NCBI GenBank assembly: GCA_913062615.1
Contig: CAJXXI010000001.1
Coordinates: 1-52,323 of the forward strand
Length of the DNA stretch: 52,323 nt
Reading direction: 5' to 3'
Source of the DNA: an uncultured bacterium
Lineage (GTDB): Bacteria; Planctomycetota; Phycisphaerae; Phycisphaerales; UBA1924
How positions within the stretch are numbered: the stretch's first letter is position 1; each line of letters starts with the position of its first letter. Shown one piece after another: positions 1 through 52,323 of this stretch. A program made the translations under genes and the position numbers. The notes under the pieces were generated by a model. It was not told where the DNA came from and made no database searches. It worked only from the letters and a program-made list of their open reading frames with translations.

Positions 1-171
1 GACTATGGACCATTGATGGTCGCCCCGCTGATCGCGCTCGGGTTCATGTTCGCGTTTATGCGCGAATGGCGAGGCTCACTGATCGCCCCGATGACCGCAC
101 ACTTCTTGCACAACTTCACGCTGATGAGCTTTATGATCTTGCTGGTGCAGCTGATCAAAGATCCGATGTAG
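1..171 (+). CDS. CPBP family intramembrane metalloprotease (CAAX protease-like), C-terminal fragment running in from the left edge
   Basis: Frame 1 is open from nt 1 to TAG at 169-171. It translates to DYGPLMVAPLIALGFMFAFMREWRGSLIAPMTAHFLHNFTLMSFMILLVQLIKDPM. The hydrophobic helices and the HxxxN-type motif (AHFLHNF) are typical of the last CPBP motif. Confidence 0.55.
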   Translation, partial: DYGPLMVAPLIALGFMFAFMREWRGSLIAPMTAHFLHNFTLMSFMILLVQLIKDPM

Positions 172-176
172 CTTGA

Positions 177-1430
177 TTATGCAACCGGTTCGAGTGCTGT
201 ATTAGTCGCAACGCGCGAAAGCACCGATGCGGCAGCTTTCGACACCACAATCAACAACAGCACCACCGCTGCGATGCCCGCAACGAGCATCCATCGCGGC
301 TTGTCGATCTCGCCAAAGGTCGTGAACTGTTGACCGATCAGCACGGCTGCGAGTGTCCGCGGGAACATGCCAAGCATAGTACCGAGGACAAAGACGCCTC
401 TTGATACACCCAGTGAACCGAGCAACAGATTCGTCAACGCGAACGGCGAGCCCGGCGAAGCACGCAGCAATGTCACCAACAATAACGCTCGACGCGTGCT
501 CGCGTGCACCAACGCGTCACGGAGCATCACGGCTTTTGGTTTGCGTTGGAGCTCTTGCTCGACTCGGCTTCGGGCGATCCGCCCGACAAGTTCGTATCCA
601 ACCAATGATGCGCCGCCGAACCCAAGGAGCGCAAGCCCAAGGCCCATCGGCACGCCAAAGGCATACCCCGCGAGGATCGCTTGCGAAACCGTAGGCAGAA
701 ATCCAAAGCCCGCCAAAAGCACAAACGCTACAAGATAGATCGACATCCCGACCATCAGATACGACATGCTCAAGCCATCGCCGATGAGTGCCAGGCGGAT
801 AGGTTCCATGTTAAGGATCAGCATCACACCTGCGAACGATGGGATTGCAGACCATGCGATCCCCAGCAAGGCTGCTGGACCAAGCCGACGCAACATCGCG
901 CATCCGCCATGGACTCGTTCTGTTCCTAGTCGGCTCACAAATCCGAACGAGAGCAAGCTCGCAGCGAGTGTGCTCAGCACCCAGAGTTTCCAGTTGCCCG
1001 GCGAGTGGAGTATGTTTGTATTGATCCAGTTTTGTGCGCCCAGCGAAAGTGTCGGCAACACGAATGAAATCGACAACAACGCTGCAACCATCAGCACGCC
1101 CCAATGCAGGGCCTGTGATCCAATCCGACGCCGATCTTCTTTTTCACTGGCATGGAGCCGAGCACCAACCATCACACAGGTGGCCTGCCCCAAAAGTGAT
1201 ACGTGCGAAGGATTCGTTCTGCTCATAGATAGATGCTCACTGCACAGGTCACATGCTTGGCAAGAACATCGGGCTTCGAGCACATCGAGTTGGTGAGAAC
1301 CTGCAAGTTCATCCTGATTTTCGGACGAACAATGCGCATCTCGCCCTGAAATCGGCTTTGGTTCAACCGTCGACGCATCGGCCGCGCCCTTATTTCGCAA
1401 TTGAGACTCGTTTTCAACTACTGGCGGCAT
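177..1430 (-). CDS. TVP38/TMEM64 (DedA-related) family membrane protein with a long N-terminal extension
   Basis: 417 aa ORF. The C-terminal ~230 aa parallel the neighbouring paralog (RRLGPAALLGIAWSAIP..., LLRASPGSPFALTNLLLG, FPRTLAAVLIGQQ). The start is uncertain; an internal Met gives a start at 1226. Confidence 0.6.
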   Translation of the reverse strand: MPPVVENESQLRNKGAADASTVEPKPISGRDAHCSSENQDELAGSHQLDVLEARCSCQACDLCSEHLSMSRTNPSHVSLLGQATCVMVGARLHASEKEDRRRIGSQALHWGVLMVAALLSISFVLPTLSLGAQNWINTNILHSPGNWKLWVLSTLAASLLSFGFVSRLGTERVHGGCAMLRRLGPAALLGIAWSAIPSFAGVMLILNMEPIRLALIGDGLSMSYLMVGMSIYLVAFVLLAGFGFLPTVSQAILAGYAFGVPMGLGLALLGFGGASLVGYELVGRIARSRVEQELQRKPKAVMLRDALVHASTRRALLLVTLLRASPGSPFALTNLLLGSLGVSRGVFVLGTMLGMFPRTLAAVLIGQQFTTFGEIDKPRWMLVAGIAAVVLLLIVVSKAAASVLSRVATNTALEPVA

Positions 1431-1448
1431 CGCCAGAGTCTAGCCCGG

Positions 1449-2261
1449 TTATTCTCCAGCGTCATCTGCTGGGAGATCGCCAGATTTCATCGCGGCTTCA
1501 ACTGCTTTATTGGCAATCTGCCCCAGCCCCATGAGAATGGCGACCGCGAGGACAATTCCGCCGATCACGAGCCATTTAGGGGTATGAACATCATCCCAGT
1601 TGCTTACTTGTGATCCAATCCAGACCGCTGCGAATGTCCGCGGAGCCATCCCAATGATCGTCGCGATCATAAATGGCACCAGTTTCACGCCACTGACCGC
1701 CATCGCGTAGTTCGTCAATGCAAACGGCGAGTTGGGTGGCACACGGATCAGTGTCAGAATAACCAGCGCCCGCATCTTGCCGTGACGCAAGAACGCGTCG
1801 CGGATAACTGCAGCTTTGGGATGGTTCTGGATCTCGTCTTCAACCTTCTTGCGTGCGACGCGACCCGCAATGAGATAGCCGATGACCGAAGCACCCGCAA
1901 AGCCAACGAGTGCAGCCGGGAAACCCCAGACAATCCCAAAGGCGAACCCAGCAAGGATCGCTTGCGAAACCGTTGGCAATATGCCAAATCCTGCAGACAC
2001 AACAAAGATTGCGATATACAACGAAACACCCGCAGCGAACGGAAGCCCGGGGCTTTCTTCTGTCCCGACGAGTAGCCGAGTCGCAGTACCCATCTTCACC
2101 AACAGCGTGATCCCCGCCACCGCTGGCAGCACGGCCCATGCGATCCCAAGCCACGCTGCGGGCCCAAGGCGTTTGATAATCGCACCAACTGATTCCTTGG
2201 CTGGTGTTTCAGGTGTATTCGGATCGGGTTGGTCTGGGCTTTGATCTGTAGACATAGGCAC
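1449..2261 (-). CDS. TVP38/TMEM64 (DedA-related) family membrane protein
   Basis: 270 aa ORF. IKRLGPAAWLGIAWAVLP, TVSQAILAGFAFG and LIRVPPNSPFALTNYAMAVSG are the conserved SNARE-associated/TVP38 pattern. It is a tandem paralog of 177..1430. Confidence 0.65.
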   Translation of the reverse strand: MPMSTDQSPDQPDPNTPETPAKESVGAIIKRLGPAAWLGIAWAVLPAVAGITLLVKMGTATRLLVGTEESPGLPFAAGVSLYIAIFVVSAGFGILPTVSQAILAGFAFGIVWGFPAALVGFAGASVIGYLIAGRVARKKVEDEIQNHPKAAVIRDAFLRHGKMRALVILTLIRVPPNSPFALTNYAMAVSGVKLVPFMIATIIGMAPRTFAAVWIGSQVSNWDDVHTPKWLVIGGIVLAVAILMGLGQIANKAVEAAMKSGDLPADDAGE

Positions 2262-2350
2262 GATGATACGCCGTGAGTAGACGGTGGGATCAGATGTTTG
2301 ATATCATGCGTATAGATCCTGTGTGAACGGTTTGCTTGGAAGTCGATAAC

Positions 2351-3061
2351 ATGAAATCATCAAACCTAAAACGATATCAGTCTATTTTCGTCATAGAGCT
2401 TGTTTTAGGATGGATTCTTTTGGTTGCGCTCGTACCTTTTGTGTTTGGCTACATTAAAGCTCAAAGACATTCTACATCTTTCGGCCTGTCTCATTCCCTT
2501 TGGATTATTGAGCGTGATGACGAATTATCTGTCGTCGACTTGCATGAAATCGAGGATATATATCCAGACTCACGGATTTATATCCAAGTGATGAATGCCC
2601 CAGGGCCCTGGAGTGGTCTTGGAATTGAGTTCTACGAAACAAAATCACTCACTTGGGATATAGCGACTATCGAACAGGCTTTTAGTTCTGACGAGCCTGT
2701 TCAATATTCTGATTTACAACTCATTGAAATAGACAATGCCATTCTTCAGCACATTCGGTTAGATCGTGACCTTGACGAGTTCAAGGTGAATGCTCCGCCT
2801 GTCACAGTATTTTCATTTGAGAGAGCATTGAACTCCGCCTTGAAATACCTGATTATTCTTGGAATCCCATCAATAACTGTTTATGCTTTGAAGCGTTTCG
2901 ATGATCTGCTATTAAAAAGATCAATAACGAAACTCCGGAACGCTGGATTGTGTGTCCACTGCACCTACGACTGCAATAACCTTCCCTCCACCACCTGCCC
3001 GGAGTGCGGGCAACCCCACACGATTCCGATCGAATCTCCAATTATTGAATCCCACGCCTAG
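2351..3061 (+). CDS. Hypothetical two-TM protein with a C-terminal zinc-ribbon (CxxC...CxxC), encoded in a low-GC islet
   Basis: The track ORF is 2336..3061, with its first ATG at 2351 (MKSSNLKRYQ). There is an N-terminal TM (FVIELVLGWILLVALVPFVFGYI), a second TM (YLIILGIPSITVYAL), then CVHCTYDCNNLPSTTCPECGQPH. I recognise no family. Confidence 0.5.
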   Translation: MKSSNLKRYQSIFVIELVLGWILLVALVPFVFGYIKAQRHSTSFGLSHSLWIIERDDELSVVDLHEIEDIYPDSRIYIQVMNAPGPWSGLGIEFYETKSLTWDIATIEQAFSSDEPVQYSDLQLIEIDNAILQHIRLDRDLDEFKVNAPPVTVFSFERALNSALKYLIILGIPSITVYALKRFDDLLLKRSITKLRNAGLCVHCTYDCNNLPSTTCPECGQPHTIPIESPIIESHA

Positions 3062-3136
3062 ACTCCCATGACCTCGCATCGGCGAGGAAGTCACTGCTAT
3101 TTTCAGCGCGAAAACGCTGTCAACGGAGTTCGCACC

Positions 3137-4066
3137 ATGATCCCAAGACCACCACCACGCGACGGCTCGCTCGGTTTCCTCCTCCTCTCGCCCTTCCGCG
3201 TTCAAGGCTACTCCGTCGCAGGCGAAGCCACCACGATCAATATCCCCGAAATGGATGTCTGCTTCGATATGGGCATGGCTCCACGATCAGCACTCGCTGC
3301 CAAGTTCTGTGCACTCTCTCATGGGCACATGGATCATGTCGGTGGGTTGGCCTATTGGTGTTCGCAGCGCAACTTCCAGGGGATGGGCCCGGGCACGATC
3401 GTGTGCGACAAGCGGATCGAATCTGATGTCCGAGGCATGATGGACGGGTTCCAGAACCTCGAACGCCAGAAGACGCCTTATGAACTCATCACACTCGAAC
3501 ACGAGCAAGAAGTTCAACTCAAGAACAACATCATGCTCCGCGCGTTCCACACCGAGCACACTGCACCGTCGATCGGATATGTGATCATCGAGAAGCGGAC
3601 GAAGCTCAAGGAGCACCTTGTTGGGCTGCCTCAGGAAAAACTCCGGGATATGAAGCAGAAGGGCGAGGAGATTGTGAATCAACTCGAAGTCCCATTGCTC
3701 GCCTACACCGGCGACACCCTGCCAGGCCCGCACCTGCTGCGTGATGATGTCCGCAACGCCCAGATCATCATCTCTGAGTGCACCTTCTTCGATCCAGATC
3801 ATAAAGATCGAGCCAAGATCGGGATGCACATGCATGTCGATGATCTGGTCGAATGGCTTAAGGTCACCGAGTGTGAGCACATGGTCGTTGTGCATCTCTC
3901 ACGGAGAACCCATCTCGGGCATGCCCGCAAACAACTGGTGCAGCAAGCCGGCAAAGAACTGGCGAGCAAGGTGCACTTCTTGATGGATCACCGGACGAAC
4001 CGAGCGCGGTATGACGAGCAAGCCGAAGTTGCCCAGAAGCTCGAGCAAGAGCTCGAAAGCCGATAG
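3137..4066 (+). CDS. MBL-fold metallo-hydrolase, RNase Z/RNase BN-like
   Basis: It has the canonical HxHxDH motif (LSHGHMDHVGG), followed by FHTEHTAPSIGY, AYTGDT, ISECTFFD and HMHV. The order matches tRNase Z-type MBL enzymes. The start is taken at MIPRPPP (3137); the track ORF begins at 3068. Confidence 0.65.
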   Translation: MIPRPPPRDGSLGFLLLSPFRVQGYSVAGEATTINIPEMDVCFDMGMAPRSALAAKFCALSHGHMDHVGGLAYWCSQRNFQGMGPGTIVCDKRIESDVRGMMDGFQNLERQKTPYELITLEHEQEVQLKNNIMLRAFHTEHTAPSIGYVIIEKRTKLKEHLVGLPQEKLRDMKQKGEEIVNQLEVPLLAYTGDTLPGPHLLRDDVRNAQIIISECTFFDPDHKDRAKIGMHMHVDDLVEWLKVTECEHMVVVHLSRRTHLGHARKQLVQQAGKELASKVHFLMDHRTNRARYDEQAEVAQKLEQELESR

Positions 4067-4081
4067 GCTGGCTGTGTTCGT

Positions 4082-4663
4082 TTAGTCGTCTTCGACACCA
4101 AGATCGTGCTTGGTGAAGAGTGCATGGAACGCCACGCCGCCCGCTTCGACATTCTCTCGTGCGCCCTCTTGGCGATCGATCACCGTAATCATCGCGGGCA
4201 CCTTGGCGCCGAGTGCTTTGAGCACCTCGACTGCTTCGAGGGCTTGGCCGCCGGTGGTCGCGACATCTTCGATGAAGATCACGGTGTCACCCTCGCTGAT
4301 GATGCCTTCGACCTGCTTGGCGGTGCCATAGTCTTTTTTTGCATTGCGAACAAAGATCGTTGTCAGCCCGGTGGTGAGTCCTGCGACGGTGACGAGCGGG
4401 ATGCCTCCAAGCTCAGCCCCGGCAAGCTGATCCACCTTGAAGCCGAGTTTTTGCTCAATCTCGCGAATCTTGGTTTGAAAACACACCCCGAGCTGCTCAA
4501 GGATCTCAGGCTTGGTCGAAAACCGGTATTTATCGAGATAATACGAGCTTGTTCGCCCTGATCGAAGGGTGAAGGTGCCCCGCAGGAGCGAAGCCTTGGC
4601 GATGGCAGCTGCGAGTTGTTTTTGATCAATTTCAAGATTGGCTGTCGGCTTTGAGGTGGGCAT
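4082..4663 (-). CDS. pyrE: Orotate phosphoribosyltransferase
   Basis: 193 aa. It has LRGTFTLRSGRTSSYYLDKYRF and the PRPP-binding loop VIFIEDVATTGGQ. Confidence 0.9.
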   Translation of the reverse strand: MPTSKPTANLEIDQKQLAAAIAKASLLRGTFTLRSGRTSSYYLDKYRFSTKPEILEQLGVCFQTKIREIEQKLGFKVDQLAGAELGGIPLVTVAGLTTGLTTIFVRNAKKDYGTAKQVEGIISEGDTVIFIEDVATTGGQALEAVEVLKALGAKVPAMITVIDRQEGARENVEAGGVAFHALFTKHDLGVEDD

Positions 4664-4925
4664 AACGGTTTATAGTCCGGAAATTGTGGTTTGTTCGCCC
4701 AAAAAATCGAGATTGGGGAACAATAACTCTCATTGAGCGTCATAATCGGTATCAATAGGCGTTGGAGTTGTGTCGGCTCTGTGCAGATGCATGGGATATG
4801 GCTGCAGATTGGTCGATAATCGTGTGTCATCGACCAGAAGCACAGACTCATAGGCGAACTACGCCTCGCTTAATAAACAGAACAAACGGATCATCCAAAC
4901 ACTGGATCACCGGGAGGAAATCGTT

Positions 4926-6041
4926 ATGACTATCAAACTCAGCACCATGCTCATCACCTGTGGGCTTGCACTCGGGATCGCATCGGCCCCATCACTTGCC
5001 CAGGTCGCACCGCCACCAACCAAGCCCGCGCAAGAGCAACCTGTGTATACCCCGCCAGCCAAGCCGACACCAAAGCCAGCAGCCAAACCAACTGCCCCGC
5101 AACCAAAGACCGGCATCAGCGGCGGCAAGCGAGGCACCGGTGGCATTCCTCAGCTGCCAACCAATGTGCCCTATCCAAAGCTTGCCCAGCCAGGACCCGA
5201 CGGCCGGATCCTGAGGCTCCGTCAGTTGCCCGATATCGCAGCGTTGCGATCGAACCATACGATCGGGCCGATGTCTGTCGAAAAAATCATGCCCATCGTA
5301 TTCGCTCGACGGTACCGTATCGAGATCATGGTCATCGACAATCTTGATCTCTACTGGGAACTCACCGGCGGGCTGATCGAAACCTTTGATATGTCCAACA
5401 TCACCGAGATGGGTCGGACCGCAGAAATGCTCAAGCCTTTGGTTCCAGAAACCACACTCACACAACAACTACTCAATCAAGGCGTCCTCACCCGAATCCA
5501 AGGCGGAATGAATCAGCACATCGTCCGTGAATACAAAAAAGCGATCACCGATGAAATCCAGGTGATCGATGGCGAAAAAGGGCTCGAAGAAGTCATGCGC
5601 TTTGTGCTTGATGATTCGGTCCACGAAGCACGTATCGCCTACCAGGGTTTGCTCGCTGAGGGAATCAGCAAAATCGCAGGATTGGTTGAAAAAGCAGGTG
5701 CCACCTCCGAAGCTGCCCAAGCCGTGGCCGCGATCGAAAAACCCTTATCCGACAATCCTGAACAGCAGTTCATCGATATCGCCGAGTTTGACGAAGCGTT
5801 CCGTACACTCCCGCTCGACGAAGCGATGAACATCTTGCAGACTATGCGTGAACAACGAAAGTTCCCAGAGATTTCTCCAACCGTCGCAACGATTAATGTG
5901 CTCCACGATAGAAAAACCATTATGAAGGGTGATGGGTTTGGTGCAAATATAAAGCTTCCAAACGGAAAAACGGTCTCCACAGAGGAGATCCAAGAAAACC
6001 AAAGAGCAAAGAAGGCTGCTCAGGAAAAATCAAACGATTGA
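4926..6041 (+). CDS. Secreted hypothetical protein with a Pro-rich linker
   Basis: GGGAGGA lies upstream of the ATG. The signal peptide is MTIKLSTMLITCGLALGIASAPSLAQ, followed by a PxP-rich stretch (PPPTKPAQEQPVYTPPAKPTPKPAAKPTAPQPK). The remainder is unrecognised. Confidence 0.6.
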   Translation: MTIKLSTMLITCGLALGIASAPSLAQVAPPPTKPAQEQPVYTPPAKPTPKPAAKPTAPQPKTGISGGKRGTGGIPQLPTNVPYPKLAQPGPDGRILRLRQLPDIAALRSNHTIGPMSVEKIMPIVFARRYRIEIMVIDNLDLYWELTGGLIETFDMSNITEMGRTAEMLKPLVPETTLTQQLLNQGVLTRIQGGMNQHIVREYKKAITDEIQVIDGEKGLEEVMRFVLDDSVHEARIAYQGLLAEGISKIAGLVEKAGATSEAAQAVAAIEKPLSDNPEQQFIDIAEFDEAFRTLPLDEAMNILQTMREQRKFPEISPTVATINVLHDRKTIMKGDGFGANIKLPNGKTVSTEEIQENQRAKKAAQEKSND

Positions 6042-6062
6042 GTAATCAACTCGCTTTAGCTT

Positions 6063-6097
6063 AAAAAACACCCCGCGTTCGTGCGGGGTGTTTTTTT
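6063..6097. terminator. Bidirectional rho-independent terminator between convergent genes
   Basis: AAAAAACACCCCGC-GTTCGT-GCGGGGTGTTTTTTT. The 9-bp GC-rich stem (6068-6076 / 6083-6091) is flanked by an A-run and a T-run. Confidence 0.9.
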
Positions 6098-6122
6098 ATG
6101 TGGCGCTATTCTTTGATTCGCG

Positions 6123-7811
6123 TTATTGTGTCGGCTTCATCATCGGGAACGGCAACACATCTCGGATCGAACGCTGATTCGCCATCAACATCACAATCCG
6201 ATCCATCCCTAATCCCAGCCCGCCCGCTGGAGGCATACCAACCTTGAGCGCGTTTACGAAGTCTTCGTCGAAAGTACGGAAGGTTGATTCTTCATCATCA
6301 ACACCCGCGAGTTGTTCGCGGAACTTTTCTTCTTGGATATCAGGATCATTGAGCTCTGTATACGCCGGGCCGATCTCCATGCCGCCGATGAAGATGTCCC
6401 ATCGATCCGCCAAGGGCACCGCATTGCTTTGGGTGCCGGGCTTTGGTCGAGTCAAGGGCGACAACGACGCAGGATAATCCATCACAAAGGTTGGCCTTGC
6501 TGGATCGATCATGTGCTCGGCGACTTCTTCGAAGAGTTCGTTGATGATAAAGATATCATCGATTGGTGTGCCGTCCTTGCTCTTGGTTTTGAACCCACGC
6601 TTCTCGCACTCTGCTCGCGCCTTGTCGATCTCATCGATCGAGAATCCAAGTGCCTTCTCGAACAGCTCGGCATAAGTAATTTGATCAAACGGGGCTGCGT
6701 AATCGATCACCAGATCGCCGAACGGCATCGCTGATGCATCATCGCCGCCGCCGCCAGCTTCGCTTGCTGCGAGCTGTGCCAGTTCGCGGATCAACCCTTC
6801 GGTGAGTTCCATCATTGTTTCGTAGTTGCCATAAGCTTGGTAAACTTCGAGACTCGTGAACTCTGGATTATGGCTCTTATCGAGTCCTTCGTTGCGGAAG
6901 TTTCGGCTCACTTCAAACACACGAGGCATCCCGCCAACGAGCAGCCGCTTGAGATACAGCTCGGGCGCGATCCTGAGCGAGAGATCAAGGCTCAACGCAT
7001 TCATGTGGGTCAAAAACGGGCGGGCAGCCGCGCCGCCGGCCTGCACCTGAAGCACCGGGGTTTCAACCTCGACAAAGTCTTGACGCTCGAGGTACCGACG
7101 CATCGCGCTCATCATCTTTGATCGCAACATCAGCACCCGTGTTGTTTCTGGATTCGCCCACATGTCCATATACCGCTGACGATATCGGCGCTCGGTGTCT
7201 TGTAGACCGGCGTGCTTCTCTGGCGGAGGCACCAGACACTTGCTCGCGGGGATGAGTGTATCGACCCAGCAGGTGACTTCGCCGGTGTTGGTCATGGTGA
7301 GTGGACCTTCTGCAATCACAAGATCGCCACCATCGAGCACCTTGGCGAGCTTGAATCCGTTCTCATCACAGTCGCGCTTTGAGACCGCGACCTGGAATGT
7401 GTCGCGGGTGTGATCACGGATGTTGAGCCAGATGAGCTTGCCGTTGTCTCGGTGGAGCATCACACGACCAGCGACCTTGACGCGCGGGCGTTGATCAACA
7501 CTCGCGGGCAGATCCGCGTCAGCCATATCGGGATTATCCCGTTTGGCTTGTTTGCGGGCTTGGTTCGATTCTTTATTCGCTTTGTCCGCAGCTTCACTAT
7601 ACAGCGCGTGCGCATCAGCGAGCGTGCTCAGCCCGTCTGTCCGCTCGCCATAAGGTAGCATGCCCAGCGCGATCACCGCATCGCGGTTCTCTCGGCGTTG
7701 TTGTTCGAGATGATGGATATCAGCCGTATTTGGAACAGCTTGATCGGTCGACGATGGTTCTGATTGTTGATTTTGATCACTCACGAACGATCGTACGCCT
7801 ATGAAACACAA
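6123..7811 (-). CDS. lysS: Lysine--tRNA ligase (class II)
   Basis: It has the OB-fold segment VKVAGRVMLHRDNGKLIWLNIRD, class II motifs LRIAPELYLKRLLVGGMPRVFEVSRNFRNEG and GGLGLGMDRIVML. The start is uncertain: TTG at 7811 or GTG at 7781. Confidence 0.9.
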   Translation of the reverse strand: MCFIGVRSFVSDQNQQSEPSSTDQAVPNTADIHHLEQQRRENRDAVIALGMLPYGERTDGLSTLADAHALYSEAADKANKESNQARKQAKRDNPDMADADLPASVDQRPRVKVAGRVMLHRDNGKLIWLNIRDHTRDTFQVAVSKRDCDENGFKLAKVLDGGDLVIAEGPLTMTNTGEVTCWVDTLIPASKCLVPPPEKHAGLQDTERRYRQRYMDMWANPETTRVLMLRSKMMSAMRRYLERQDFVEVETPVLQVQAGGAAARPFLTHMNALSLDLSLRIAPELYLKRLLVGGMPRVFEVSRNFRNEGLDKSHNPEFTSLEVYQAYGNYETMMELTEGLIRELAQLAASEAGGGGDDASAMPFGDLVIDYAAPFDQITYAELFEKALGFSIDEIDKARAECEKRGFKTKSKDGTPIDDIFIINELFEEVAEHMIDPARPTFVMDYPASLSPLTRPKPGTQSNAVPLADRWDIFIGGMEIGPAYTELNDPDIQEEKFREQLAGVDDEESTFRTFDEDFVNALKVGMPPAGGLGLGMDRIVMLMANQRSIRDVLPFPMMKPTQ

Positions 7812-7837
7812 GCGTCACCAAATCTTTGTTGAGACAC

Positions 7838-8302
7838 TCAATCTGATTTGTTGAGCGTGAGATTTACCCTTGTGGTCATCTCTGCGCTGCACAACGGGCG
7901 AATCGAAGGGTCTTCAGCAATCATATTTGCCAACGAAATACCTTCAAAGGTATCAATCAACGCTTTGGCTGCCCCGTCGAGCCGAGCGTGCAGCGGACAA
8001 AGTTTGCCAGAGTGATTCTCAAGCTTGAGCGGACATGACCTGATCCGATCAATCGAATCAATCGAGTTAATCACATCCATAAGGGAAATATCCGAAGCTG
8101 GGCGATTGAGTCTGTACCCACCACCCACGCCTCGACGCCCGGTGATCAAATCTGCCTTGGCGAGCAGTTGGAGCACCTTGGCGAGGTAGTTCATAGGCAC
8201 ATGGGTCACCTCGGCGAGTTGAGCGGTCGAGACCAACTCATCAGGCATATAGGCAAGACAGCTCATGGCGCGGAGTGCATATTCGGTCGTTTGTGATAGC
8301 AA
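7838..8302 (-). CDS. Rrf2 family transcriptional regulator (IscR/NsrR-like, Cys-containing)
   Basis: The start is TTG, preceded by GGGAAGGAA. MLSQTTEYALRAMSCLAY is the Rrf2 wHTH N-terminus. The C-terminal half carries CPLKLENHSGKLCPLH, a possible Fe-S ligand set. Confidence 0.85.
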   Translation of the reverse strand: MLSQTTEYALRAMSCLAYMPDELVSTAQLAEVTHVPMNYLAKVLQLLAKADLITGRRGVGGGYRLNRPASDISLMDVINSIDSIDRIRSCPLKLENHSGKLCPLHARLDGAAKALIDTFEGISLANMIAEDPSIRPLCSAEMTTRVNLTLNKSD

Positions 8303-8429
8303 GGCGGATTCCTTCCCTTAGAGATCGAGGCTGTAGTATACCATAAATGAGATTCAGACTCAATGTGAATACAGATATACAGGTATGAAGGTCAAAATCT
8401 TCTTGTTTGACAACAATTACCCGTTTACT

Positions 8430-9494
8430 TTATCGAATTGCTCGCTGAGAAAGTGCTCGATCAGCCTCGCTCATCGCATCCTCGGGTACCTCAGAGAGCA
8501 ACTGATCCACAATCATGTCGGGTGTAATCTGATCCGCCTGGGCATTAAAGTTGGTTAAGAGACGATGGCGGAGTACCGGATGGGCGACCGCCCGGACTGA
8601 ATCAATCCCCACTATCCCGTTGCCCACAAGAAGTGCGTGCGCCTTGGCACCTTGGATCAACGCTTCGCTCGCTCGCGGCCCTGCACCCCACGCGATGTAG
8701 TCGCTGATAATCTCAGGTACCTGATCGCTCTCGTTGGCCCGCGTCGAACGCGCCAAACGCAATGCGAACCGGAGCACATGCTCGGGCACCGGGGCGTGCT
8801 GAATAATCTTCTGCACATCGGCAATCTGCTGGGCATTAACCACCGCGTTGACCGTCACCTCGCCCTTCTTTGAGCTTCGCCGAATGACCTCAAGCTCTTC
8901 TTCCTCGTTGGGATATCCCACCATCACCTGAAGCATAAACCGGTCGAGCTGGGCTTCGGGCAATGGATATGTGCCTTCTTGCTCGAGCGGGTTCTGGGTC
9001 GCGAGCACAAAGAAAGGCTTGGGCAGCGTGTGGTGCACGCCGCCGATGGTCACCTGACGCTCTTGCATCGCTTCGAGCATCGCGGCCTGGGTCTTGGGAG
9101 GCGTGCGGTTGATCTCGTCAGCGAGCACCACATTGGCAAAGATTGGCCCCTTCACAAACCGCAATGCACGGTGTCCGGTGACCTTGTCCTCTTCGATCAC
9201 CTCGGTGCCTGTGATGTCCGAAGGCATCAGGTCGGGCGTAAACTGGATCCGCGAGAACTCAAGCTCCATCGCTTGGGCAATCGTCGAAATCAACAGCGTC
9301 TTGGCCAACCCGGGCACACCGACGAGCATCGCGTGCCCGCCAGAAAAAATGGCGAGCAAAATCTGGTCCACCACCTCTTCCTGTCCGACGATGACCTTCG
9401 AAATCTCGGATTTGAGAGCGTCGTAGGTCTCTCGAACCTGAGCGAGCATCTCTTCGCCTGCGTGTGAACTGTTATTTATGTTGCTGTCAGCCAT
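8430..9494 (-). CDS. MoxR-family AAA+ ATPase
   Basis: It has VIVGQEEVVDQILLAIFSGGHAMLVGVPGLAKT (Walker A), VLADEINRTPPKTQAAMLEAMQE (Walker B) and ATQNPLEQEGTYPLPEAQLDRF. The start is set at MADSNINN (ATG 9494, GGAGAA upstream) rather than the track start at 9707. Confidence 0.85.
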   Translation of the reverse strand: MADSNINNSSHAGEEMLAQVRETYDALKSEISKVIVGQEEVVDQILLAIFSGGHAMLVGVPGLAKTLLISTIAQAMELEFSRIQFTPDLMPSDITGTEVIEEDKVTGHRALRFVKGPIFANVVLADEINRTPPKTQAAMLEAMQERQVTIGGVHHTLPKPFFVLATQNPLEQEGTYPLPEAQLDRFMLQVMVGYPNEEEELEVIRRSSKKGEVTVNAVVNAQQIADVQKIIQHAPVPEHVLRFALRLARSTRANESDQVPEIISDYIAWGAGPRASEALIQGAKAHALLVGNGIVGIDSVRAVAHPVLRHRLLTNFNAQADQITPDMIVDQLLSEVPEDAMSEADRALSQRAIR

Positions 9495-9597
9495 CGGATT
9501 CTCCGTGATTGCGTGGGCATCCTTACCCATCATCATACCAAACGCACCTGCACCGGGTTCCGTTCCCTTTGGATAAAATAGTGATCGATAAAGTCCA

Positions 9598-9640
9598 TAA
9601 AAAAAATGGCAGCTGCACGGGGTCTCGTCGCGCAGCTGCC
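9598..9640 (-). terminator. Rho-independent terminator downstream of the sigma/anti-sigma/PDZ operon
   Basis: On the minus strand: GGCAGCTGC-(15 nt)-GCAGCCTGCC-type 9-bp stem (9632-9640 / 9608-9616), followed by T8 (the plus-strand A-run at 9599-9606). Confidence 0.7.
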
Positions 9641-9822
9641 GGAGTCGATCCTGTAGAACCAGGATCGGCGTCGTGGTTAAGTTATTGACCAAGTGTGCCC
9701 GGAGCACATCATCTTGGCAGGTCGTGTCTAGTCATTGGGATCGGTGCGATCCGGGTTTCATGGTTGTACCCACAATCCCGAGTTTGGCTGCACTTTATTT
9801 TGATTCCAATGAAAATCTATGT

Positions 9823-11190
9823 TCAATCTTCAAGCCGATCCATCAGCCGCTCAAACATGCTCATAAGCCGATCCATCTGCTCGCTCATCTGATCCATTTG
9901 GCGATTGAGACGATCTTCAAGCTGAGCGAGCCGATTTTCCATCCCGCCCATGTGCTCATGGAGAGCCTCGGGATTCATTCCGGGAAGCTGCTCATGAATC
10001 TGGTGGAGTCCTTGTTTGAGCTGATTGGCATGCTCATGAAGTTCCTTTGCATTCTGAACAAAGAGCTTCCCATCTCGGAACTCAAGGATCTGACGCTCGG
10101 CGTCCTTCATCGCGGCCATCGCCTTGCCACGCATTTCGATCGCGATCTCTCGGTGTTCTCCGGATCTCTCGAGTTCTCTCAACTGGACATGGAGGCGATC
10201 TTTGAGTTTCTCGAGTTCAAGCCCTTGAATGTTGCCGAAAGCTCCTTCTTCGAGCTCTTCGAGAATTTGAAGCTCAAACACATTTTCATCGGGTGATTTA
10301 ACCTGAAAATCTTTTACTACTTTGGATGATCCAAGTGCCTGTGCGTTGTACTCGGCGAGCTTCACTTTGAGTTTGATCTTGTCGCCGCTGCGAAGCACAA
10401 TAATTTTCATCGTGTCGCCGGCCTCTTTTTCAGCCAAGATTTTTCCGAGCAGCTCGCCGCTGGCTTGATCGCTTCCATCGATTGAAACGATTACATCAAA
10501 GACTTCAAGTCCCGCAGCCTGTGCTGGGAGCCCGTCGATTACGTCCTCAACGAGGATCGCATGCATGCCGTCTTTGAGTTTGAGATGCTTCCGGAGAATC
10601 TTCGAAGGCTCGCCGAGGTTGATACCCAGCATCACCTTTGGAGTGGCATACTTAAAATCAACTACAAACTCGCCATCCTCTGGTGCGTCTGCTGCTACGA
10701 AAAAAGCGTTCGAGCCTTCTTTCAACTCGAAGTTGCCACCAGATGATGAGCTCCAGGACTTCACTACATGTTTGCCGTCGTTTTCACTGTGAACTTCGTA
10801 GAGTGCCTTGGGTGGGTGAGGCATGTTTGGCATGATGGGCTTATTATGCTCTTTGTGCAACTTGATCTCATGGAGCGTTTTTCCATCATCGGTAAGAAAA
10901 ACAATGATGTTGTCTTTGAGTTCAACAAACTTGTGGTCCAGCTCTTCTCCATCAAGATGGACGAGATCGATCACACCATTCACTAGTTTGATTTTGTAGA
11001 CATGCTCGTCGTCGTGATCGGTATAGACCATCACTGTTTTTTTATCGCCGTCGGCTTGTGCTTTGGCGGTGTCTGCCTTGGCAGAATATTCGACCTTGAA
11101 CTGGGCAGCCGCCATTGATGCCGGGAGCCCGGTTGCGGCGATCATTATCGCGATGAGTGCTTTTTTGTTGAGTGTGTGTAACATGGTCAT
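9823..11190 (-). CDS. Secreted PDZ-domain protein with a coiled-coil, His/Met-rich C-terminal tail
   Basis: GGAGAA lies upstream. The signal peptide is MTMLHTLNKKALIAIMIAATGLPASMAAAQ. The PDZ-like core is AILVEDVIDGLPAQAAGLEVFDVIVSIDGSD...GDTMKIIVLRSGDKIKLKV. The tail is ...HEHANQLKQGLHQIHEQLPGMNPEALHEHMGGMENRL...QMDQMSEQMDRLMSMFERLMDRLED. Confidence 0.7.
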   Translation of the reverse strand: MTMLHTLNKKALIAIMIAATGLPASMAAAQFKVEYSAKADTAKAQADGDKKTVMVYTDHDDEHVYKIKLVNGVIDLVHLDGEELDHKFVELKDNIIVFLTDDGKTLHEIKLHKEHNKPIMPNMPHPPKALYEVHSENDGKHVVKSWSSSSGGNFELKEGSNAFFVAADAPEDGEFVVDFKYATPKVMLGINLGEPSKILRKHLKLKDGMHAILVEDVIDGLPAQAAGLEVFDVIVSIDGSDQASGELLGKILAEKEAGDTMKIIVLRSGDKIKLKVKLAEYNAQALGSSKVVKDFQVKSPDENVFELQILEELEEGAFGNIQGLELEKLKDRLHVQLRELERSGEHREIAIEMRGKAMAAMKDAERQILEFRDGKLFVQNAKELHEHANQLKQGLHQIHEQLPGMNPEALHEHMGGMENRLAQLEDRLNRQMDQMSEQMDRLMSMFERLMDRLED

Positions 11191-11282
11191 TGATTTTCTC
11201 CGTTCGATTTCGTTGGTGTTTGAGTTGGTGTTTTCTATTTGTAGAGATGTGTTGTCGAGTGCTTTCTGTCATGTTTTATGAT

Positions 11283-11987
11283 TTAAAATGAACTCTTGCT
11301 CTGTGGTGAGAGTTTCACAGGCACCGTGAACACATTGCCGGTCTCGTCGAGCATCTCGCGGTACGCGTGGTCGATAACTCGGCGTTCGATAATCTGACGC
11401 AGATACAGCACCTCGATGGTGCCATCGGGCATTGGGCGTGTTTCGATCACGATGTGTTCGGGCATCTCGCCGACAACTTGCCCAGAGCTCTGACCAGATG
11501 TCAGATACTGATCGAACGCCTGATTGGGTTGGGCATCGTTTAAGAACATTCCTGTGCCTACAGAACCCGCAATCACTGGATCATTATCGTTGTATGTTTG
11601 AGTCATTGGCTTGCCAAAGGACCACACGAGCAAAATCGCCGCGGCTGCCGCCCAGCCTCCCCACCGTGAGACAATATCCATTTTGGTGCGCATCGAGCGA
11701 TCGTCGATCATCCCGCCTGGGAGTTCGACACCATCTGCGATTGAAACCGAGTGCTCAACATGGGCACACACCATTTCGTGAAGCGTCTGAATTTCAGCAA
11801 GCTCGCCCCAGATGCTCGGATCATGGGCAGCGATCGCGCGGAATGTTGCCCAATCAGTGCTTGTTGCGACACCATCGATCACACGAGAGATCAACACATC
11901 ACGCTCATCACCCGGCAAGCCAATCACAGGCTGATCGTTTGATTCATTTGAGTTTGTTGGATTTGAGTTCATAGGTTGATCACTCAT
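11283..11987 (-). CDS. Anti-sigma factor (single-pass membrane protein)
   Basis: The ATG at 11987 overlaps the sigma gene stop (ATGA). It has a cytoplasmic N-domain (DVLISRVIDGVATSTDWATFRAIAAHDPSIWGELAEIQTLHEMV), one TM (WGGWAAAAAILLVWSF) and an extracytoplasmic domain. The longer 363-aa track ORF overlaps the sigma gene out of frame and is not used. Confidence 0.7.
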   Translation of the reverse strand: MSDQPMNSNPTNSNESNDQPVIGLPGDERDVLISRVIDGVATSTDWATFRAIAAHDPSIWGELAEIQTLHEMVCAHVEHSVSIADGVELPGGMIDDRSMRTKMDIVSRWGGWAAAAAILLVWSFGKPMTQTYNDNDPVIAGSVGTGMFLNDAQPNQAFDQYLTSGQSSGQVVGEMPEHIVIETRPMPDGTIEVLYLRQIIERRVIDHAYREMLDETGNVFTVPVKLSPQSKSSF

Positions 11988-12604
11988 CGTGCACCTCCAG
12001 CGGTCTGTTGTGCTTCTACTCGTTGCTCTGCCTGCGTGCTCTGTTGTGCGAGGAGCTCTTTGAGCATCCGTCTGCCCCGCGCGATGCGGGTCTCGATTGT
12101 CGTCGTCGGCAGCTCGAGCACCTCGCCGATCTGCTGATAACTCATCGAACGAACACACCGCAATAAAATCGGCTCGCGATACCCAGCAGGGAGCGACATC
12201 GCTGCCTGATAGATTCTTTTTGATTCGTCTGAGTCCGCTGCGATCGTGTCGGCCGACTCTGGCTGACGCCCGTTTGCGTGTTCCATCCCAACGAGCCTCA
12301 GCATTGATTTCTTTCGGCGAGTCGTTTTGCGACCCTCCTCGCGGGCAGCATTCACCGCAACCGTCCGCAACCACGATTTGAACGCTCTAGGTTCATTGAT
12401 CGTCGATATGTTTCGGCAAACCTGCATCGCCACCACCTGAAGCAAATCCTCAAGATCAGCTTCGCGTGGTTTGTGGGCTAACAAAATCGCAGCCACCCAC
12501 CGACGCGATTGATGCCAGAGATGATTGAGCGCATCACGATCACCCGCGATCGCCGATTCGATCGCAGCATCAAACGCTGATCCATTCATCCCCTGCTCAT
12601 TCAC
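11984..12604 (-). CDS. ECF-type RNA polymerase sigma-70 family factor
   Basis: It has region 2 (DLEDLLQVVAMQVCRNISTINEPRAFKSWLRTVAVNAAREE) and a region 4 HTH (SMSYQQIGEVLELPTTTIETRIARGRRMLKELL). Confidence 0.85.
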   Translation of the reverse strand: MNEQGMNGSAFDAAIESAIAGDRDALNHLWHQSRRWVAAILLAHKPREADLEDLLQVVAMQVCRNISTINEPRAFKSWLRTVAVNAAREEGRKTTRRKKSMLRLVGMEHANGRQPESADTIAADSDESKRIYQAAMSLPAGYREPILLRCVRSMSYQQIGEVLELPTTTIETRIARGRRMLKELLAQQSTQAEQRVEAQQTAGGAR

Positions 12605-12791
12605 AAATCACCTGTTTCGCCAGTTTCGTCTGATGGGTTCAATACCTACCTTCGGTTATCCTCGTTGCTAAGATGCATACGACAGTGCTTCCTGTCAGGT
12701 TGTACCGAATTGGGAGCAAATTGTTTCCCGTTGGCTCAATATCCATCCCACCATCCGCTCAGGTCCGGTAATACCCCTTAAATCGCTCTCT

Positions 12792-13859
12792 ATGTTCAAC
12801 AAACGATCACCCAGTCAGGTCCCCGGACGCGACGAGCCAAGCTCGTTTGGTGTATCGAGCACCGGGGTGATGTCATTTGGGGATCACCTCGAGGATCTCC
12901 GTAAACGGGTGTTTTACTCGATTATTGGTGTTGTACCCATTTTTATGATCGCCTTTGGATTTGGGCGTCCGCTGCTCCAACTCCTCATCGAGCCCGCACG
13001 CCATCAGCTCACCAAAGCCGGTCAAGGCTCACAACTCCTCGCGACCGGGCCTTTCGAGACCTTCGGCGCGGTGATTCAGATTGCGCTGATCATCACGGTG
13101 TTGTTGGGATCACCCTGGCTGCTCTATCAGCTCTGGTTGTTTGTCTCGCCGGGGTTGTACAAGCACGAACGCAAAATCGTGCACTTGCTTATCCCGTTCT
13201 CGGCGCTGCTCACCGTGCTCAGTGTGCTGTTTCTCTACTACGTCATTCTGCCTGTGATTCTCTCGTTCTTCATCGGGTTCGGTGCCAAAGTCAGTGGCGA
13301 GCTCAATGTCCTCACCGCGCCGGTGCCCGAAGGCATCGTTTTCACAATGATCCCGGTACTCGAAGCTGATCCGCCAGACCCGACCGTGGGCATGATGTGG
13401 ATCAACGAGACCCTCCACCAACAACGCGTCTGTGTCGATGTGATAGATGGCAAACCCATCATCAGCATCATGAACCTCACCTCGAACATCGGCATCGCCC
13501 AGCAATACCGAATCTCGGAATACATTAAGACCGTGCTCAACATGGGTTTAGCGTTCGGCATCGCGTTCCAGACGCCGGTGGTTGTGGTGATGCTCGGATG
13601 GGTCGGGATACTCAATCCCAAGCTGATGTCCCGGTATCGCAAGCACGCGATCGCGGTGTGTGCGATTGTTGGTGCGTTTATGACCCCGGCCGACCCGCTT
13701 TCGATGTTGTTGCTGGCTGGGCCACTGTATTTTCTCTACGAGCTCGGATTGTTTATCTTGCAGGTCTTCCCCATTGAGCGGGTGCTCGGCGGGCAATCAA
13801 TGCGTGAAACACAAGATGAGTCAGCAGTCACCGATGAAGATGCGGGCGAAGGCGAGTGA
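12792..13859 (+). CDS. tatC: Twin-arginine translocase subunit TatC (long form with loop insertion)
   Basis: It has FGDHLEDLRKRVFYSIIGV, the six-TM pattern, SPGLYKHERK, GIAFQTPVVVVMLGWVGI and FMTPADPLSM. At 355 aa it is longer than the ~250 aa typical of TatC. Confidence 0.85.
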   Translation: MFNKRSPSQVPGRDEPSSFGVSSTGVMSFGDHLEDLRKRVFYSIIGVVPIFMIAFGFGRPLLQLLIEPARHQLTKAGQGSQLLATGPFETFGAVIQIALIITVLLGSPWLLYQLWLFVSPGLYKHERKIVHLLIPFSALLTVLSVLFLYYVILPVILSFFIGFGAKVSGELNVLTAPVPEGIVFTMIPVLEADPPDPTVGMMWINETLHQQRVCVDVIDGKPIISIMNLTSNIGIAQQYRISEYIKTVLNMGLAFGIAFQTPVVVVMLGWVGILNPKLMSRYRKHAIAVCAIVGAFMTPADPLSMLLLAGPLYFLYELGLFILQVFPIERVLGGQSMRETQDESAVTDEDAGEGE

Positions 13860-13865
13860 TTCATC

Positions 13866-14381
13866 ATGTCCAAGCCGATCAACACATCTCATCGAGAATC
13901 GCCACAGTCGGCTCCTACCGATCTTGACCGGTCGATGATGCAACGGGCCATCGGGCTCGCTGACGACTCGTCAGCACTCGGCGAGGTGCCCGTGGGTGCG
14001 ATCGTATATGACACGACCACGGGCGAGATTCTTGCCAGTGCACACAACACCCGCGAGATGCACAACAACCCGGCCGGGCACGCCGAGTTCAGTGCGATCC
14101 TCCAGGCGTGCGAATCAATCGATGATTGGCGTCTCAACCACTGCACCCTCGTCGTCACCCTCGAGCCTTGCCCGATGTGCGCGGGGCTGATTGTGAATGC
14201 ACGCATCGGCCGGTTGGTCTACGGGGCATCCGATCCCAAAGCCGGGGCTGTGCGATCGTTGTTCTCGCTGTGCGATGACTCAAGATTGAATCACCGATGC
14301 GAAATCATCGCTGGGCTCGAACAAACCCATTGCTCCCAACAACTCACCAAGTTCTTCCGTTCGCTCAGAGATCAGAAATAA
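13866..14381 (+). CDS. tadA: tRNA adenosine(34) deaminase
   Basis: It has the CDA zinc motifs HAEFSAILQAC and LEPCPMCAGLIVNARIGRLVYG. Confidence 0.9.
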   Translation: MSKPINTSHRESPQSAPTDLDRSMMQRAIGLADDSSALGEVPVGAIVYDTTTGEILASAHNTREMHNNPAGHAEFSAILQACESIDDWRLNHCTLVVTLEPCPMCAGLIVNARIGRLVYGASDPKAGAVRSLFSLCDDSRLNHRCEIIAGLEQTHCSQQLTKFFRSLRDQK

Positions 14382-14413
14382 TCACACTCTGAGCTCTTCG
14401 ACTTATCATGGGT

Positions 14414-14422
14414 CTATCCACA
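14414..14422 (+). promoter_or_regulatory. DnaA box-like 9-mer (CTATCCACA, 1 mismatch to TTATCCACA)
   Basis: Read directly from the sequence. Confidence 0.4.
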
Positions 14423-14722
14423 TGATGCGTTCGAGATGATCCGAGTTGTTGATCTCAGACCGATCGGATGTCTCTTTGTATTCAATTCAATTAGATAAAT
14501 TTATGGTGGTGGTAGTAATTACCGCGCCTATTTGGTGAATAACACGCATCACGAGACAGTAATCCATTTGTTTTAAGCGGTTTAGGGCAGCAATAGGGCT
14601 GCTGCTAAGCTGTCGGTTGCATGTCGGTTGCGCTCGGGGAAATTCATCTACCACAAGCAACCAAATTCATGAACTGCGACCCAACACTCAACCGCCAAAC
14701 GCATCCGAGCGCAACTGTCCAG

Positions 14723-14731
14723 TTATCCACG
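14723..14731 (+). promoter_or_regulatory. DnaA box-like 9-mer (TTATCCACG, 1 mismatch)
   Basis: Read directly from the sequence. Confidence 0.4.
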
Positions 14732-14790
14732 CCTTATACACCGCGCAGTTGGGCGCGATTATCGCCCAGTTTTGAGTGTGCGTGTCGTGT

Positions 14791-16302
14791 TTAGGTAGAG
14801 CGGAGTCGAGATTCGAGCGTGCGGATTTGGGCGAGCAGTTCTTGATCGTCCTTGCACTTCTTCGAGATCGTCCGCACGGCGTGCATGACTGTGGTGTGGT
14901 CTCGGCCGCCGAAGTGGGCGCCGATCTCTTCGAGCGAATGCTTGGTGTTCTGGCGGGTGAGGTACATCCCGATCTGGCGTGGATGGGCGATCGACTTGTG
15001 TCTGCGTTTGCCCAAAAGATCAGCCCGTTTGATGTGATAGAACTGCATGATCTCGGAGATGATCTGCTCGATGGTTGGGCCGGTGCCTGTGATCGCGGTT
15101 GATGAGGTGAACTCGGCGCCCAACGCTCGGCGGGTAAGCTCAAGATCAATCGGATTCTTCTCGATGCTCGACACAATCTGAAGCTTGGTGATCGCACCTT
15201 CGAGCTCGCGGATGTTCGAATCAATATGGTGGGCGATCTCGGTCGCGACCTCGTCGGGGAGGGTCAGCCCGCGGTTGTGGGCTTTGCGCTTGAGAATCTC
15301 GACGCGGGTTTCGAATCCGGGTTTATCGACCTTGACGACCAATCCCCACAAGAACCGCGAGACCATCCGCTCTTCGAGATCGGGGATCTCTTCGGGCGGG
15401 GCATCGGAACTCATGATGATCTGCTTGTTGCCCTGATACAGCGCGTTAAAGGTATGGAAGAACTCTTCTTGCGTGCGATCGCGTTTGGCGAGGAAGTGGA
15501 TATCGTCGACGACCAAGAGATCAACATCGCGGAAGGTATGGCGGAACTCAACCATGCGCCCGGATTGCACCGCGCTCATGAACTGGGTCATGAATCCATC
15601 GCACGAGACATAGTGCATGACCATGCTCGGGTGCTTCTGCTTGATCTTGAGGCAGATCGCCTGGAGCAGGTGGGTTTTGCCCAATCCGACGCCGCCATGG
15701 ATAAAAAGCGGGTTGTAGGCGTGCCCTGGGTTGTCCGCGACCGCGACGGCTGCAGCGTGTGCCATCTGGTTGTTTGGGCCGATGACAAACTGATCGAATC
15801 CATAGTCAGGGTTGATCGGCAGCGCGTTATCATGGTCGAGCCAAGCGCGTTCGGATGCGACATGCGAAGCGGGCGGGGGCTTGGTTTCGGTTCGGTTCGG
15901 TGGTTCAACCAAGGCTGTATTTTTTATGCCGCCCGCGGCGACAAATGCGGGGGCAGCTGCGCGAATCTCGATCTTTGCATCCGTGGTATCAACCTGCGAA
16001 GAGTTCGCTTTGGCCTTGGTAGATGTGGCGTTTTTGGTCGCTGAAGCCCACTCGTCGTTTGGGCCGAGCATCCGGACCGCGATGAGTTGTCCGGTGACAG
16101 ATCGGACCGCATCGTTGAAGGCTTCGAGTCCATTTCGGCGGAGATAATCTCGGTGTGGATCAGAATGAGCACGCACACCAAAGGTACCTGAGACAATGCC
16201 GAGGGGTTCGAGGTCTTCGAACCATCTGCGAGCAATCGTTGGGTGTTCTGTGCGGATGTGCGAAAGGACATCTTCCAAGACCTGATGATCGTGGGCGGGC
16301 AT
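14791..16302 (-). CDS. dnaA: Chromosomal replication initiator protein DnaA
   Basis: 503 aa. It has Walker [25 protein letters not shown], the sensor region and the C-terminal DNA-binding helix ([42 protein letters not shown]). Confidence 0.95.
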
Positions 16303-16483
16303 GCGTGGAGACTTTCGACCAAATAGGCAACGAGGTGGATTGTTGCGGTGAGTGTGTTTTTGTCCAAATCGAGCTGTTGCAATTACTTATCAAAGACGAA
16401 TCAAATCAAAGGTGCAACCGATTTCTGTTCCGACCCATAGGCTAATCACTCAAGCGTGTCGATGCAACCATTCTTTGGCGAAC

Positions 16484-16492
16484 TTATCCACA
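16484..16492 (+). promoter_or_regulatory. Perfect consensus DnaA box TTATCCACA upstream of dnaA
   Basis: This is an exact 9-mer, 182 nt upstream of the dnaA start, in the divergent intergenic region. Confidence 0.55.
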
Positions 16493-16621
16493 TTGGTAAA
16501 ATTCACCGAGTGAACAGTTGGCACCAAAGACTTGGCGCGGACAATTCGCACAAATCAAATCGAGACGCTACTCTTTGTGTATGCGTAGGTTGAGTCAGAT
16601 TGTTCGGTGTAGATAAATCGA

Positions 16622-17086
16622 TTGGATTGTACTGTGAGTCAGGAAATACATATCTTGTTTGTGTGCACCGGCAACACCTGCCGATCGCCGATGGCGCAGG
16701 TGATCGCACAGCAACTGATCCAAACCCTCGCACCAACCGAGTTTTTGATCAAGGTAAACTCGGCCGGGGTGGCTGCGGGCGATGGGTTCAACGCATCACA
16801 AGAAGCGGTGATTGTGATGAACCAACGTGGGATCGATCTCTCTGGACATCAGTCTAAGATGCTCACAATAGAACTTGTTGAGTGGGCTGATGTGATCTTT
16901 GCGATGACCCCTTCGCACGCCCAGGCGGTGTTAAGGGGTGCGCCGCACGCAAAGAACAAGGTTTTTCCGGTTGATGCAATGCATCCTGTTCTTGATCCGA
17001 TCGGCGGCCCAGTTGAGGTCTATCGTGAGGTGGCTGACCAACTCGAACGACTTATCCGAGCCAGACTCGAGGAGATCATATCATGA
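16622..17086 (+). CDS. Low-molecular-weight protein tyrosine/arginine phosphatase (YwlE-like)
   Basis: It has the P-loop ILFVCTGNTCRSPMAQ and a C-terminal DP motif (VLDPIGG). The start is uncertain: TTG 16622 or GTG 16634. Confidence 0.85.
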   Translation: MDCTVSQEIHILFVCTGNTCRSPMAQVIAQQLIQTLAPTEFLIKVNSAGVAAGDGFNASQEAVIVMNQRGIDLSGHQSKMLTIELVEWADVIFAMTPSHAQAVLRGAPHAKNKVFPVDAMHPVLDPIGGPVEVYREVADQLERLIRARLEEIIS

Positions 17087-17574
17087 GCGATTCAGAGTTA
17101 ATGCGTGTAATCATCGGCGCGGATCATCGCGGAATGAGCACCGCCCAACGCGTGCAGGAGACACTCACCCACCTTGGACACTCGGCAGCGATAGTCGAAT
17201 CATGCGAGGGCAGTTGTGATTATCCCGAGCAGGCATACTTTGTTGGTCAAGAGATGAACAAAGGGCGTGCCGATCGAGGTGTGCTGATCTGTGGCACCGG
17301 GATCGGGATGTCGATCGCAGCAAACAAGGTCCATGGGTTGCGCGCTGCGTTGGTGCATGATGAACTCACCGCCCAACTCTCGCGTTCGCACAATGATGCC
17401 AATGTGCTGTGCCTCTCTGCCGATTTGCTCGGCGAACGATTGATCGACAAGGTGGTCGAGGTTTGGATGGGCACCAAGTTTGATGGCGGGCGTCACGAGC
17501 GCCGGGTGAACAAGATCACCGCGATCCAAGACGGGATCGATCCGTGCACGATCACCGATACGCCGATTTCATAA
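17083..17574 (+). CDS. rpiB: Ribose-5-phosphate isomerase B
   Basis: It has IIGADHRG and LICGTGIGMSIAANKVHGLRAALVHD. The ATGA overlaps the upstream phosphatase gene, matching the conserved ywlE-ywlF type pairing. Confidence 0.9.
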   Translation: MSDSELMRVIIGADHRGMSTAQRVQETLTHLGHSAAIVESCEGSCDYPEQAYFVGQEMNKGRADRGVLICGTGIGMSIAANKVHGLRAALVHDELTAQLSRSHNDANVLCLSADLLGERLIDKVVEVWMGTKFDGGRHERRVNKITAIQDGIDPCTITDTPIS

Positions 17575-17597
17575 ACGCGTTGAAGTAAACCACCGAT

Positions 17598-20500
17598 TCA
17601 TTGAATAATCATCTTTGTGCGCACAAAGATGGAGACTTCGTTGTAGCCAACGATCACGCCGCCGGCGATTGCGGTCAGCGATGTTGGGTGTCTGCCCAGC
17701 ATGCTCGGGATCGCAACTGAGATGGTGTCGAGGAGTCTTGCGTCGTGTTGATCGAGCAGGTAGAGCTTGGCTTGTGATTGATCGTCGATGGTTTCTGACT
17801 GAGCGATGAACACAACTCGGCGTTGTCCCCAAGCGACATCGATCAAGTCTGATGATTCTTTGAGCGGATCAACCGCGACGAGATTTTGGTGTTCATCGAA
17901 GGCTGTGAATCCACGCGAACTGGCGATAGAAAAGGCGTTGATGGTTGGGTGCAACTGGACCCAGCCTCGCTGGGTGATCCGCTCTCGGAGATCAAGCGGG
18001 CGTGATTCGTGGGTGCCTTCGCCCAGGCTCAGTGCCCAGAGATCAGCGTTGAAATCGAGGACGATGAGCTGATCACCCGCGATCCATGCGGTTTTCGATT
18101 CTTCGAGCGCGTCGTCTTTAAAGACCCAATCGAGCGTGCCTTCTTTGGTGTTGATGGCGACGATGCGTTGGGTGGTGGCGACGAAGAGGTTGCCGTCGTC
18201 TCCGACGCGGACCCATCTTGGGAACTGTCCGATCCGATCAATATGCCCGATGGTCTCGCCGGTGCGGGCGTCGATCGAGGCAGCGATCGATGTGATGAGT
18301 CCTTCTTGTTGTTGGGTGGGTTGGTCGGTGTATTGGATGCCGCAGATTCCGAGCACGCCGGCGTTGAGATCGATGTCGTAGAGCCGATTGGCGGGCAGGT
18401 CGATGTGCCAGAGTTGTTTGCCGGTGAAGAGGTCGATTCCCATAGCGCGTCCGATGCGATCAGAAACGATCAGTGTGTGCCCATCGGTGACGATCAGAAG
18501 CTGGGTGGTCAGGGCGGTACCTTGGACAGGGGTGGCGAACTGTCCTTCATTTCGGGCAAGGTCATCAGCGATGCGTGTGGATTTGTTTGCGATCGTTGTA
18601 CGGATATCTTCGATCGACCACACAACACGCCCGGTGGTTGTTTCGATCGCTTCGAGTGTGCCGGTGTCGTCGATCTCGATATCTTGTGCCCACAAGATCA
18701 CGGTTCGTTTGTGATCTTGCCAAGGGATGATCGGCGTGCCCATAGTCTTTGATTGTCGCGACCAAATCGTTTCGAAGGCACCGCGCCCGGCGCGGACATA
18801 CTCGATGCGTCCGAGTTGGGGTGCGTGGAGGACGATGCCGCCTTGGTCGATGCGGATCGCGGGCTTGATTGGTGAGCCGGTGAGCAGCAAGGGTTGAGCA
18901 TCGCGGATAAAGGCTTCGCCGAGCACAGGCACCTGGGCGGCGAGCTGTGCCTTGATCGCGATTTGATCGTTGGTGATGATCTCGCCAGCGATACGCAGGG
19001 TGAGGTTTGGAAAACTTTGGCTCAATGATGATGCGAGTTTTTGGGCGTCTTTGGCACGGTTGGTTGCGATCATCCCGGTGATGGCTTGCTCGGCGAGCTG
19101 ATCAACTGTTGATTGTTCGGTGTGCACGCCCAGGGCGATGAGTGATTGGGTCGCGTCTAAGCCTTTCTTTGCCGCATTGATCGACGCGGCGGCTTGGTCC
19201 TTGGTGTTCCAGAGCTTGGAAGCTTCGAGCCAGATGGTTGGGGTGCTCGTCGCCCATGGGAATCGTTTGGCGAGTTGTTCGAGCTGGGTTGGATTGATTG
19301 ATTCATCAACGAAGCTGTGCTCGGCGAGGGCGAGTTGGTCGAACTTTCGATACGGTGTGTACCCGGCGGCGTCGAGTATGGACCCAATCCGACGCGAAGC
19401 TTCGAGCCCTCCTCGCACCGCGATGCCCGCGCCCTCCCACATCGATGCGCTCAATGCGGGTTGATCGAGGATGTCTTGATACGCGCCGATCGCGTCGGGC
19501 ATGTTGTTGCGTTGTTCGTTCCACGCGCCCAGAGCCATGCGGTGGGCAACGACTTGCTGGTGCGATTGGGCGAGGGTTTCCAGGTGCGAGAGGAGTGTCC
19601 GTTGGTCGCTCGATGAGAGTGTTGTGTTTGTCGTCTGGTTTGTCGTTTCGCTTGGCGTTTGGGCTGTCGTCTGGTTTGCGTGCGACGGTTCGACCATGTC
19701 GAGCACGACAACAAAGAGCTGATCGTGCAGCACACCTCGTGATGCGAGAGGCTCTTTGGCAACGATCGCCATCGCGCGAACGACCGCGTTGACGGTGTCG
19801 TTTGTTCGATGTGCGCGATAAGCGAGTTCGGCGAGGGTGATCGCAGCTGCGGGATCGTCGGCGATGCGATCTTGGAGCATGGTTGACGCGGTGTCCCATG
19901 CGAGGTAGCTCGAAATATTCATCTCATCAACAACGATAAGCTGGCCGTTGAGTGCGAGGATATTGCCCGAAGCATCAAGATCAATCTTGTGCACAGCCTG
20001 TGGGTGGCTTGCGTCAATCACCTGCACGCCAGATTCGATCGGCACGATGAGTTGATTGTTGATCACAACCACCCGCCCGCGGATGTCGGCGGAGCCGCCG
20101 AGGATTGGTGATCGTGAGGTGGTCGCGGTTGCAAACCGTTCTGCTGAATAGATGGTCACATACAAGCTGCTGACGCACGCGATGGAATCATTGACTGCCA
20201 AGAGGTACAACGATTCGCCAACCGGGTTTGCGGGTTGGGTCGCGATGGTTTGCCCGGTGGTGAGATCGAGTTGGAGAATCTTTGTGCCGTCGGTCGTGAG
20301 GGTGAAGAGCCCGTGTTTGGTGATTGCGGGCGTGTTGTTTGAAAACGATGGGCGTGCAAACCGTGCGTACAAATCTGGCGGGGGCAAGGGCTTGGCCCAG
20401 AGCACTTGGCCGGTCGCCGATTCGATCGCGAACCCGAGCCCGATGTGATCAGTCCAGTAGATGATTCCATTGTGGAGCACGGGCGAGTGGGCGAGCTGTC

Positions 20501-21491
20501 CCATCTGTTGGAATGGGAGTGAGCCCGCGGAGGCGATTTGGCGGACCCAGAGGGTATTACCAGTGGTCGCATCGAGCCCAATGATGGCGAGGGTGATGAG
20601 CCGTTTTTTGCGGTTGTTGGTGCGTGCACCGACAATGACGACCCCTTGATCGACAATGATTTGACCTCGGATCGAAGCGTCGGCGAGCGAGGGATCGACA
20701 TCGCGGATATCGATCGCCCATTGGATGTCGCCGGTAGATGCGTTGATTTTGAGCAGACGGGTATCACCAACGCGTGAGCCATTGCGGGGCAAGCCCGCGG
20801 GTGCATAGAGATCGTTGTTGACGATGGTCAGTGTGGTCGTGTCTTCGATGATGCGTCCGATCCGGGCGCGGGCGTCGTCGGAGATAGGAAGACTCGACGT
20901 GTCAATCGCGGTCTGAAGCCTCCAAACCGGGCGGAGGGTGAACCGATCAAAGCAGGAGATCGTGACGCCGTCGTTGGTGTAGAGCATGTTGTTGGCGACA
21001 ACGGGCATGATCCATGAGGTCGGGTTCCAGTTCGCGCCAGTGAGCCTTGGCTGGTTGATGCCTTGGAGATGTTCTAGTTCGGGCTTGGGTGTGAGTGCTG
21101 CGTTGGCGAGTGCGCCCGGGACGATTCCTGTGAGCGAGATTGGGTCGGTTGATTGATCGGTGTTCCACGAGAGCGAAACAGCTGGCGATGGGCGTGCGTT
21201 GGGTTGCTTTGCGTTGAGGTATTGCTCGGCGAGCGAAACGAGTTTGGTCGTTTGATCGGAAAATGCAGGTGCGTCTGGGTGGGTTTGTAGCTCGTCAAGG
21301 ATCCGTATGCCTGCTCGGAAGTGTGCCGATTCGATCAGGGTTTGGGCGTGGTGGAGTGTGGCGATGAATCCGGGCTTGGTGAGCCAGGCGCTTTGTGTGG
21401 CGTGCTGCCAGTTGTTTTCGTCGAGCCAGACCTGGGCGATTGGGGTGATATGCGTGCGGTAGGCGTTGAGGAGATCAGGGTTGGAAAGCAC
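17598..21491 (-). CDS. Giant secreted PQQ-like beta-propeller repeat protein (BamB-like repeats plus helical/TPR-like segments); the true 5' end probably lies upstream near 21785
   Basis: There are repeated propeller signatures (TGDIQWAIDI, TGNTLWVRQI, TGQVLWAKPL, TGRVVWSIEDI, TGKQLWHIDL, EGTLDWVFKD). The track start is GTG 21491, but the frame stays open to 21827 and encodes a signal peptide (see findings). Confidence 0.7.
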   Translation of the reverse strand: MLSNPDLLNAYRTHITPIAQVWLDENNWQHATQSAWLTKPGFIATLHHAQTLIESAHFRAGIRILDELQTHPDAPAFSDQTTKLVSLAEQYLNAKQPNARPSPAVSLSWNTDQSTDPISLTGIVPGALANAALTPKPELEHLQGINQPRLTGANWNPTSWIMPVVANNMLYTNDGVTISCFDRFTLRPVWRLQTAIDTSSLPISDDARARIGRIIEDTTTLTIVNNDLYAPAGLPRNGSRVGDTRLLKINASTGDIQWAIDIRDVDPSLADASIRGQIIVDQGVVIVGARTNNRKKRLITLAIIGLDATTGNTLWVRQIASAGSLPFQQMGQLAHSPVLHNGIIYWTDHIGLGFAIESATGQVLWAKPLPPPDLYARFARPSFSNNTPAITKHGLFTLTTDGTKILQLDLTTGQTIATQPANPVGESLYLLAVNDSIACVSSLYVTIYSAERFATATTSRSPILGGSADIRGRVVVINNQLIVPIESGVQVIDASHPQAVHKIDLDASGNILALNGQLIVVDEMNISSYLAWDTASTMLQDRIADDPAAAITLAELAYRAHRTNDTVNAVVRAMAIVAKEPLASRGVLHDQLFVVVLDMVEPSHANQTTAQTPSETTNQTTNTTLSSSDQRTLLSHLETLAQSHQQVVAHRMALGAWNEQRNNMPDAIGAYQDILDQPALSASMWEGAGIAVRGGLEASRRIGSILDAAGYTPYRKFDQLALAEHSFVDESINPTQLEQLAKRFPWATSTPTIWLEASKLWNTKDQAAASINAAKKGLDATQSLIALGVHTEQSTVDQLAEQAITGMIATNRAKDAQKLASSLSQSFPNLTLRIAGEIITNDQIAIKAQLAAQVPVLGEAFIRDAQPLLLTGSPIKPAIRIDQGGIVLHAPQLGRIEYVRAGRGAFETIWSRQSKTMGTPIIPWQDHKRTVILWAQDIEIDDTGTLEAIETTTGRVVWSIEDIRTTIANKSTRIADDLARNEGQFATPVQGTALTTQLLIVTDGHTLIVSDRIGRAMGIDLFTGKQLWHIDLPANRLYDIDLNAGVLGICGIQYTDQPTQQQEGLITSIAASIDARTGETIGHIDRIGQFPRWVRVGDDGNLFVATTQRIVAINTKEGTLDWVFKDDALEESKTAWIAGDQLIVLDFNADLWALSLGEGTHESRPLDLRERITQRGWVQLHPTINAFSIASSRGFTAFDEHQNLVAVDPLKESSDLIDVAWGQRRVVFIAQSETIDDQSQAKLYLLDQHDARLLDTISVAIPSMLGRHPTSLTAIAGGVIVGYNEVSIFVRTKMIIQ

Positions 21492-22056
21492 GAACTGGTG
21501 GACACGGGCACGGACGGGGATGTAGATGCCTGGCGTTTTTGATTCGATGAGTCGATCGGCGTGGTTGGTGATGATCTCGTTGACGAGGCGTGAAGCCTCG
21601 TCGAGGTTCTTGAGCGCGATCAGATCAGCGAGCCGATCGATGGAATCTGAAGCGATCGGTGAATCAGCGATATAGATCGGGTTTTCGACAGCTTGGGTGT
21701 TGAGCTGTTGGGCATATACAGGCGAGCCAGACGACAGCCTGAGTAAGAGTGAAAGAGCACAAATAATGGATGATGAACGGGTGATAACTGTCTCCGAGCG
21801 GGTTGATTGATGAGCGCTGGTCTCTGTTCAAACCGGACAGGCGGGGTCGTGGTTGCGGTCCGAAAAGGTGAATCGTCTTTCCTGAATCATACAAACCGAT
21901 CAGCGGGATCACAGAACGGGGTGTTGAGCTGATTCTCAAGGGTATGGTACACGATACGCATTCATGATGGCATCCGTTCTGGATCATCTTGTTCGATTGA
22001 ATAGCTGTGTATGGAGTAAAGGGAAAGATCTGGGTCTACAGGTCTCTCGCTTATTC

Positions 22057-22476
22057 ATGCAACGCCCGTTTCGTGTCGTTGCGCTCTCGCTTGCGATTGC
22101 GGCGATGAGCAGCGTGGATCTGTATCTGACGATTCTGTACATCACCCATACCGGGATGAACGAGGTGAATCCGTTGGCCCGGGCGATGATGGAATATCAA
22201 TCGCCCGCGATTTTGTCTGCCTGGAAAGCGGGCACAGTCGCGCTCTCGATCGGCATCTTGATGCTTATTCGTAAACAACGCAGCGCCGAGCTCGGGGCGT
22301 GGGTTGGGTGTTTGGTGATGGGGTGGCTGATGATCCATTGGGTTGGGTTTATCGAGAGCACTCAATACATCGATATCGAGATGGCCAACGCCCAGAACCG
22401 GGATAACCCGACATGGATCATGATCTCGACTGAAGCACAGGTCGGGGATGGGATAATGACGACTGTGATTGATTAA
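22057..22476 (+). CDS. Small multi-pass membrane protein (DUF5658-like)
   Basis: MQRPFRVVALSLAIAAMSSVDLYLTILYITHTGMNEVNPLARAMM... has four predicted TMs. The D..T...H...E.NPL pattern resembles DUF5658. The start is taken at an internal ATG of the track ORF 21964..22476. Confidence 0.45.
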   Translation: MQRPFRVVALSLAIAAMSSVDLYLTILYITHTGMNEVNPLARAMMEYQSPAILSAWKAGTVALSIGILMLIRKQRSAELGAWVGCLVMGWLMIHWVGFIESTQYIDIEMANAQNRDNPTWIMISTEAQVGDGIMTTVID

Positions 22477-22538
22477 TGCGTGAATCAATCGGCTGTTGAG
22501 CGTGCAGCGATGTCGCCGGCGTGCTACGCTCGTAGGTC

Positions 22539-23033
22539 ATGAATACCTCGATCAACAACCGTGTTTCATCCGTATCCCGATTTGCTCTGTGTGTTTGCGT
22601 GCTTGGCGCAACAGTGTTCCTAGGCGGATGCAACAAGGCGTTAGCGCCGACATTCGCTGCGGTGGGTGTGCGCGAGATCGAACACAACAGCGATCGCTCG
22701 GTGATCGAGTTCTTGGTCGAAGCGACCAATCCCAACAAAGAACCCATCCCGCTCCGCCAAATCACCTACACGGTGATGCTCGATGGGGTTGAAGTGTTCT
22801 CAGGCGTACGGAGCCCGGAGACCACGCTACACACTTATTCGTCGCATGTGTTCGCGTTGCCCGCGGTGTTGCCGATGGGGGCGATCGCAGGGTCAGGCGA
22901 GGTCTCGTATACGCTTCATGGCTTTGCGAAGTACATCCCGCCGGGGCGGTTGTCAGAGGTGCTCTTTGATGCAGAGGTCAAAGTGCCCGAAGCGATAATC
23001 GAGCTCTCGGGCACGATCAACACCGGCGAGTGA
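22539..23033 (+). CDS. LEA type 2 (LEA_2/WHy-like) family lipoprotein
   Basis: It has a lipobox (VFLGGC). The LEA14-like core is VIEFLVEATNPNKEPIPLRQITYTVMLDGVEVFSG ... YTLHGFAKY. Confidence 0.65.
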   Translation: MNTSINNRVSSVSRFALCVCVLGATVFLGGCNKALAPTFAAVGVREIEHNSDRSVIEFLVEATNPNKEPIPLRQITYTVMLDGVEVFSGVRSPETTLHTYSSHVFALPAVLPMGAIAGSGEVSYTLHGFAKYIPPGRLSEVLFDAEVKVPEAIIELSGTINTGE

Positions 23034-23063
23034 TTTCTCGACGCAGACGATCAGTGCCTATCT

Positions 23064-23105
23064 AATAGTGCTTACCAAATAGTGCTTATCCAATAGTGCT
23101 TATCC
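23064..23105. repeat. Perfectly phased 14-nt tandem repeat x3 (AATAGTGCTTAYCM)
   Basis: The copies are AATAGTGCTTACCA (23064-77), AATAGTGCTTATCC (23078-91) and AATAGTGCTTATCC (23092-105). They lie between convergent genes and overlap the NIF3 stop codon (23100-23102). Confidence 0.9.
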
Positions 23106-24257
23106 AATTTTGATCTGGTCTTGATCCACCGTGCTGACCACGACCGCAGCACCAGGCAGGAGCTTGATGAGTTTTTCGCGGAGTCGTTTGAGGTATCCGC
23201 GTTCGGTGTTGGTGTGCCCAGCGAGGAGGACGCTCAATCCGGATTGGCTGGCAGCGAGGATTTCATGATGGGTCATCTCGCCGGTGATGAAGAGTTCGCA
23301 CCCTTCGTCTTTGGCGAGCTGGGCCATCGAACCCCCGGAGCCGGGCACGACACCAATAACCTTAAACTGGCGGCTCTCGTCGTCATCTGCGAGCGCATAG
23401 CGGATGCGTGATCGATCGAGATGCGAGCGGAGCCGATCGGCGAGCTCGGTGATGGTCGCGGTCTGATCGAGAACGAGCCTGCGTCCTGCGCCGATTTTAC
23501 GGATCGGTTCTTGGATCAGCTCAATAATGTCGTAGGCCGGGGTTTCGTAGGGGTGAAACTCTTTGAGGGTTTCGATCACCAACGCGAGCGCGTGCTTTGA
23601 GCAGACCATCTCGATGCGGGTCTCGGCGACGCGTTCGAGCGAGCCGACCTTGCCTACGGTTGGGTTCGCGCCGGGTTGAGGCAAGAATGTTCCTTCGCCT
23701 TGGGTGCTGAACGAGCAGAGCCGATAGTTGCCCATGCCGCCCGCGCCCGCGGTACCCAAGACATTGCGGAGATTATCAACCTGATCAGAAGGCACAAAGG
23801 TGATGACTTTGACTTCGCGGTTTGTGTCGCCTCCGAGCGAGGGGATCATCGCTCGGCAATCGCCTTGGATGGCGCCCGGCTTTGCCTGGCCGGGTTTAGA
23901 GCTGATGCCTTCACAGAGCCAATCGGTGACGCCATCGACCGCAGCGTCGAGGGCGGTGTGAGGCGAATAGATCGCAATACCCGCTTCGATGGCTCCGCGA
24001 ATAATTCGTTGGGTATGGGTCGCGTCAGTGAGCCTATCCAAAGGCGAGAAGATCGGTGGGTGATAGGCGATGATTGCGCCAACCCCGAGCTCGAGGGCTT
24101 CAACGAGAACCCGCTCGGTGAGGTCGATGGTGAGCAGGATCGGCCCGGCGATTGGGCGATCGGGCACGCCGAGGGCAAGCCCGACCTTGTCCCAGTCTTC
24201 AGCATGTTTGAGCGGTGCGATGTGTTCCATCGCGTCCAACAGGTCTTGCACAATCAT
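23100..24257 (-). CDS. Nif3-like dinuclear metal centre protein (YbgI/YqfO family, long form with PII-like insert)
   Basis: It has MIVQDLLDAMEHIAPLKHAEDWDKVGL, AYHPPIF and LLAGHTNTERGYL. GGAGG lies upstream of the ATG at 24257. Confidence 0.85.
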   Translation of the reverse strand: MIVQDLLDAMEHIAPLKHAEDWDKVGLALGVPDRPIAGPILLTIDLTERVLVEALELGVGAIIAYHPPIFSPLDRLTDATHTQRIIRGAIEAGIAIYSPHTALDAAVDGVTDWLCEGISSKPGQAKPGAIQGDCRAMIPSLGGDTNREVKVITFVPSDQVDNLRNVLGTAGAGGMGNYRLCSFSTQGEGTFLPQPGANPTVGKVGSLERVAETRIEMVCSKHALALVIETLKEFHPYETPAYDIIELIQEPIRKIGAGRRLVLDQTATITELADRLRSHLDRSRIRYALADDDESRQFKVIGVVPGSGGSMAQLAKDEGCELFITGEMTHHEILAASQSGLSVLLAGHTNTERGYLKRLREKLIKLLPGAAVVVSTVDQDQIKIG

Positions 24258-24349
24258 GGTCAGCCTCCGTTTGTGAAGAGCAAAGAGCGCTTTCACGGTT
24301 TCATTCTAGGTACACTCTCGCGGGGGATACAGTGCGCTAGAGTTTGGTA

Positions 24350-25267
24350 ATGGATGTACAAAATGCATATGGTGATGTTTTTCGGACCCGGGTTCATGCC
24401 AAGGTGAACTTGGTGTTGGGTGTCGGGCGCGAGGATGAAGCGAATGGGCTTCATCCGATCTGTTCGTGGATGCACGCGATTGATCTGTGTGACGAGATCG
24501 AGATCCGTCAAGTTCCTGAACAACAAGACACTGAGTACATAGTTCGGTGGGCGCGTGGCGATGGTAAAGATGTACCTGTCGAGTGGGCGATTGAGGACGA
24601 TCTCGGTGTTCGTGCGCACAAGGTGGTTGAGGAGCATGTCGGCAGGCGATTGCCTGTTCGTCTTCGTCTCATCAAATCAATCCCCGCCGGCGGCGGGCTC
24701 GGTGGTGGATCAGCGGACGCTGGCGGCGTGCTGATGGGGCTCAATGTATTATTCGATCTTCAACTTGATCACCAAACACTTGTCAAACTCGCGATGAAGC
24801 TGGGATCGGATATCCCGTTCTTTCTTGATCCAGGGCATTTGGATCACCCTGCTCCACGCCCTGCGATTGTTCAAGGGTTTGGCGATCAGATCACTCGGCT
24901 GAGCAGCGATCATGTGGGCACACCGATCACGCTGATCGTGCCCTCCTTTGGGTGCCATACCGGGAAGGTGTACCAAGCGTTTGATGCGATGGTCGATGCC
25001 GGGCACACGCTTGATGCTCATCGGGTTCAAGGAATCGCATCGCAGGGTTTGATAGATGACTCAGATTGGTTCAATGATCTGGCAGTGCCAGCAGCGATGG
25101 TTGCGACAGAGCTGGGCACAGTTCGAGAATCGGTGCAATCGCAAGGTGGTCATCGGGTCCATGTTTCGGGGAGTGGATCGACGCTGTTCGTGGTCGGGGC
25201 AACGGATCCGGGTTTGATCAAGCGTCTGTGCCCGGGGTGTTCGGTGGTGCAGACTCGATTGATTTAA
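24350..25267 (+). CDS. ispE: 4-(cytidine 5'-diphospho)-2-C-methyl-D-erythritol kinase
   Basis: It has AKVNLVLGV and the GHMP kinase ATP loop IPAGGGLGGGSADAGG, then SGSGSTLF. Confidence 0.85.
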   Translation: MDVQNAYGDVFRTRVHAKVNLVLGVGREDEANGLHPICSWMHAIDLCDEIEIRQVPEQQDTEYIVRWARGDGKDVPVEWAIEDDLGVRAHKVVEEHVGRRLPVRLRLIKSIPAGGGLGGGSADAGGVLMGLNVLFDLQLDHQTLVKLAMKLGSDIPFFLDPGHLDHPAPRPAIVQGFGDQITRLSSDHVGTPITLIVPSFGCHTGKVYQAFDAMVDAGHTLDAHRVQGIASQGLIDDSDWFNDLAVPAAMVATELGTVRESVQSQGGHRVHVSGSGSTLFVVGATDPGLIKRLCPGCSVVQTRLI

Positions 25268-25365
25268 GTTTGCTCTGGTGTTGATTTTCTCTACGCCGCG
25301 AAAGGCTTTCTGAACTATAATCTGATGAAGAGACCGCTGTTGACGATTCGATTGGAGATGTACCA

Positions 25366-26400
25366 ATGACACAAGAATCTACCCATGAACACGCCGATGA
25401 AAACACCCACGAACCCTCTAATGGGGTTGTTGTGAAGGATGATCAGGCCAAGCTCGCGCTGGGGATTGATCTCGGCGGGACGAATATCCAGGCCGGGGTG
25501 ATCAACGAGTTTGGCGAGGGGCTCGGACGCGCCAAGATCAAGACTGATGCGGACAGTGGGTTCGATTCGGTGATGGATCGCATCGCTGCAGCTGCGCGCG
25601 ATGCGTGTGAAGATGCCAATGTTCCGATGTCTGCGATTCATACCGCCGGGCTCGGGGTGCCCGGGCCGATTGATCCTGAAAAGGGTGTCGTGATCGAAGC
25701 GGTGAACCTGCGATGGAACGATGCGCCGGTTGTGATGGCGTTGTCGGATCGGCTCGGGGTGCCTGTGTATGCTGACAACGATGTCAATGTCGCGGTCTAT
25801 GGCGAATGGCGAGCGGGGATCGGTGAAGAGACACCCAATATGCTCGGGGTCTGGGTGGGCACAGGTGTTGGTGGCGGGTTGATTATTAACTCCCAGCTTC
25901 ATCGCGGGGCGCACTACTCGGCGGGCGAAATCGGACACATGATCTTGTATCCCGGGGCGCACCTTGGATCACGATCGGTCGAGCACAACTGTTCACGCAC
26001 AGCGATTGCCCATGAGCTTGTCAAGCTGATCCGATCGAATCATCCGTCGATGGTGACGAGCATGACCGATGGGAAGCTGCACAAGATTAAGTCGAAGGTG
26101 TTGGCGATGGCCTATGAGCAGGGCGATGATCTGGTGCGGACGGTGGTCAATGACGCTGCCGATCGGTTGGGGATCGCGATTGCCTCTACGGTGACATTAT
26201 TGAGTTTGGACAAGGTTGTGCTTGGTGGCGGGTTGGTGCATGCGATCGGGAAGCCGATGGTTGATATTGTGCGAGATTCGGTCCGTCGAGAGGTCTTCCC
26301 GGAATCGCTCCGCAATGTGAGCGTCGAAGCGAGCATTCTTGGCGATGATGCCGGGCTCGTTGGCGCGGGGTTGATCGCGTTTGAAGAGCTTTGGAAGTGA
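25366..26400 (+). CDS. ROK family sugar kinase (glucokinase-like)
   Basis: It has LGIDLGGTNIQAGVI and the ROK signature GVWVGTGVGGGLIINSQLHRGAHYSAGEIGH. The usual CxCGxxGC zinc motif is not evident. Confidence 0.8.
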   Translation: MTQESTHEHADENTHEPSNGVVVKDDQAKLALGIDLGGTNIQAGVINEFGEGLGRAKIKTDADSGFDSVMDRIAAAARDACEDANVPMSAIHTAGLGVPGPIDPEKGVVIEAVNLRWNDAPVVMALSDRLGVPVYADNDVNVAVYGEWRAGIGEETPNMLGVWVGTGVGGGLIINSQLHRGAHYSAGEIGHMILYPGAHLGSRSVEHNCSRTAIAHELVKLIRSNHPSMVTSMTDGKLHKIKSKVLAMAYEQGDDLVRTVVNDAADRLGIAIASTVTLLSLDKVVLGGGLVHAIGKPMVDIVRDSVRREVFPESLRNVSVEASILGDDAGLVGAGLIAFEELWK

Positions 26401-26422
26401 GATGGATTGGGTATGAATGAAA

Positions 26423-26461
26423 ACAGGCTGCAACACCGGGGTGCTGCAGCCTGTATATTTT
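26423..26461. terminator. Bidirectional rho-independent terminator between the ROK kinase gene and flgM
   Basis: ACAGGCTGCA (26423-32) pairs with TGCAGCCTGT (26445-54), a 10-bp stem. It is followed by ATATTTT on plus and TTTTCATTC on minus. Confidence 0.8.
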
Positions 26462-26497
26462 AGTATTGATCTGATCTGATTGAGCCAGATGAATCAG

Positions 26498-26800
26498 TTA
26501 GAGCGTAAAGTTGATATCATCGAGGAGTTCGTCAGCAACCGCTGAGAGCTTGTCTTCGGTGAGGTAGGTGCCTGATTGAATTTCAGAGCGGACGCGATTG
26601 ATAAGATCGGTTCGTTCTGTGGGTTCTGATTTGAGTTGGCTCAGGTACTGGGCCATCTGCGAGAACTCGGCGCGGTCTGATGTTCGAGCCCCACCACGGC
26701 CCCGAACGTCTTCTGCTGATCGATGATGAACTGCTACTTCAATAGGAAGCCGTCCTGCTCGATGTGTTGTTTGTGTACTGATTGGAGAAATGTCACTCAT
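26498..26800 (-). CDS. flgM: Anti-sigma-28 factor FlgM
   Basis: The 100-aa product ends with the conserved FlgM C-terminus RTDLINRVRSEIQSGTYLTEDKLSAVADELLDDI. The start is at ATG 26800 (MSDISPIS), inside the longer track ORF. Confidence 0.75.
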   Translation of the reverse strand: MSDISPISTQTTHRAGRLPIEVAVHHRSAEDVRGRGGARTSDRAEFSQMAQYLSQLKSEPTERTDLINRVRSEIQSGTYLTEDKLSAVADELLDDINFTL

Positions 26801-27109
26801 AAAGATCTGCCTTATTCTTGTGTCCAGTCTTGGGTGTCCAAGACTCTGTATTGTGCCCACCACCGGACACCTACTACATGTTGTAGTTGAAACAACTGTT
26901 TCAACCATCCCTTGAGTTGTGTATCGACGGAACATATCGGATCGCTATAAAAACAAATGAATTTCGTTCATGCGAGGTAAATATTGGCCAAATCACCACT
27001 TACAAAGTATAACACATACATGGACCTGGGAATTGATTCCATGAATTTGAGTCTAAAGAAGAAATCAGACCATCACAAGGGGGTTTTTAGTTTGTTCGTA
27101 TATCCAAAC

Positions 27110-28021
27110 ATGAGGCAGACACAGATTGTCTGGTTGGGAATGTCCCTTTTTGCCGGTTTTTTGATGGTGGGTTGCGGCAGCGATCAGCCTCGGACTGAAA
27201 ATGAGACCGAATACTATACAGATCAGTCTCGCGCAGTCTTTGCGCCAGAACCCGAATCAACGCCAGTTGATCCGTCCGATCGTAAGTCTTGGGAGCAAGA
27301 TATTGATAACTCGGTGCTGAATCACCCACAAACCGGTGGGTGGTCGATTGTGCTGACCACGGTTGGGCAGGGCGGCCCGGCCCGGGCCCAGGAGATGCTT
27401 CGGGTTATTCATGACGAGGCCGGGCTTACTGGGGCGTATGTTGATCAGCGTTCGACGGGGTTGGTGATTGCGTACGGCGATTATCTCGCGAAGACCGATC
27501 CCAAAGCAATCAAGGATTTGAAGCGGGTGAAGGGGATTGATTTAATGGGGGTGAAGTTGTTTGAGGGGGCAATTATTATGCCTCCGACGGGCGATTCTTT
27601 GCGTGGTACGAACCAGTCGTATGATTTGCGATCGGTGAAGGCGCGGTTTGGTGATCGGGCGGTGTACACGCTTCAGATCGGGATTTATGGTCGATCCGAC
27701 TATCAGATGTCGAGCGGCGAGGACTTGGCTGCGTACCGAAAAGCGGCTGAGGAGGCGGTGCGTGTGCTTCGATCGCAGGATGTCATGGCGTTTTATTATC
27801 ATGCACCTGCCCGCTCGATGGTGACCGTTGGGGTGTTCGGTGAGCGGGACTTTGATGCGACGACACGCCCGCCAACACAGTCTTTGGCGTTGCGCACGAT
27901 GCGCGAGCAGTTCCCTAATAACCTGCTCAATGGGCAGGGGATCAATGAGACTGTGCGGACCGAGAGTGGGCGGATCACTCGGCTTCAATCGAGCCAGCTT
28001 GTGGGGATTCCTGAGAACTGA
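27110..28021 (+). CDS. Lipoprotein with two SPOR-like (peptidoglycan-binding) repeats
   Basis: It has a lipobox (MRQTQIVWLGMSLFAGFLMVGC). There are two beta-alpha-beta-beta-alpha-beta-like units (WSIVLTTVGQGGPARAQEMLRVIHDEAGLTGAYV...GLVIAYGDY and YTLQIGIYGRSD...AAYRKAAEEAVRVLRSQDVMAFYYH...MVTVGVFG). The SPOR assignment is by resemblance only. Confidence 0.45.
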   Translation: MRQTQIVWLGMSLFAGFLMVGCGSDQPRTENETEYYTDQSRAVFAPEPESTPVDPSDRKSWEQDIDNSVLNHPQTGGWSIVLTTVGQGGPARAQEMLRVIHDEAGLTGAYVDQRSTGLVIAYGDYLAKTDPKAIKDLKRVKGIDLMGVKLFEGAIIMPPTGDSLRGTNQSYDLRSVKARFGDRAVYTLQIGIYGRSDYQMSSGEDLAAYRKAAEEAVRVLRSQDVMAFYYHAPARSMVTVGVFGERDFDATTRPPTQSLALRTMREQFPNNLLNGQGINETVRTESGRITRLQSSQLVGIPEN

Positions 28022-28048
28022 GCGAAGATACAAGATGTTGAGTTGAGG

Positions 28049-28666
28049 CTATGGGTTAGTGAAACCTTGGATCCAGAGCGGTTCGATGTGGGTGGCGACC
28101 CAGTCGGTTGATTCTGGGTTTGGTTTAGTCCATTCGATTAACCACCAGCTTGATGGTGGGACCATGTCGGCTTTGACCTTGATTTTGATGTGGGTGCGGG
28201 CGATGAGCGGGCCATCGATCCCAGCACGGACCTCTTTGGTGGATGCGGACTCGATCATCGGGGCTGCTCGCGAGACAGCGAGGGTGATGATGCGTTCTTT
28301 GCCGACCTGGGTGACGAAACTGGCATTGATGCGGACCTGATCCGCGAGCAGATTGCCCAGGGCTTGTTGGTCTCCGGTGGATGCTGCTTGGACGAGCTGG
28401 GCACTGCGGGCTTTGAGGTGCTCGCGATCGGTGGTGATGAGTTGGCCTATAAGCAGCACACCGGCTGCGAGCAAGAGGGTGAATCCGAGTGTTGGCAGCC
28501 CGATGCGTGTGTTGTTTTTGGTATGCCTGAGCGAGCCAAAGACGATGATGCCGATGGCGAAGCATGAGAGGGCGAGAGGCAAGGGTGATTCGAGAATCCA
28601 GTGCTCGATCAGGCCCGGTTCGGGGAGCTGAGGCAGATTCTGAGGCTCGAAGAGTGCGCTTTGCAT
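28049..28666 (-). CDS. Hypothetical two-TM membrane protein with an NTF2-like soluble domain
   Basis: 205 aa ORF. The TMs are LPLALSCFAIGIIVFGSL and LGFTLLLAAGVLLIGQLI. GDQQALGNLLADQVRI is reminiscent of SnoaL/NTF2-like folds. Confidence 0.45.
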   Translation of the reverse strand: MQSALFEPQNLPQLPEPGLIEHWILESPLPLALSCFAIGIIVFGSLRHTKNNTRIGLPTLGFTLLLAAGVLLIGQLITTDREHLKARSAQLVQAASTGDQQALGNLLADQVRINASFVTQVGKERIITLAVSRAAPMIESASTKEVRAGIDGPLIARTHIKIKVKADMVPPSSWWLIEWTKPNPESTDWVATHIEPLWIQGFTNP

Positions 28667-28833
28667 AATGACTCGATTCTGAGTGGGTGTTCGTGTTGGT
28701 ATTCGTGCGCCAATGGGTGTTCGGTTCCATCAATTATGGAGCCTAGGCATCAGAAAGACCGATAACACAAGGGAATATAGACGCTGGGGAGGCGGTGCGC
28801 CCACAGCGAAACAGTGATGAACTGGAGAACCCT

Positions 28834-31800
28834 ATGGATTTCGATTTGCACAACGCTTTGAACGATGACTGGATTGCACAGCTCGGTGGAGCAGACAACC
28901 CTCACACCAATAGCGTGTTTGAAAAAAACATGGCAGCACTTGGGATCAAGAACCCGCGGGCTGCTCAATCGATTATCAATGCGATGCCCAATGGTGGGCT
29001 GCGGTTTATGCAGACCGACGAGGGGGTTGAGAGCGTTGAGCTCGACGGGATCGCGTTGGCGTCTAAGCGCAAGCCGATGCAAGAAGCCAAGCGATTCGCG
29101 GAGCGGTTTGATCCCAGTGAGGTTGCGTGCTGTGCGGTTGTTGGGTTCGGGATGGGGTATCACTGCGGCACGCTGCTCGAACGGCTTGGGACATGCGGGA
29201 TCATCATTTGCTTTGAGCCTGATGTGGGGTTGCTCCGCGCGGTGTTCGAGCGGGTTGATTATTCAAAGATGATCGAGACCGAGCGGTTTTATTTGGTGAC
29301 TGATGTGGACGACCCGGCTGCGTTGACACAGATATTTGAGGGGATCGAAGCGGTGATCGGGTTGGGTGTTGAGATTCTAAGCCATCCGCCGAGTGTTCAG
29401 CGGATCGGTGATGCGAGCGGACGGTTCGGGCGGGTGTTCGGAGATGTGCTCAAGGCTACGCGAACACATGTGATCACGACGCTTGCCAATTCGCAGGTAA
29501 GTTTCCGTAATGCGATGATGAACCTGGATTATTATGCGACGAGCGCGGGGGTTGAATCGCTCAAGGACGTGTGCAAGGGCAAGCCCGCGGTGGTGGTGTC
29601 GGCGGGCCCGAGCCTGGGCCGAAACCTGGATGTATTGTGCGATCCAAACGTGCGTAAATCGGTTGTGGTGATCGCGGCGCAGACCGTACTCAAGCAGATG
29701 CTCGCGTTGGGAATCAAGCCCGACTTTGTGGCTGCGTTGGATTATCACGAGATCAGCAAACGGTTTTATGAGGGGATCAGCGCCGAGGATGTCGAGGGGG
29801 TCCGGTTGATTGTCGAAGCCAAGGCGAACCCGGCGATTCTCAACGCGTTCCCCGGTGAGGTGCTGTGCGTTTGGGATGATCTGCTTGACAACCTGCTCGG
29901 CGAAGAGCTGACACGAGAGATGGGCCGGCTGACAATGGGCGGCACAGTGGCGCACCTGTGCTACTACTTTGCTCGATACCTTGGGTGCGATCCGGTGATC
30001 TTCATCGGGCAAGACCTTGGGTTCACCGATGGGCAGTATTACTCGGCGGGCGCAGCGATCCATCAGGTGTGGTCGGGCGAACTCAATGCGCACAACACAC
30101 TCGAGATGATGGAGTGGCAGCGGATCGTGCGGATGAAGGGGTTGCTCCAAAAAAGGACAGACATCCACGGGCGATCGATCTACCTTGACGAACAGATGGG
30201 CGCATACCTCTCGCAGTTTGAATCGCAGTTTCAGCAGGATTCGGCGAGCGGTTTGATTGTGATCGATGCAAGCGAGGGCGGGGTGCGCAAGCTGCACACG
30301 ACCGTGATGACGCTCGTGCAGGCGATCGAAATCTATGGGCAGGGCGGGGAGGTGCGTGTGCCTGCGACTGTTCATCTTCGCAATGAAGACGCTGAACGAA
30401 CAAAGCAGATTCATAATCGGCTCGATTCGGTCATCGAAGACAGCGAGCGCATTGTGTATTTGAGCGAGGAAACGATCGGCGTGCTCAAAGCCATGCTCAA
30501 GGTTCAGAGCGATCAGCCGAAGGTGAACAAGCTGATTCATAAAGTGGAAGCAATCCGTGATCGGGTGGTTGTGATGGATGCAGCATTCAGATTGACCCAA
30601 GCGGTGAATCAGATTGGGGTGCTCAACCGGATGAAGCATGATCGATCGATCGAGATGAAGCCCGGCGAGACTGCGCTCGATCGCCAACGATTGCAGATCG
30701 AGCGGGATATTACCAATGTCGAGTGGACGCGCGATGCTGCCAAGGCGGTAGCTGAACAGTTGATCGCTGGGCGCGATGTGTTCCTCGGGTTGGCTACGAA
30801 AGAAACCAACGATCTGCGAGACGCTCAGCAAAGATCAGAAGCACAAGATGGGCAGGTGAGTCGAAAGGCGGTTGTTCATGCAGTGGTGATGGCTGATCCA
30901 GAGTTTGGTGGATTGGGAACCAAGCGCGATCTGGGAGCCATAATCAGCCAAGGGATGAATGCCCTCGAGCTGACCATCGCTCGGCTCGGTCGTGCATCGC
31001 AGCTCGATGGGATCACGATTGTCACGCCTGATCCGGATGCGATCCGCTGTTTGATCGGGGCGACACACACAAGCATGCCGAACATGTTGAACATGCCGAT
31101 CATTATCGCTGGTGTTGATCGTCAGCGGTTCCGCGACCGGGCAGCACGCAACGGCAGCGCGCGGGTGCAGTCGAGCGAGTGCTGGCGTGGATCGATCGGG
31201 ATGCTCAGTGTATATGACGAACAACTCCACCCCGCGTTGCTTGGTGAAGTGATGCACGAGCACGCGATTGATGCGTGCGCGATTGTCGGCGCGGATTGGG
31301 CGATGATTGATCCTGATTTAGTCAACGAGACCGTGCAGCGGTATCGGTGCCAGGACGAAGAAAAAAGGATGGCGTTCTCGCAGGCTGTGCCCGGGATTGG
31401 GACGATGGTGGTTGATCGGGCGACGGTTGATTCGTTGGCCAAGTCGATGACAGGCTCGTTGAATACTGAGCGGTCGGGGCGGAATCACTTTGCGACACTC
31501 GGTGCGTTGGTGGGGGATATCCCGACGGTGCCTCAGTTTGATCCGATCGCGAAGGGGATGTGTGTCGAGGTTGATCCGGCGGTGCGTGATGCAGGCGTTC
31601 GGGTGATGGCTGATACATCGAATCGGTCGGCGATGATGCGTGAGGCGTATCAGTCGATCGGTGGCTCTGCGGTGGAAGCGGATGCATTGCAATGTGTGGC
31701 CGGGTTCGGTGGGGCAACGAAACGATTGGGCCGCGTATGTCCGCGGACGATCGTGCTTGAGACCTGCACCGGGCGATTGGTCGGCGGCCAATGGGGAACA

Positions 31801-32562
31801 TGGAATCGAAACTCGATCGAGCCGATCGAACGCCAGGTGCTCTCGCTTGAGCGGGCCCATGCCTTGCTCCAGAGCGCGGGCGCGTTGCGCGAAGATGTTG
31901 CGGTGGTCTTTGATGGTGTGGGTGATCCATTGATGCACCCGCAGGCGTTGGCGTTCGCGCAGCTCGCCAAAGAAGACGGGATCGCGTGCGTCGAGCTTCG
32001 GACCGACTTTGGACGCGATGGGATTGATGGTGCCGAGCTGCTCGAGTCCGGGATTGATGTGCTTTCGGTTGATGTGCTCGCGGAGAACAACCAGGCGTAT
32101 GCTGCGATTACCGGCCAGGATCGGTTCGGTGATGTGTACGCTCAGATACAGTCGGTGTTCGATGCGATGCACGCGGACCAGGGGCATTCGCTGTGGTTTG
32201 TACCTCGGCTGACGCGGTGCGATGCGGCGTATGAGGATATTGAGCAGTTCTTTGATAAGTGGTTGATGATCTGCGGCAGCGCGGTGATTGATCCGATGCC
32301 TAGTGCGATCAAGACTCAACGAATTCAGCAGCTTCCGATCCCGAGCGATCGCCAACGCCAACTCGATCGTTCGACGATGTATATTCAATGCGACGGCGTG
32401 GTTATTGATCGCCATGGCGAGGCGATCGGGAGTCATGGGCGTGTGATTAACGCATTCGATCTTGGGATCGAGCAAGCGTATCAGCAGGCGTGCAGCGCGA
32501 TGCGATCTTCACAGATTGAGCCCAAAGCCGGTGTGTCGACCACAGAAGAACACGCAGCGTAA
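28834..32562 (+). CDS. Motility-accessory-factor (Maf, DUF115/MptE-like) family putative glycan transferase, fused to a nucleotidyltransferase-like domain and a Cys-less radical-SAM-like domain
   Basis: GGAGAA lies upstream of the ATG at 28834. The Maf-type N-terminus is FEKNMAALGIKNPRAAQSI. The DUF115 core is KGKPAVVVSAGPSLGRNLDVL...GIKPDFVAALDYHE...GGTVAHLCYYFARYLGCDPVIFIGQDLGF. The C-terminal ~570 aa are described in the findings. Confidence 0.75.
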   Translation: MDFDLHNALNDDWIAQLGGADNPHTNSVFEKNMAALGIKNPRAAQSIINAMPNGGLRFMQTDEGVESVELDGIALASKRKPMQEAKRFAERFDPSEVACCAVVGFGMGYHCGTLLERLGTCGIIICFEPDVGLLRAVFERVDYSKMIETERFYLVTDVDDPAALTQIFEGIEAVIGLGVEILSHPPSVQRIGDASGRFGRVFGDVLKATRTHVITTLANSQVSFRNAMMNLDYYATSAGVESLKDVCKGKPAVVVSAGPSLGRNLDVLCDPNVRKSVVVIAAQTVLKQMLALGIKPDFVAALDYHEISKRFYEGISAEDVEGVRLIVEAKANPAILNAFPGEVLCVWDDLLDNLLGEELTREMGRLTMGGTVAHLCYYFARYLGCDPVIFIGQDLGFTDGQYYSAGAAIHQVWSGELNAHNTLEMMEWQRIVRMKGLLQKRTDIHGRSIYLDEQMGAYLSQFESQFQQDSASGLIVIDASEGGVRKLHTTVMTLVQAIEIYGQGGEVRVPATVHLRNEDAERTKQIHNRLDSVIEDSERIVYLSEETIGVLKAMLKVQSDQPKVNKLIHKVEAIRDRVVVMDAAFRLTQAVNQIGVLNRMKHDRSIEMKPGETALDRQRLQIERDITNVEWTRDAAKAVAEQLIAGRDVFLGLATKETNDLRDAQQRSEAQDGQVSRKAVVHAVVMADPEFGGLGTKRDLGAIISQGMNALELTIARLGRASQLDGITIVTPDPDAIRCLIGATHTSMPNMLNMPIIIAGVDRQRFRDRAARNGSARVQSSECWRGSIGMLSVYDEQLHPALLGEVMHEHAIDACAIVGADWAMIDPDLVNETVQRYRCQDEEKRMAFSQAVPGIGTMVVDRATVDSLAKSMTGSLNTERSGRNHFATLGALVGDIPTVPQFDPIAKGMCVEVDPAVRDAGVRVMADTSNRSAMMREAYQSIGGSAVEADALQCVAGFGGATKRLGRVCPRTIVLETCTGRLVGGQWGTWNRNSIEPIERQVLSLERAHALLQSAGALREDVAVVFDGVGDPLMHPQALAFAQLAKEDGIACVELRTDFGRDGIDGAELLESGIDVLSVDVLAENNQAYAAITGQDRFGDVYAQIQSVFDAMHADQGHSLWFVPRLTRCDAAYEDIEQFFDKWLMICGSAVIDPMPSAIKTQRIQQLPIPSDRQRQLDRSTMYIQCDGVVIDRHGEAIGSHGRVINAFDLGIEQAYQQACSAMRSSQIEPKAGVSTTEEHAA

Positions 32563-32576
32563 GCAAAGGAATATCC

Positions 32577-33305
32577 ATGGAAACAAATGCGCTGGCGATT
32601 ATTTTGGCGAGGGCAGGCTCGAAAGGGTTGCCCAGCAAGAACCATGCGCTTGTTGGCGGGTTGCCTTGTGTGCAGTGGACGATTGAAGCAGCAAAGAACG
32701 CAAAGTGTGTCGGGCGGGTTGTGGTGTCGTCGGATGATGCGGATGTCAACGAGTGTGCTCGTAATCTAGGTTGTGTGATTGTTTATCGGCCTGCGGAACT
32801 CGCTCACGATACGGCGACGATTGATGATGCCGCGAGGCATGCGTACGAAGAAGTTGGCTCGCCAAATTGCCCTGTCATTATTCTGTACGCCAATGTGCCC
32901 GTGCGTCCAGAGTCATTGATCGATGATGCGGTGAAGATGTTGGTTGACTCAGGCTGTGATAGCGTGCAGAGTTATGCGGCGGTCGGCAAGCATCATCCGT
33001 GGTGGACAGTGAAGGTTGATGAGTCAGGGGCGGTATCGGCTTGGGAAGGCGATGTGTTGTATCACAACTGTTTCCGTCGTCAGGATCTACCAAGCGCACA
33101 AGTGCCCGATGGCGGCGTGATCGCGTTGACTCCTGATGCGTTGATGAATCGGGTAAATGCTGCTGATGGCCCCCACTGTTTTCTGGGGAATGATCGGCGA
33201 GGGATTATTACGAGCGAGGGCGATGTGATCGATATTGATTCGCGGATTGATCAAATAGTCGCAGATGCGATTTTGAAAGAAAGAACTGTTCATGCAGATC
33301 GGTGA
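32577..33305 (+). CDS. neuA: Acylneuraminate (nonulosonate) cytidylyltransferase, CMP-sugar synthetase
   Basis: It has LAIILARAGSKGLPSKNHALVGGLPCVQWTIEAA. AAGGA lies 8 nt upstream. I cannot distinguish Neu, Leg or Pse specificity by eye. Confidence 0.8.
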   Translation: METNALAIILARAGSKGLPSKNHALVGGLPCVQWTIEAAKNAKCVGRVVVSSDDADVNECARNLGCVIVYRPAELAHDTATIDDAARHAYEEVGSPNCPVIILYANVPVRPESLIDDAVKMLVDSGCDSVQSYAAVGKHHPWWTVKVDESGAVSAWEGDVLYHNCFRRQDLPSAQVPDGGVIALTPDALMNRVNAADGPHCFLGNDRRGIITSEGDVIDIDSRIDQIVADAILKERTVHADR

Positions 33306-34332
33306 TCGAAAAATTGGCATGAATCATCGGCCTTACATCATCGCCGAGATTGGTGTAAACCATGACGGCGAGGTGGCGCGTGCGTTGGAGTTGACCGACG
33401 CCGCGGCTGATGCAGGGGCAGACGCGGTGAAGCTTCAGTTCTTTGAGACCGATCGGTTGATGAGCAAGGCGGCCAAGCTGGCGGCGTATCAGAAGAACGC
33501 TGGCGAGACGGATCCGATCGAGATGCTCAAGCGATTAGAGCTGACGATCGACGAGATGGCGTTGGTGGTTGATCGGGCTCATGAGCGCGGGATTCATGCG
33601 ATCGTGACGGTGTTTAGTATGGAGTTGGTGGAGGCAGCTGAGACTTTGGCGTGGGACGCGTACAAGACGGCGAGCCCGGACATTGTGAATCGGCCTTTGT
33701 TGGAAGTGTTGATGGCGACTGGCAAGCCGATGATTGTGAGTACGGGGGCGAGTGAGCTTGATGAGGTTGTGCGAGCGGTTGGGTGGCTTGATGATGCGCG
33801 GGATCGGTTGGCGGTGTTGCAATGTGTGAGTTGTTATCCGGCACCAGATCCAGCTCTCGCAGGAATCCCGGTCATTCGTGACACAACAGGCTTGCCTACA
33901 GGATACAGCGATCATACATCGAATCCGGCTACTGGTCAGATGGCAGTTCGAACCGGTGCATGTATATTAGAGAAGCACCTTACCTATGACATACATGCGG
34001 CAGGTCCTGACCACTCCGCTTCATTTGAAATTAGCTTTTTCAAGTGTTACACAAGCACAGCCCGTCGGGTTGAATGGGTTCACAATACGATCGGGGAGAA
34101 AACAGTCCTCGACTGCGAACGCGATGTGCGGGAAGTCTCGCGGCAATCAGTGGTCAGTGCATGCGATATCACATTGGGCACCACGATCACGCGAGAGATG
34201 CTGACGATCAAACGCCCGGGCACCGGGATATTGGGCTTTGAGATTGATACAGTCGTTGGCCGAGTCGCAACGCGTGCGGTCGAGGCGGATGTGCCGATTG
34301 TGGAAGAGGACCTTGAATGTCAGACGAGTTGA
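33292..34332 (+). CDS. neuB: N-acetylneuraminate (nonulosonate) synthase with a C-terminal SAF domain
   Basis: It has IGDRKIGMNHRPYIIAEIGVNHDGEVARALELTDAAADAGADAVKLQ, VSTGAS, YSDHT and an SAF-like tail. It overlaps neuA by 14 nt. Confidence 0.85.
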   Translation: MQIGDRKIGMNHRPYIIAEIGVNHDGEVARALELTDAAADAGADAVKLQFFETDRLMSKAAKLAAYQKNAGETDPIEMLKRLELTIDEMALVVDRAHERGIHAIVTVFSMELVEAAETLAWDAYKTASPDIVNRPLLEVLMATGKPMIVSTGASELDEVVRAVGWLDDARDRLAVLQCVSCYPAPDPALAGIPVIRDTTGLPTGYSDHTSNPATGQMAVRTGACILEKHLTYDIHAAGPDHSASFEISFFKCYTSTARRVEWVHNTIGEKTVLDCERDVREVSRQSVVSACDITLGTTITREMLTIKRPGTGILGFEIDTVVGRVATRAVEADVPIVEEDLECQTS

Positions 34333-35450
34333 AGAAGATCATGATTGTGACCGGGACTCGGGCTGAGTTCGGGCTCTTAAGGCCGGTCATGTATGCGGTG
34401 CATGCTCAAGAACAATGCGAGCTTCGGATTATTGTTGCGGGTTCGCATTTGGTCCAGCCGGCGGTGACTTTTCGTGAAGTGAAGGCCGAGTTCGGGATCG
34501 CCGACACGATCCCGATGCAGACGGCCGGGCAGGTTGGGCGATTGGCTGATGTTGAATCACTCGGCAAAGGAATCTCGCGGTTTGGGCGATCGCTGGAGAT
34601 GAATGATCCGGATTGTGTGGTTGTGCTCGGGGATCGGATCGAGGCGTTCGCCGCGGCGAGTGCGGCGAGCATCGGCGGGTATCCGCTTGTGCATATTCAT
34701 GGCGGCGATCGCGCGGAAGGGGTCGCTGACGAAGCGATGCGCCATGCGATTACAAAGCTGGCCAATATCCATTTTCCTGCGACCCAAACCAGCGCGGATC
34801 GGATCATCAAGATGGGTGAAGACCCAGCAAGCGTGCATGTGGTCGGGTCGTCTTCGATTGATGGGCTTGATGAAATTCCAGCGATGGGCGACGGGGCGTT
34901 TGCGGAGCTTGGATCGCCTGAGGTTGTGGTGCTGATGCATCCGATCGGGCGCGGGGATGCTGACGAACAGGCTGTGATGGAGTTGGTTTTCAAGGCGTTT
35001 GAAGACAAGAAGGTGCTGGTGCTGCATCCGAACCTTGATCCTGGTCGGCGTGGGATTATGGCGGCGATTGAGTCGGCGCCGATTGATGTGCAGGTGGTGC
35101 CTCAGCTGGTACGGACGCAGTTTGTTGGGTTGCTCAAGCGGATCGGTGCAGCCGGCGGCGCGTTGGTTGGGAACTCATCAGCCGGGCTGATCGAGTGCAG
35201 TGCGATCGGGTGTCCGAGTGTGGATATCGGCGATCGACAATCTGGGCGCGAGCGCTGTGTTGGGTGGACGAGCCATGGCGATGAAGATACCCACTCGATC
35301 CGGGGGGCATTCGACACCATCACGCATTCGGACTGTGTGCGATCGGCGCACCCTTATGGCGACGGGCACACGGGCGAGCGGATCGCGAAGATTCTTGCCT
35401 CGACTGACTTCTCAACATCGAGTTTGATCCGCAAACAGTGTTCGTATTAA
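34317..35450 (+). CDS. neuC: UDP-N-acetylglucosamine 2-epimerase (hydrolysing), NeuC/LegG type
   Basis: It has KIMIVTGTRAEFGLLRPVM, VVVLGDRIEAFAAA, HIHGGDRAEGVADEAMRHAITKLANIHF and GNSSAGLIE. It overlaps neuB by 16 nt. Confidence 0.85.
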   Translation: MSDELKKIMIVTGTRAEFGLLRPVMYAVHAQEQCELRIIVAGSHLVQPAVTFREVKAEFGIADTIPMQTAGQVGRLADVESLGKGISRFGRSLEMNDPDCVVVLGDRIEAFAAASAASIGGYPLVHIHGGDRAEGVADEAMRHAITKLANIHFPATQTSADRIIKMGEDPASVHVVGSSSIDGLDEIPAMGDGAFAELGSPEVVVLMHPIGRGDADEQAVMELVFKAFEDKKVLVLHPNLDPGRRGIMAAIESAPIDVQVVPQLVRTQFVGLLKRIGAAGGALVGNSSAGLIECSAIGCPSVDIGDRQSGRERCVGWTSHGDEDTHSIRGAFDTITHSDCVRSAHPYGDGHTGERIAKILASTDFSTSSLIRKQCSY

Positions 35451-35614
35451 ATCAATAGTTTTGCATAGTCCATGCGGGTTATCACTGAGTTTTGCGTGGT
35501 TTTCGTGTACGCGAGGATGATTGTGACTCGATTGTCGGATGCGGGCGAAAGTTAGGGGTGTGGTGTGTCGATGAGCTTTATGGAAACATACCACCCAAAG
35601 CTCGGGAGCGAAGA

Positions 35615-36493
35615 ATGACGACTACTCAAGAACAGCGTGAACAAGCGGTTGCGAATGCACTCAAAGAAATCTCGCACATCGCGACGCTCCCTGAAGTCAC
35701 ACTCAAGATTATTGAACTTGTCGAAGATCCATCGAGCTCTGCTCAGGATCTCCATGAGGTGATCAGTAATGACCCAGCGTTGTGTTCGCGGATTCTGAAG
35801 GTGGTGAACTCTTCGTTCTATGGGCTTCCTGGCCAGATCGCTTCGATCAACCGAGCGATTGTGATGCTCGGGCTCAACGCGGTCAAGAACATCGCGATCG
35901 CAGCCTCGCTTACGAAGTTGTTCCGTGGCGGCGAGCTCACTCCATTCTTTAGTGCCAAAGAGCTTTGGGATCATTCGAACACGGTCGCGATCGCATGCAA
36001 GATGATCTCTGATCGTTTGGGCATGGGTCTTGGTGACGAGGCGTACCTTGCTGGGCTGATCCACGACATCGGGATTATGGTTGAGATGCAGTATGATCGC
36101 TCGATCCTGATCGACGCTCTTGATCGTTGTAATGCAGATCCATCGGGCAAGCCGAGTGTTTCGTTGCTCGAAACAGAAGAAGAAATGTATGGAGCGAACC
36201 ATCAGGACTTTGGCAAGGGGCTTTGTGAGAAATGGAAGTTCCCTGCACCGTTCGTTGCCGCTGCAGGTTTCCATCATAATCCAACCGAAGCACCATCAGA
36301 AGCCCGCAAGATTGTGTACATCGTGCATGCTGCGGACAAGATCACAGCAATGATCGATGGCGGGTTCAGGCTCGATAATCCAGAGGCTGTGATTCACAAA
36401 GAAGTCATGGAAGATTTGAATCTTACCGATGAGATCGTTCTCGACTTAATCGATAAGGTGATCGAAGCAATCAACGAAACTGATGTGGTCTAA
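35615..36493 (+). CDS. HDOD domain-containing signalling protein
   Basis: It has LPEVTLKIIELVEDPSSSAQDLHEVISNDPALCSRILKVVNSSFYGLPGQIASINRAIVMLGLNAVKNIA and LAGLIHDIG. The start is at MTTTQEQ, with GGGAGCGAAGA upstream. Confidence 0.85.
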   Translation: MTTTQEQREQAVANALKEISHIATLPEVTLKIIELVEDPSSSAQDLHEVISNDPALCSRILKVVNSSFYGLPGQIASINRAIVMLGLNAVKNIAIAASLTKLFRGGELTPFFSAKELWDHSNTVAIACKMISDRLGMGLGDEAYLAGLIHDIGIMVEMQYDRSILIDALDRCNADPSGKPSVSLLETEEEMYGANHQDFGKGLCEKWKFPAPFVAAAGFHHNPTEAPSEARKIVYIVHAADKITAMIDGGFRLDNPEAVIHKEVMEDLNLTDEIVLDLIDKVIEAINETDVV

Positions 36494-36519
36494 GGCTGGC
36501 ATCACAAATAGATAGAGGT

Positions 36520-36559
36520 CGGCCGATTGTCCAAAGGATGATCGGCCGGTTTTATTTTT
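36520..36559 (+). terminator. Rho-independent terminator after the HDOD gene, shared with the convergent surE
   Basis: CGGCCGAT (36520-27) pairs with ATCGGCCG (36541-48), followed by GTTTTATTTTT. Confidence 0.8.
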
Positions 36560-37373
36560 GGGTACGCTGGGTCCAGAACTTGAGCCGATCATAGTTGGTG
36601 AGATCGAAACTCAGTGGCGTGATGGTCACCTTGCCATCGAGCAGTTCGGGGACATCGGTTCCTTGGTCTGCGCCATGGAAATCAAGCCCGCTGCCTGCAG
36701 CCCAGAAGTATCGATCGCCGTTGGGTGCGGTGCGTTCGTCGTACCGATCGATCATCGCGTGGGTATTCATCGGGCAGACAACGATCTCGGCGTCGTCGCG
36801 CAGGCGTCCGGTGGCGGGGATATTGATCGAGAGGACTTCGTGTTGATTGGGAAGCCCGCCGGCGATGACATCATCAAGCACCCGGCGTGCGACACGCGCC
36901 GCGAAGTCGTAATCCGGATTCGGGCGATCGGATTCGAGCTCGCGATCGAGGTGCAGCGAGATGGCGATGGCGGGTATGCCAAGGAATGCGGCCTCGATTG
37001 CTGCAGCGACGGTACCGGAATAGATCACATTGATGCCACAGTTCGCACCCGCGTTCATGCCTGAGATGACCAGGTCTGGGCGTGTTCCTTGCCCGTATTG
37101 TTCTGCCCAGAGGTTTGTCAGTGCGAGTTTGGTGCAGTCAGCTGGTCGCCCATCGACCGCGACTCCCGGGTGGTTGTTGATCTGTGAATCTTTGACCATC
37201 AAAGGCGTGTGGAAGGTGATGCCGTGGGATGTGGCGGATTGAACCGTGAGCGGCGCGACGGTATACACCTCGCCGAGCGGCTCGGGGTGGGTTGGCGATC
37301 CGACGAGCTGTGCGTGGAGAGCTTGAATGCCCGGTGCGTGGATGCCGTCGTCGTTGGTGAGCAGGATCTTCAT
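36552..37373 (-). CDS. surE: 5'/3'-nucleotidase SurE
   Basis: It has MKILLTNDDGIHAPGIQAL, GMNAGANCGINVIYSGTVAAA. Confidence 0.9.
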   Translation of the reverse strand: MKILLTNDDGIHAPGIQALHAQLVGSPTHPEPLGEVYTVAPLTVQSATSHGITFHTPLMVKDSQINNHPGVAVDGRPADCTKLALTNLWAEQYGQGTRPDLVISGMNAGANCGINVIYSGTVAAAIEAAFLGIPAIAISLHLDRELESDRPNPDYDFAARVARRVLDDVIAGGLPNQHEVLSINIPATGRLRDDAEIVVCPMNTHAMIDRYDERTAPNGDRYFWAAGSGLDFHGADQGTDVPELLDGKVTITPLSFDLTNYDRLKFWTQRTQK

Positions 37374-37401
37374 ACGCGAAGGGTAGGCAGAGCGAATGCG
37401 A

Positions 37402-38895
37402 TCAGTCTTGAATCCCCAAGCCGTGTTTGAGCTCGTCTAAGTGGCTTTCGTAGCGTTTGTACTTCTGGACCGAGCTGGTGTACATTGGCTTGCGCACCTG
37501 TTCGCGTGATGCCGTGGAGATGGTTCGCTTTGATGTGTGAAAGTTGAGGATGTCTTGGGACCAATCGAAACCGAGGAACTCCATGACGCGTTTGGACTCG
37601 GCTTCTGGATCGTTGACCAGTTTTTCGTAATGCAGATCGATCATGTCGACCTCGTCGAGCGTGTGCCATGCCTGCATCATGCGTTCGTAATCTCGGTAGT
37701 ACCGCCCGAGCCAAAAGAGATCATGTGTTTGCATGTGCGGGCGAGCGAAGGCTTGGGTGTAGTTTGAGAGCATGCAATCCATCGGGTCGCGTACACAATG
37801 GATGATCTTGCACCCGGGGAACATGTGTGCGATCAGTGGCACATTGGCGTAGTTGTATGGCTGTTTGTCGGTGATCGAGCCGGTGCGTGCGACTTCGTTG
37901 TAATACACCATGGCTTCCTTGGCCATTTTTTGGATCATCTGTTTGGTGTATCGATCGCGCGTATACGCCAGTGATGGTTGGTAGGGGATGTTCGCAGGAT
38001 CGATCGGGGCGACTTGGCGTGTGATCGCGTTCATCTCGCCGCCGGGTGTGATGGCTTTGATTTGGGTGATCATCTGTTCGGTGAGCGATGTGCCAGATCG
38101 CATCATGCCGATGATGAAGATGAGCCGAGAACCATCGATCGTTGAAGTTGGAATCTTGGATCCATTCGTCCAGCAATCGATAAGTTTGTCTACTCGCTTT
38201 GTATAGACATCAGGATTCCATTGTGCTTTTTTAACTTCTTTGGAGGCTTTGTAGGCTATGAACGCTTCGTCGTATTGTTCGAGATGGTCGTTGAGCCGAC
38301 CGGTCTGCCAATGGCCCGCGATCCGGAGCTCGTCGTTGATCAACTCGTCATCAATATACTGTTTTATGTCGTCGATGGATTCTTGAGCATCTCTTACCTT
38401 AGGGGCAAGGCGTGCGCCAGAAATCGCGATCGCGAGCAGGTGGTTGATGTTGTGCTCGTCTTTGGATGTGAGTCGGCGTAAATCGTTCCATGCTTTGTTG
38501 GCATCATTCACGCGATCGAGGTCTGTGAGCACGGAGCATTTGTGGCGGAGGGCATTGAAGTGGTTTGGTTGATAGTACAATGCGCGTTCACATTCGAGCA
38601 ATGACAGATCGAACTTGCCGCCTTTTTTGAGCGCGTAGGCGTAGTCGTATCGTGCGTTGGCGTCTTTATCGTTGCAATCGACGGCTTGTTTGTAGAACGA
38701 GATCGATTCGGCGTGCCGACCTCGCTTGGCGTTTGCCTTGCCCATGAGCATGAGGACTGTTGATTGGCGGGGGTATTTTTTATCGAGTTCGGCGAGTTTC
38801 TTGAGCGGGGTTGCGAACTGGCCCGCCTCGATCGCGTCATTGATCTTTTTGAGCAAGGCAAAGAACTGTTTGCGTTGTTGAGGCGTGAGCGACAT
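37402..38895 (-). CDS. TPR-repeat-containing sulfotransferase (PAPS-dependent)
   Basis: The N-terminal half has TPR-like repeats (AESISFYKQAVDCNDKDANARYDYAYALKKGGKFDLSLLECERALYYQPNH). The C-terminal half has the 5'-PSB loop FIIGMMRSGTSLTEQM and the 3'-PB-like VRDPMDCMLSNY. The start is at MSLTPQQ (38895). Confidence 0.75.
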   Translation of the reverse strand: MSLTPQQRKQFFALLKKINDAIEAGQFATPLKKLAELDKKYPRQSTVLMLMGKANAKRGRHAESISFYKQAVDCNDKDANARYDYAYALKKGGKFDLSLLECERALYYQPNHFNALRHKCSVLTDLDRVNDANKAWNDLRRLTSKDEHNINHLLAIAISGARLAPKVRDAQESIDDIKQYIDDELINDELRIAGHWQTGRLNDHLEQYDEAFIAYKASKEVKKAQWNPDVYTKRVDKLIDCWTNGSKIPTSTIDGSRLIFIIGMMRSGTSLTEQMITQIKAITPGGEMNAITRQVAPIDPANIPYQPSLAYTRDRYTKQMIQKMAKEAMVYYNEVARTGSITDKQPYNYANVPLIAHMFPGCKIIHCVRDPMDCMLSNYTQAFARPHMQTHDLFWLGRYYRDYERMMQAWHTLDEVDMIDLHYEKLVNDPEAESKRVMEFLGFDWSQDILNFHTSKRTISTASREQVRKPMYTSSVQKYKRYESHLDELKHGLGIQD

Positions 38896-38908
38896 ATATT
38901 TCTCGTGT

Positions 38909-39643
38909 TTAGAGCCCGCGTTTGGTTGGGTTGATGACCATGTTGTCACGCCCGCAGATCAATACATCGGCGATCTCGATGGCCTCTTTGAAGCTTTCTT
39001 GGGCAAGTGCGCGATCTGCACAAGTCGGAAGCACCTTGCCTTGGTCGACATGTTCGACGGTTGGGATGGCGTCGCCGCAGACGAGCGTTGTGCGGGTGGG
39101 TTCTGACAAGAGCAATCCACACATGCCCATCGAGTACCCGGGCAACGGGAAGAGATCGACTTCGTTGACAATCGAATCCGGCGCGGGCACACACCGTGAA
39201 AGCACGGCGACATCTCTTTGAATGATCGCGAACATCGCTTCTTGATCCTCATCAAACTGATTGCCGGCGTGTTCTGCCTCTTCTTTGGCTTGGGCGAGGT
39301 TGGCGAGAGATTGGGCGATGGGCACGCCTACGGTTTCACGTTCTTTCTCAGAGATGAGCCATTGGGCTTTGTCGAAGAGTTCGATCCCGCGTCGGCATTC
39401 TGGGTTGAAGCTCGTTAAGAACACATGGGTGATCTGCTCGGGTGTGAGATTGGCGCGTTCGCCGAGCCGGGCTTTGAGGGCGGGCGCGGGCAGCCCTGGA
39501 TCAACAATGATCTTAGCATTGTTGGTCTGGATCAGTGTTGTGGTCGAATGCCCGGTTCGGACAGGGTGTCGTTCATCCCAGATCGGATGGGCCGCGAGGG
39601 TGCCGATGGAAAGAACTCGGATGTCCATACTCTGTGTAGCCAT
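38909..39643 (-). CDS. MBL-fold-like protein with a degenerate metal-binding motif
   Basis: It has the MBL strand order (IIVDPG ... ITHVFLTSFNPECRRG ... LVCGDAI). The position of the canonical HxHxDH reads SFNPEC. The start is 39643 or 39628. Confidence 0.5.
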   Translation of the reverse strand: MATQSMDIRVLSIGTLAAHPIWDERHPVRTGHSTTTLIQTNNAKIIVDPGLPAPALKARLGERANLTPEQITHVFLTSFNPECRRGIELFDKAQWLISEKERETVGVPIAQSLANLAQAKEEAEHAGNQFDEDQEAMFAIIQRDVAVLSRCVPAPDSIVNEVDLFPLPGYSMGMCGLLLSEPTRTTLVCGDAIPTVEHVDQGKVLPTCADRALAQESFKEAIEIADVLICGRDNMVINPTKRGL

Positions 39644-39721
39644 AGGCAAGAGTAGGCATGAAAAAACGGGCGATGCATCATAGGATACATCGCCCGTTGA
39701 CATTTGTGATTGAATGTATAA

Positions 39722-41065
39722 TCAGCTTGTTTCGCCGATGATCATCGCGGCTCCGACGGTGTTGTTGGTCTGCTCATCGACAATAATAAAGCTGCCCGTC
39801 ACTCGGCACTGGCGGTATGGATCAAAGAACAAAGGCTTGGTCGTGCGGATCGATACCCGACCGATCTCGTTGAGCTTGAGTTCGTCAGCTTCTTCGATCC
39901 GGTGGAGGGTCTCAATGTTGAGCTGGTAGTTCAGGTTCTTGATCACACACCGGGCCTCGTTGGAGGTGTGGCGGATGGTGTACTTCTTGCCGACCTTCAT
40001 CGGGGTGTCCGCCATCCAGACGACCATCGCATCGATGTCTTGGCCGGAGATCGGTTTGTTGTGTGTTCGGCAGAGCATGTCGCCACGCGAGATGTCGATA
40101 TCGTCTTCGAGCTGGATCGACACACTCATCGGCGGCGACGCCATCTGCTGTGGATCGCCTCCGATATCGATCGACTTGATCTTTGATTCCATCCCCGATG
40201 GCAAAGCGACGACTTCGTCGCCGACCTGGAAGACGCCCGAGGCAACCTGTCCGCCATACCCGCGATAATCATGGTGCTCGTCGCCCTGCGGGCGAACAAC
40301 CCATTGGACCGGGAAGCGTGGATCGATCATGTCGCGATCGCCCGCGATATGAACATTCTCAAGGTGGTGCAAGAGCGATGGGCCCTGGTACCAATCCATG
40401 TTTTCTGAACGGTTGACGACATTGTCGCCGGTGAGGGCGGACATGGGGATGAAGGTGATGTCGGTGATCTCAAAACGAGCAGCGAACTCTTCAAACTCTT
40501 CGCGGATCTTGTCGTATTTGTCTTGCGACCAATCGACGAGGTCCATCTTGTTCACACACACCACCAGATGCGGGATGCGCAGCAGCGAGGTGATGAAAGA
40601 GTGCCTGCGGGTCTGTTCGATCACACCATGACGCGCGTCGATCAGGATCAACGCGAGGTTGGCTGTCGAAGCGCCGGTGACCATGTTGCGGGTGTACTGA
40701 GTGTGCCCTGGGCAATCTGCGATGATGAACTTACGCTTTGGGGTCGCGAAGTATCGGTAGGCAACATCGATGGTGATGCCTTGTTCGCGTTCGGCGCGGA
40801 GCCCGTCGGTGAGCAGCGCGAGGTCCATGCGTTGATCACCACGCGAGAGCGAGGCAGATTCGGCGGCTTCGAGCTGATCCTCAAAGATCGACTTTGAGTC
40901 ATAGAGCAAACGCCCGATGAGCGTGGACTTGCCGTCATCGACCGAGCCACAAGTCAGGAACCGGAGCAGGTCCATATCGAGATAGGCGTCTGTCGAGAAA
41001 TCCATGCCCTTATTGGCGTTTGGATCGGTCGAGAAGTCGGTTTTGGATGTGGTTTCGGTGGCCAT
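39722..41065 (-). CDS. cysN: Sulfate adenylyltransferase subunit 1 (GTPase)
   Basis: It has RFLTCGSVDDGKSTLIGRLL (G1), DCPGH and NKMD. It is EF-Tu-like with no fused APS kinase domain. Confidence 0.9.
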   Translation of the reverse strand: MATETTSKTDFSTDPNANKGMDFSTDAYLDMDLLRFLTCGSVDDGKSTLIGRLLYDSKSIFEDQLEAAESASLSRGDQRMDLALLTDGLRAEREQGITIDVAYRYFATPKRKFIIADCPGHTQYTRNMVTGASTANLALILIDARHGVIEQTRRHSFITSLLRIPHLVVCVNKMDLVDWSQDKYDKIREEFEEFAARFEITDITFIPMSALTGDNVVNRSENMDWYQGPSLLHHLENVHIAGDRDMIDPRFPVQWVVRPQGDEHHDYRGYGGQVASGVFQVGDEVVALPSGMESKIKSIDIGGDPQQMASPPMSVSIQLEDDIDISRGDMLCRTHNKPISGQDIDAMVVWMADTPMKVGKKYTIRHTSNEARCVIKNLNYQLNIETLHRIEEADELKLNEIGRVSIRTTKPLFFDPYRQCRVTGSFIIVDEQTNNTVGAAMIIGETS

Positions 41066-41068
41066 GTC

Positions 41069-42007
41069 CTAGAAGTACCCTTCTTTTTTGCGATCTTCCA
41101 TCGCGGCTTCATTCGTCTTATCATCAATCCGTGCGCCGCGTTCGGATGCTCGAGCAGCGGCAACTTCAGCAACAATCTCTTCAAGATTCGATGCTGGTGA
41201 ATCCGTCGCGGCCGTACAACTCATATCGCCGACCGTGCGGAAACGCACAGTACGGTTCACAATGGTCTCGCCTTCACGAGCACCAAATGGTGCATCACCA
41301 ACAGGCACAAGCTGGCCTCGGCGTTCGACCACATCACGCTTATGAGAGAAGTAGAGATCTGGGATCTCGATTTCCTCAAGCATGATGTACTGCCAGACAT
41401 CCATTTCCGTCCAGTTCGAGATCGGGAACACGCGGATGTTCTCGCCCATGCGAGAGCGTCCGTTATACAGGTTCCAGAGTTCTGGGCGTTGGTTCTTAGG
41501 GTCCCACTGTCCGAAATCATCACGGAACGAGAAGATGCGTTCTTTAGCGCGAGCCTTTTCTTCGTCGCGGCGAGCGCCGCCGAAGAGGGCGTCGAACTGA
41601 TATTTTTCAATCGCATCAAGCAATGTCGGGATTTGTGCCCGGTTGCGTGATGGGAACGCGCCTGGATCTTCCACAGCATCGCCGCGATCGATCAGATCTT
41701 GAACCTTATGAATGATCAATCGTTCACCGATTTCGTCGACGAACTTGTCGCGAAAATCGAGGGCCTCGGGAAAGTTGTGCCCGGTGTCGATGTGGAGCAG
41801 AGGGAACGGAAACTTTGCTGGCCGGAATGCTTTTTGAGCGAGCCGAACCATAACGATGGAGTCCTTGCCACCTGAGAACATCAGCGCTGGTTTCTCGAAC
41901 TGGGCCGCCACTTCGCGCATGATGTGGATCGCCTCAGCCTCGAGGGCTTTGAGGTGGGTGAGTCGGTAGTGCTCGTGGGCACCGGGTTTTTCTATAGCCG
42001 AGGTCAT
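41069..42007 (-). CDS. cysD: Sulfate adenylyltransferase subunit 2
   Basis: It has LKALEAEAIHIMREV and the PP-loop FSGGKDSIVM. A 3-nt gap separates it from cysN. Confidence 0.9.
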   Translation of the reverse strand: MTSAIEKPGAHEHYRLTHLKALEAEAIHIMREVAAQFEKPALMFSGGKDSIVMVRLAQKAFRPAKFPFPLLHIDTGHNFPEALDFRDKFVDEIGERLIIHKVQDLIDRGDAVEDPGAFPSRNRAQIPTLLDAIEKYQFDALFGGARRDEEKARAKERIFSFRDDFGQWDPKNQRPELWNLYNGRSRMGENIRVFPISNWTEMDVWQYIMLEEIEIPDLYFSHKRDVVERRGQLVPVGDAPFGAREGETIVNRTVRFRTVGDMSCTAATDSPASNLEEIVAEVAAARASERGARIDDKTNEAAMEDRKKEGYF

Positions 42008-42273
42008 GCCAGAAGGTCTCCGCCGGGGTAACTCAGAAAAATCATAAAACGGGCATCAGCATCAATCGCTGTGCAGTTTATATCTGTCTCATCCATCGGC
42101 CGATCTTTCCCGCTCCGAGAGCGGGAAATCAGGATTCGTGAGACTATTGAGCCGAAGTATAGACCATAATCAGACATATTCACGGGCGATAGATGCCCGA
42201 TAATCGTGCTTGTTGAATCGAAGTACGATATTGTCCATCACAAGCCCCATCAGCACCCGCTGGAGACACCGCA

Positions 42274-42930
42274 TTGAGCGATCAAAAACAACCAAAGAAC
42301 GAATCATCGAGCCGCCCAACAAGCCAATCCACCAATATTGTTTGGCATGATGGAGAGGTGTCGCGGGCGGATCGGGCCAAAGTGCTCGGACACCAGGGGT
42401 GTACCCTCTGGCTCACCGGGTTGTCTGGATCGGGCAAATCGACGGTTGGGGTTGCTCTTGAGCATGCTTTAAATGCCCGTGGGGTGCTGGCGTATCGGCT
42501 CGATGGCGACAATGTCCGCCACGGGCTCAATGCCAACCTTGGGTTCGGAGCCGACGACCGCAAAGAGAATATCCGTAGAATTGGGGAGGTCGCCAAGCTT
42601 TTCGCTGATGCGGGCGTGGTGACGATCTCGAGTTTTATCTCGCCCTATCAGGCCGACCGCGACCAGGTCCGCAAGATTCACGAAGACGCCGGGCTTAAGT
42701 TTCTCGAAGTCTTTATCAATACCCCGATCGAAATCTGTGAGCAACGCGATCCCAAAGGGCTGTATAAAAAGGCACGCGCCGGCGAGATCAAAGGATTCAC
42801 CGGCATCGATGATCCGTACGAGCTGCCTAAAGATCCTGAGATTGATCTTAAAACCGGCGAGAACACAATCGAACAATCCGTCGAGCAGCTCGTCGCTGAA
42901 CTAACCAAGCGTGGTTTGATCAACAGCTGA
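42274..42930 (+). CDS. cysC: Adenylylsulfate (APS) kinase
   Basis: It has GCTLWLTGLSGSGKSTV, LDGDNVRHGLN and ISPY. The start is TTG, with GGAGA 7 nt upstream. Confidence 0.9.
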   Translation: MSDQKQPKNESSSRPTSQSTNIVWHDGEVSRADRAKVLGHQGCTLWLTGLSGSGKSTVGVALEHALNARGVLAYRLDGDNVRHGLNANLGFGADDRKENIRRIGEVAKLFADAGVVTISSFISPYQADRDQVRKIHEDAGLKFLEVFINTPIEICEQRDPKGLYKKARAGEIKGFTGIDDPYELPKDPEIDLKTGENTIEQSVEQLVAELTKRGLINS

Positions 42931-42947
42931 GCCGAGCGAGTGCGGGT

Positions 42948-45554
42948 TTATGAATAGATCCTCATCACGCGACGCACAAAGTATCCCGCGATCAGCAGGA
43001 ACACACCCAGGCTCGCGAGCAGCGAGACGCTCGATGGCAATCCAAGTGATACGAGAATCGCCTTTGATGGGATGACCAGCTCGTGTCCAATAAACATCGG
43101 GAGCGAGAGCACGCCGCACGCTGCAAGAATGGCGATGAGTGTGGATGCGATCCCGCTGCGTGGGATGATCGAGAGTATCCGGATCGTCATTCCAAGCATG
43201 AGCACAATCAATCCAAGGTAACCAACGATCAGCGTAATCGGAGGACTGCCCATATCAAGCCATGTGGTGATCTCGTTTGTATCAATCGAGAGCAGCACCG
43301 ATGCAGCGATCATGAGCCCGCCGCCCATCAGATATGTATTTGCTTCGTTGCGGATGTTGTGTACCGATTGGTGAAAATGTGATCCGACAGCCACCCCGAG
43401 CATCACGGTCCCGGTCATCACAAAGTAGTTGTACTTTGCCATGGTCATCAGGCTGATGAGCTCCGCCAACCCACTGTCGTATGTCTTGTGTGTGACAACA
43501 GCTTCTAAGAAAAGATCTATCCCAAAGCACACCGCAGAAACCATCAACGCGCCGCCTACACGCTTGGAGGGGGCACTTAAAAGCCGATGCCAGAACGGGA
43601 TGCTGAGCACCGCGAGCAGGTAATACATCAACACAGAATAGAGCAGAACGCTCGAAATTGGCACGCTTAGATAGTCGCCGGTGAACTTAATTTTGGCGTA
43701 TCTGACGATCGCGAGGATCCCGATGCCGACAGCCACCATGATGGTCGCGATCCGGATTCGTGTCATCACGCCAGAGATATTTTTGTCCATCTGGTGCAAG
43801 AAAAAGTATCCGACGCCAAGCCCGAAGATGATCGCGAACCCCGGTGTCCCCATGCGATAGAGCGGGTTGAGCCATCGGCTGATCTCATCGGCATTGACCG
43901 GGAGTCGTTCCAATAAACCGGGCAAGAAATGGATGCAGATGAGCCAGAGCACGAGCACCCCACGCACACTATTGATTGTATCGCCAGCGATTCGATCGTT
44001 TGTTCGTGGCGCTCGTTGGGCGGTGCCCTCGCGCATCGCATCGTGCGTAGCGACGATCTGGGAGATGGTTTCGCCATCGAATACCCGGGCTGTCACATCA
44101 CGATCGACATGGGCGCGTTCGAGCGAGAGCATGAGTGCGATTGATGAGAGCGAATCGCCGCCGTGCTCGTAGAACGAGGTGTGGAGCGAGACCGTCTCTT
44201 GGCGGAGCACGCTTTGCCATGCTGCGACAAGCTTTGATTCGAGATCATCAGCATCGCCAGAGTGCGCGGGCTGATGGGTTGGTGTTTCAGGGCTCGGCTG
44301 CTCGGGCTGATACAAGCTGGCAAGCTCGGAGCGTTGGACTTTTCCAGACCCGGTCATCGGGAGGGTGTCGACGAGCATTGTGTGCAAGGCGTTGCCGACC
44401 CGAAGCCCCATGTGCTCGAGGGTATCCTTTATGGATTGTTCGACTTGAGCAGCATCGAGCTTTGTCTGGGGTGTGAAGCACACGAGCACACCATCGCCTC
44501 GGATCGGGTCGGGGATGCGTGCGATGGCGATCCCTTGGTGAATATTGAGCCGATCGAAGAGGTGTTGTTCGATTGCTTCTGGGCTGAGCTTGATGCCGCC
44601 GCAGTTGATTTGGTCGTCTGATCGTCCAAGGTAATAGAGGAACCCATCGCGCATCTCACCGAGATCATTCGTTCTCAACCACCCTTGATCGCCAACGATC
44701 GGCACGATGCCGTCTGCGTTGAGTATGCCAGAAGCAATATGTGGGCCTCGGATTTAGATTCGGCCGTCATCTGAAATCCGCACCTTGGCATCGCCGGTGG
44801 GTTGGCCGACGGATTCGAGCGATTCGTCAGAAGCGTATGTGATATCGAGGAATGTTGAGCGTGACGCTTCGGTTAAGCCGTAGTGTTGGACAATTTTGGC
44901 GTTGGGGAAGAGTTCTCGGAGTTGTTGTTTTTCATCGCCAGCCATATATTGGCTTCCGATTTCGATCCAACGCAGCTTTGATCCGTGATCTGAAAAGAGT
45001 TCTGGGTAGGCGAGCAGGGTTCGGATGAGTGTCGGAACCGCTGAAAATGCGTTGATTTCGTCGTTTTCGAGCATCTTGGCGATTTCGACAGGATCGAATC
45101 CACGCTCTGGGATGTAGGTGCTCCCGCCGAGGGCGGCGCATGCTCTCAAGCGTGCGAGTCCAAAGGAATAGCTCGCGGGCACGCCGACATATTCTTTCAC
45201 ACTCGCGTCGAGCTGCATCGCCTCGTTGACACGGACGACAACATCGTTCAAGGCGCGATGACTCAGGGCGATTGCTTTGGGTTGCCCTTCTGTGCCTGAA
45301 GTGAATGTGATTTGGGCGAGATTATCGGTATTGTGAAACCGGGTCTGCTTGTGATGGATCCAACCAAAGCCCTCTTCGGGTTCGATCACTCGTTCAACCT
45401 GTGCGCCTTCGAGCAGGGCGAGCTGCTCTTTGGAGCGGAGGATGACCAATGGTGTCTGCTGGTCGTAGAGCCGGAGCACCTCTTCGATAAACGAACGAGA
45501 GTTGGTCGCCATGATGGCGACGAGGTTGATTGGTGTGGGGTTCAACGCGGACAC
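42948..45554 (-). pseudogene. Adenylation domain - carrier protein - multi-pass membrane acyltransferase(AT3-like) fusion gene, interrupted by a single in-frame TAA (44754-44756)
   Basis: The upstream ORF (44754..45554) carries the AMP-binding core TFTSGTEGQPKAIALSH and ends ...VRISDDGRI*. The same frame continues IRGPHIASGILNADGIVPIVGDQGWLRTNDLGEM...GRSDDQINCGGIKLSPEAIE...GSGKVQR. Next comes a carrier motif (FYEHGGDSLSSIALM), then about 10 TM helices beginning NSVRGVLVLWLICIHF. Confidence 0.7.
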
Positions 45555-45645
45555 TCCTGAATATCGTGAAACCGATTATTTTGTCTCGATCGCCCTGTGG
45601 ATGGTTTATCGAACACATTCTTGATGAACTTGTCACCCTCTGTGA

Positions 45646-45654
45646 TGGTATAAT
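45646..45654 (+). promoter_or_regulatory. Extended -10 promoter-like element TGGTATAAT upstream of the PAP phosphatase gene
   Basis: It matches TGnTATAAT exactly, about 150 nt upstream of the ATG at 45803. The only -35-like hexamer (TTGTCA 45630-35) is spaced 13 nt away, so it is not convincing. Confidence 0.3.
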
Positions 45655-45802
45655 CTCTCTGAATCATGTTCGCTCTTCCATTGTGCATTTGGACACCGCG
45701 ATCACAGGCAAAAACAGGGTGAAGAAGATGGAGTTCATCGACTCATTGGCCGATGATTCCATCGGCCAAAACCGCCCAGATTACCCAGCAAAAGAGGAAG
45801 TC

Positions 45803-46834
45803 ATGTCCAATATCGCCGAATTCGCCCACGCCGGCCGCCAAGCGGTTGTTGCTGCTTCGATCGTCTGTAGAGAGGTTCAGAATAACCTTGATGCGGTCCG
45901 TACTATTACTAAAGACGACAAAAGCCCTGTGACAGTCGCCGACTATGCGGCGCAAGCGGTTGTCGCGATGGTACTTAAGCAGCATCTCGGCGAGTTTGTA
46001 ATGGTTGCCGAAGAGTCCTCGACCTTCTTGCGCGATGAGGACAACGCGATGATCCTTGATGCGGTCGTCGCTGCGGTCAAAGAGGTCTGGGACGACGCGA
46101 CACCCGATGCGGTGCTCGAAGCGATTGATCTCGGAGCGGGCGACACAACACACCATAAATACTGGACCCTCGACCCGATCGATGGCACCAAAGGGTTCCT
46201 CCGCAATCAGCAATATGCAGTTGCGCTGGGGTATATCGAGGATGGGACGCCGACGATTGGGGTGATGGGATGCCCAAACCTGGCGGTCGATATGTCGATG
46301 CCGTTTGATGAGCGTGATAGCCGAGGGTGTCTGTATTACGCGATCAAAGGCGAGGGTGTCTGGGAATCTCGGTGCGATGATGGCGAGTCAGAATCCATCC
46401 GTATCACCCGTCTCGATCATGTCGAATCCGAAGAAATCTCGGTCTGTGGCTCGGTCGAGAAGGCCCATACGAATGTTTCAGATATGGACCGGATCCTGGA
46501 CTGGATCGAAGCCAACGGGCTCGGGCGGGCCGGCGAGCCTGCGAGATTGGATTCGCAGTGCAAATACGCGGTTGTTGCGCGTGGGCAGGCCGATGCGTAT
46601 CTCAGATTGCCGACCCGCAAGGGGTATGTCGAGCGGATTTGGGATCATGCAGCCGGGTGCTGTATTGCGTGCGAGTCTGGGGCGTTTGTGACCGATATAT
46701 TCGGACACAACCTCGATTTTTCGCATGGTCGTGGTTTGGAGAAGAATAAGGGCATCGTGTGTGCTCCGCCTCGGATTCACGGGCTGATGCTCAGAGCGAT
46801 TAAAGAGCTCGGCATCGGGCTCGATGCTGACTAA
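45803..46834 (+). CDS. cysQ: 3'(2'),5'-bisphosphate nucleotidase (PAP phosphatase), Hal2/SAL1-like inositol monophosphatase family
   Basis: It has SPVTVADYAAQAVVAMVL, VAEE and WTLDPIDGTKGFLR. AAGAGGAAG lies upstream of the ATG at 45803. The track ORF start at 45530 is rejected. Confidence 0.8.
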   Translation: MSNIAEFAHAGRQAVVAASIVCREVQNNLDAVRTITKDDKSPVTVADYAAQAVVAMVLKQHLGEFVMVAEESSTFLRDEDNAMILDAVVAAVKEVWDDATPDAVLEAIDLGAGDTTHHKYWTLDPIDGTKGFLRNQQYAVALGYIEDGTPTIGVMGCPNLAVDMSMPFDERDSRGCLYYAIKGEGVWESRCDDGESESIRITRLDHVESEEISVCGSVEKAHTNVSDMDRILDWIEANGLGRAGEPARLDSQCKYAVVARGQADAYLRLPTRKGYVERIWDHAAGCCIACESGAFVTDIFGHNLDFSHGRGLEKNKGIVCAPPRIHGLMLRAIKELGIGLDAD

Positions 46835-46860
46835 AGAACGCACACAAGGAATCAAACACA

Positions 46861-48711
46861 TTGGCAAACTGGGAACCCATCCTAACCGGGATCATGCTTG
46901 TGCTTATGGTGGGCACGATGGCGATGGGTCGGTTCGCGCCCGACATCATCATGATGGGTGTGCTTTTAGTCTTGTTGGTGTTTGGGATTCTTGAGCCTCA
47001 AGAAGCGGTGCAGGGGTTTGCCAATCAGGGCGTGATCACGGTGGCGATGTTGTACATTGTTGCCGCCGCGATGAAAGAAACCGGCGCGATGAGCCGAATC
47101 ACCGCGGTGCTGATTGGTCGTCCCAAGGACGAACGCAGCGCACAGATCCGATTGACGCTTCCGGTGGCGGTGATGAGCGCGTTCATTAACAACACGCCGA
47201 TCGTTGCGATGTTCTTGCCCACGCTCGCGGGTGTTGCACGAAGATGTCGGATCGCGCCCAGCAAGCTGTTTATGCCTTTGTCCTTTGCGTCGATCCTTGG
47301 CGGCGTGTGCACACTCATCGGCACCTCGACCAATGTGATTACTTCCAAGCTGCTCAGCGACGCACAAGTGACCGTCGATGGCGGGCCGGTCACTTTGGAT
47401 AACCCTGCACTCAAGTTTGGGATGTTCACACTCGCCAAGGTCGGGTTGCCGATCGCGATTTTCGGGGTGGCGTATATCTTGATCTTTGGCCGTAAACTCT
47501 TGCCTGATCGGGCGAATCCGATCGAGGATGCTGAAACACGCGGGCAAGGGTACCACGCTGCGCTCAAGGTCAGCCCCCATAGCCCGATCGTCGGCAAGAC
47601 GGTCGAAGAAGCAAACCTACGCAACCTGCCGGGGCTGTTTTTGTCGCGGATTGAGCGTGTGGACGATTCGATGGTTGCGGTATCGCCTAAGGAAATTATC
47701 CATGAGGGCGATGTCTTAATCTTTGTAGGCCAGCTCGAATCGGTTGTTGAACTCCAGCAGATCAAAGGGTTGGTGCCCGCGACCACCGAGACGCACGGGC
47801 ACCGCGAGAGCGAAGTTGAAGAGAGCGAAGCCGACGATCACTATCGTCCGAATCTCCGGATTGTCGAAGCGGTGGTCTCGAACAACTCGTCGCTCGTTGG
47901 GATGACGATTCGTCAATCAGGGATTCGCACACGCTATGGCGCGGTGGTTGTTGCGGTGCGTCGTCAGGGTCAACAGATCCCGGGCAAGCTCGGCGAGATC
48001 CGTTTACGCCCCGGCGATACCTTGTTGCTCGAAGCGCCTCCGGGTTTTTCGGATCGCTTTGGGGCGACGGGTGATTTTTATCTTGTCAACGAGCGCATCA
48101 CGCCGGCAGCCCTGCGCCATGATCGTGCGTGGGCAGCGATCGCGATTTTGGCATTGCTCGTGGTGTTGTTGTCGTTTAGTGTGTTCGAGCCGATGACCGC
48201 AGCGATGCTCGCTGCGGGATTGATGGTCGTGACACGATGCTGTACCGGCCCACAAGCTCGAAGAGGCGTCGATTTCCAGATACTCACTGTCATCGGGGCA
48301 TCGTTTGGTATCGGGCAGGCGATGATCAATACCGGGTTGGCAGCCGATATATCGCACGTGATCGTGTCGGCGTGTTCGTCGCTGGGACCCACCGGGTTGT
48401 TGGCAGCGATCTATATCCTGACGACGCTGTTCACCGCGACGATGACCAATAACGCGGCGGCGGTGCTGATGTTCCCGATCGCGATCGGGATCGCTCTTGA
48501 TCAACAATACAACCCGATGCCATTCATCGTGGCGATCACCGTGGCTGCGAGCTGCGAGTTCTCGACCCCGATCGGGTACCAGACGAATCTGATGGTGATG
48601 GGGCCCGGCGGATATCGCTGGCTCGATTACACCAAGTTTGGCGGCCCGTTGACGATTCTGTGTGGGGTGATTTGTGTGGTGTTGGCGCCAATGATGTTTG
48701 GTGGGTTTTAA
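46861..48711 (+). CDS. SLC13/DASS family anion permease with two central TrkA-C domains (possible sulfate transporter)
   Basis: It is 616 aa, with multi-TM halves flanking two RCK_C-like units (VSPHSPIVGKTVEEANLR...GDVLIFVG and VSNNSSLVGMTIRQSGIR...GDTLLLEA). The start is TTG 46861 or a downstream ATG. Confidence 0.75.
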   Translation: MANWEPILTGIMLVLMVGTMAMGRFAPDIIMMGVLLVLLVFGILEPQEAVQGFANQGVITVAMLYIVAAAMKETGAMSRITAVLIGRPKDERSAQIRLTLPVAVMSAFINNTPIVAMFLPTLAGVARRCRIAPSKLFMPLSFASILGGVCTLIGTSTNVITSKLLSDAQVTVDGGPVTLDNPALKFGMFTLAKVGLPIAIFGVAYILIFGRKLLPDRANPIEDAETRGQGYHAALKVSPHSPIVGKTVEEANLRNLPGLFLSRIERVDDSMVAVSPKEIIHEGDVLIFVGQLESVVELQQIKGLVPATTETHGHRESEVEESEADDHYRPNLRIVEAVVSNNSSLVGMTIRQSGIRTRYGAVVVAVRRQGQQIPGKLGEIRLRPGDTLLLEAPPGFSDRFGATGDFYLVNERITPAALRHDRAWAAIAILALLVVLLSFSVFEPMTAAMLAAGLMVVTRCCTGPQARRGVDFQILTVIGASFGIGQAMINTGLAADISHVIVSACSSLGPTGLLAAIYILTTLFTATMTNNAAAVLMFPIAIGIALDQQYNPMPFIVAITVAASCEFSTPIGYQTNLMVMGPGGYRWLDYTKFGGPLTILCGVICVVLAPMMFGGF

Positions 48712-48864
48712 CGGATCTGGTGCGATGATGTGCAGGATAATGCCGAGAATACAACCAGATATGAACCAGATCAATCAGGTGTCGTATGATTCACACACGA
48801 TGATGATTTAACAATGGGTGGGTAATGGGCAATAGAGCCTGTTGTTTGCAGTCAGGGGTCTACA

Positions 48865-49905
48865 TTGAAGATACTAATAACCGGCGGGTCGGGTTTTATC
48901 GGGTCCTATTTCCATCGCGATCTGGCCGCGCTTGGGCATGAGCTTGTGACGATTGATCTTGTTGATCCTTCAGGGAAGCCAGCGGATTCTCCATTTATCA
49001 ATGGTGATATTCGTGATCCCAAAGCACTTGATCGTGCGATGGAAGGCGTTGACATGGTCGTCAACCTCGCAGCGGCCCATCATGACTTTGGCATCGAGCA
49101 CGACACATATTATTCAGTGAACGAGTATGGATCACGGATGATTTGTGATGCAATGGACCGCGCAGGTGTGAAGGAACTTGTTTTCTATTCAACAGTCGCG
49201 GTCTATGGCGATGCACAAACGCCTCACGAAGAAACCGCACCGACCGCGCCCAACACGCCTTATGGCGGGTCAAAGCTCAAAGGCGAATCAGTCTTCAGCA
49301 CATGGGTCGAGCAAGGCGATGGGCGGCACGCGCTGATCATCCGCCCCACCGTCACCTTCGGCGTGCACAACTTCGCCAATATGTACTCGCTCATTCGTCA
49401 GATTGATTCGGGCAAGTACGCACGGTTTGGTGCGGGAACAAACATTAAATCGTTGAGTTATGTCGAGAATATTGTGCATGCGACACTGTTTCTCAAAGGT
49501 TTGCTTGATGACAAGCCAAGCCGTGCTATCGAAGCGTTCGAGATATTTAACTACATCGATAAGCCAGATTTGACCAGCACTGAAATATCGAATGTAGTCA
49601 GCAAATGTCTCGGCAAAAAACCAGCGCCGGCGATGCCGTATGCGCTCGGGATGCTGATCGGGTTGCCGTTCGATGTCGTGATCAAACTCACCGGCAAGAA
49701 TCTACCAATCTCGACCGCTCGTGTCAAAAAGATGTTTAAAACCGAGACCAAGTTCGAAGCCGACAAGCTTCTGGGTGTTGGGTATCAGCCCAAGGTGCCG
49801 TTGACCGAAGGCATCGACCGGATGGTTCAGTGGTACTTGGAATCGGGCAAGGATGAGAATGCCCAGTGGCACCAGCCACCCGCCGATGCGGTGATGAGCG
49901 ACTAG
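48865..49905 (+). CDS. NAD-dependent epimerase/dehydratase (extended SDR)
   Basis: It has the Rossmann motif KILITGGSGFIGSYF and the catalytic YGGSK (YxxxK). The start is TTG. Confidence 0.8.
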   Translation: MKILITGGSGFIGSYFHRDLAALGHELVTIDLVDPSGKPADSPFINGDIRDPKALDRAMEGVDMVVNLAAAHHDFGIEHDTYYSVNEYGSRMICDAMDRAGVKELVFYSTVAVYGDAQTPHEETAPTAPNTPYGGSKLKGESVFSTWVEQGDGRHALIIRPTVTFGVHNFANMYSLIRQIDSGKYARFGAGTNIKSLSYVENIVHATLFLKGLLDDKPSRAIEAFEIFNYIDKPDLTSTEISNVVSKCLGKKPAPAMPYALGMLIGLPFDVVIKLTGKNLPISTARVKKMFKTETKFEADKLLGVGYQPKVPLTEGIDRMVQWYLESGKDENAQWHQPPADAVMSD

Positions 49906-49908
49906 TTT

Positions 49909-50757
49909 TTATGGACAACCCGCTGAAAACTGGGTGAGGAACGCTGAAACATCAAAGAAGTTAAACAGCCCGTCGCCGGTGAAGTCGGCGATGGGGTCCA
50001 TCGTTGCAAACGCACCGAGGAACTCGGACACATCAAAGAAGTTCAGATCACCGTCGCCGTTGAGATCGGCAGGGCATGTCGCGGGGGCATTGCGGGTGAT
50101 GGTGAAGTTGTCGATGGAGAAATCAAAGAAGACCTGAAGATAAAACTCGGTAGGCACGAATGTGTTGAATGAGAGCTCGTCTACATTCGACAGGATGTCA
50201 GCGAAGGTCGCGCCCTCGGGGAGGACTGGGCCGTCGGCGTCATCGCTGCCGCCAAAGCCGATCCATCCTTCGGGCAACTCAAGCGAGTTGGGATCGAAGG
50301 TGACACTAAAGGTTTGCCATTCTCCGTTATTGGCTTCACTGATTTGAGAATCGAGCACCCAGATCACCGCGCCGTAAGCGAAGATTCCGCCATTGCCAAA
50401 CTCGGTGTTTCTCAGATCAAGCACCAGCGATCGAATCTGTGGCACAGATCGCCCGTCGGGGATGTTTTCGGAGTTGAGCATGTCAACACGGACATCAACC
50501 GAGAGGGTGATGGATTCAGAAGCGGTGTAATCGCCTAGGAATCCCTCAAGGGAGTTGTTGGTATAGTGAACACCGAATGTCCAATCGACAGAGCGCATGA
50601 ACTGGTTGCCGGTGTTGTCTGATGTGATGAATGTGCCGTTGCCACCGTTCCACCCTTCCGAACCATTATCGAAGGTGGTCGTGCTTGTTTGGGCGATCGC
50701 TTGCCCGCCAGCGAGCGCGAGCAGGGTTGTACATAGTGTTGCTGTATTGACGTTCAT
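49909..50757 (-). CDS. Secreted protein with a C-terminal GC-type dockerin-like domain
   Basis: The signal peptide is MNVNTATLCTTLLALAGGQAIAQ. The N-domain begins TTFDNGSEGWNGG. The C-terminus is CPADLNGDGDLNFFDVSEFLGAFATMDPIADFTGDGLFNFFDVSAFLTQFSAGCP, two EF-hand/dockerin-like repeats ending in GCP. Confidence 0.7.
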   Translation of the reverse strand: MNVNTATLCTTLLALAGGQAIAQTSTTTFDNGSEGWNGGNGTFITSDNTGNQFMRSVDWTFGVHYTNNSLEGFLGDYTASESITLSVDVRVDMLNSENIPDGRSVPQIRSLVLDLRNTEFGNGGIFAYGAVIWVLDSQISEANNGEWQTFSVTFDPNSLELPEGWIGFGGSDDADGPVLPEGATFADILSNVDELSFNTFVPTEFYLQVFFDFSIDNFTITRNAPATCPADLNGDGDLNFFDVSEFLGAFATMDPIADFTGDGLFNFFDVSAFLTQFSAGCP

Positions 50758-50834
50758 ATCGAAAAATCCTTTTTTACATCCGTTGTGTCCCGAGCAACTG
50801 CCTGGTTGGGCGTGCATAGTTCATTGGGTTGGGT

Positions 50835-51674
50835 TTATGGACATCCTACTGAGAATGCACTCAGGAAGTCTGAGACATCGAAGAAGTTGAACTCACCATC
50901 GCCGGTGAAGTCGGCGATCGGGTCCATCGCTGTGAATGCGGTGAGGAACGCGGAGACATCGAAGAAGTTGAGGTCGCCATCGCCGTTGAGATCTGCTGGG
51001 CATGGTCCAGCGATCGAGCGGATGGTGATGTTGTCGACCTGGATATCAAAGTTGGTGAACCCAAAGAAGAACCCAGGGACAAAGGTTGTGAAGGTGATCT
51101 CGTCGACGCTTTCGAGCACGCTGGCGAAGGTTCGGCCTTCTGGGAGGATTGGTTCGAAGGTATTGGGATCTTCAGCACCAGAGCCGCGCCATCCGGCGGG
51201 CAGATCGAGCGATGCGGTGTCCTCGATGATGATGGAGTAGGTAACCCATTCGTTGTTGACTCTTGAGTCGAGCACCCCCAGTGAGTACCAGGTTGAAGTC
51301 CACGGGAACCCGTTATTGTTGTCGAAGTCACGAAGATCGACGACGAGTTCGCGGGGGACCTCGCTGTTGAAAAAGGTGATTGAGTTCACCTTGATGTCGA
51401 TGCTCAGTTCGATCGCGCCGCCGAAGCGGTTGTAGTCGCCGAGGAAGCTGAGGTTTGTGCTGTTGCGTGTATCGGCTCCGAAGACATCGATCAGGATACC
51501 GTGGAGGTTTTCGTCGGGGTTGCCGCCCGCAATGTCGATGGTGGTGCGTCCCGAGATCGACCACCCTTCGAGCCCGTTATCAAATGTAGTTGTGGTATCG
51601 CCGGCGATGAGCGTGCTTGAGGCGAGTGCGATGGTGGCGAGTGAAAGAATGGTGGTCATTGAATTTTTCATCAT
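50835..51674 (-). CDS. Secreted protein with a C-terminal GC-type dockerin-like domain (tandem paralog)
   Basis: The signal peptide is MMKNSMTTILSLATIALASSTLIAG. It has TTFDNGLEGWSISG and the C-terminus CPADLNGDGDLNFFDVSAFLTAFTAMDPIADFTGDGEFNFFDVSDFLSAFSVGCP. Confidence 0.7.
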   Translation of the reverse strand: MMKNSMTTILSLATIALASSTLIAGDTTTTFDNGLEGWSISGRTTIDIAGGNPDENLHGILIDVFGADTRNSTNLSFLGDYNRFGGAIELSIDIKVNSITFFNSEVPRELVVDLRDFDNNNGFPWTSTWYSLGVLDSRVNNEWVTYSIIIEDTASLDLPAGWRGSGAEDPNTFEPILPEGRTFASVLESVDEITFTTFVPGFFFGFTNFDIQVDNITIRSIAGPCPADLNGDGDLNFFDVSAFLTAFTAMDPIADFTGDGEFNFFDVSDFLSAFSVGCP

Positions 51675-51957
51675 GGATCCTTATTGAAGCCCGGAGGCTT
51701 GTTTATTCATGTATCTGGTATTTGTTCTTGGAGTTGTCAACTCCAGCCGTCCCGCTCATATTCCTAGGTATACCAGATTCGGTAAAAGTTGCAAGGAAGT
51801 TTCGTGGAAACTTTGTAAAAAGGGTGCAATCTGGCTTGATTTCGGTTACAATCACTCAGAATCAGTGTTTATTGTCTAAAAACAAAGCTTTGAGAGATAC
51901 AAATAGATCGTGGATAGTCCAACTCAAAATCTAGATAATCGGTTCCAATCTCCAGCG

Positions 51958-52323
51958 ATGGGGAGCTTGGAGGTACGGATTCATGCAGCGGGCAAAGACT
52001 TGCTCGATGGATTTGTGCGTGTACTCGAGCAAGTTCCAGGCGGTGACAGTGGTCCACAACGATTGGCCAAAGAGCTCGGTGTAGACAAGGTGCTCGCATC
52101 GAGAATCCTCAAAGCGGTGCGTGCACCGGATTCGATGTCGGTCGTCCATCGGGTTCCCGGGCCTGAGCCAATGCGAAGATTGCTCAAAGCATCTTCTAAG
52201 CATGGGGTGAATGCAGATGATTTAATCAAGGCGAACAAGGCGGTTGATCAGTTTGAATCATTAATCCGATCCGAGATCGGTGATCGCAGTGCGCTCGAAG
52301 CTATTCTGAGCGCGTGGGTTCCG
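51958..52323 (+). CDS. Hypothetical protein, N-terminal fragment running off the right edge (possible HTH)
   Basis: The frame is open from ATG 51958 to the window end (122 codons): MGSLEVRIHAAGKDLLDGFVRVLEQVPGGDSGPQRLAKELGVDKVLASRILKAVRAPDS... It is absent from the track because it has no stop codon. The HTH idea rests only on LAKELGVDKVLASRILKAV. Confidence 0.4.
   Translation, partial: MGSLEVRIHAAGKDLLDGFVRVLEQVPGGDSGPQRLAKELGVDKVLASRILKAVRAPDSMSVVHRVPGPEPMRRLLKASSKHGVNADDLIKANKAVDQFESLIRSEIGDRSALEAILSAWVP

Follow-up and report, generated by a model that had tools for sequence, protein, structure and literature searches.

The window analyzed here is a 52,323-nt stretch of DNA (GCA_913062615.1, CAJXXI010000001.1:1-52323) from an uncultured bacterium, a marine member of the Phycisphaerae. 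It contains a single gene that encodes a Maf glycosyltransferase with a long C-terminal extension, followed in the same operon by genes resembling neuA, neuB, and neuC (Table 1). The 1255-aa product is laid out as a Maf module, a linker of ~30 aa, and an extension of ~560-570 aa. A sequence-only reading of this DNA had stated that Maf proteins are about half this length and that the same reading frame runs on for ~570 aa past Maf. Both statements hold. The Maf in structure 5mu5 has 632-666 aa, separately encoded Mafs of Phycisphaerae have 648-699 aa, and ~570 aa of the window protein were left without annotation after the Pfam and PseD models were applied. The peptides AVVHAVVMADPEF, beginning at residue 692 (nt 30868), and CPRTIVLETCTGR, at residues ~982-994 (nt ~31740), also lie where that reading had placed them.

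Table 1. Features of the fused gene and its surroundings (nucleotides counted from the first base of the window).
Feature	Position	Strand	Residues	Evidence
FlgM anti-sigma-28 factor gene, 2 kb upstream	26501..26800	-		PF04316, 28.9 bits (gathering score 25)
Conserved divergent 205-aa gene beside maf	28049..28666	-		window copy matches DUF4440/DUF1275 only faintly
Whole fused gene, Maf + X	28795..32562	+	1255 aa	single uninterrupted ORF, GTG start; full-length homologues of 1150-1300 aa
Complete Maf glycosyltransferase module	28918..30783	+	~42-663	PF01973, PseD model, Foldseek 5mu5, split-Maf alignment
MptE-like/DUF115 core of Maf	29509..30030	+	239-412	PF01973, 123.4 bits (gathering score 34.6)
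Fusion linker	30784..30870	+	~664-692	pLDDT 53-69, the lowest in the full-length model
Cytidylyltransferase-like (NT/GT-A-like) domain of X	30871..31464	+	~693-890	Foldseek 6oew
Conserved connector	31465..31740	+	~891-982	motif G..Y.P..PQxDPI....C...RD..R...D
Pseudo-radical-SAM partial TIM barrel	31741..32304	+	~983-1170	six beta/alpha units in model; Foldseek
Degenerate twitch/SPASM-like subdomain	32305..32514	+	~1171-1240	beta-hairpin and helix in model
neuA-like CMP-nonulosonate synthetase	32577..33305	+		PF02348; best NCBIfam match PseF-like, below cut-off
neuB-like nonulosonate synthase	33292..34332	+		PF03102 and SAF; NeuB_NnaB 280 bits vs PseI 180 bits
neuC-like hydrolysing UDP-GlcNAc 2-epimerase	34317..35450	+		TIGR03568 NeuC_NnaA, 281.6 bits (cut-off 235.9)

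We found that the N-terminal part of the protein is a complete Maf, consisting of an N-domain, the MptE-like/DUF115 core, and a long helical domain. In the whole protein, Pfam detected only this core and a weak Maf_flag10_N match. The PseD/Maf model spans residues 243-652, and the split Mafs of two other loci (L001 and L004) align to window residues 42-659. The top Foldseek match of the N-terminal half was the Maf structure 5mu5 (E 3e-18, 725 aligned columns), and the three-domain Maf fold is present. The MAF_flag10 domain has a conserved catalytic Asp, D247 in Maf-1 and D261 in Maf-2 (Unay, Kint and Viollier, bioRxiv 10.1101/2023.12.03.569772). The motif G-Q-D-L...D, which may contain the equivalent residue, is invariant in 49 homologues.

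We found that the extension has a counterpart in a separate gene. In most Phycisphaerae a gene of ~540 aa, here called X, lies directly after maf. The start codon of standalone X (P0007, P0008, and P0341) sits in an ATGA overlap with the stop codon of a 648-699-aa maf, and neuA/neuB/neuC come after it. The linker of the fused protein falls at the position of this overlap. Loci containing X were found in 78 GTDB species, all of them Planctomycetota of the class Phycisphaerae: maf and X are split and adjacent in 61, fused in 9, and X is without an adjacent maf in 5. The fused forms make up one clade in a neighbor-joining tree (159 representatives). Together, these comparisons indicate that the extension is the product of the normally separate downstream gene X, which has been joined to the 3' end of maf in the same reading frame. 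An AF2 model of residues 41-1240 had a pLDDT of 91.1 and a pTM of 0.88, and only the linker, whose mean pairwise identity is 22% (vs 41-64% elsewhere), was uncertain. The pTM is the one value that suggests a defined packing of Maf and X against each other.

To characterize X, we modeled the extension separately (AF2, residues 684-1255; pLDDT 91, pTM 0.91) and searched the model with Foldseek. Both of the folds proposed by the sequence-only reading, NTP-transferase and radical SAM, were recovered. A match to the cytidylyltransferase 6oew, with a TM score of 0.64-0.69, was assigned to the N-terminal half of X and is consistent with an NT/GT-A-like Rossmann fold and with the cytidylyltransferase-like layout noted earlier at nt ~30868-31450. 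Sequence profile matches were weak (IspD 4kt7 and 6oew, E about 0.1), and Pfam gave no match to this domain (PF02348/PF12804 class) at E<=10. The canonical N-terminal nucleotide-binding loop of cytidylyltransferases (PAR..S.R..K-type) is not conserved among the homologues, in line with the missing signature noted by the sequence-only reading. Residues that are at least 90% conserved in this domain include R730, R790, W797-R798-G799, D808, D839, F861, A864, P866, and G867. In the connector that follows, conservation across 442 sequences is 92% or higher for each of G903, Y908 (Asp in the window), P910, D916, P917, C923, and D940, and C923 is the only Cys that is more than 90% conserved in the whole family.

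The C-terminal half of X resembles radical SAM enzymes in fold and lacks their cluster site. Foldseek matched it to SuiB, DesII, BlsE, viperin, SkfB, MoaA, and BtrN (E 1e-7 to 1e-5) and gave a probability of 1.00 to many radical SAM structures, and the model forms a partial (beta/alpha)6 TIM barrel. The radical-SAM-like character that had been read from nt ~31730-32300 is thus borne out by the structural model, and the sequence profile PF04055 gave weak agreement (15.3 bits on the window, below its gathering score of 29.5). The CX3CX2C motif is absent from the window and from all ~450 family members examined. In the alignment to BtrN, R994, G998, and T1001 occupy the positions of the three cluster cysteines, and the Arg at the first of these (E989+5) is invariant in a nine-sequence alignment (A1). 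The earlier count of one remaining cluster cysteine was incorrect: none survives, and the lone Cys991 is off-site at E989+2, a position that is Cys in 58% of the fused homologues and in 2% of the standalone ones. Other parts of the barrel are conserved, including E989, G1041, G1043, D1044, T1070, Y1102, D1154, and W1156. The GGE-like G-x-G-D motif is kept, with G1043-D1044 aligned to the G-E of BtrN and 95-97% conserved.

The three modules recognized by the sequence-only reading (transferase, nucleotidyltransferase-like domain, and radical SAM fold) are all present, and a fourth part, the degenerate twitch/SPASM subdomain, has to be added. In standalone homologues the corresponding region contains CX17C...CxxC-WHRP and aligns to the twitch domain of BtrN, including its Cys ligands (E 5e-6). 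The CX17C...CxxC pattern is kept in 81/116 standalone X proteins, so that the majority of standalone forms retain a BtrN-like four-cysteine twitch site, probably for a [4Fe-4S] cluster. It is lacking in 200/202 fused forms. The window is among them; R1188 and R1206 are at the positions of the first two twitch cysteines, there is no C-terminal CxxC, and all four cysteines are lost. Because the radical-SAM and twitch Fe-S sites are both gone, the fused X module is predicted to be incapable of radical or redox chemistry.

The surroundings of maf and X point to glycosylation with a nonulosonic acid. In 64/78 species loci, neuA together with neuB and/or neuC is found downstream of X. From its gene content, the maf-X-neuA-neuB-neuC operon of the window is predicted to make a CMP-sialic-acid-type donor. 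Across the Phycisphaerae, maf and X almost always pair up as the first genes of such an operon. The protein acceptor is probably flagellin. The flagellar context consists of the FlgM gene 2 kb upstream, which is also present at the same position in a TARA locus (L083); no flagellin gene was found within the window. In two MAGs (L024 and L027), a FlgI-like gene adjoins X. Homologues of the divergent 205-aa gene lie directly upstream of maf in L001 and L002 (Pfam DUF4440) and in ~20/78 species loci, and this gene is possibly part of the maf locus.

Based on these results we lean, with modest confidence, toward the interpretation that X is an obligatory, no-longer-radical partner with which Maf works in an operon for protein glycosylation from CMP-sialic acid, probably in substrate recognition, as TPR or GlfM do in other Maf systems. 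The partnership of maf and X is seen directly in their adjacency and fusion; the mechanism is what we infer. X, normally encoded just after maf, would be a former radical-SAM sugar enzyme. In the clade of the window, Maf and X form a single protein, in which the remaining Fe-S site, that of the twitch cluster, is missing as well. X would serve the glycosyltransferase as an accessory subunit, stoichiometric and non-radical, whose conserved pocket and surfaces recognize or position a substrate; this could be the CMP-nonulosonate donor or the protein acceptor, probably flagellin. In split systems, Maf and X would form a physical complex. The 5 loci with X and no adjacent maf do not follow the pattern of an obligatory partnership.

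Other explanations for the extension have to be weighed against this one. The long reading frame might be an assembly or sequencing artefact that joined maf to the next gene, for example by loss of the stop codon at the ATGA overlap. The split homologues overlap by only 4 nt, so one indel could fuse the genes, and a single fused form (L057/P0197) groups within the standalone sequences. However, the fused form in the window has a ~30-aa linker that the split genes do not have, the fused clade is coherent and has its own sequence features, and proteins of 1150-1300 aa with the same architecture fill more than 100 independent clusters (90% identity), whose sequences were obtained in many studies, with many assemblers, and on independent contigs of up to 3 Mb. 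An exhaustive profile search found 587 representatives at E<1e-30, fused and standalone together. There is neither the frameshift nor the mis-join about which the sequence-only reading had cautioned; the Maf-X fusion is genuine, and we give an artefact practically no credence. It is also very unlikely that the extension is a functionless relic, a former radical SAM enzyme that stayed attached after fusion and is now decaying, even though all Fe-S ligands are lost in the fused clade and, among the folded parts, conservation is lowest in the twitch remnant (32% mean pairwise identity). The NT-like and barrel domains have a mean pairwise identity of 41%, similar to that of the N-domain and helical domain of Maf (44-45%) and far above that of the linker. 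Dozens of positions are nearly invariant (in 442 sequences, ~35 reach 90% conservation or more), full length is kept in more than 150 divergent representatives, and the fold is predicted with high confidence. By these measures the domains of X equal the non-catalytic domains of Maf in conservation and are not decaying. A barrel that still works as a radical SAM enzyme, with a [4Fe-4S] cluster bound through non-canonical cysteines, is more improbable still. Dph2 and ThiC are precedents for cluster sites other than CX3CX2C in SAM-radical enzymes, and the X region of the window has 12 cysteines. In the fused clade, however, C923 (92%) and C1142 (79%) are the only well-conserved cysteines, with every other Cys at 58% or less, and the first-Cys position is an Arg throughout the nine-sequence alignment. 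The sequences thus come close to refuting this explanation.

A more serious alternative, although we consider it unlikely, is that X is still an enzyme with non-radical chemistry that tailors the nonulosonic acid donor or the transferred sugar. The NT-like domain might, for example, transfer a nucleotidyl or phospho group, or the barrel might use a nucleoside cofactor in polar chemistry, and fusion to Maf would channel the modified donor. Both domains are enzyme folds with strongly conserved Arg, Asp, Glu, and Trp residues, X is as conserved as the domains of Maf, and the G-x-G-D motif of the putative SAM site is 95-97% conserved. Nucleotides or sugars are the substrates of its nearest relatives in structure (viperin, which uses CTP, and DesII, BlsE, and BtrN), and the rest of the operon is only a minimal three-gene donor pathway. 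Many of the conserved residues are charged or polar and lie in enzyme-like folds (R730, R790, R798, D808, D839, D916, D940, E989, D1044, and D1154), which counts against our preferred interpretation; such residues would suit a pocket for small molecules, or even some remaining catalysis, no less well than a surface for protein docking. The probable [4Fe-4S] twitch site is still present in the majority of standalone X proteins, and the ancestral partner may therefore have differed in having a redox or catalytic role. Against this alternative, X has lost the canonical catalytic signature of each parent family (the cytidylyltransferase nucleotide-binding loop and CX3CX2C), and CMP activation is already supplied by a separate, intact neuA. 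X is also tightly linked 1:1, and fused, to the transferase and not to neuA, neuB, or neuC, which would be more usual for a subunit than for an enzyme of the pathway.

The building block X is not entirely new. The sequence-only reading did not recognize the architecture as described, and we found no link between Maf and X or its spiro-SPASM relatives in the literature searched; X itself, however, is related to a family already catalogued in NCBIfam, the uncharacterized TIGR04321 'spiro-SPASM protein'. This family is homologous to standalone X over nearly the full length (model positions 87-506 of 510 for P0007 and 78-483 for P0249; about 121-122 bits, E 1e-35 at best), and the match extends from within the N-terminal region through the barrel to the SPASM/twitch end. 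The two are also alike in length, about 510-550 aa. The standalone homologues score 30-122 bits, far short of the curated cut-off of 250 bits, and the window extension scores only 21.8-26.5 bits over ~150 residues (model positions 259-408). The name TIGR04321 implies spirochaetes, whereas X is found in Phycisphaerae, and the window form differs in being fused to Maf and in having lost the SPASM/twitch cysteines. JGI names one X homologue 'spiro-SPASM protein' and some others SpsF plus radical SAM.

Other relatives are more distant. X has the barrel fold of the twitch/SPASM radical SAM enzymes that act on sugars or nucleotides (BtrN, DesII, BlsE, and viperin) and retains a GGE-like motif. Unlike these enzymes, it lacks CX3CX2C family-wide and has an additional N-terminal NT-like domain, and the window form is also without auxiliary cluster ligands. 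The haloarchaeal 'pseudo-SAM/SPASM protein' TIGR04347 gave weak cross-hits (E about 1e-3) and is likened to X by its NCBIfam name only; judging by that name, it presumably lacks a canonical radical-SAM site. It is a different family with a different architecture, no NT-like domain, and no known link to Maf. With cytidylyltransferases of the SpsF/NeuA/KdsB/IspD fold (e.g., 6oew), X shares the fold and a G-x-x-(V/L)L-x-x-T(L/I)-x-R(L) strand-helix motif, but it has no Pfam match and no conserved nucleotide loop, and the genuine neuA is encoded separately.

[quoted passage not shown] In S. oneidensis, the Maf-2 partner GlfM is encoded directly downstream and the Maf-1 partner is a C-terminal TPR domain, and interconversion of split and fused acceptor-binding partners has been discussed (Unay, Kint and Viollier, bioRxiv 10.1101/2023.12.03.569772). 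X has the same gene position, downstream of Maf or C-terminal to it, and may likewise bind the acceptor. Unlike these partners, it is neither a four-helix bundle nor a TPR domain; it is a 540-aa, two-domain former enzyme with NT-like and barrel parts. A protein O-glycosyltransferase that needs a catalytically dead enzyme-fold partner for acceptor binding is also found in GtfA/GtfB, the O-GlcNAc transferase of serine-rich repeat adhesins. The proposed logic of Maf-X is the same, and the comparison is an analogy only, as the folds are unrelated (GtfA/GtfB is a GT-B pair) and the sugar and target differ. The fused Maf-X protein suggests that protein sialylation can involve a helper subunit of a kind not yet described. 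More tentatively, X-type proteins could be a third, structurally unprecedented class of obligatory or specificity partner for Maf-type protein sialyltransferases, possibly including the orphan spiro-SPASM family of spirochaetes, or else could have a new, cluster-independent activity in tailoring sialic acid on protein. As a partner class, they would trace back to a BtrN-like radical SAM enzyme of sugar modification, in which the radical-SAM cluster disappeared before the auxiliary one and which the transferase finally absorbed.

We found that the C-terminal extension of the window protein resembles a nucleotidyltransferase-like domain joined to a radical SAM-like barrel, as had been proposed in a sequence-only reading, whose peptides are encoded where it placed them. 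In the Maf part, the MptE-like/DUF115 domain spans residues 239-412 (Pfam, 123 bits), and the NCBIfam PseD flagellin-modification model covers residues 243-652. The match to the Maf N-terminal domain was weak, and Pfam recognized nothing else in the protein. The extension (residues ~690-1255; nt 30868-32562) corresponds to X, a ~540-aa product usually encoded just after maf. It had no significant Pfam match, and sequence search found no match in PDB. Pfam returned PF04055 alone, below threshold, and radical SAM models matched residues ~1012-1157 below threshold (best, TIGR04321, E 2e-6 for the isolated region).

An AlphaFold2 model of residues 684-1255, built on a 49-sequence alignment, had a pLDDT of 91.2 and a pTM of 0.91. 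Foldseek against PDB matched this model to SuiB, DesII, BlsE, viperin-CTP, SkfB, CteB, MoaA, BtrN and EpeE (E 1e-7 to 1e-5), radical SAM enzymes that have SPASM/twitch domains or nucleotide or sugar substrates, and to the cytidylyltransferase 6oew (TM 0.64). We attributed the radical SAM matches to the C-terminal half of X and 6oew to the N-terminal half based on profile alignments, as query coordinates are missing from the Foldseek output. A near-full-length model (residues 41-1240; pLDDT 91.1, pTM 0.88) matched Magnetospirillum Maf best (5mu5, E 3e-18), followed by the same radical SAM and cytidylyltransferase structures. With a pTM of 0.88 across 1200 residues and uncertainty confined to the linker, this model points indirectly to a defined packing of the Maf and X halves.

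We found that X lacks the catalytic signatures of both parental folds. CX3CX2C, whose absence from the window protein had been noticed from sequence, is present in none of the ~450 family members examined, fused or standalone. In a HMMER alignment, the three cluster cysteines of BtrN, a twitch-domain radical SAM enzyme, align with R, G and L of the family (R994, G998 and T1001 in the window protein), and the Arg at the first position is invariant in A1, a nine-sequence alignment. The sequence-only reading had counted one of the three cysteines as present. We rejected this residue, Cys991, as a surviving ligand: it precedes the first Cys position by three residues, leaving zero cluster ligands. 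Cys991 occurs in 58% of fused versus 2% of standalone forms. The GGE motif is kept as G1043-D1044 (95-97% conserved). The nucleotidyltransferase-like domain had zero Pfam matches and contains the typical strand-helix motif; cytidylyltransferases have an N-terminal nucleotide-binding loop that is not conserved here, in agreement with the missing signature noted earlier. Residue 908 (nt 31516-31518), in the motif G..Y.P..PQxDPI, is Asp in the window protein, whereas 97% of 442 family members have Tyr at this near-invariant position. The substitution is lineage-specific.

A second set of cysteines distinguishes the two forms of X. Most standalone proteins (81/116) end in CX17C...CxxC-WHRP. The standalone-X profile matches the BtrN twitch domain by sequence (E 5e-6), and these cysteines align to those of BtrN. 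They have been lost in 200/202 fused proteins, including the window protein, in which R1188 and R1206 replace the first two cysteines. Because C923 (92%) and C1142 (79%) are the only conserved cysteines of the fused clade, a non-canonical Fe-S cluster is unlikely there.

We found that the fusion is genuine and widespread. A single-sequence homology search with the extension returned just 8 proteins, and profile searches were required to recover the family. In a collection of 5.8 billion proteins, more than 100 clusters (90% identity) of 1150-1300-aa proteins share the window architecture, with alignments that span 86-100% of the extension; they originate from numerous projects and from contigs of up to 3 Mb. 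Exhaustive searching of 1.84 billion representatives with HMMER found 587 proteins at E<1e-30, of ~1200 aa and ~540 aa alike. The nearest relative of the window protein is 85-87% identical over its full length. The frameshift or mis-join that the sequence-only reading had wished to check for is excluded by this spread across independent contigs, by the alignment of split genes on either side of a linker, and by a coherent fused clade in the tree.

The X module is related to a catalogued family. TIGR04321 (spiro-SPASM protein) matches standalone X over almost the entire model (positions 87-506 of 510, ~121 bits, E 1e-35) and below its 250-bit cut-off. Because the match is near full length and sub-cut-off, X is, by profile comparison, a sister of this uncharacterized family. 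One homologue is already labeled spiro-SPASM by JGI; others are "SPASM domain-containing protein" or "SpsF / radical SAM". Spirochete TIGR04321 members were absent among the matches listed in the profile searches. TIGR04347 ("pseudo-SAM/SPASM") is another catalogued family, pseudo-radical-SAM going by its name. The literature searched yielded no relevant paper on TIGR04321, TIGR04347 or any Maf-radical SAM association, nor on flagellin glycosylation with SPASM or Phycisphaerae flagellin with sialic acid. Within that literature, the claim that the architecture is undescribed stands for the Maf-radical SAM combination and is tempered by the kinship of the module to TIGR04321. Overall, the original observation was confirmed and its interpretation supported and extended.

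Features of the window referred to in the text
Feature	Position (nt)	Strand	Remarks
dnaA	14791-16302	-
PQQ-repeat/BamB-like beta-propeller gene	17598-21491	-	1297 aa
flgM	26501-26800	-	anti-sigma-28 factor, 100 aa; PF04316, 28.9 bits, above gathering score
205-aa gene	28049-28666	-	divergent from maf
maf-X fused ORF	28795-32562	+	GTG start, 1255 aa, single ORF
neuA	32577-33305		follows maf-X; CMP-sugar synthetase
neuB	33292-34332		NeuB-type synthase
neuC	34317-35450		hydrolyzing UDP-GlcNAc 2-epimerase; NeuC model above cut-off
HDOD/HD-domain gene	35492-36493	+	directly after neuC
TPR-sulfotransferase	37402-38949	-
cysN	39722-41065	-
cysD	41069-42007	-
APS kinase	42274-42930	+
Phosphopantetheine-site protein and AMP-binding ORF	42948-45554	-	585 aa and 266 aa, adjoining
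CysQ-like phosphatase	45530-46834	+
CitMHS/SLC13-type transporter	46861-48711	+

We found that X is a regular partner of Maf. Scanning a single genome for each GTDB species with alignment A4 gave 78 loci, all in the Planctomycetota class Phycisphaerae (Phycisphaeraceae, Tepidisphaerales and Humisphaera; two complete genomes). A tblastn search against plasmids gave one unrelated Calothrix radical SAM protein only. maf is a separate ORF directly upstream of X in 61/78 loci and is fused to it in 9/78. Five of the 78 have no adjacent maf despite a long enough flank, and in three the flank is too short to judge. neuA, neuB or neuC lies downstream in 64/78. Three standalone X proteins, P0007 (549 aa), P0008 (536 aa) and P0341 (538 aa), are encoded directly downstream of a 648-699-aa maf, and in the two read at the DNA level (P0007 and P0008) stop and start overlap as ATGA. 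A neuA-neuB fusion and neuC follow P0007; neuA, neuB, neuC and an HDOD gene follow P0341; the P0008 contig stops at X. The window has the same order as the split loci: maf-X, neuA, neuB, neuC, HDOD. Split Maf aligns with the window protein over residues 42-659, and split X over 719/730-1203. The stretch of ~30 residues that separates the two is a linker, where both pLDDT and conservation are lowest. The partnership of maf and X is solidly established, and its mechanism is inferred.

Gene fusion and fission are frequent across the operon; for example, neuA and neuB form one ~590-aa gene in many split loci (L001, 11671-13452) and are separate in the window. The HDOD gene after neuC recurs in several fused and Tepidisphaerales loci (L062-L064, L066, L068, L070, L072, L073, L082, L084) and may regulate the operon. 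In two Phycisphaeraceae MAGs (L024, 164-2059; L027, 3972-5894), standalone X is preceded not by maf, but by a gene for a 630-640-aa FlgI-like (P-ring) and HEAT-repeat protein. The 205-aa divergent gene has faint DUF4440 similarity and two hydrophobic helices suggested by sequence. Because its homologues lie directly upstream of maf in ~20/78 species loci, it may belong to the system.

Other features of the window were also apparent. GC skew switches from negative to positive near 14 kb (~13000-16300), beside dnaA, probably marking the chromosomal replication origin. A sulfation gene set (37402-48711) lies beside the sialic-acid operon, is partly syntenic in the TARA locus L083, and may point to sulfated glycans. 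The very large beta-propeller protein has a 1389-aa counterpart at the same relative position in L083. The short 266-aa adenylation ORF may be split or truncated.

Conservation argues that selection still acts on X and that it is not a decaying relic. The mean pairwise identity of 49 fused homologues was 64% in the MptE-like core, 45% in the Maf helical region, 44% in the Maf N-domain, 41% in both the nucleotidyltransferase-like domain and the barrel, 37% in the connector, 32% in the twitch remnant and 22% in the linker. Across 442 sequences of both forms, ~35 positions reach 90% conservation or more, including R730, R790, W797-R798-G799, D808, D839, G867, D916-P917, C923, D940, E989, G1041/G1043/D1044, T1070, D1154 and W1156.

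A neighbor-joining tree of 311 representatives had two clades. The fused clade held 159 fused sequences and 10 scattered short metagenomic gene calls, probably truncated. The standalone clade comprised 125 sequences that have the twitch cysteines, 16 that lack them and a single fused form, P0197 (L057, 3760-7512). P0197 is the sole fused protein with four twitch cysteines, and its X part most resembles standalone proteins; either it is an independent recent fusion, or the stop codon at the ATGA overlap was lost in that assembly. In the simplest history, a nucleotidyltransferase-domain and radical SAM/twitch enzyme would have lost its radical SAM cluster before the whole family diverged and been recruited as the gene after maf; one lineage would then have lost the twitch cluster and fused in frame. 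The family would thus offer a clean series from radical SAM enzyme to pseudoenzyme.

Maf enzymes are widespread flagellin sialyltransferases, and how they select acceptor and donor is just beginning to be understood. From this known role and weak genomic context we infer flagellin as the target. The only flagellar marker within the window is flgM, 2 kb upstream of maf-X and at the same position in L083 (7687-7986, -). The FlgI-like gene adjoining X in two MAGs is further flagellar context. neuC, neuB and neuA together make up a minimal pathway that supplies Maf with a CMP-sialic-acid-type donor.

Maf enzymes require an acceptor-binding module: Maf-1 has a TPR domain at its C-terminus, and Maf-2 depends on GlfM, a small protein from the next gene downstream (bioRxiv 10.1101/2023.12.03.569772). 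Both partners were reported in 2023, and the authors explicitly discuss interconversion of split and fused forms. The extension is not itself GlfM, which is a small four-helix bundle. Because X is encoded at precisely this place relative to maf and varies between split and fused forms in just this way, we lean toward X being a stoichiometric, non-radical accessory subunit that would recognize or position a Maf substrate. The main alternative, that X retains a cluster-independent enzymatic activity on the sugar, is favored by its conserved polar residues in the pocket, by a GGE-like motif that persists, and by structural relatives that act on nucleotides or sugars. However, the operon has a separate intact neuA, both parental signatures are lost, and X is fused to the transferase rather than to pathway enzymes, and we consider such an activity less likely.

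The split and fused forms of X are a natural experiment for dissecting Maf function. Guilt by association also gives a first functional handle on proteins annotated as spiro-SPASM, an orphan label, or as "SPASM domain-containing protein". In practical terms, ~200 fused proteins are now labeled merely "DUF115" or "MptE-like", with half their length unexplained. What is new is a Maf protein-sialylation system whose pseudo-radical-SAM partner is unprecedented and, in the window, fused to Maf. Compared with the TPR domain and GlfM, this is a Maf partner of a very different kind: a large former enzyme, present throughout a bacterial class in split and fused forms.

What the first reader, a model, noticed from the sequence alone, without database searches (positions are those of the whole stretch)
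42948..45554. Single-polypeptide adenylation - carrier - membrane acyltransferase gene (Dlt-like logic in one ORF)
Read through the one stop codon, the frame encodes ~868 aa in three parts.
- A compact AMP-binding domain, with TSGTEGQPK, YGLTEAS, GRSDDQINCGGIKLSPEAIE and GSGKVQR.
- A phosphopantetheine carrier, with GGDSLSSIALM.
- A ~330 aa domain of about 10 TM helices opening with NSVRGVLVLWLICIHF. This resembles the conserved R...H start of acyltransferase-3 (OafA-like) proteins.
Functionally this mirrors DltA + DltC + DltB: activate an acid, load a carrier, then pass it through a membrane acyltransferase to an extracytoplasmic polymer. Here the parts are fused, and they use an AT3-like rather than an MBOAT membrane module. 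It sits inside the sulfation cluster. The substrate cannot be predicted by eye.
Basis: partly seen in the sequence, partly recalled or inferred. Interest (0 to 1): 0.7.

Follow-up and report, generated by a model that had tools for sequence, protein, structure and literature searches.

The report
Fused acid-activating, carrier, membrane acyltransferase gene
This gene, broken here by one stop codon, belongs to a widespread but unstudied family that fuses an acid-activating enzyme, its carrier domain and a divergent AT3-type membrane acyltransferase in one protein, probably to decorate exported polysaccharides with an acid the cell does not keep as a CoA ester.

Summary
On the minus strand, 45554..42948 encodes an 868-codon frame with one internal TAA at codon 267. 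It holds a compact ANL adenylation domain, a phosphopantetheine carrier and a C-terminal domain of 10 transmembrane helices.

- All adenylation core motifs and the carrier serine are conserved.
- The membrane domain is a divergent AT3 (PF01757). The window's own copy gives no Pfam hit. Intact orthologs and 16 of 57 family members match the whole AT3 profile, three scanned in detail above Pfam's cut-off. Reversed-sequence controls do not match.
- The AT3 hallmark R/K-X10-H in helix 1 is present in about 99% of 229 domains.
- Foldseek and a profile comparison with Oac-type AT3s found nothing, so the relationship is remote.

The family is broad: 339 loci in a one-genome-per-species collection. 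It sits in polysaccharide and exosortase loci. The sulfation link is confined to Phycisphaerae-like relatives.

This membrane-domain clade is almost always fused to carrier domains, as A-PCP-TM, A-PCP(2-4)-TM or C-A-PCP-TM. I found no publication on it, and the AT3 literature assumes acyl-CoA donors.

The stop differs by one base from the GAA and CAA of orthologs. This copy is either a recent pseudogene or carries a base error.

The parts
42948..45554 (-). Whole A-PCP-AT3-like reading frame: 868 codons, one internal TAA, terminal TAA at 42948-42950.
   Evidence: It aligns end to end with intact 855-918 aa relatives (67% identity to P0001).
45543..45558 (-). Probable ribosome-binding site AGGAG (45558-45554) and alternative start TTG (45545-45543).
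   Evidence: Read directly from the sequence. This is inference only.
44280..45554 (-). Compact ANL adenylation domain, residues 1-~425. Core motifs: P-loop TSGTEGQPK (45276-45302), QHYGLTEAS, T295/D297, GRSDD hinge, catalytic Lys405 (44340-44342).
   Evidence: Pfam AMP-binding E=3e-30, profile positions 151-383. Motif residues are invariant in 57 relatives. The closest solved cores are oxalate-, malonate-, 4-coumarate- and o-succinylbenzoate-CoA ligases. Phe131 sits where amino-acid-activating domains have Asp235.
44754..44756 (-). In-frame TAA at codon 267, inside the GRI-x-IRGP core motif.
   Evidence: Orthologs have GAA (L001) or CAA (L075) at this codon. Other relatives have E, Q, K, R, C or A.
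44031..44243 (-). Phosphopantetheine carrier (PCP/ACP-like) domain, residues ~438-508, with attachment Ser468 at 44151-44153.
   Evidence: Pfam PP-binding E=8e-9. The serine is invariant in 57 of 57 relatives and in 277 of 279 carrier domains of the wider family.
42951..43997 (-). C-terminal domain of 10 transmembrane helices, a divergent AT3-like acyltransferase, residues ~520-868. Conserved sites: R531-X10-H542 in TM1 (43929-43964), GTPGFA in TM2, R598/R600 at the cytoplasmic start of TM3, AKYNYF (Y708/Y710) in the outward-facing loop 5-6, GHELVIP (H824) in bent TM9.
   Evidence: Hydropathy. AlphaFold2 pLDDT 91.1, pTM 0.89. PF01757 hits in orthologs. Reversed control. Residue conservation.

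Best explanation
The locus encodes a member of an uncharacterised, widespread family of three-domain inner-membrane enzymes that O-acylate an exported glycan using their own tethered acyl donor.

Proposed steps:
1. The compact adenylation domain uses ATP to adenylate a free carboxylic acid. The acid is not an alpha-amino acid and is probably small. Hydroxy- and dicarboxylic acids are my guess.
2. The acyl group is moved to the phosphopantetheine arm on Ser468 of the fused carrier domain.
3. A linker of only ~20 residues holds the carrier at the cytoplasmic mouth of the AT3-like domain. Arg531 and the basic residues at the start of TM3 are placed to bind the arm's phosphate, while the arm threads into the pore.
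4. The thioester is presented to His542 at the outer end of TM1, with Tyr708/Tyr710 and His824 nearby on the outer face. The acyl group is then passed to a hydroxyl of a lipid-linked or nascent polysaccharide.

Basis: the motifs and residues behind steps 1-2 are shown to be present and conserved. Steps 3-4 are inferred from the OafB (AT3) pore model and the DltC-DltB precedent.

In this Phycisphaerae-like lineage the acceptor is presumably the glycan served by the adjacent PAPS-synthesis and sulfotransferase genes, with nonulosonic-acid genes further along the window.

In this contig the gene carries a single TAA at codon 267. This copy is either a very recent pseudogene or carries a one-base error.
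For: Domains:
- AMP-binding and PP-binding by Pfam.
- All ANL core residues (K93, T295, D297, R311, K405) and Ser468 are invariant in 57 relatives.
- Ser is kept in 277 of 279 carrier domains. R/K is kept in 229 of 229 and His in 227 of 229 TM1 motifs.

AT3 relationship:
- PF01757 hits 16 of 57 members across the whole profile.
- Scores are 38.1, 38.0 and 35.9 bits against a cut-off of 31. Orthologs P0001 and P0003 score E~1e-5.
- Reversed controls are negative.
- The model has 10 helices with a bent helix 9, as described for the TmAT fold (PMC12423673).
- Topology is N-in by the positive-inside rule.

Functional coupling:
- 222 of 246 proteins with this membrane domain carry at least one carrier domain.
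- Variants have 2-4 tandem carriers or a full C-A-PCP module.

Context:
- Of 82 loci, GT4 is next to the gene in 30, GT2 families in 18-22, WecG/TagA in 19, exosortase in 17 and Wzy_C in 12.
- The sulfation genes keep the same order in four Phycisphaerae-like loci at 49-67% identity.

Substrate class:
- Phe replaces Asp235.
- The nearest solved cores are small-acid CoA ligases.
Against: - No experiment exists for any family member.
- The window's own membrane domain gives no Pfam hit.
- hhalign and HMM comparisons with Oac-type AT3s show nothing above reversed controls.
- Foldseek finds no AT3 or HGSNAT match. A bona fide AT3 model found only one AT3 in the viral library, so that test has little power.
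- The AT3 RXXR motif is only approximated, as RxR with moderate conservation.
- No SGNH or other periplasmic partner is conserved nearby.
- Substrate and acceptor are unknown.
- The internal stop may mean no product is made here.
Confidence: 0.6

Rival explanations
1. In this genome the gene is a dead pseudogene. The TAA at codon 267 is real, only a 266-aa adenylation fragment is made, and the locus has no function.
For: - The stop lies inside a core motif, where all relatives have a sense codon.
- The public gene call for this contig splits the gene: the 568-aa product P0002 starts at Met301.
Against: - There is only one lesion in 2.6 kb.
- Every residue that is invariant across the family is retained here.
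- GC3 is similar on both sides of the stop.
- The stop is one base from the GAA and CAA of orthologs, so a consensus or strain-variant base error would look the same.
- This explanation concerns this copy only, not what the family does.
Confidence: 0.45
2. The enzyme acylates a membrane lipid or lipid anchor, in the way Aas or aminoacyl-lipid synthases do, rather than a polysaccharide. The adenylation domain would then activate a fatty acid.
For: - Adenylation-acyltransferase fusions acting on lipids exist. Aas (NF006386) appears among the weak NCBIfam hits.
- At least one AT3 protein may act on a lipid-borne acceptor (mycolate case in PMC9558356).
Against: - The Aas score is 44.8 against a cut-off of 1221.
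- The nearest solved cores are small-acid ligases rather than FAALs.
- Conserved neighbours are glycosyltransferases, Wzy-like proteins and exosortase, not lipid-synthesis genes.
Confidence: 0.12
3. The membrane domain is not a catalyst. It is an anchor or export channel, and the tethered acyl group is passed to a separate enzyme or released.
For: - There is no detectable similarity to Oac-type AT3s.
- There is no Foldseek match.
- A profile of the domain finds only 348 proteins among 1.84 billion, so it is a closed clade.
Against: - Polar residues are near-invariant at the positions of the AT3 catalytic motif: R/K-X10-H, plus Tyr and His on the outer face.
- Full-length PF01757 matches occur, with negative reversed controls.
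- An anchor would not keep about 17 invariant positions across phyla.
Confidence: 0.1
4. The two ORFs work as a naturally split enzyme: an adenylation core of 266 aa, plus the rest of the adenylation domain with the carrier and membrane domains.
For: - Several database proteins of 560-600 aa begin inside the adenylation domain.
Against: - Those proteins start at different positions. One begins with a non-Met residue and another's carrier repeat is cut at the N-terminus. They look like fragments or mis-called genes.
- The break here is inside the A6 core motif of the large subdomain, not at the domain hinge.
- I noted no ribosome-binding site or nearby start after the stop. The next in-frame start is 16 codons downstream.
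Confidence: 0.05

Closest known systems
DltABCD D-alanylation system (DltA ligase, DltC carrier, DltB MBOAT)
   Same: The logic is the same. ATP-dependent adenylation of a free acid is followed by loading on a phosphopantetheinyl carrier, and a polytopic membrane acyltransferase with a catalytic His then hands the group to an extracytoplasmic polymer. DltA is among the solved relatives of the adenylation domain (E~1e-22).
   Different: - Here all parts are one polypeptide.
- The membrane module is AT3/TmAT-like, not MBOAT. The two folds are described as structurally distinct (PMC12423673).
- The alpha-amino-binding Asp is replaced by Phe, so the substrate is not D-alanine.
- No DltD or DltX equivalents were seen.
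AT3 (PF01757) carbohydrate O-acyltransferases: OafA/OafB, OatA, Oac, ExoH/ExoZ, WecH
   Same: - 10 transmembrane helices.
- R/K-X10-H in TM1.
- Basic residues at the cytoplasmic start of TM3.
- Conserved Tyr in the outward-facing loop 5-6.
- Bent helix 9.
- Location in polysaccharide loci.
- Full-length Pfam matches in family members.
   Different: - Known AT3s are stand-alone or fused to SGNH or an alanine racemase, and are held to use acyl-CoA rather than ACP (PMC9558356).
- This clade is fused to A-PCP.
- It is too divergent for profile or Foldseek detection against Oac-type members.
- It has RxR rather than RXXR.
Exosortase A-associated acyl-CoA ligase (TIGR03098) with its separate acyl carrier protein
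   Same: It is the best NCBIfam hit of the adenylation half (E=8.5e-24). Both lie in exosortase/PEP-CTERM polysaccharide loci, and both are functionally uncharacterised.
   Different: - The score is 83.9 bits against a cut-off of 592, so this is not a member.
- That system has separate proteins and no fused AT3 (from my knowledge of the TIGRFAMs description, not tested here).
Aas (acyl-ACP synthetase / 2-acyl-GPE acyltransferase) and similar adenylation-acyltransferase fusions
   Same: A membrane-associated fusion of an ANL adenylating domain with an acyltransferase.
   Different: - Aas has a PlsC-type acyltransferase and uses free ACP.
- It acts on lysophospholipid at the cytoplasmic face (from general knowledge).
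- The score is 44.8 against a cut-off of 1221.
NRPS off-loading domains (TE, R, terminal C)
   Same: In relatives with Condensation-Adenylation-PCP followed by this membrane domain, the domain occupies the position of a chain-release domain.
   Different: It is an integral membrane domain, which I do not know as a type of NRPS release domain. The window's own protein has no condensation domain.

Membership tests
ANL adenylate-forming superfamily (PF00501) | Pfam score above the gathering cut-off | tested here: met
   105.7 bits against a cut-off of 29.9. Only profile positions ~142-384 are matched. The N-terminal ~140 positions are absent in the whole family.
ANL adenylate-forming superfamily (PF00501) | Core motifs: P-loop (A3), YGxTE (A5), T-x-D (A7), GRxDD hinge (A8), catalytic Lys (A10) | tested here: met
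   K93, Y225-E229, T295, D297, R311, D313 and K405 are invariant in 57 sequences, including the window's.
Alpha-amino-acid-activating NRPS/DltA-type A domain | Asp235 in the A4 motif (FDxS), which binds the alpha-amino group | tested here: not met
   Aligned with NRPS-type A domains of the C-A-PCP-TM relatives (xHD/xFD), the window family has an invariant Phe131 at that column.
Phosphopantetheine carrier (PF00550) | Pfam score above the cut-off and a GGDSL serine | tested here: met
   36 bits against a cut-off of 20.8. Ser468 is kept in 57 of 57 relatives and in 277 of 279 carrier domains. Actual phosphopantetheinylation cannot be tested here.
AT3 / Acyl_transf_3 (PF01757) | Pfam score above the gathering cut-off (31 bits) | tested here: inconclusive
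   - Window copy: no hit at E<=10.
- Orthologs P0001 and P0003: 24.8 and 25.2 bits, E~1e-5, profile positions 4-324 of 326.
- P0030, P0107 and P0077: 38.1, 38.0 and 35.9 bits, above the cut-off.
- 16 of 57 members hit at E<=0.01.
- 0 of 4 reversed controls hit.
AT3 / Acyl_transf_3 (PF01757) | R/K-X10-H motif in TM helix 1 (Arg14/His25 of OafB; PMC9833829) | tested here: met
   R531-X10-H542 in the window. Across 229 domains the first position is R in 225 and K in 4, and His is present in 227.
AT3 / Acyl_transf_3 (PF01757) | RXXR on the cytoplasmic face of TM helix 3 | tested here: inconclusive
   The window has R598-I-R600 (RxR) at the cytoplasmic start of TM3. The main position is R or K in 137 of 229 domains, with further basic residues nearby. 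The spacing differs from RXXR.
AT3 / Acyl_transf_3 (PF01757) | 10-helix core with N-terminus in the cytoplasm | tested here: met
   Hydropathy and the positive-inside rule. The AlphaFold2 model has 10 long helices, with helix 9 broken or bent. The fused carrier domain forces an N-in orientation.
AT3 / Acyl_transf_3 (PF01757) | Detectable profile similarity to characterised AT3s (Sf6 Oac family) | tested here: not met
   hhalign probability is below 1%. HMM scores equal those of reversed controls.
TmAT fold (OafB/HGSNAT) | Structural superposition on OafB or HGSNAT | tested here: inconclusive
DltB / MBOAT | MBOAT membrane domain | tested here: not met
   No MBOAT hit appears in any Pfam scan of 57 members.
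Exosortase A-associated acyl-CoA ligase (TIGR03098) | NCBIfam score above the cut-off | tested here: not met
   83.9 bits against a cut-off of 592.

The most novel reading that the evidence does not exclude
This closed clade of AT3-like membrane domains is a dedicated off-loading and export domain for carrier-protein-tethered groups. It takes the phosphopantetheine arm of a fused PCP, not acyl-CoA, into the membrane pore and esterifies the cargo onto an extracytoplasmic polymer. The cargo would be simple acids in A-PCP-TM proteins and aminoacyl or acyl-aminoacyl groups in C-A-PCP-TM proteins. That would make it both the first carrier-protein-dependent AT3 and a membrane-embedded NRPS release domain.
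Probability: 0.4. Interest if true: 0.8.

Novelty: new variant of a known kind. Interest (0 to 1): 0.62.

Why it matters
AT3 proteins acylate LPS, peptidoglycan, capsules, Nod factors and antibiotics. How the acyl group crosses the membrane is still argued from models. The field's working assumption is that acyl-CoA, not a carrier protein, is the donor (PMC9558356).

- A family in which the donor is covalently tethered to the AT3 domain would show that the pore can accept a carrier-bound phosphopantetheine arm.
- It would extend polysaccharide acylation to acids that have no CoA-thioester pool.
- It would give a self-contained one-protein system for biochemistry and cryo-EM, with donor and membrane transferase in fixed stoichiometry.
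- The relatives with tandem carriers and with a full NRPS module suggest a wider link between thiotemplate chemistry and cell-surface polymers.
- For this contig, the gene marks a glycan locus that combines sulfation, a nearby nonulosonic-acid module and probably acylation in a Phycisphaerae-like planctomycete.

Tried and rejected
- Direct Pfam and NCBIfam scans of the window's membrane domain gave nothing useful.
- A profile of the membrane domain against PDB sequences gave no hit at E<=10.
- Foldseek of the confident AlphaFold2 model against PDB and BFVD gave only noise, with TM-scores of 0.1-0.26.
  - As a calibration I modelled Sf6 Oac. It found a single AT3 in BFVD, so these negatives carry little weight.
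- hhalign of the membrane-domain alignment against Sf6 Oac, and against a 30-sequence Oac-family alignment, showed no similarity. HMM searches in both directions equalled reversed controls.
- 'Sulfation-specific enzyme' is rejected as a property of the family. CysC, CysD and CysN neighbours occur in only 3-5 of 82 loci.
- 'Programmed read-through or recoding' is rejected. The stop column holds ordinary sense codons in all relatives, and no conserved signal was noted.
- 'Naturally split enzyme' was considered because of 560-600 aa database proteins, but these look like fragments with differing start points.
- The promoter and terminator scan of 42800-46000 found nothing above the shuffled expectation.
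- Five literature searches for the A-PCP-AT3 combination found no relevant paper.
- Genomic context of the C-A-PCP-TM relatives could not be obtained because the contigs are only 4.5-7.7 kb.
- The public record of the window's contig was not found by exact-protein look-up.
- The substrate could not be predicted.
Full report
**Observation**

The feature lies on the minus strand. Translating 45554..42948 gives 868 sense codons plus the terminal stop, with a single internal TAA at codon 267 (44756-44754).
- Pfam finds AMP-binding (E=3e-30) and PP-binding (E=1e-8).
- Hydropathy analysis and an AlphaFold2 model of residues 516-868 (pLDDT 91.1, pTM 0.89) both give ten transmembrane helices.
- The probable start is TTG 45545, 8 nt after an AGGAG, rather than the first-listed GTG 45554 (inference).

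**The stop codon**

The TAA sits inside the adenylation core motif GRI-x-IRGP.
- In fifteen aligned relatives that column holds E, Q, K, R, C or A.
- The two closest orthologous loci read GAA and CAA there, so the stop is one substitution away.
- There is no other lesion. The window's copy keeps every residue that is invariant in 57 relatives.
- This copy is therefore either a very recent nonsense allele or carries a consensus base error. Only read mapping can tell.
- It is not a conserved recoding site.

**Adenylation and carrier domains**

- The adenylation domain matches only the last two thirds of the Pfam profile. The short N-terminus is shared by the whole family.
- All catalytic core residues are invariant: P-loop Lys93, YGLTE, Thr295/Asp297, Arg311 and Lys405.
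- By profile, the nearest solved adenylation cores are oxalate-CoA and malonyl-CoA ligases, 4-coumarate ligase, MenE and DltA.
- No curated NCBIfam family is reached. The best hit is the exosortase-A-associated ligase TIGR03098, at 84 bits against a cut-off of 592.
- Aligned with NRPS-type adenylation domains, an invariant Phe occupies the position of the alpha-amino-binding Asp235. The substrate is therefore a carboxylic acid other than an alpha-amino acid. Beyond that I cannot predict it.
- The carrier serine is kept in 277 of 279 carrier domains of the family.

**Is the membrane domain an AT3?**

Evidence for:
- PF01757 is the only membrane family hit repeatedly, in 16 of 57 members at E<=0.01.
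- The match spans the whole profile (positions 4-324 of 326).
- Scores are above Pfam's cut-off in three members scanned in detail: 38.1, 38.0 and 35.9 bits against 31. The closest intact orthologs score E~1e-5.
- Four reversed sequences give no hit.
- The hallmark R/K-X10-H of helix 1 is present as R531...H542. It is kept in about 99% of 229 domains.
- By the positive-inside rule the domain is N-in. That puts Arg531 and Arg598/Arg600 at the cytoplasmic side, and His542, Tyr708/Tyr710 and His824 at the outer side.
- This is the arrangement described for OafB: an arginine cluster inside, with His25 and Tyr194 outside (PMC9833829).
- Helix 9 is bent, as in the TmAT fold (PMC12423673).

Evidence against, or missing:
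- The window's own domain gives no Pfam hit.
- A profile of the domain gives no PDB sequence hit.
- hhalign and HMM comparisons with the Sf6 Oac family show nothing above reversed controls.
- Foldseek finds nothing in PDB or BFVD. A bona fide AT3 model (Sf6 Oac, pLDDT 88.7) found only one AT3 in BFVD, so the fold test has little power.

I conclude that this is a remote, self-contained AT3-like clade. It is not a transporter.

**The family**

- A one-genome-per-species scan found 339 loci. They come from Planctomycetota, Chlorobiaceae, Alpha-, Beta- and Gammaproteobacteria, Cyanobacteria and Spirochaetia.
- A profile of the membrane domain finds only 348 representatives among 1.84 billion proteins. 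Almost all of these carry it as the C-terminal domain of 850-1425 aa proteins.
- Of 246 proteins with the domain, 222 carry at least one carrier domain.
- Three architectures occur: A-PCP-TM (the majority), A-PCP(2-4)-TM and Condensation-A-PCP-TM (twelve representatives).
- This near-obligate fusion is the strongest argument that the membrane domain takes its cargo from the carrier.

**Context**

Clustering the neighbours of 82 loci gives the following counts (Pfam-checked).

| Neighbour | Loci (of 82) |
|---|---|
| GT4 glycosyltransferase | 30 |
| GT2 glycosyltransferases (three families) | 22, 20, 18 |
| WecG/TagA transferase | 19 |
| Exosortase with DUF3485 | 17 |
| NAD-dependent epimerase | 16 |
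| Hexapeptide transferase | 16 |
| Wzy_C | 12 |

- The GT4 gene often overlaps the start of the gene of interest.
- CysC, CysD and CysN neighbours occur in only 3-5 loci.
- In those loci the order is conserved from 49% to 67% identity: CysQ-like, permease, this gene, CysC, CysD, CysN, MBL, TPR-sulfotransferase, SurE, HDOD. The loci are the window, L001, L075 and Phycisphaerales JB052.
- The sulfation link is therefore real for this lineage but not for the family.

**Mechanism and comparison**

- The best-supported model is Dlt-like logic built on an AT3-type pore instead of an MBOAT: adenylate, load on Ser468, thread the arm into the pore, transfer at His542 to an outward-facing glycan hydroxyl.
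- Domain identities and residue conservation are shown. Docking, catalysis, substrate and acceptor are inferred.
- The AT3 review lists only SGNH and alanine-racemase fusions. It argues that acyl-CoA rather than ACP is the donor (PMC9558356).
- Five literature searches found no description of an A-PCP-AT3 protein. Public annotations only say 'AMP-binding protein' or 'phosphopantetheine-binding protein'.

**Verdict**

- This is a real, non-chance feature, correctly read by the first stage.
- It is a new variant of a known kind: an AT3 acyltransferase with a covalently tethered, ATP-activated donor.
- It is of good interest at the family level. Interest in this window is tempered by the interrupted copy and the lack of any substrate prediction.

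Noticed in passing
window 37402-42930 and 45530-48711: A complete PAPS and sulfation module surrounds the gene: cysN, cysD, cysC, a CysQ-like 3'-phosphoadenosine phosphatase, a CitMHS/TrkA_C (sulfate-symporter-like) permease, a TPR-sulfotransferase, SurE and a metallo-beta-lactamase-fold protein. The gene order is the same in L001, L075 and Phycisphaerales JB052 (L002).
   Followed up: partly
window 28795-35450 (+): A nonulosonic-acid (sialic-acid-like) module: a 1255-aa protein with an MptE/Maf-like domain, a CMP-sugar cytidylyltransferase, NeuB and a UDP-GlcNAc 2-epimerase. It lies next to the sulfation genes, which suggests a sulfated glycan that also carries nonulosonic acid.
   Followed up: partly
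P0253, P0261, P0292, P0318 (representative-library hits); loci L083-L085: Relatives of 1356-1425 aa carry a full NRPS module (Condensation-Adenylation-PCP) in front of the same membrane domain. Their A domains keep the amino-acid-binding Asp. P0261 has a class IV aminotransferase (D-amino-acid type) nearby. The contigs are too short to give context.
   Followed up: partly
P0020, P0023, P0033, P0034, P0068 etc.: Longer relatives (940-1160 aa) have 2, 3 or 4 tandem carrier domains between the adenylation and membrane domains.
   Followed up: partly
window 49909-50817 (-) and 50835-51674 (-): Two adjacent paralogous proteins have no Pfam hit but a C-terminal GC-type dockerin domain (NF041540, 47.6 and 43.1 bits against a cut-off of 29). 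They are conserved in the syntenic loci L001, L002 and L075.
   Followed up: partly
window 45530-46834 (+): The CysQ-like ORF as listed (434 aa) overlaps the 5' end of the target gene on the other strand. The Pfam match starts at residue 105 and the ortholog in L001 is 346 aa, so the real start is probably about 90 codons downstream. That leaves a divergent intergenic region.
   Followed up: no
window 14791-16302 (-): A dnaA gene, so the contig is chromosomal and may include the replication origin region. tatC lies nearby at 12792-13859.
   Followed up: no
window 17598-21491 (-): A 1297-aa protein with PQQ/BamB-like beta-propeller repeats and no other recognisable domain.
   Followed up: no
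BFVD library: A method note. A confident model of the phage Sf6 O-antigen acetylase found only one AT3 in BFVD and not itself. Foldseek negatives for AT3-like membrane domains in these libraries should not be read as evidence of absence.
   Followed up: yes
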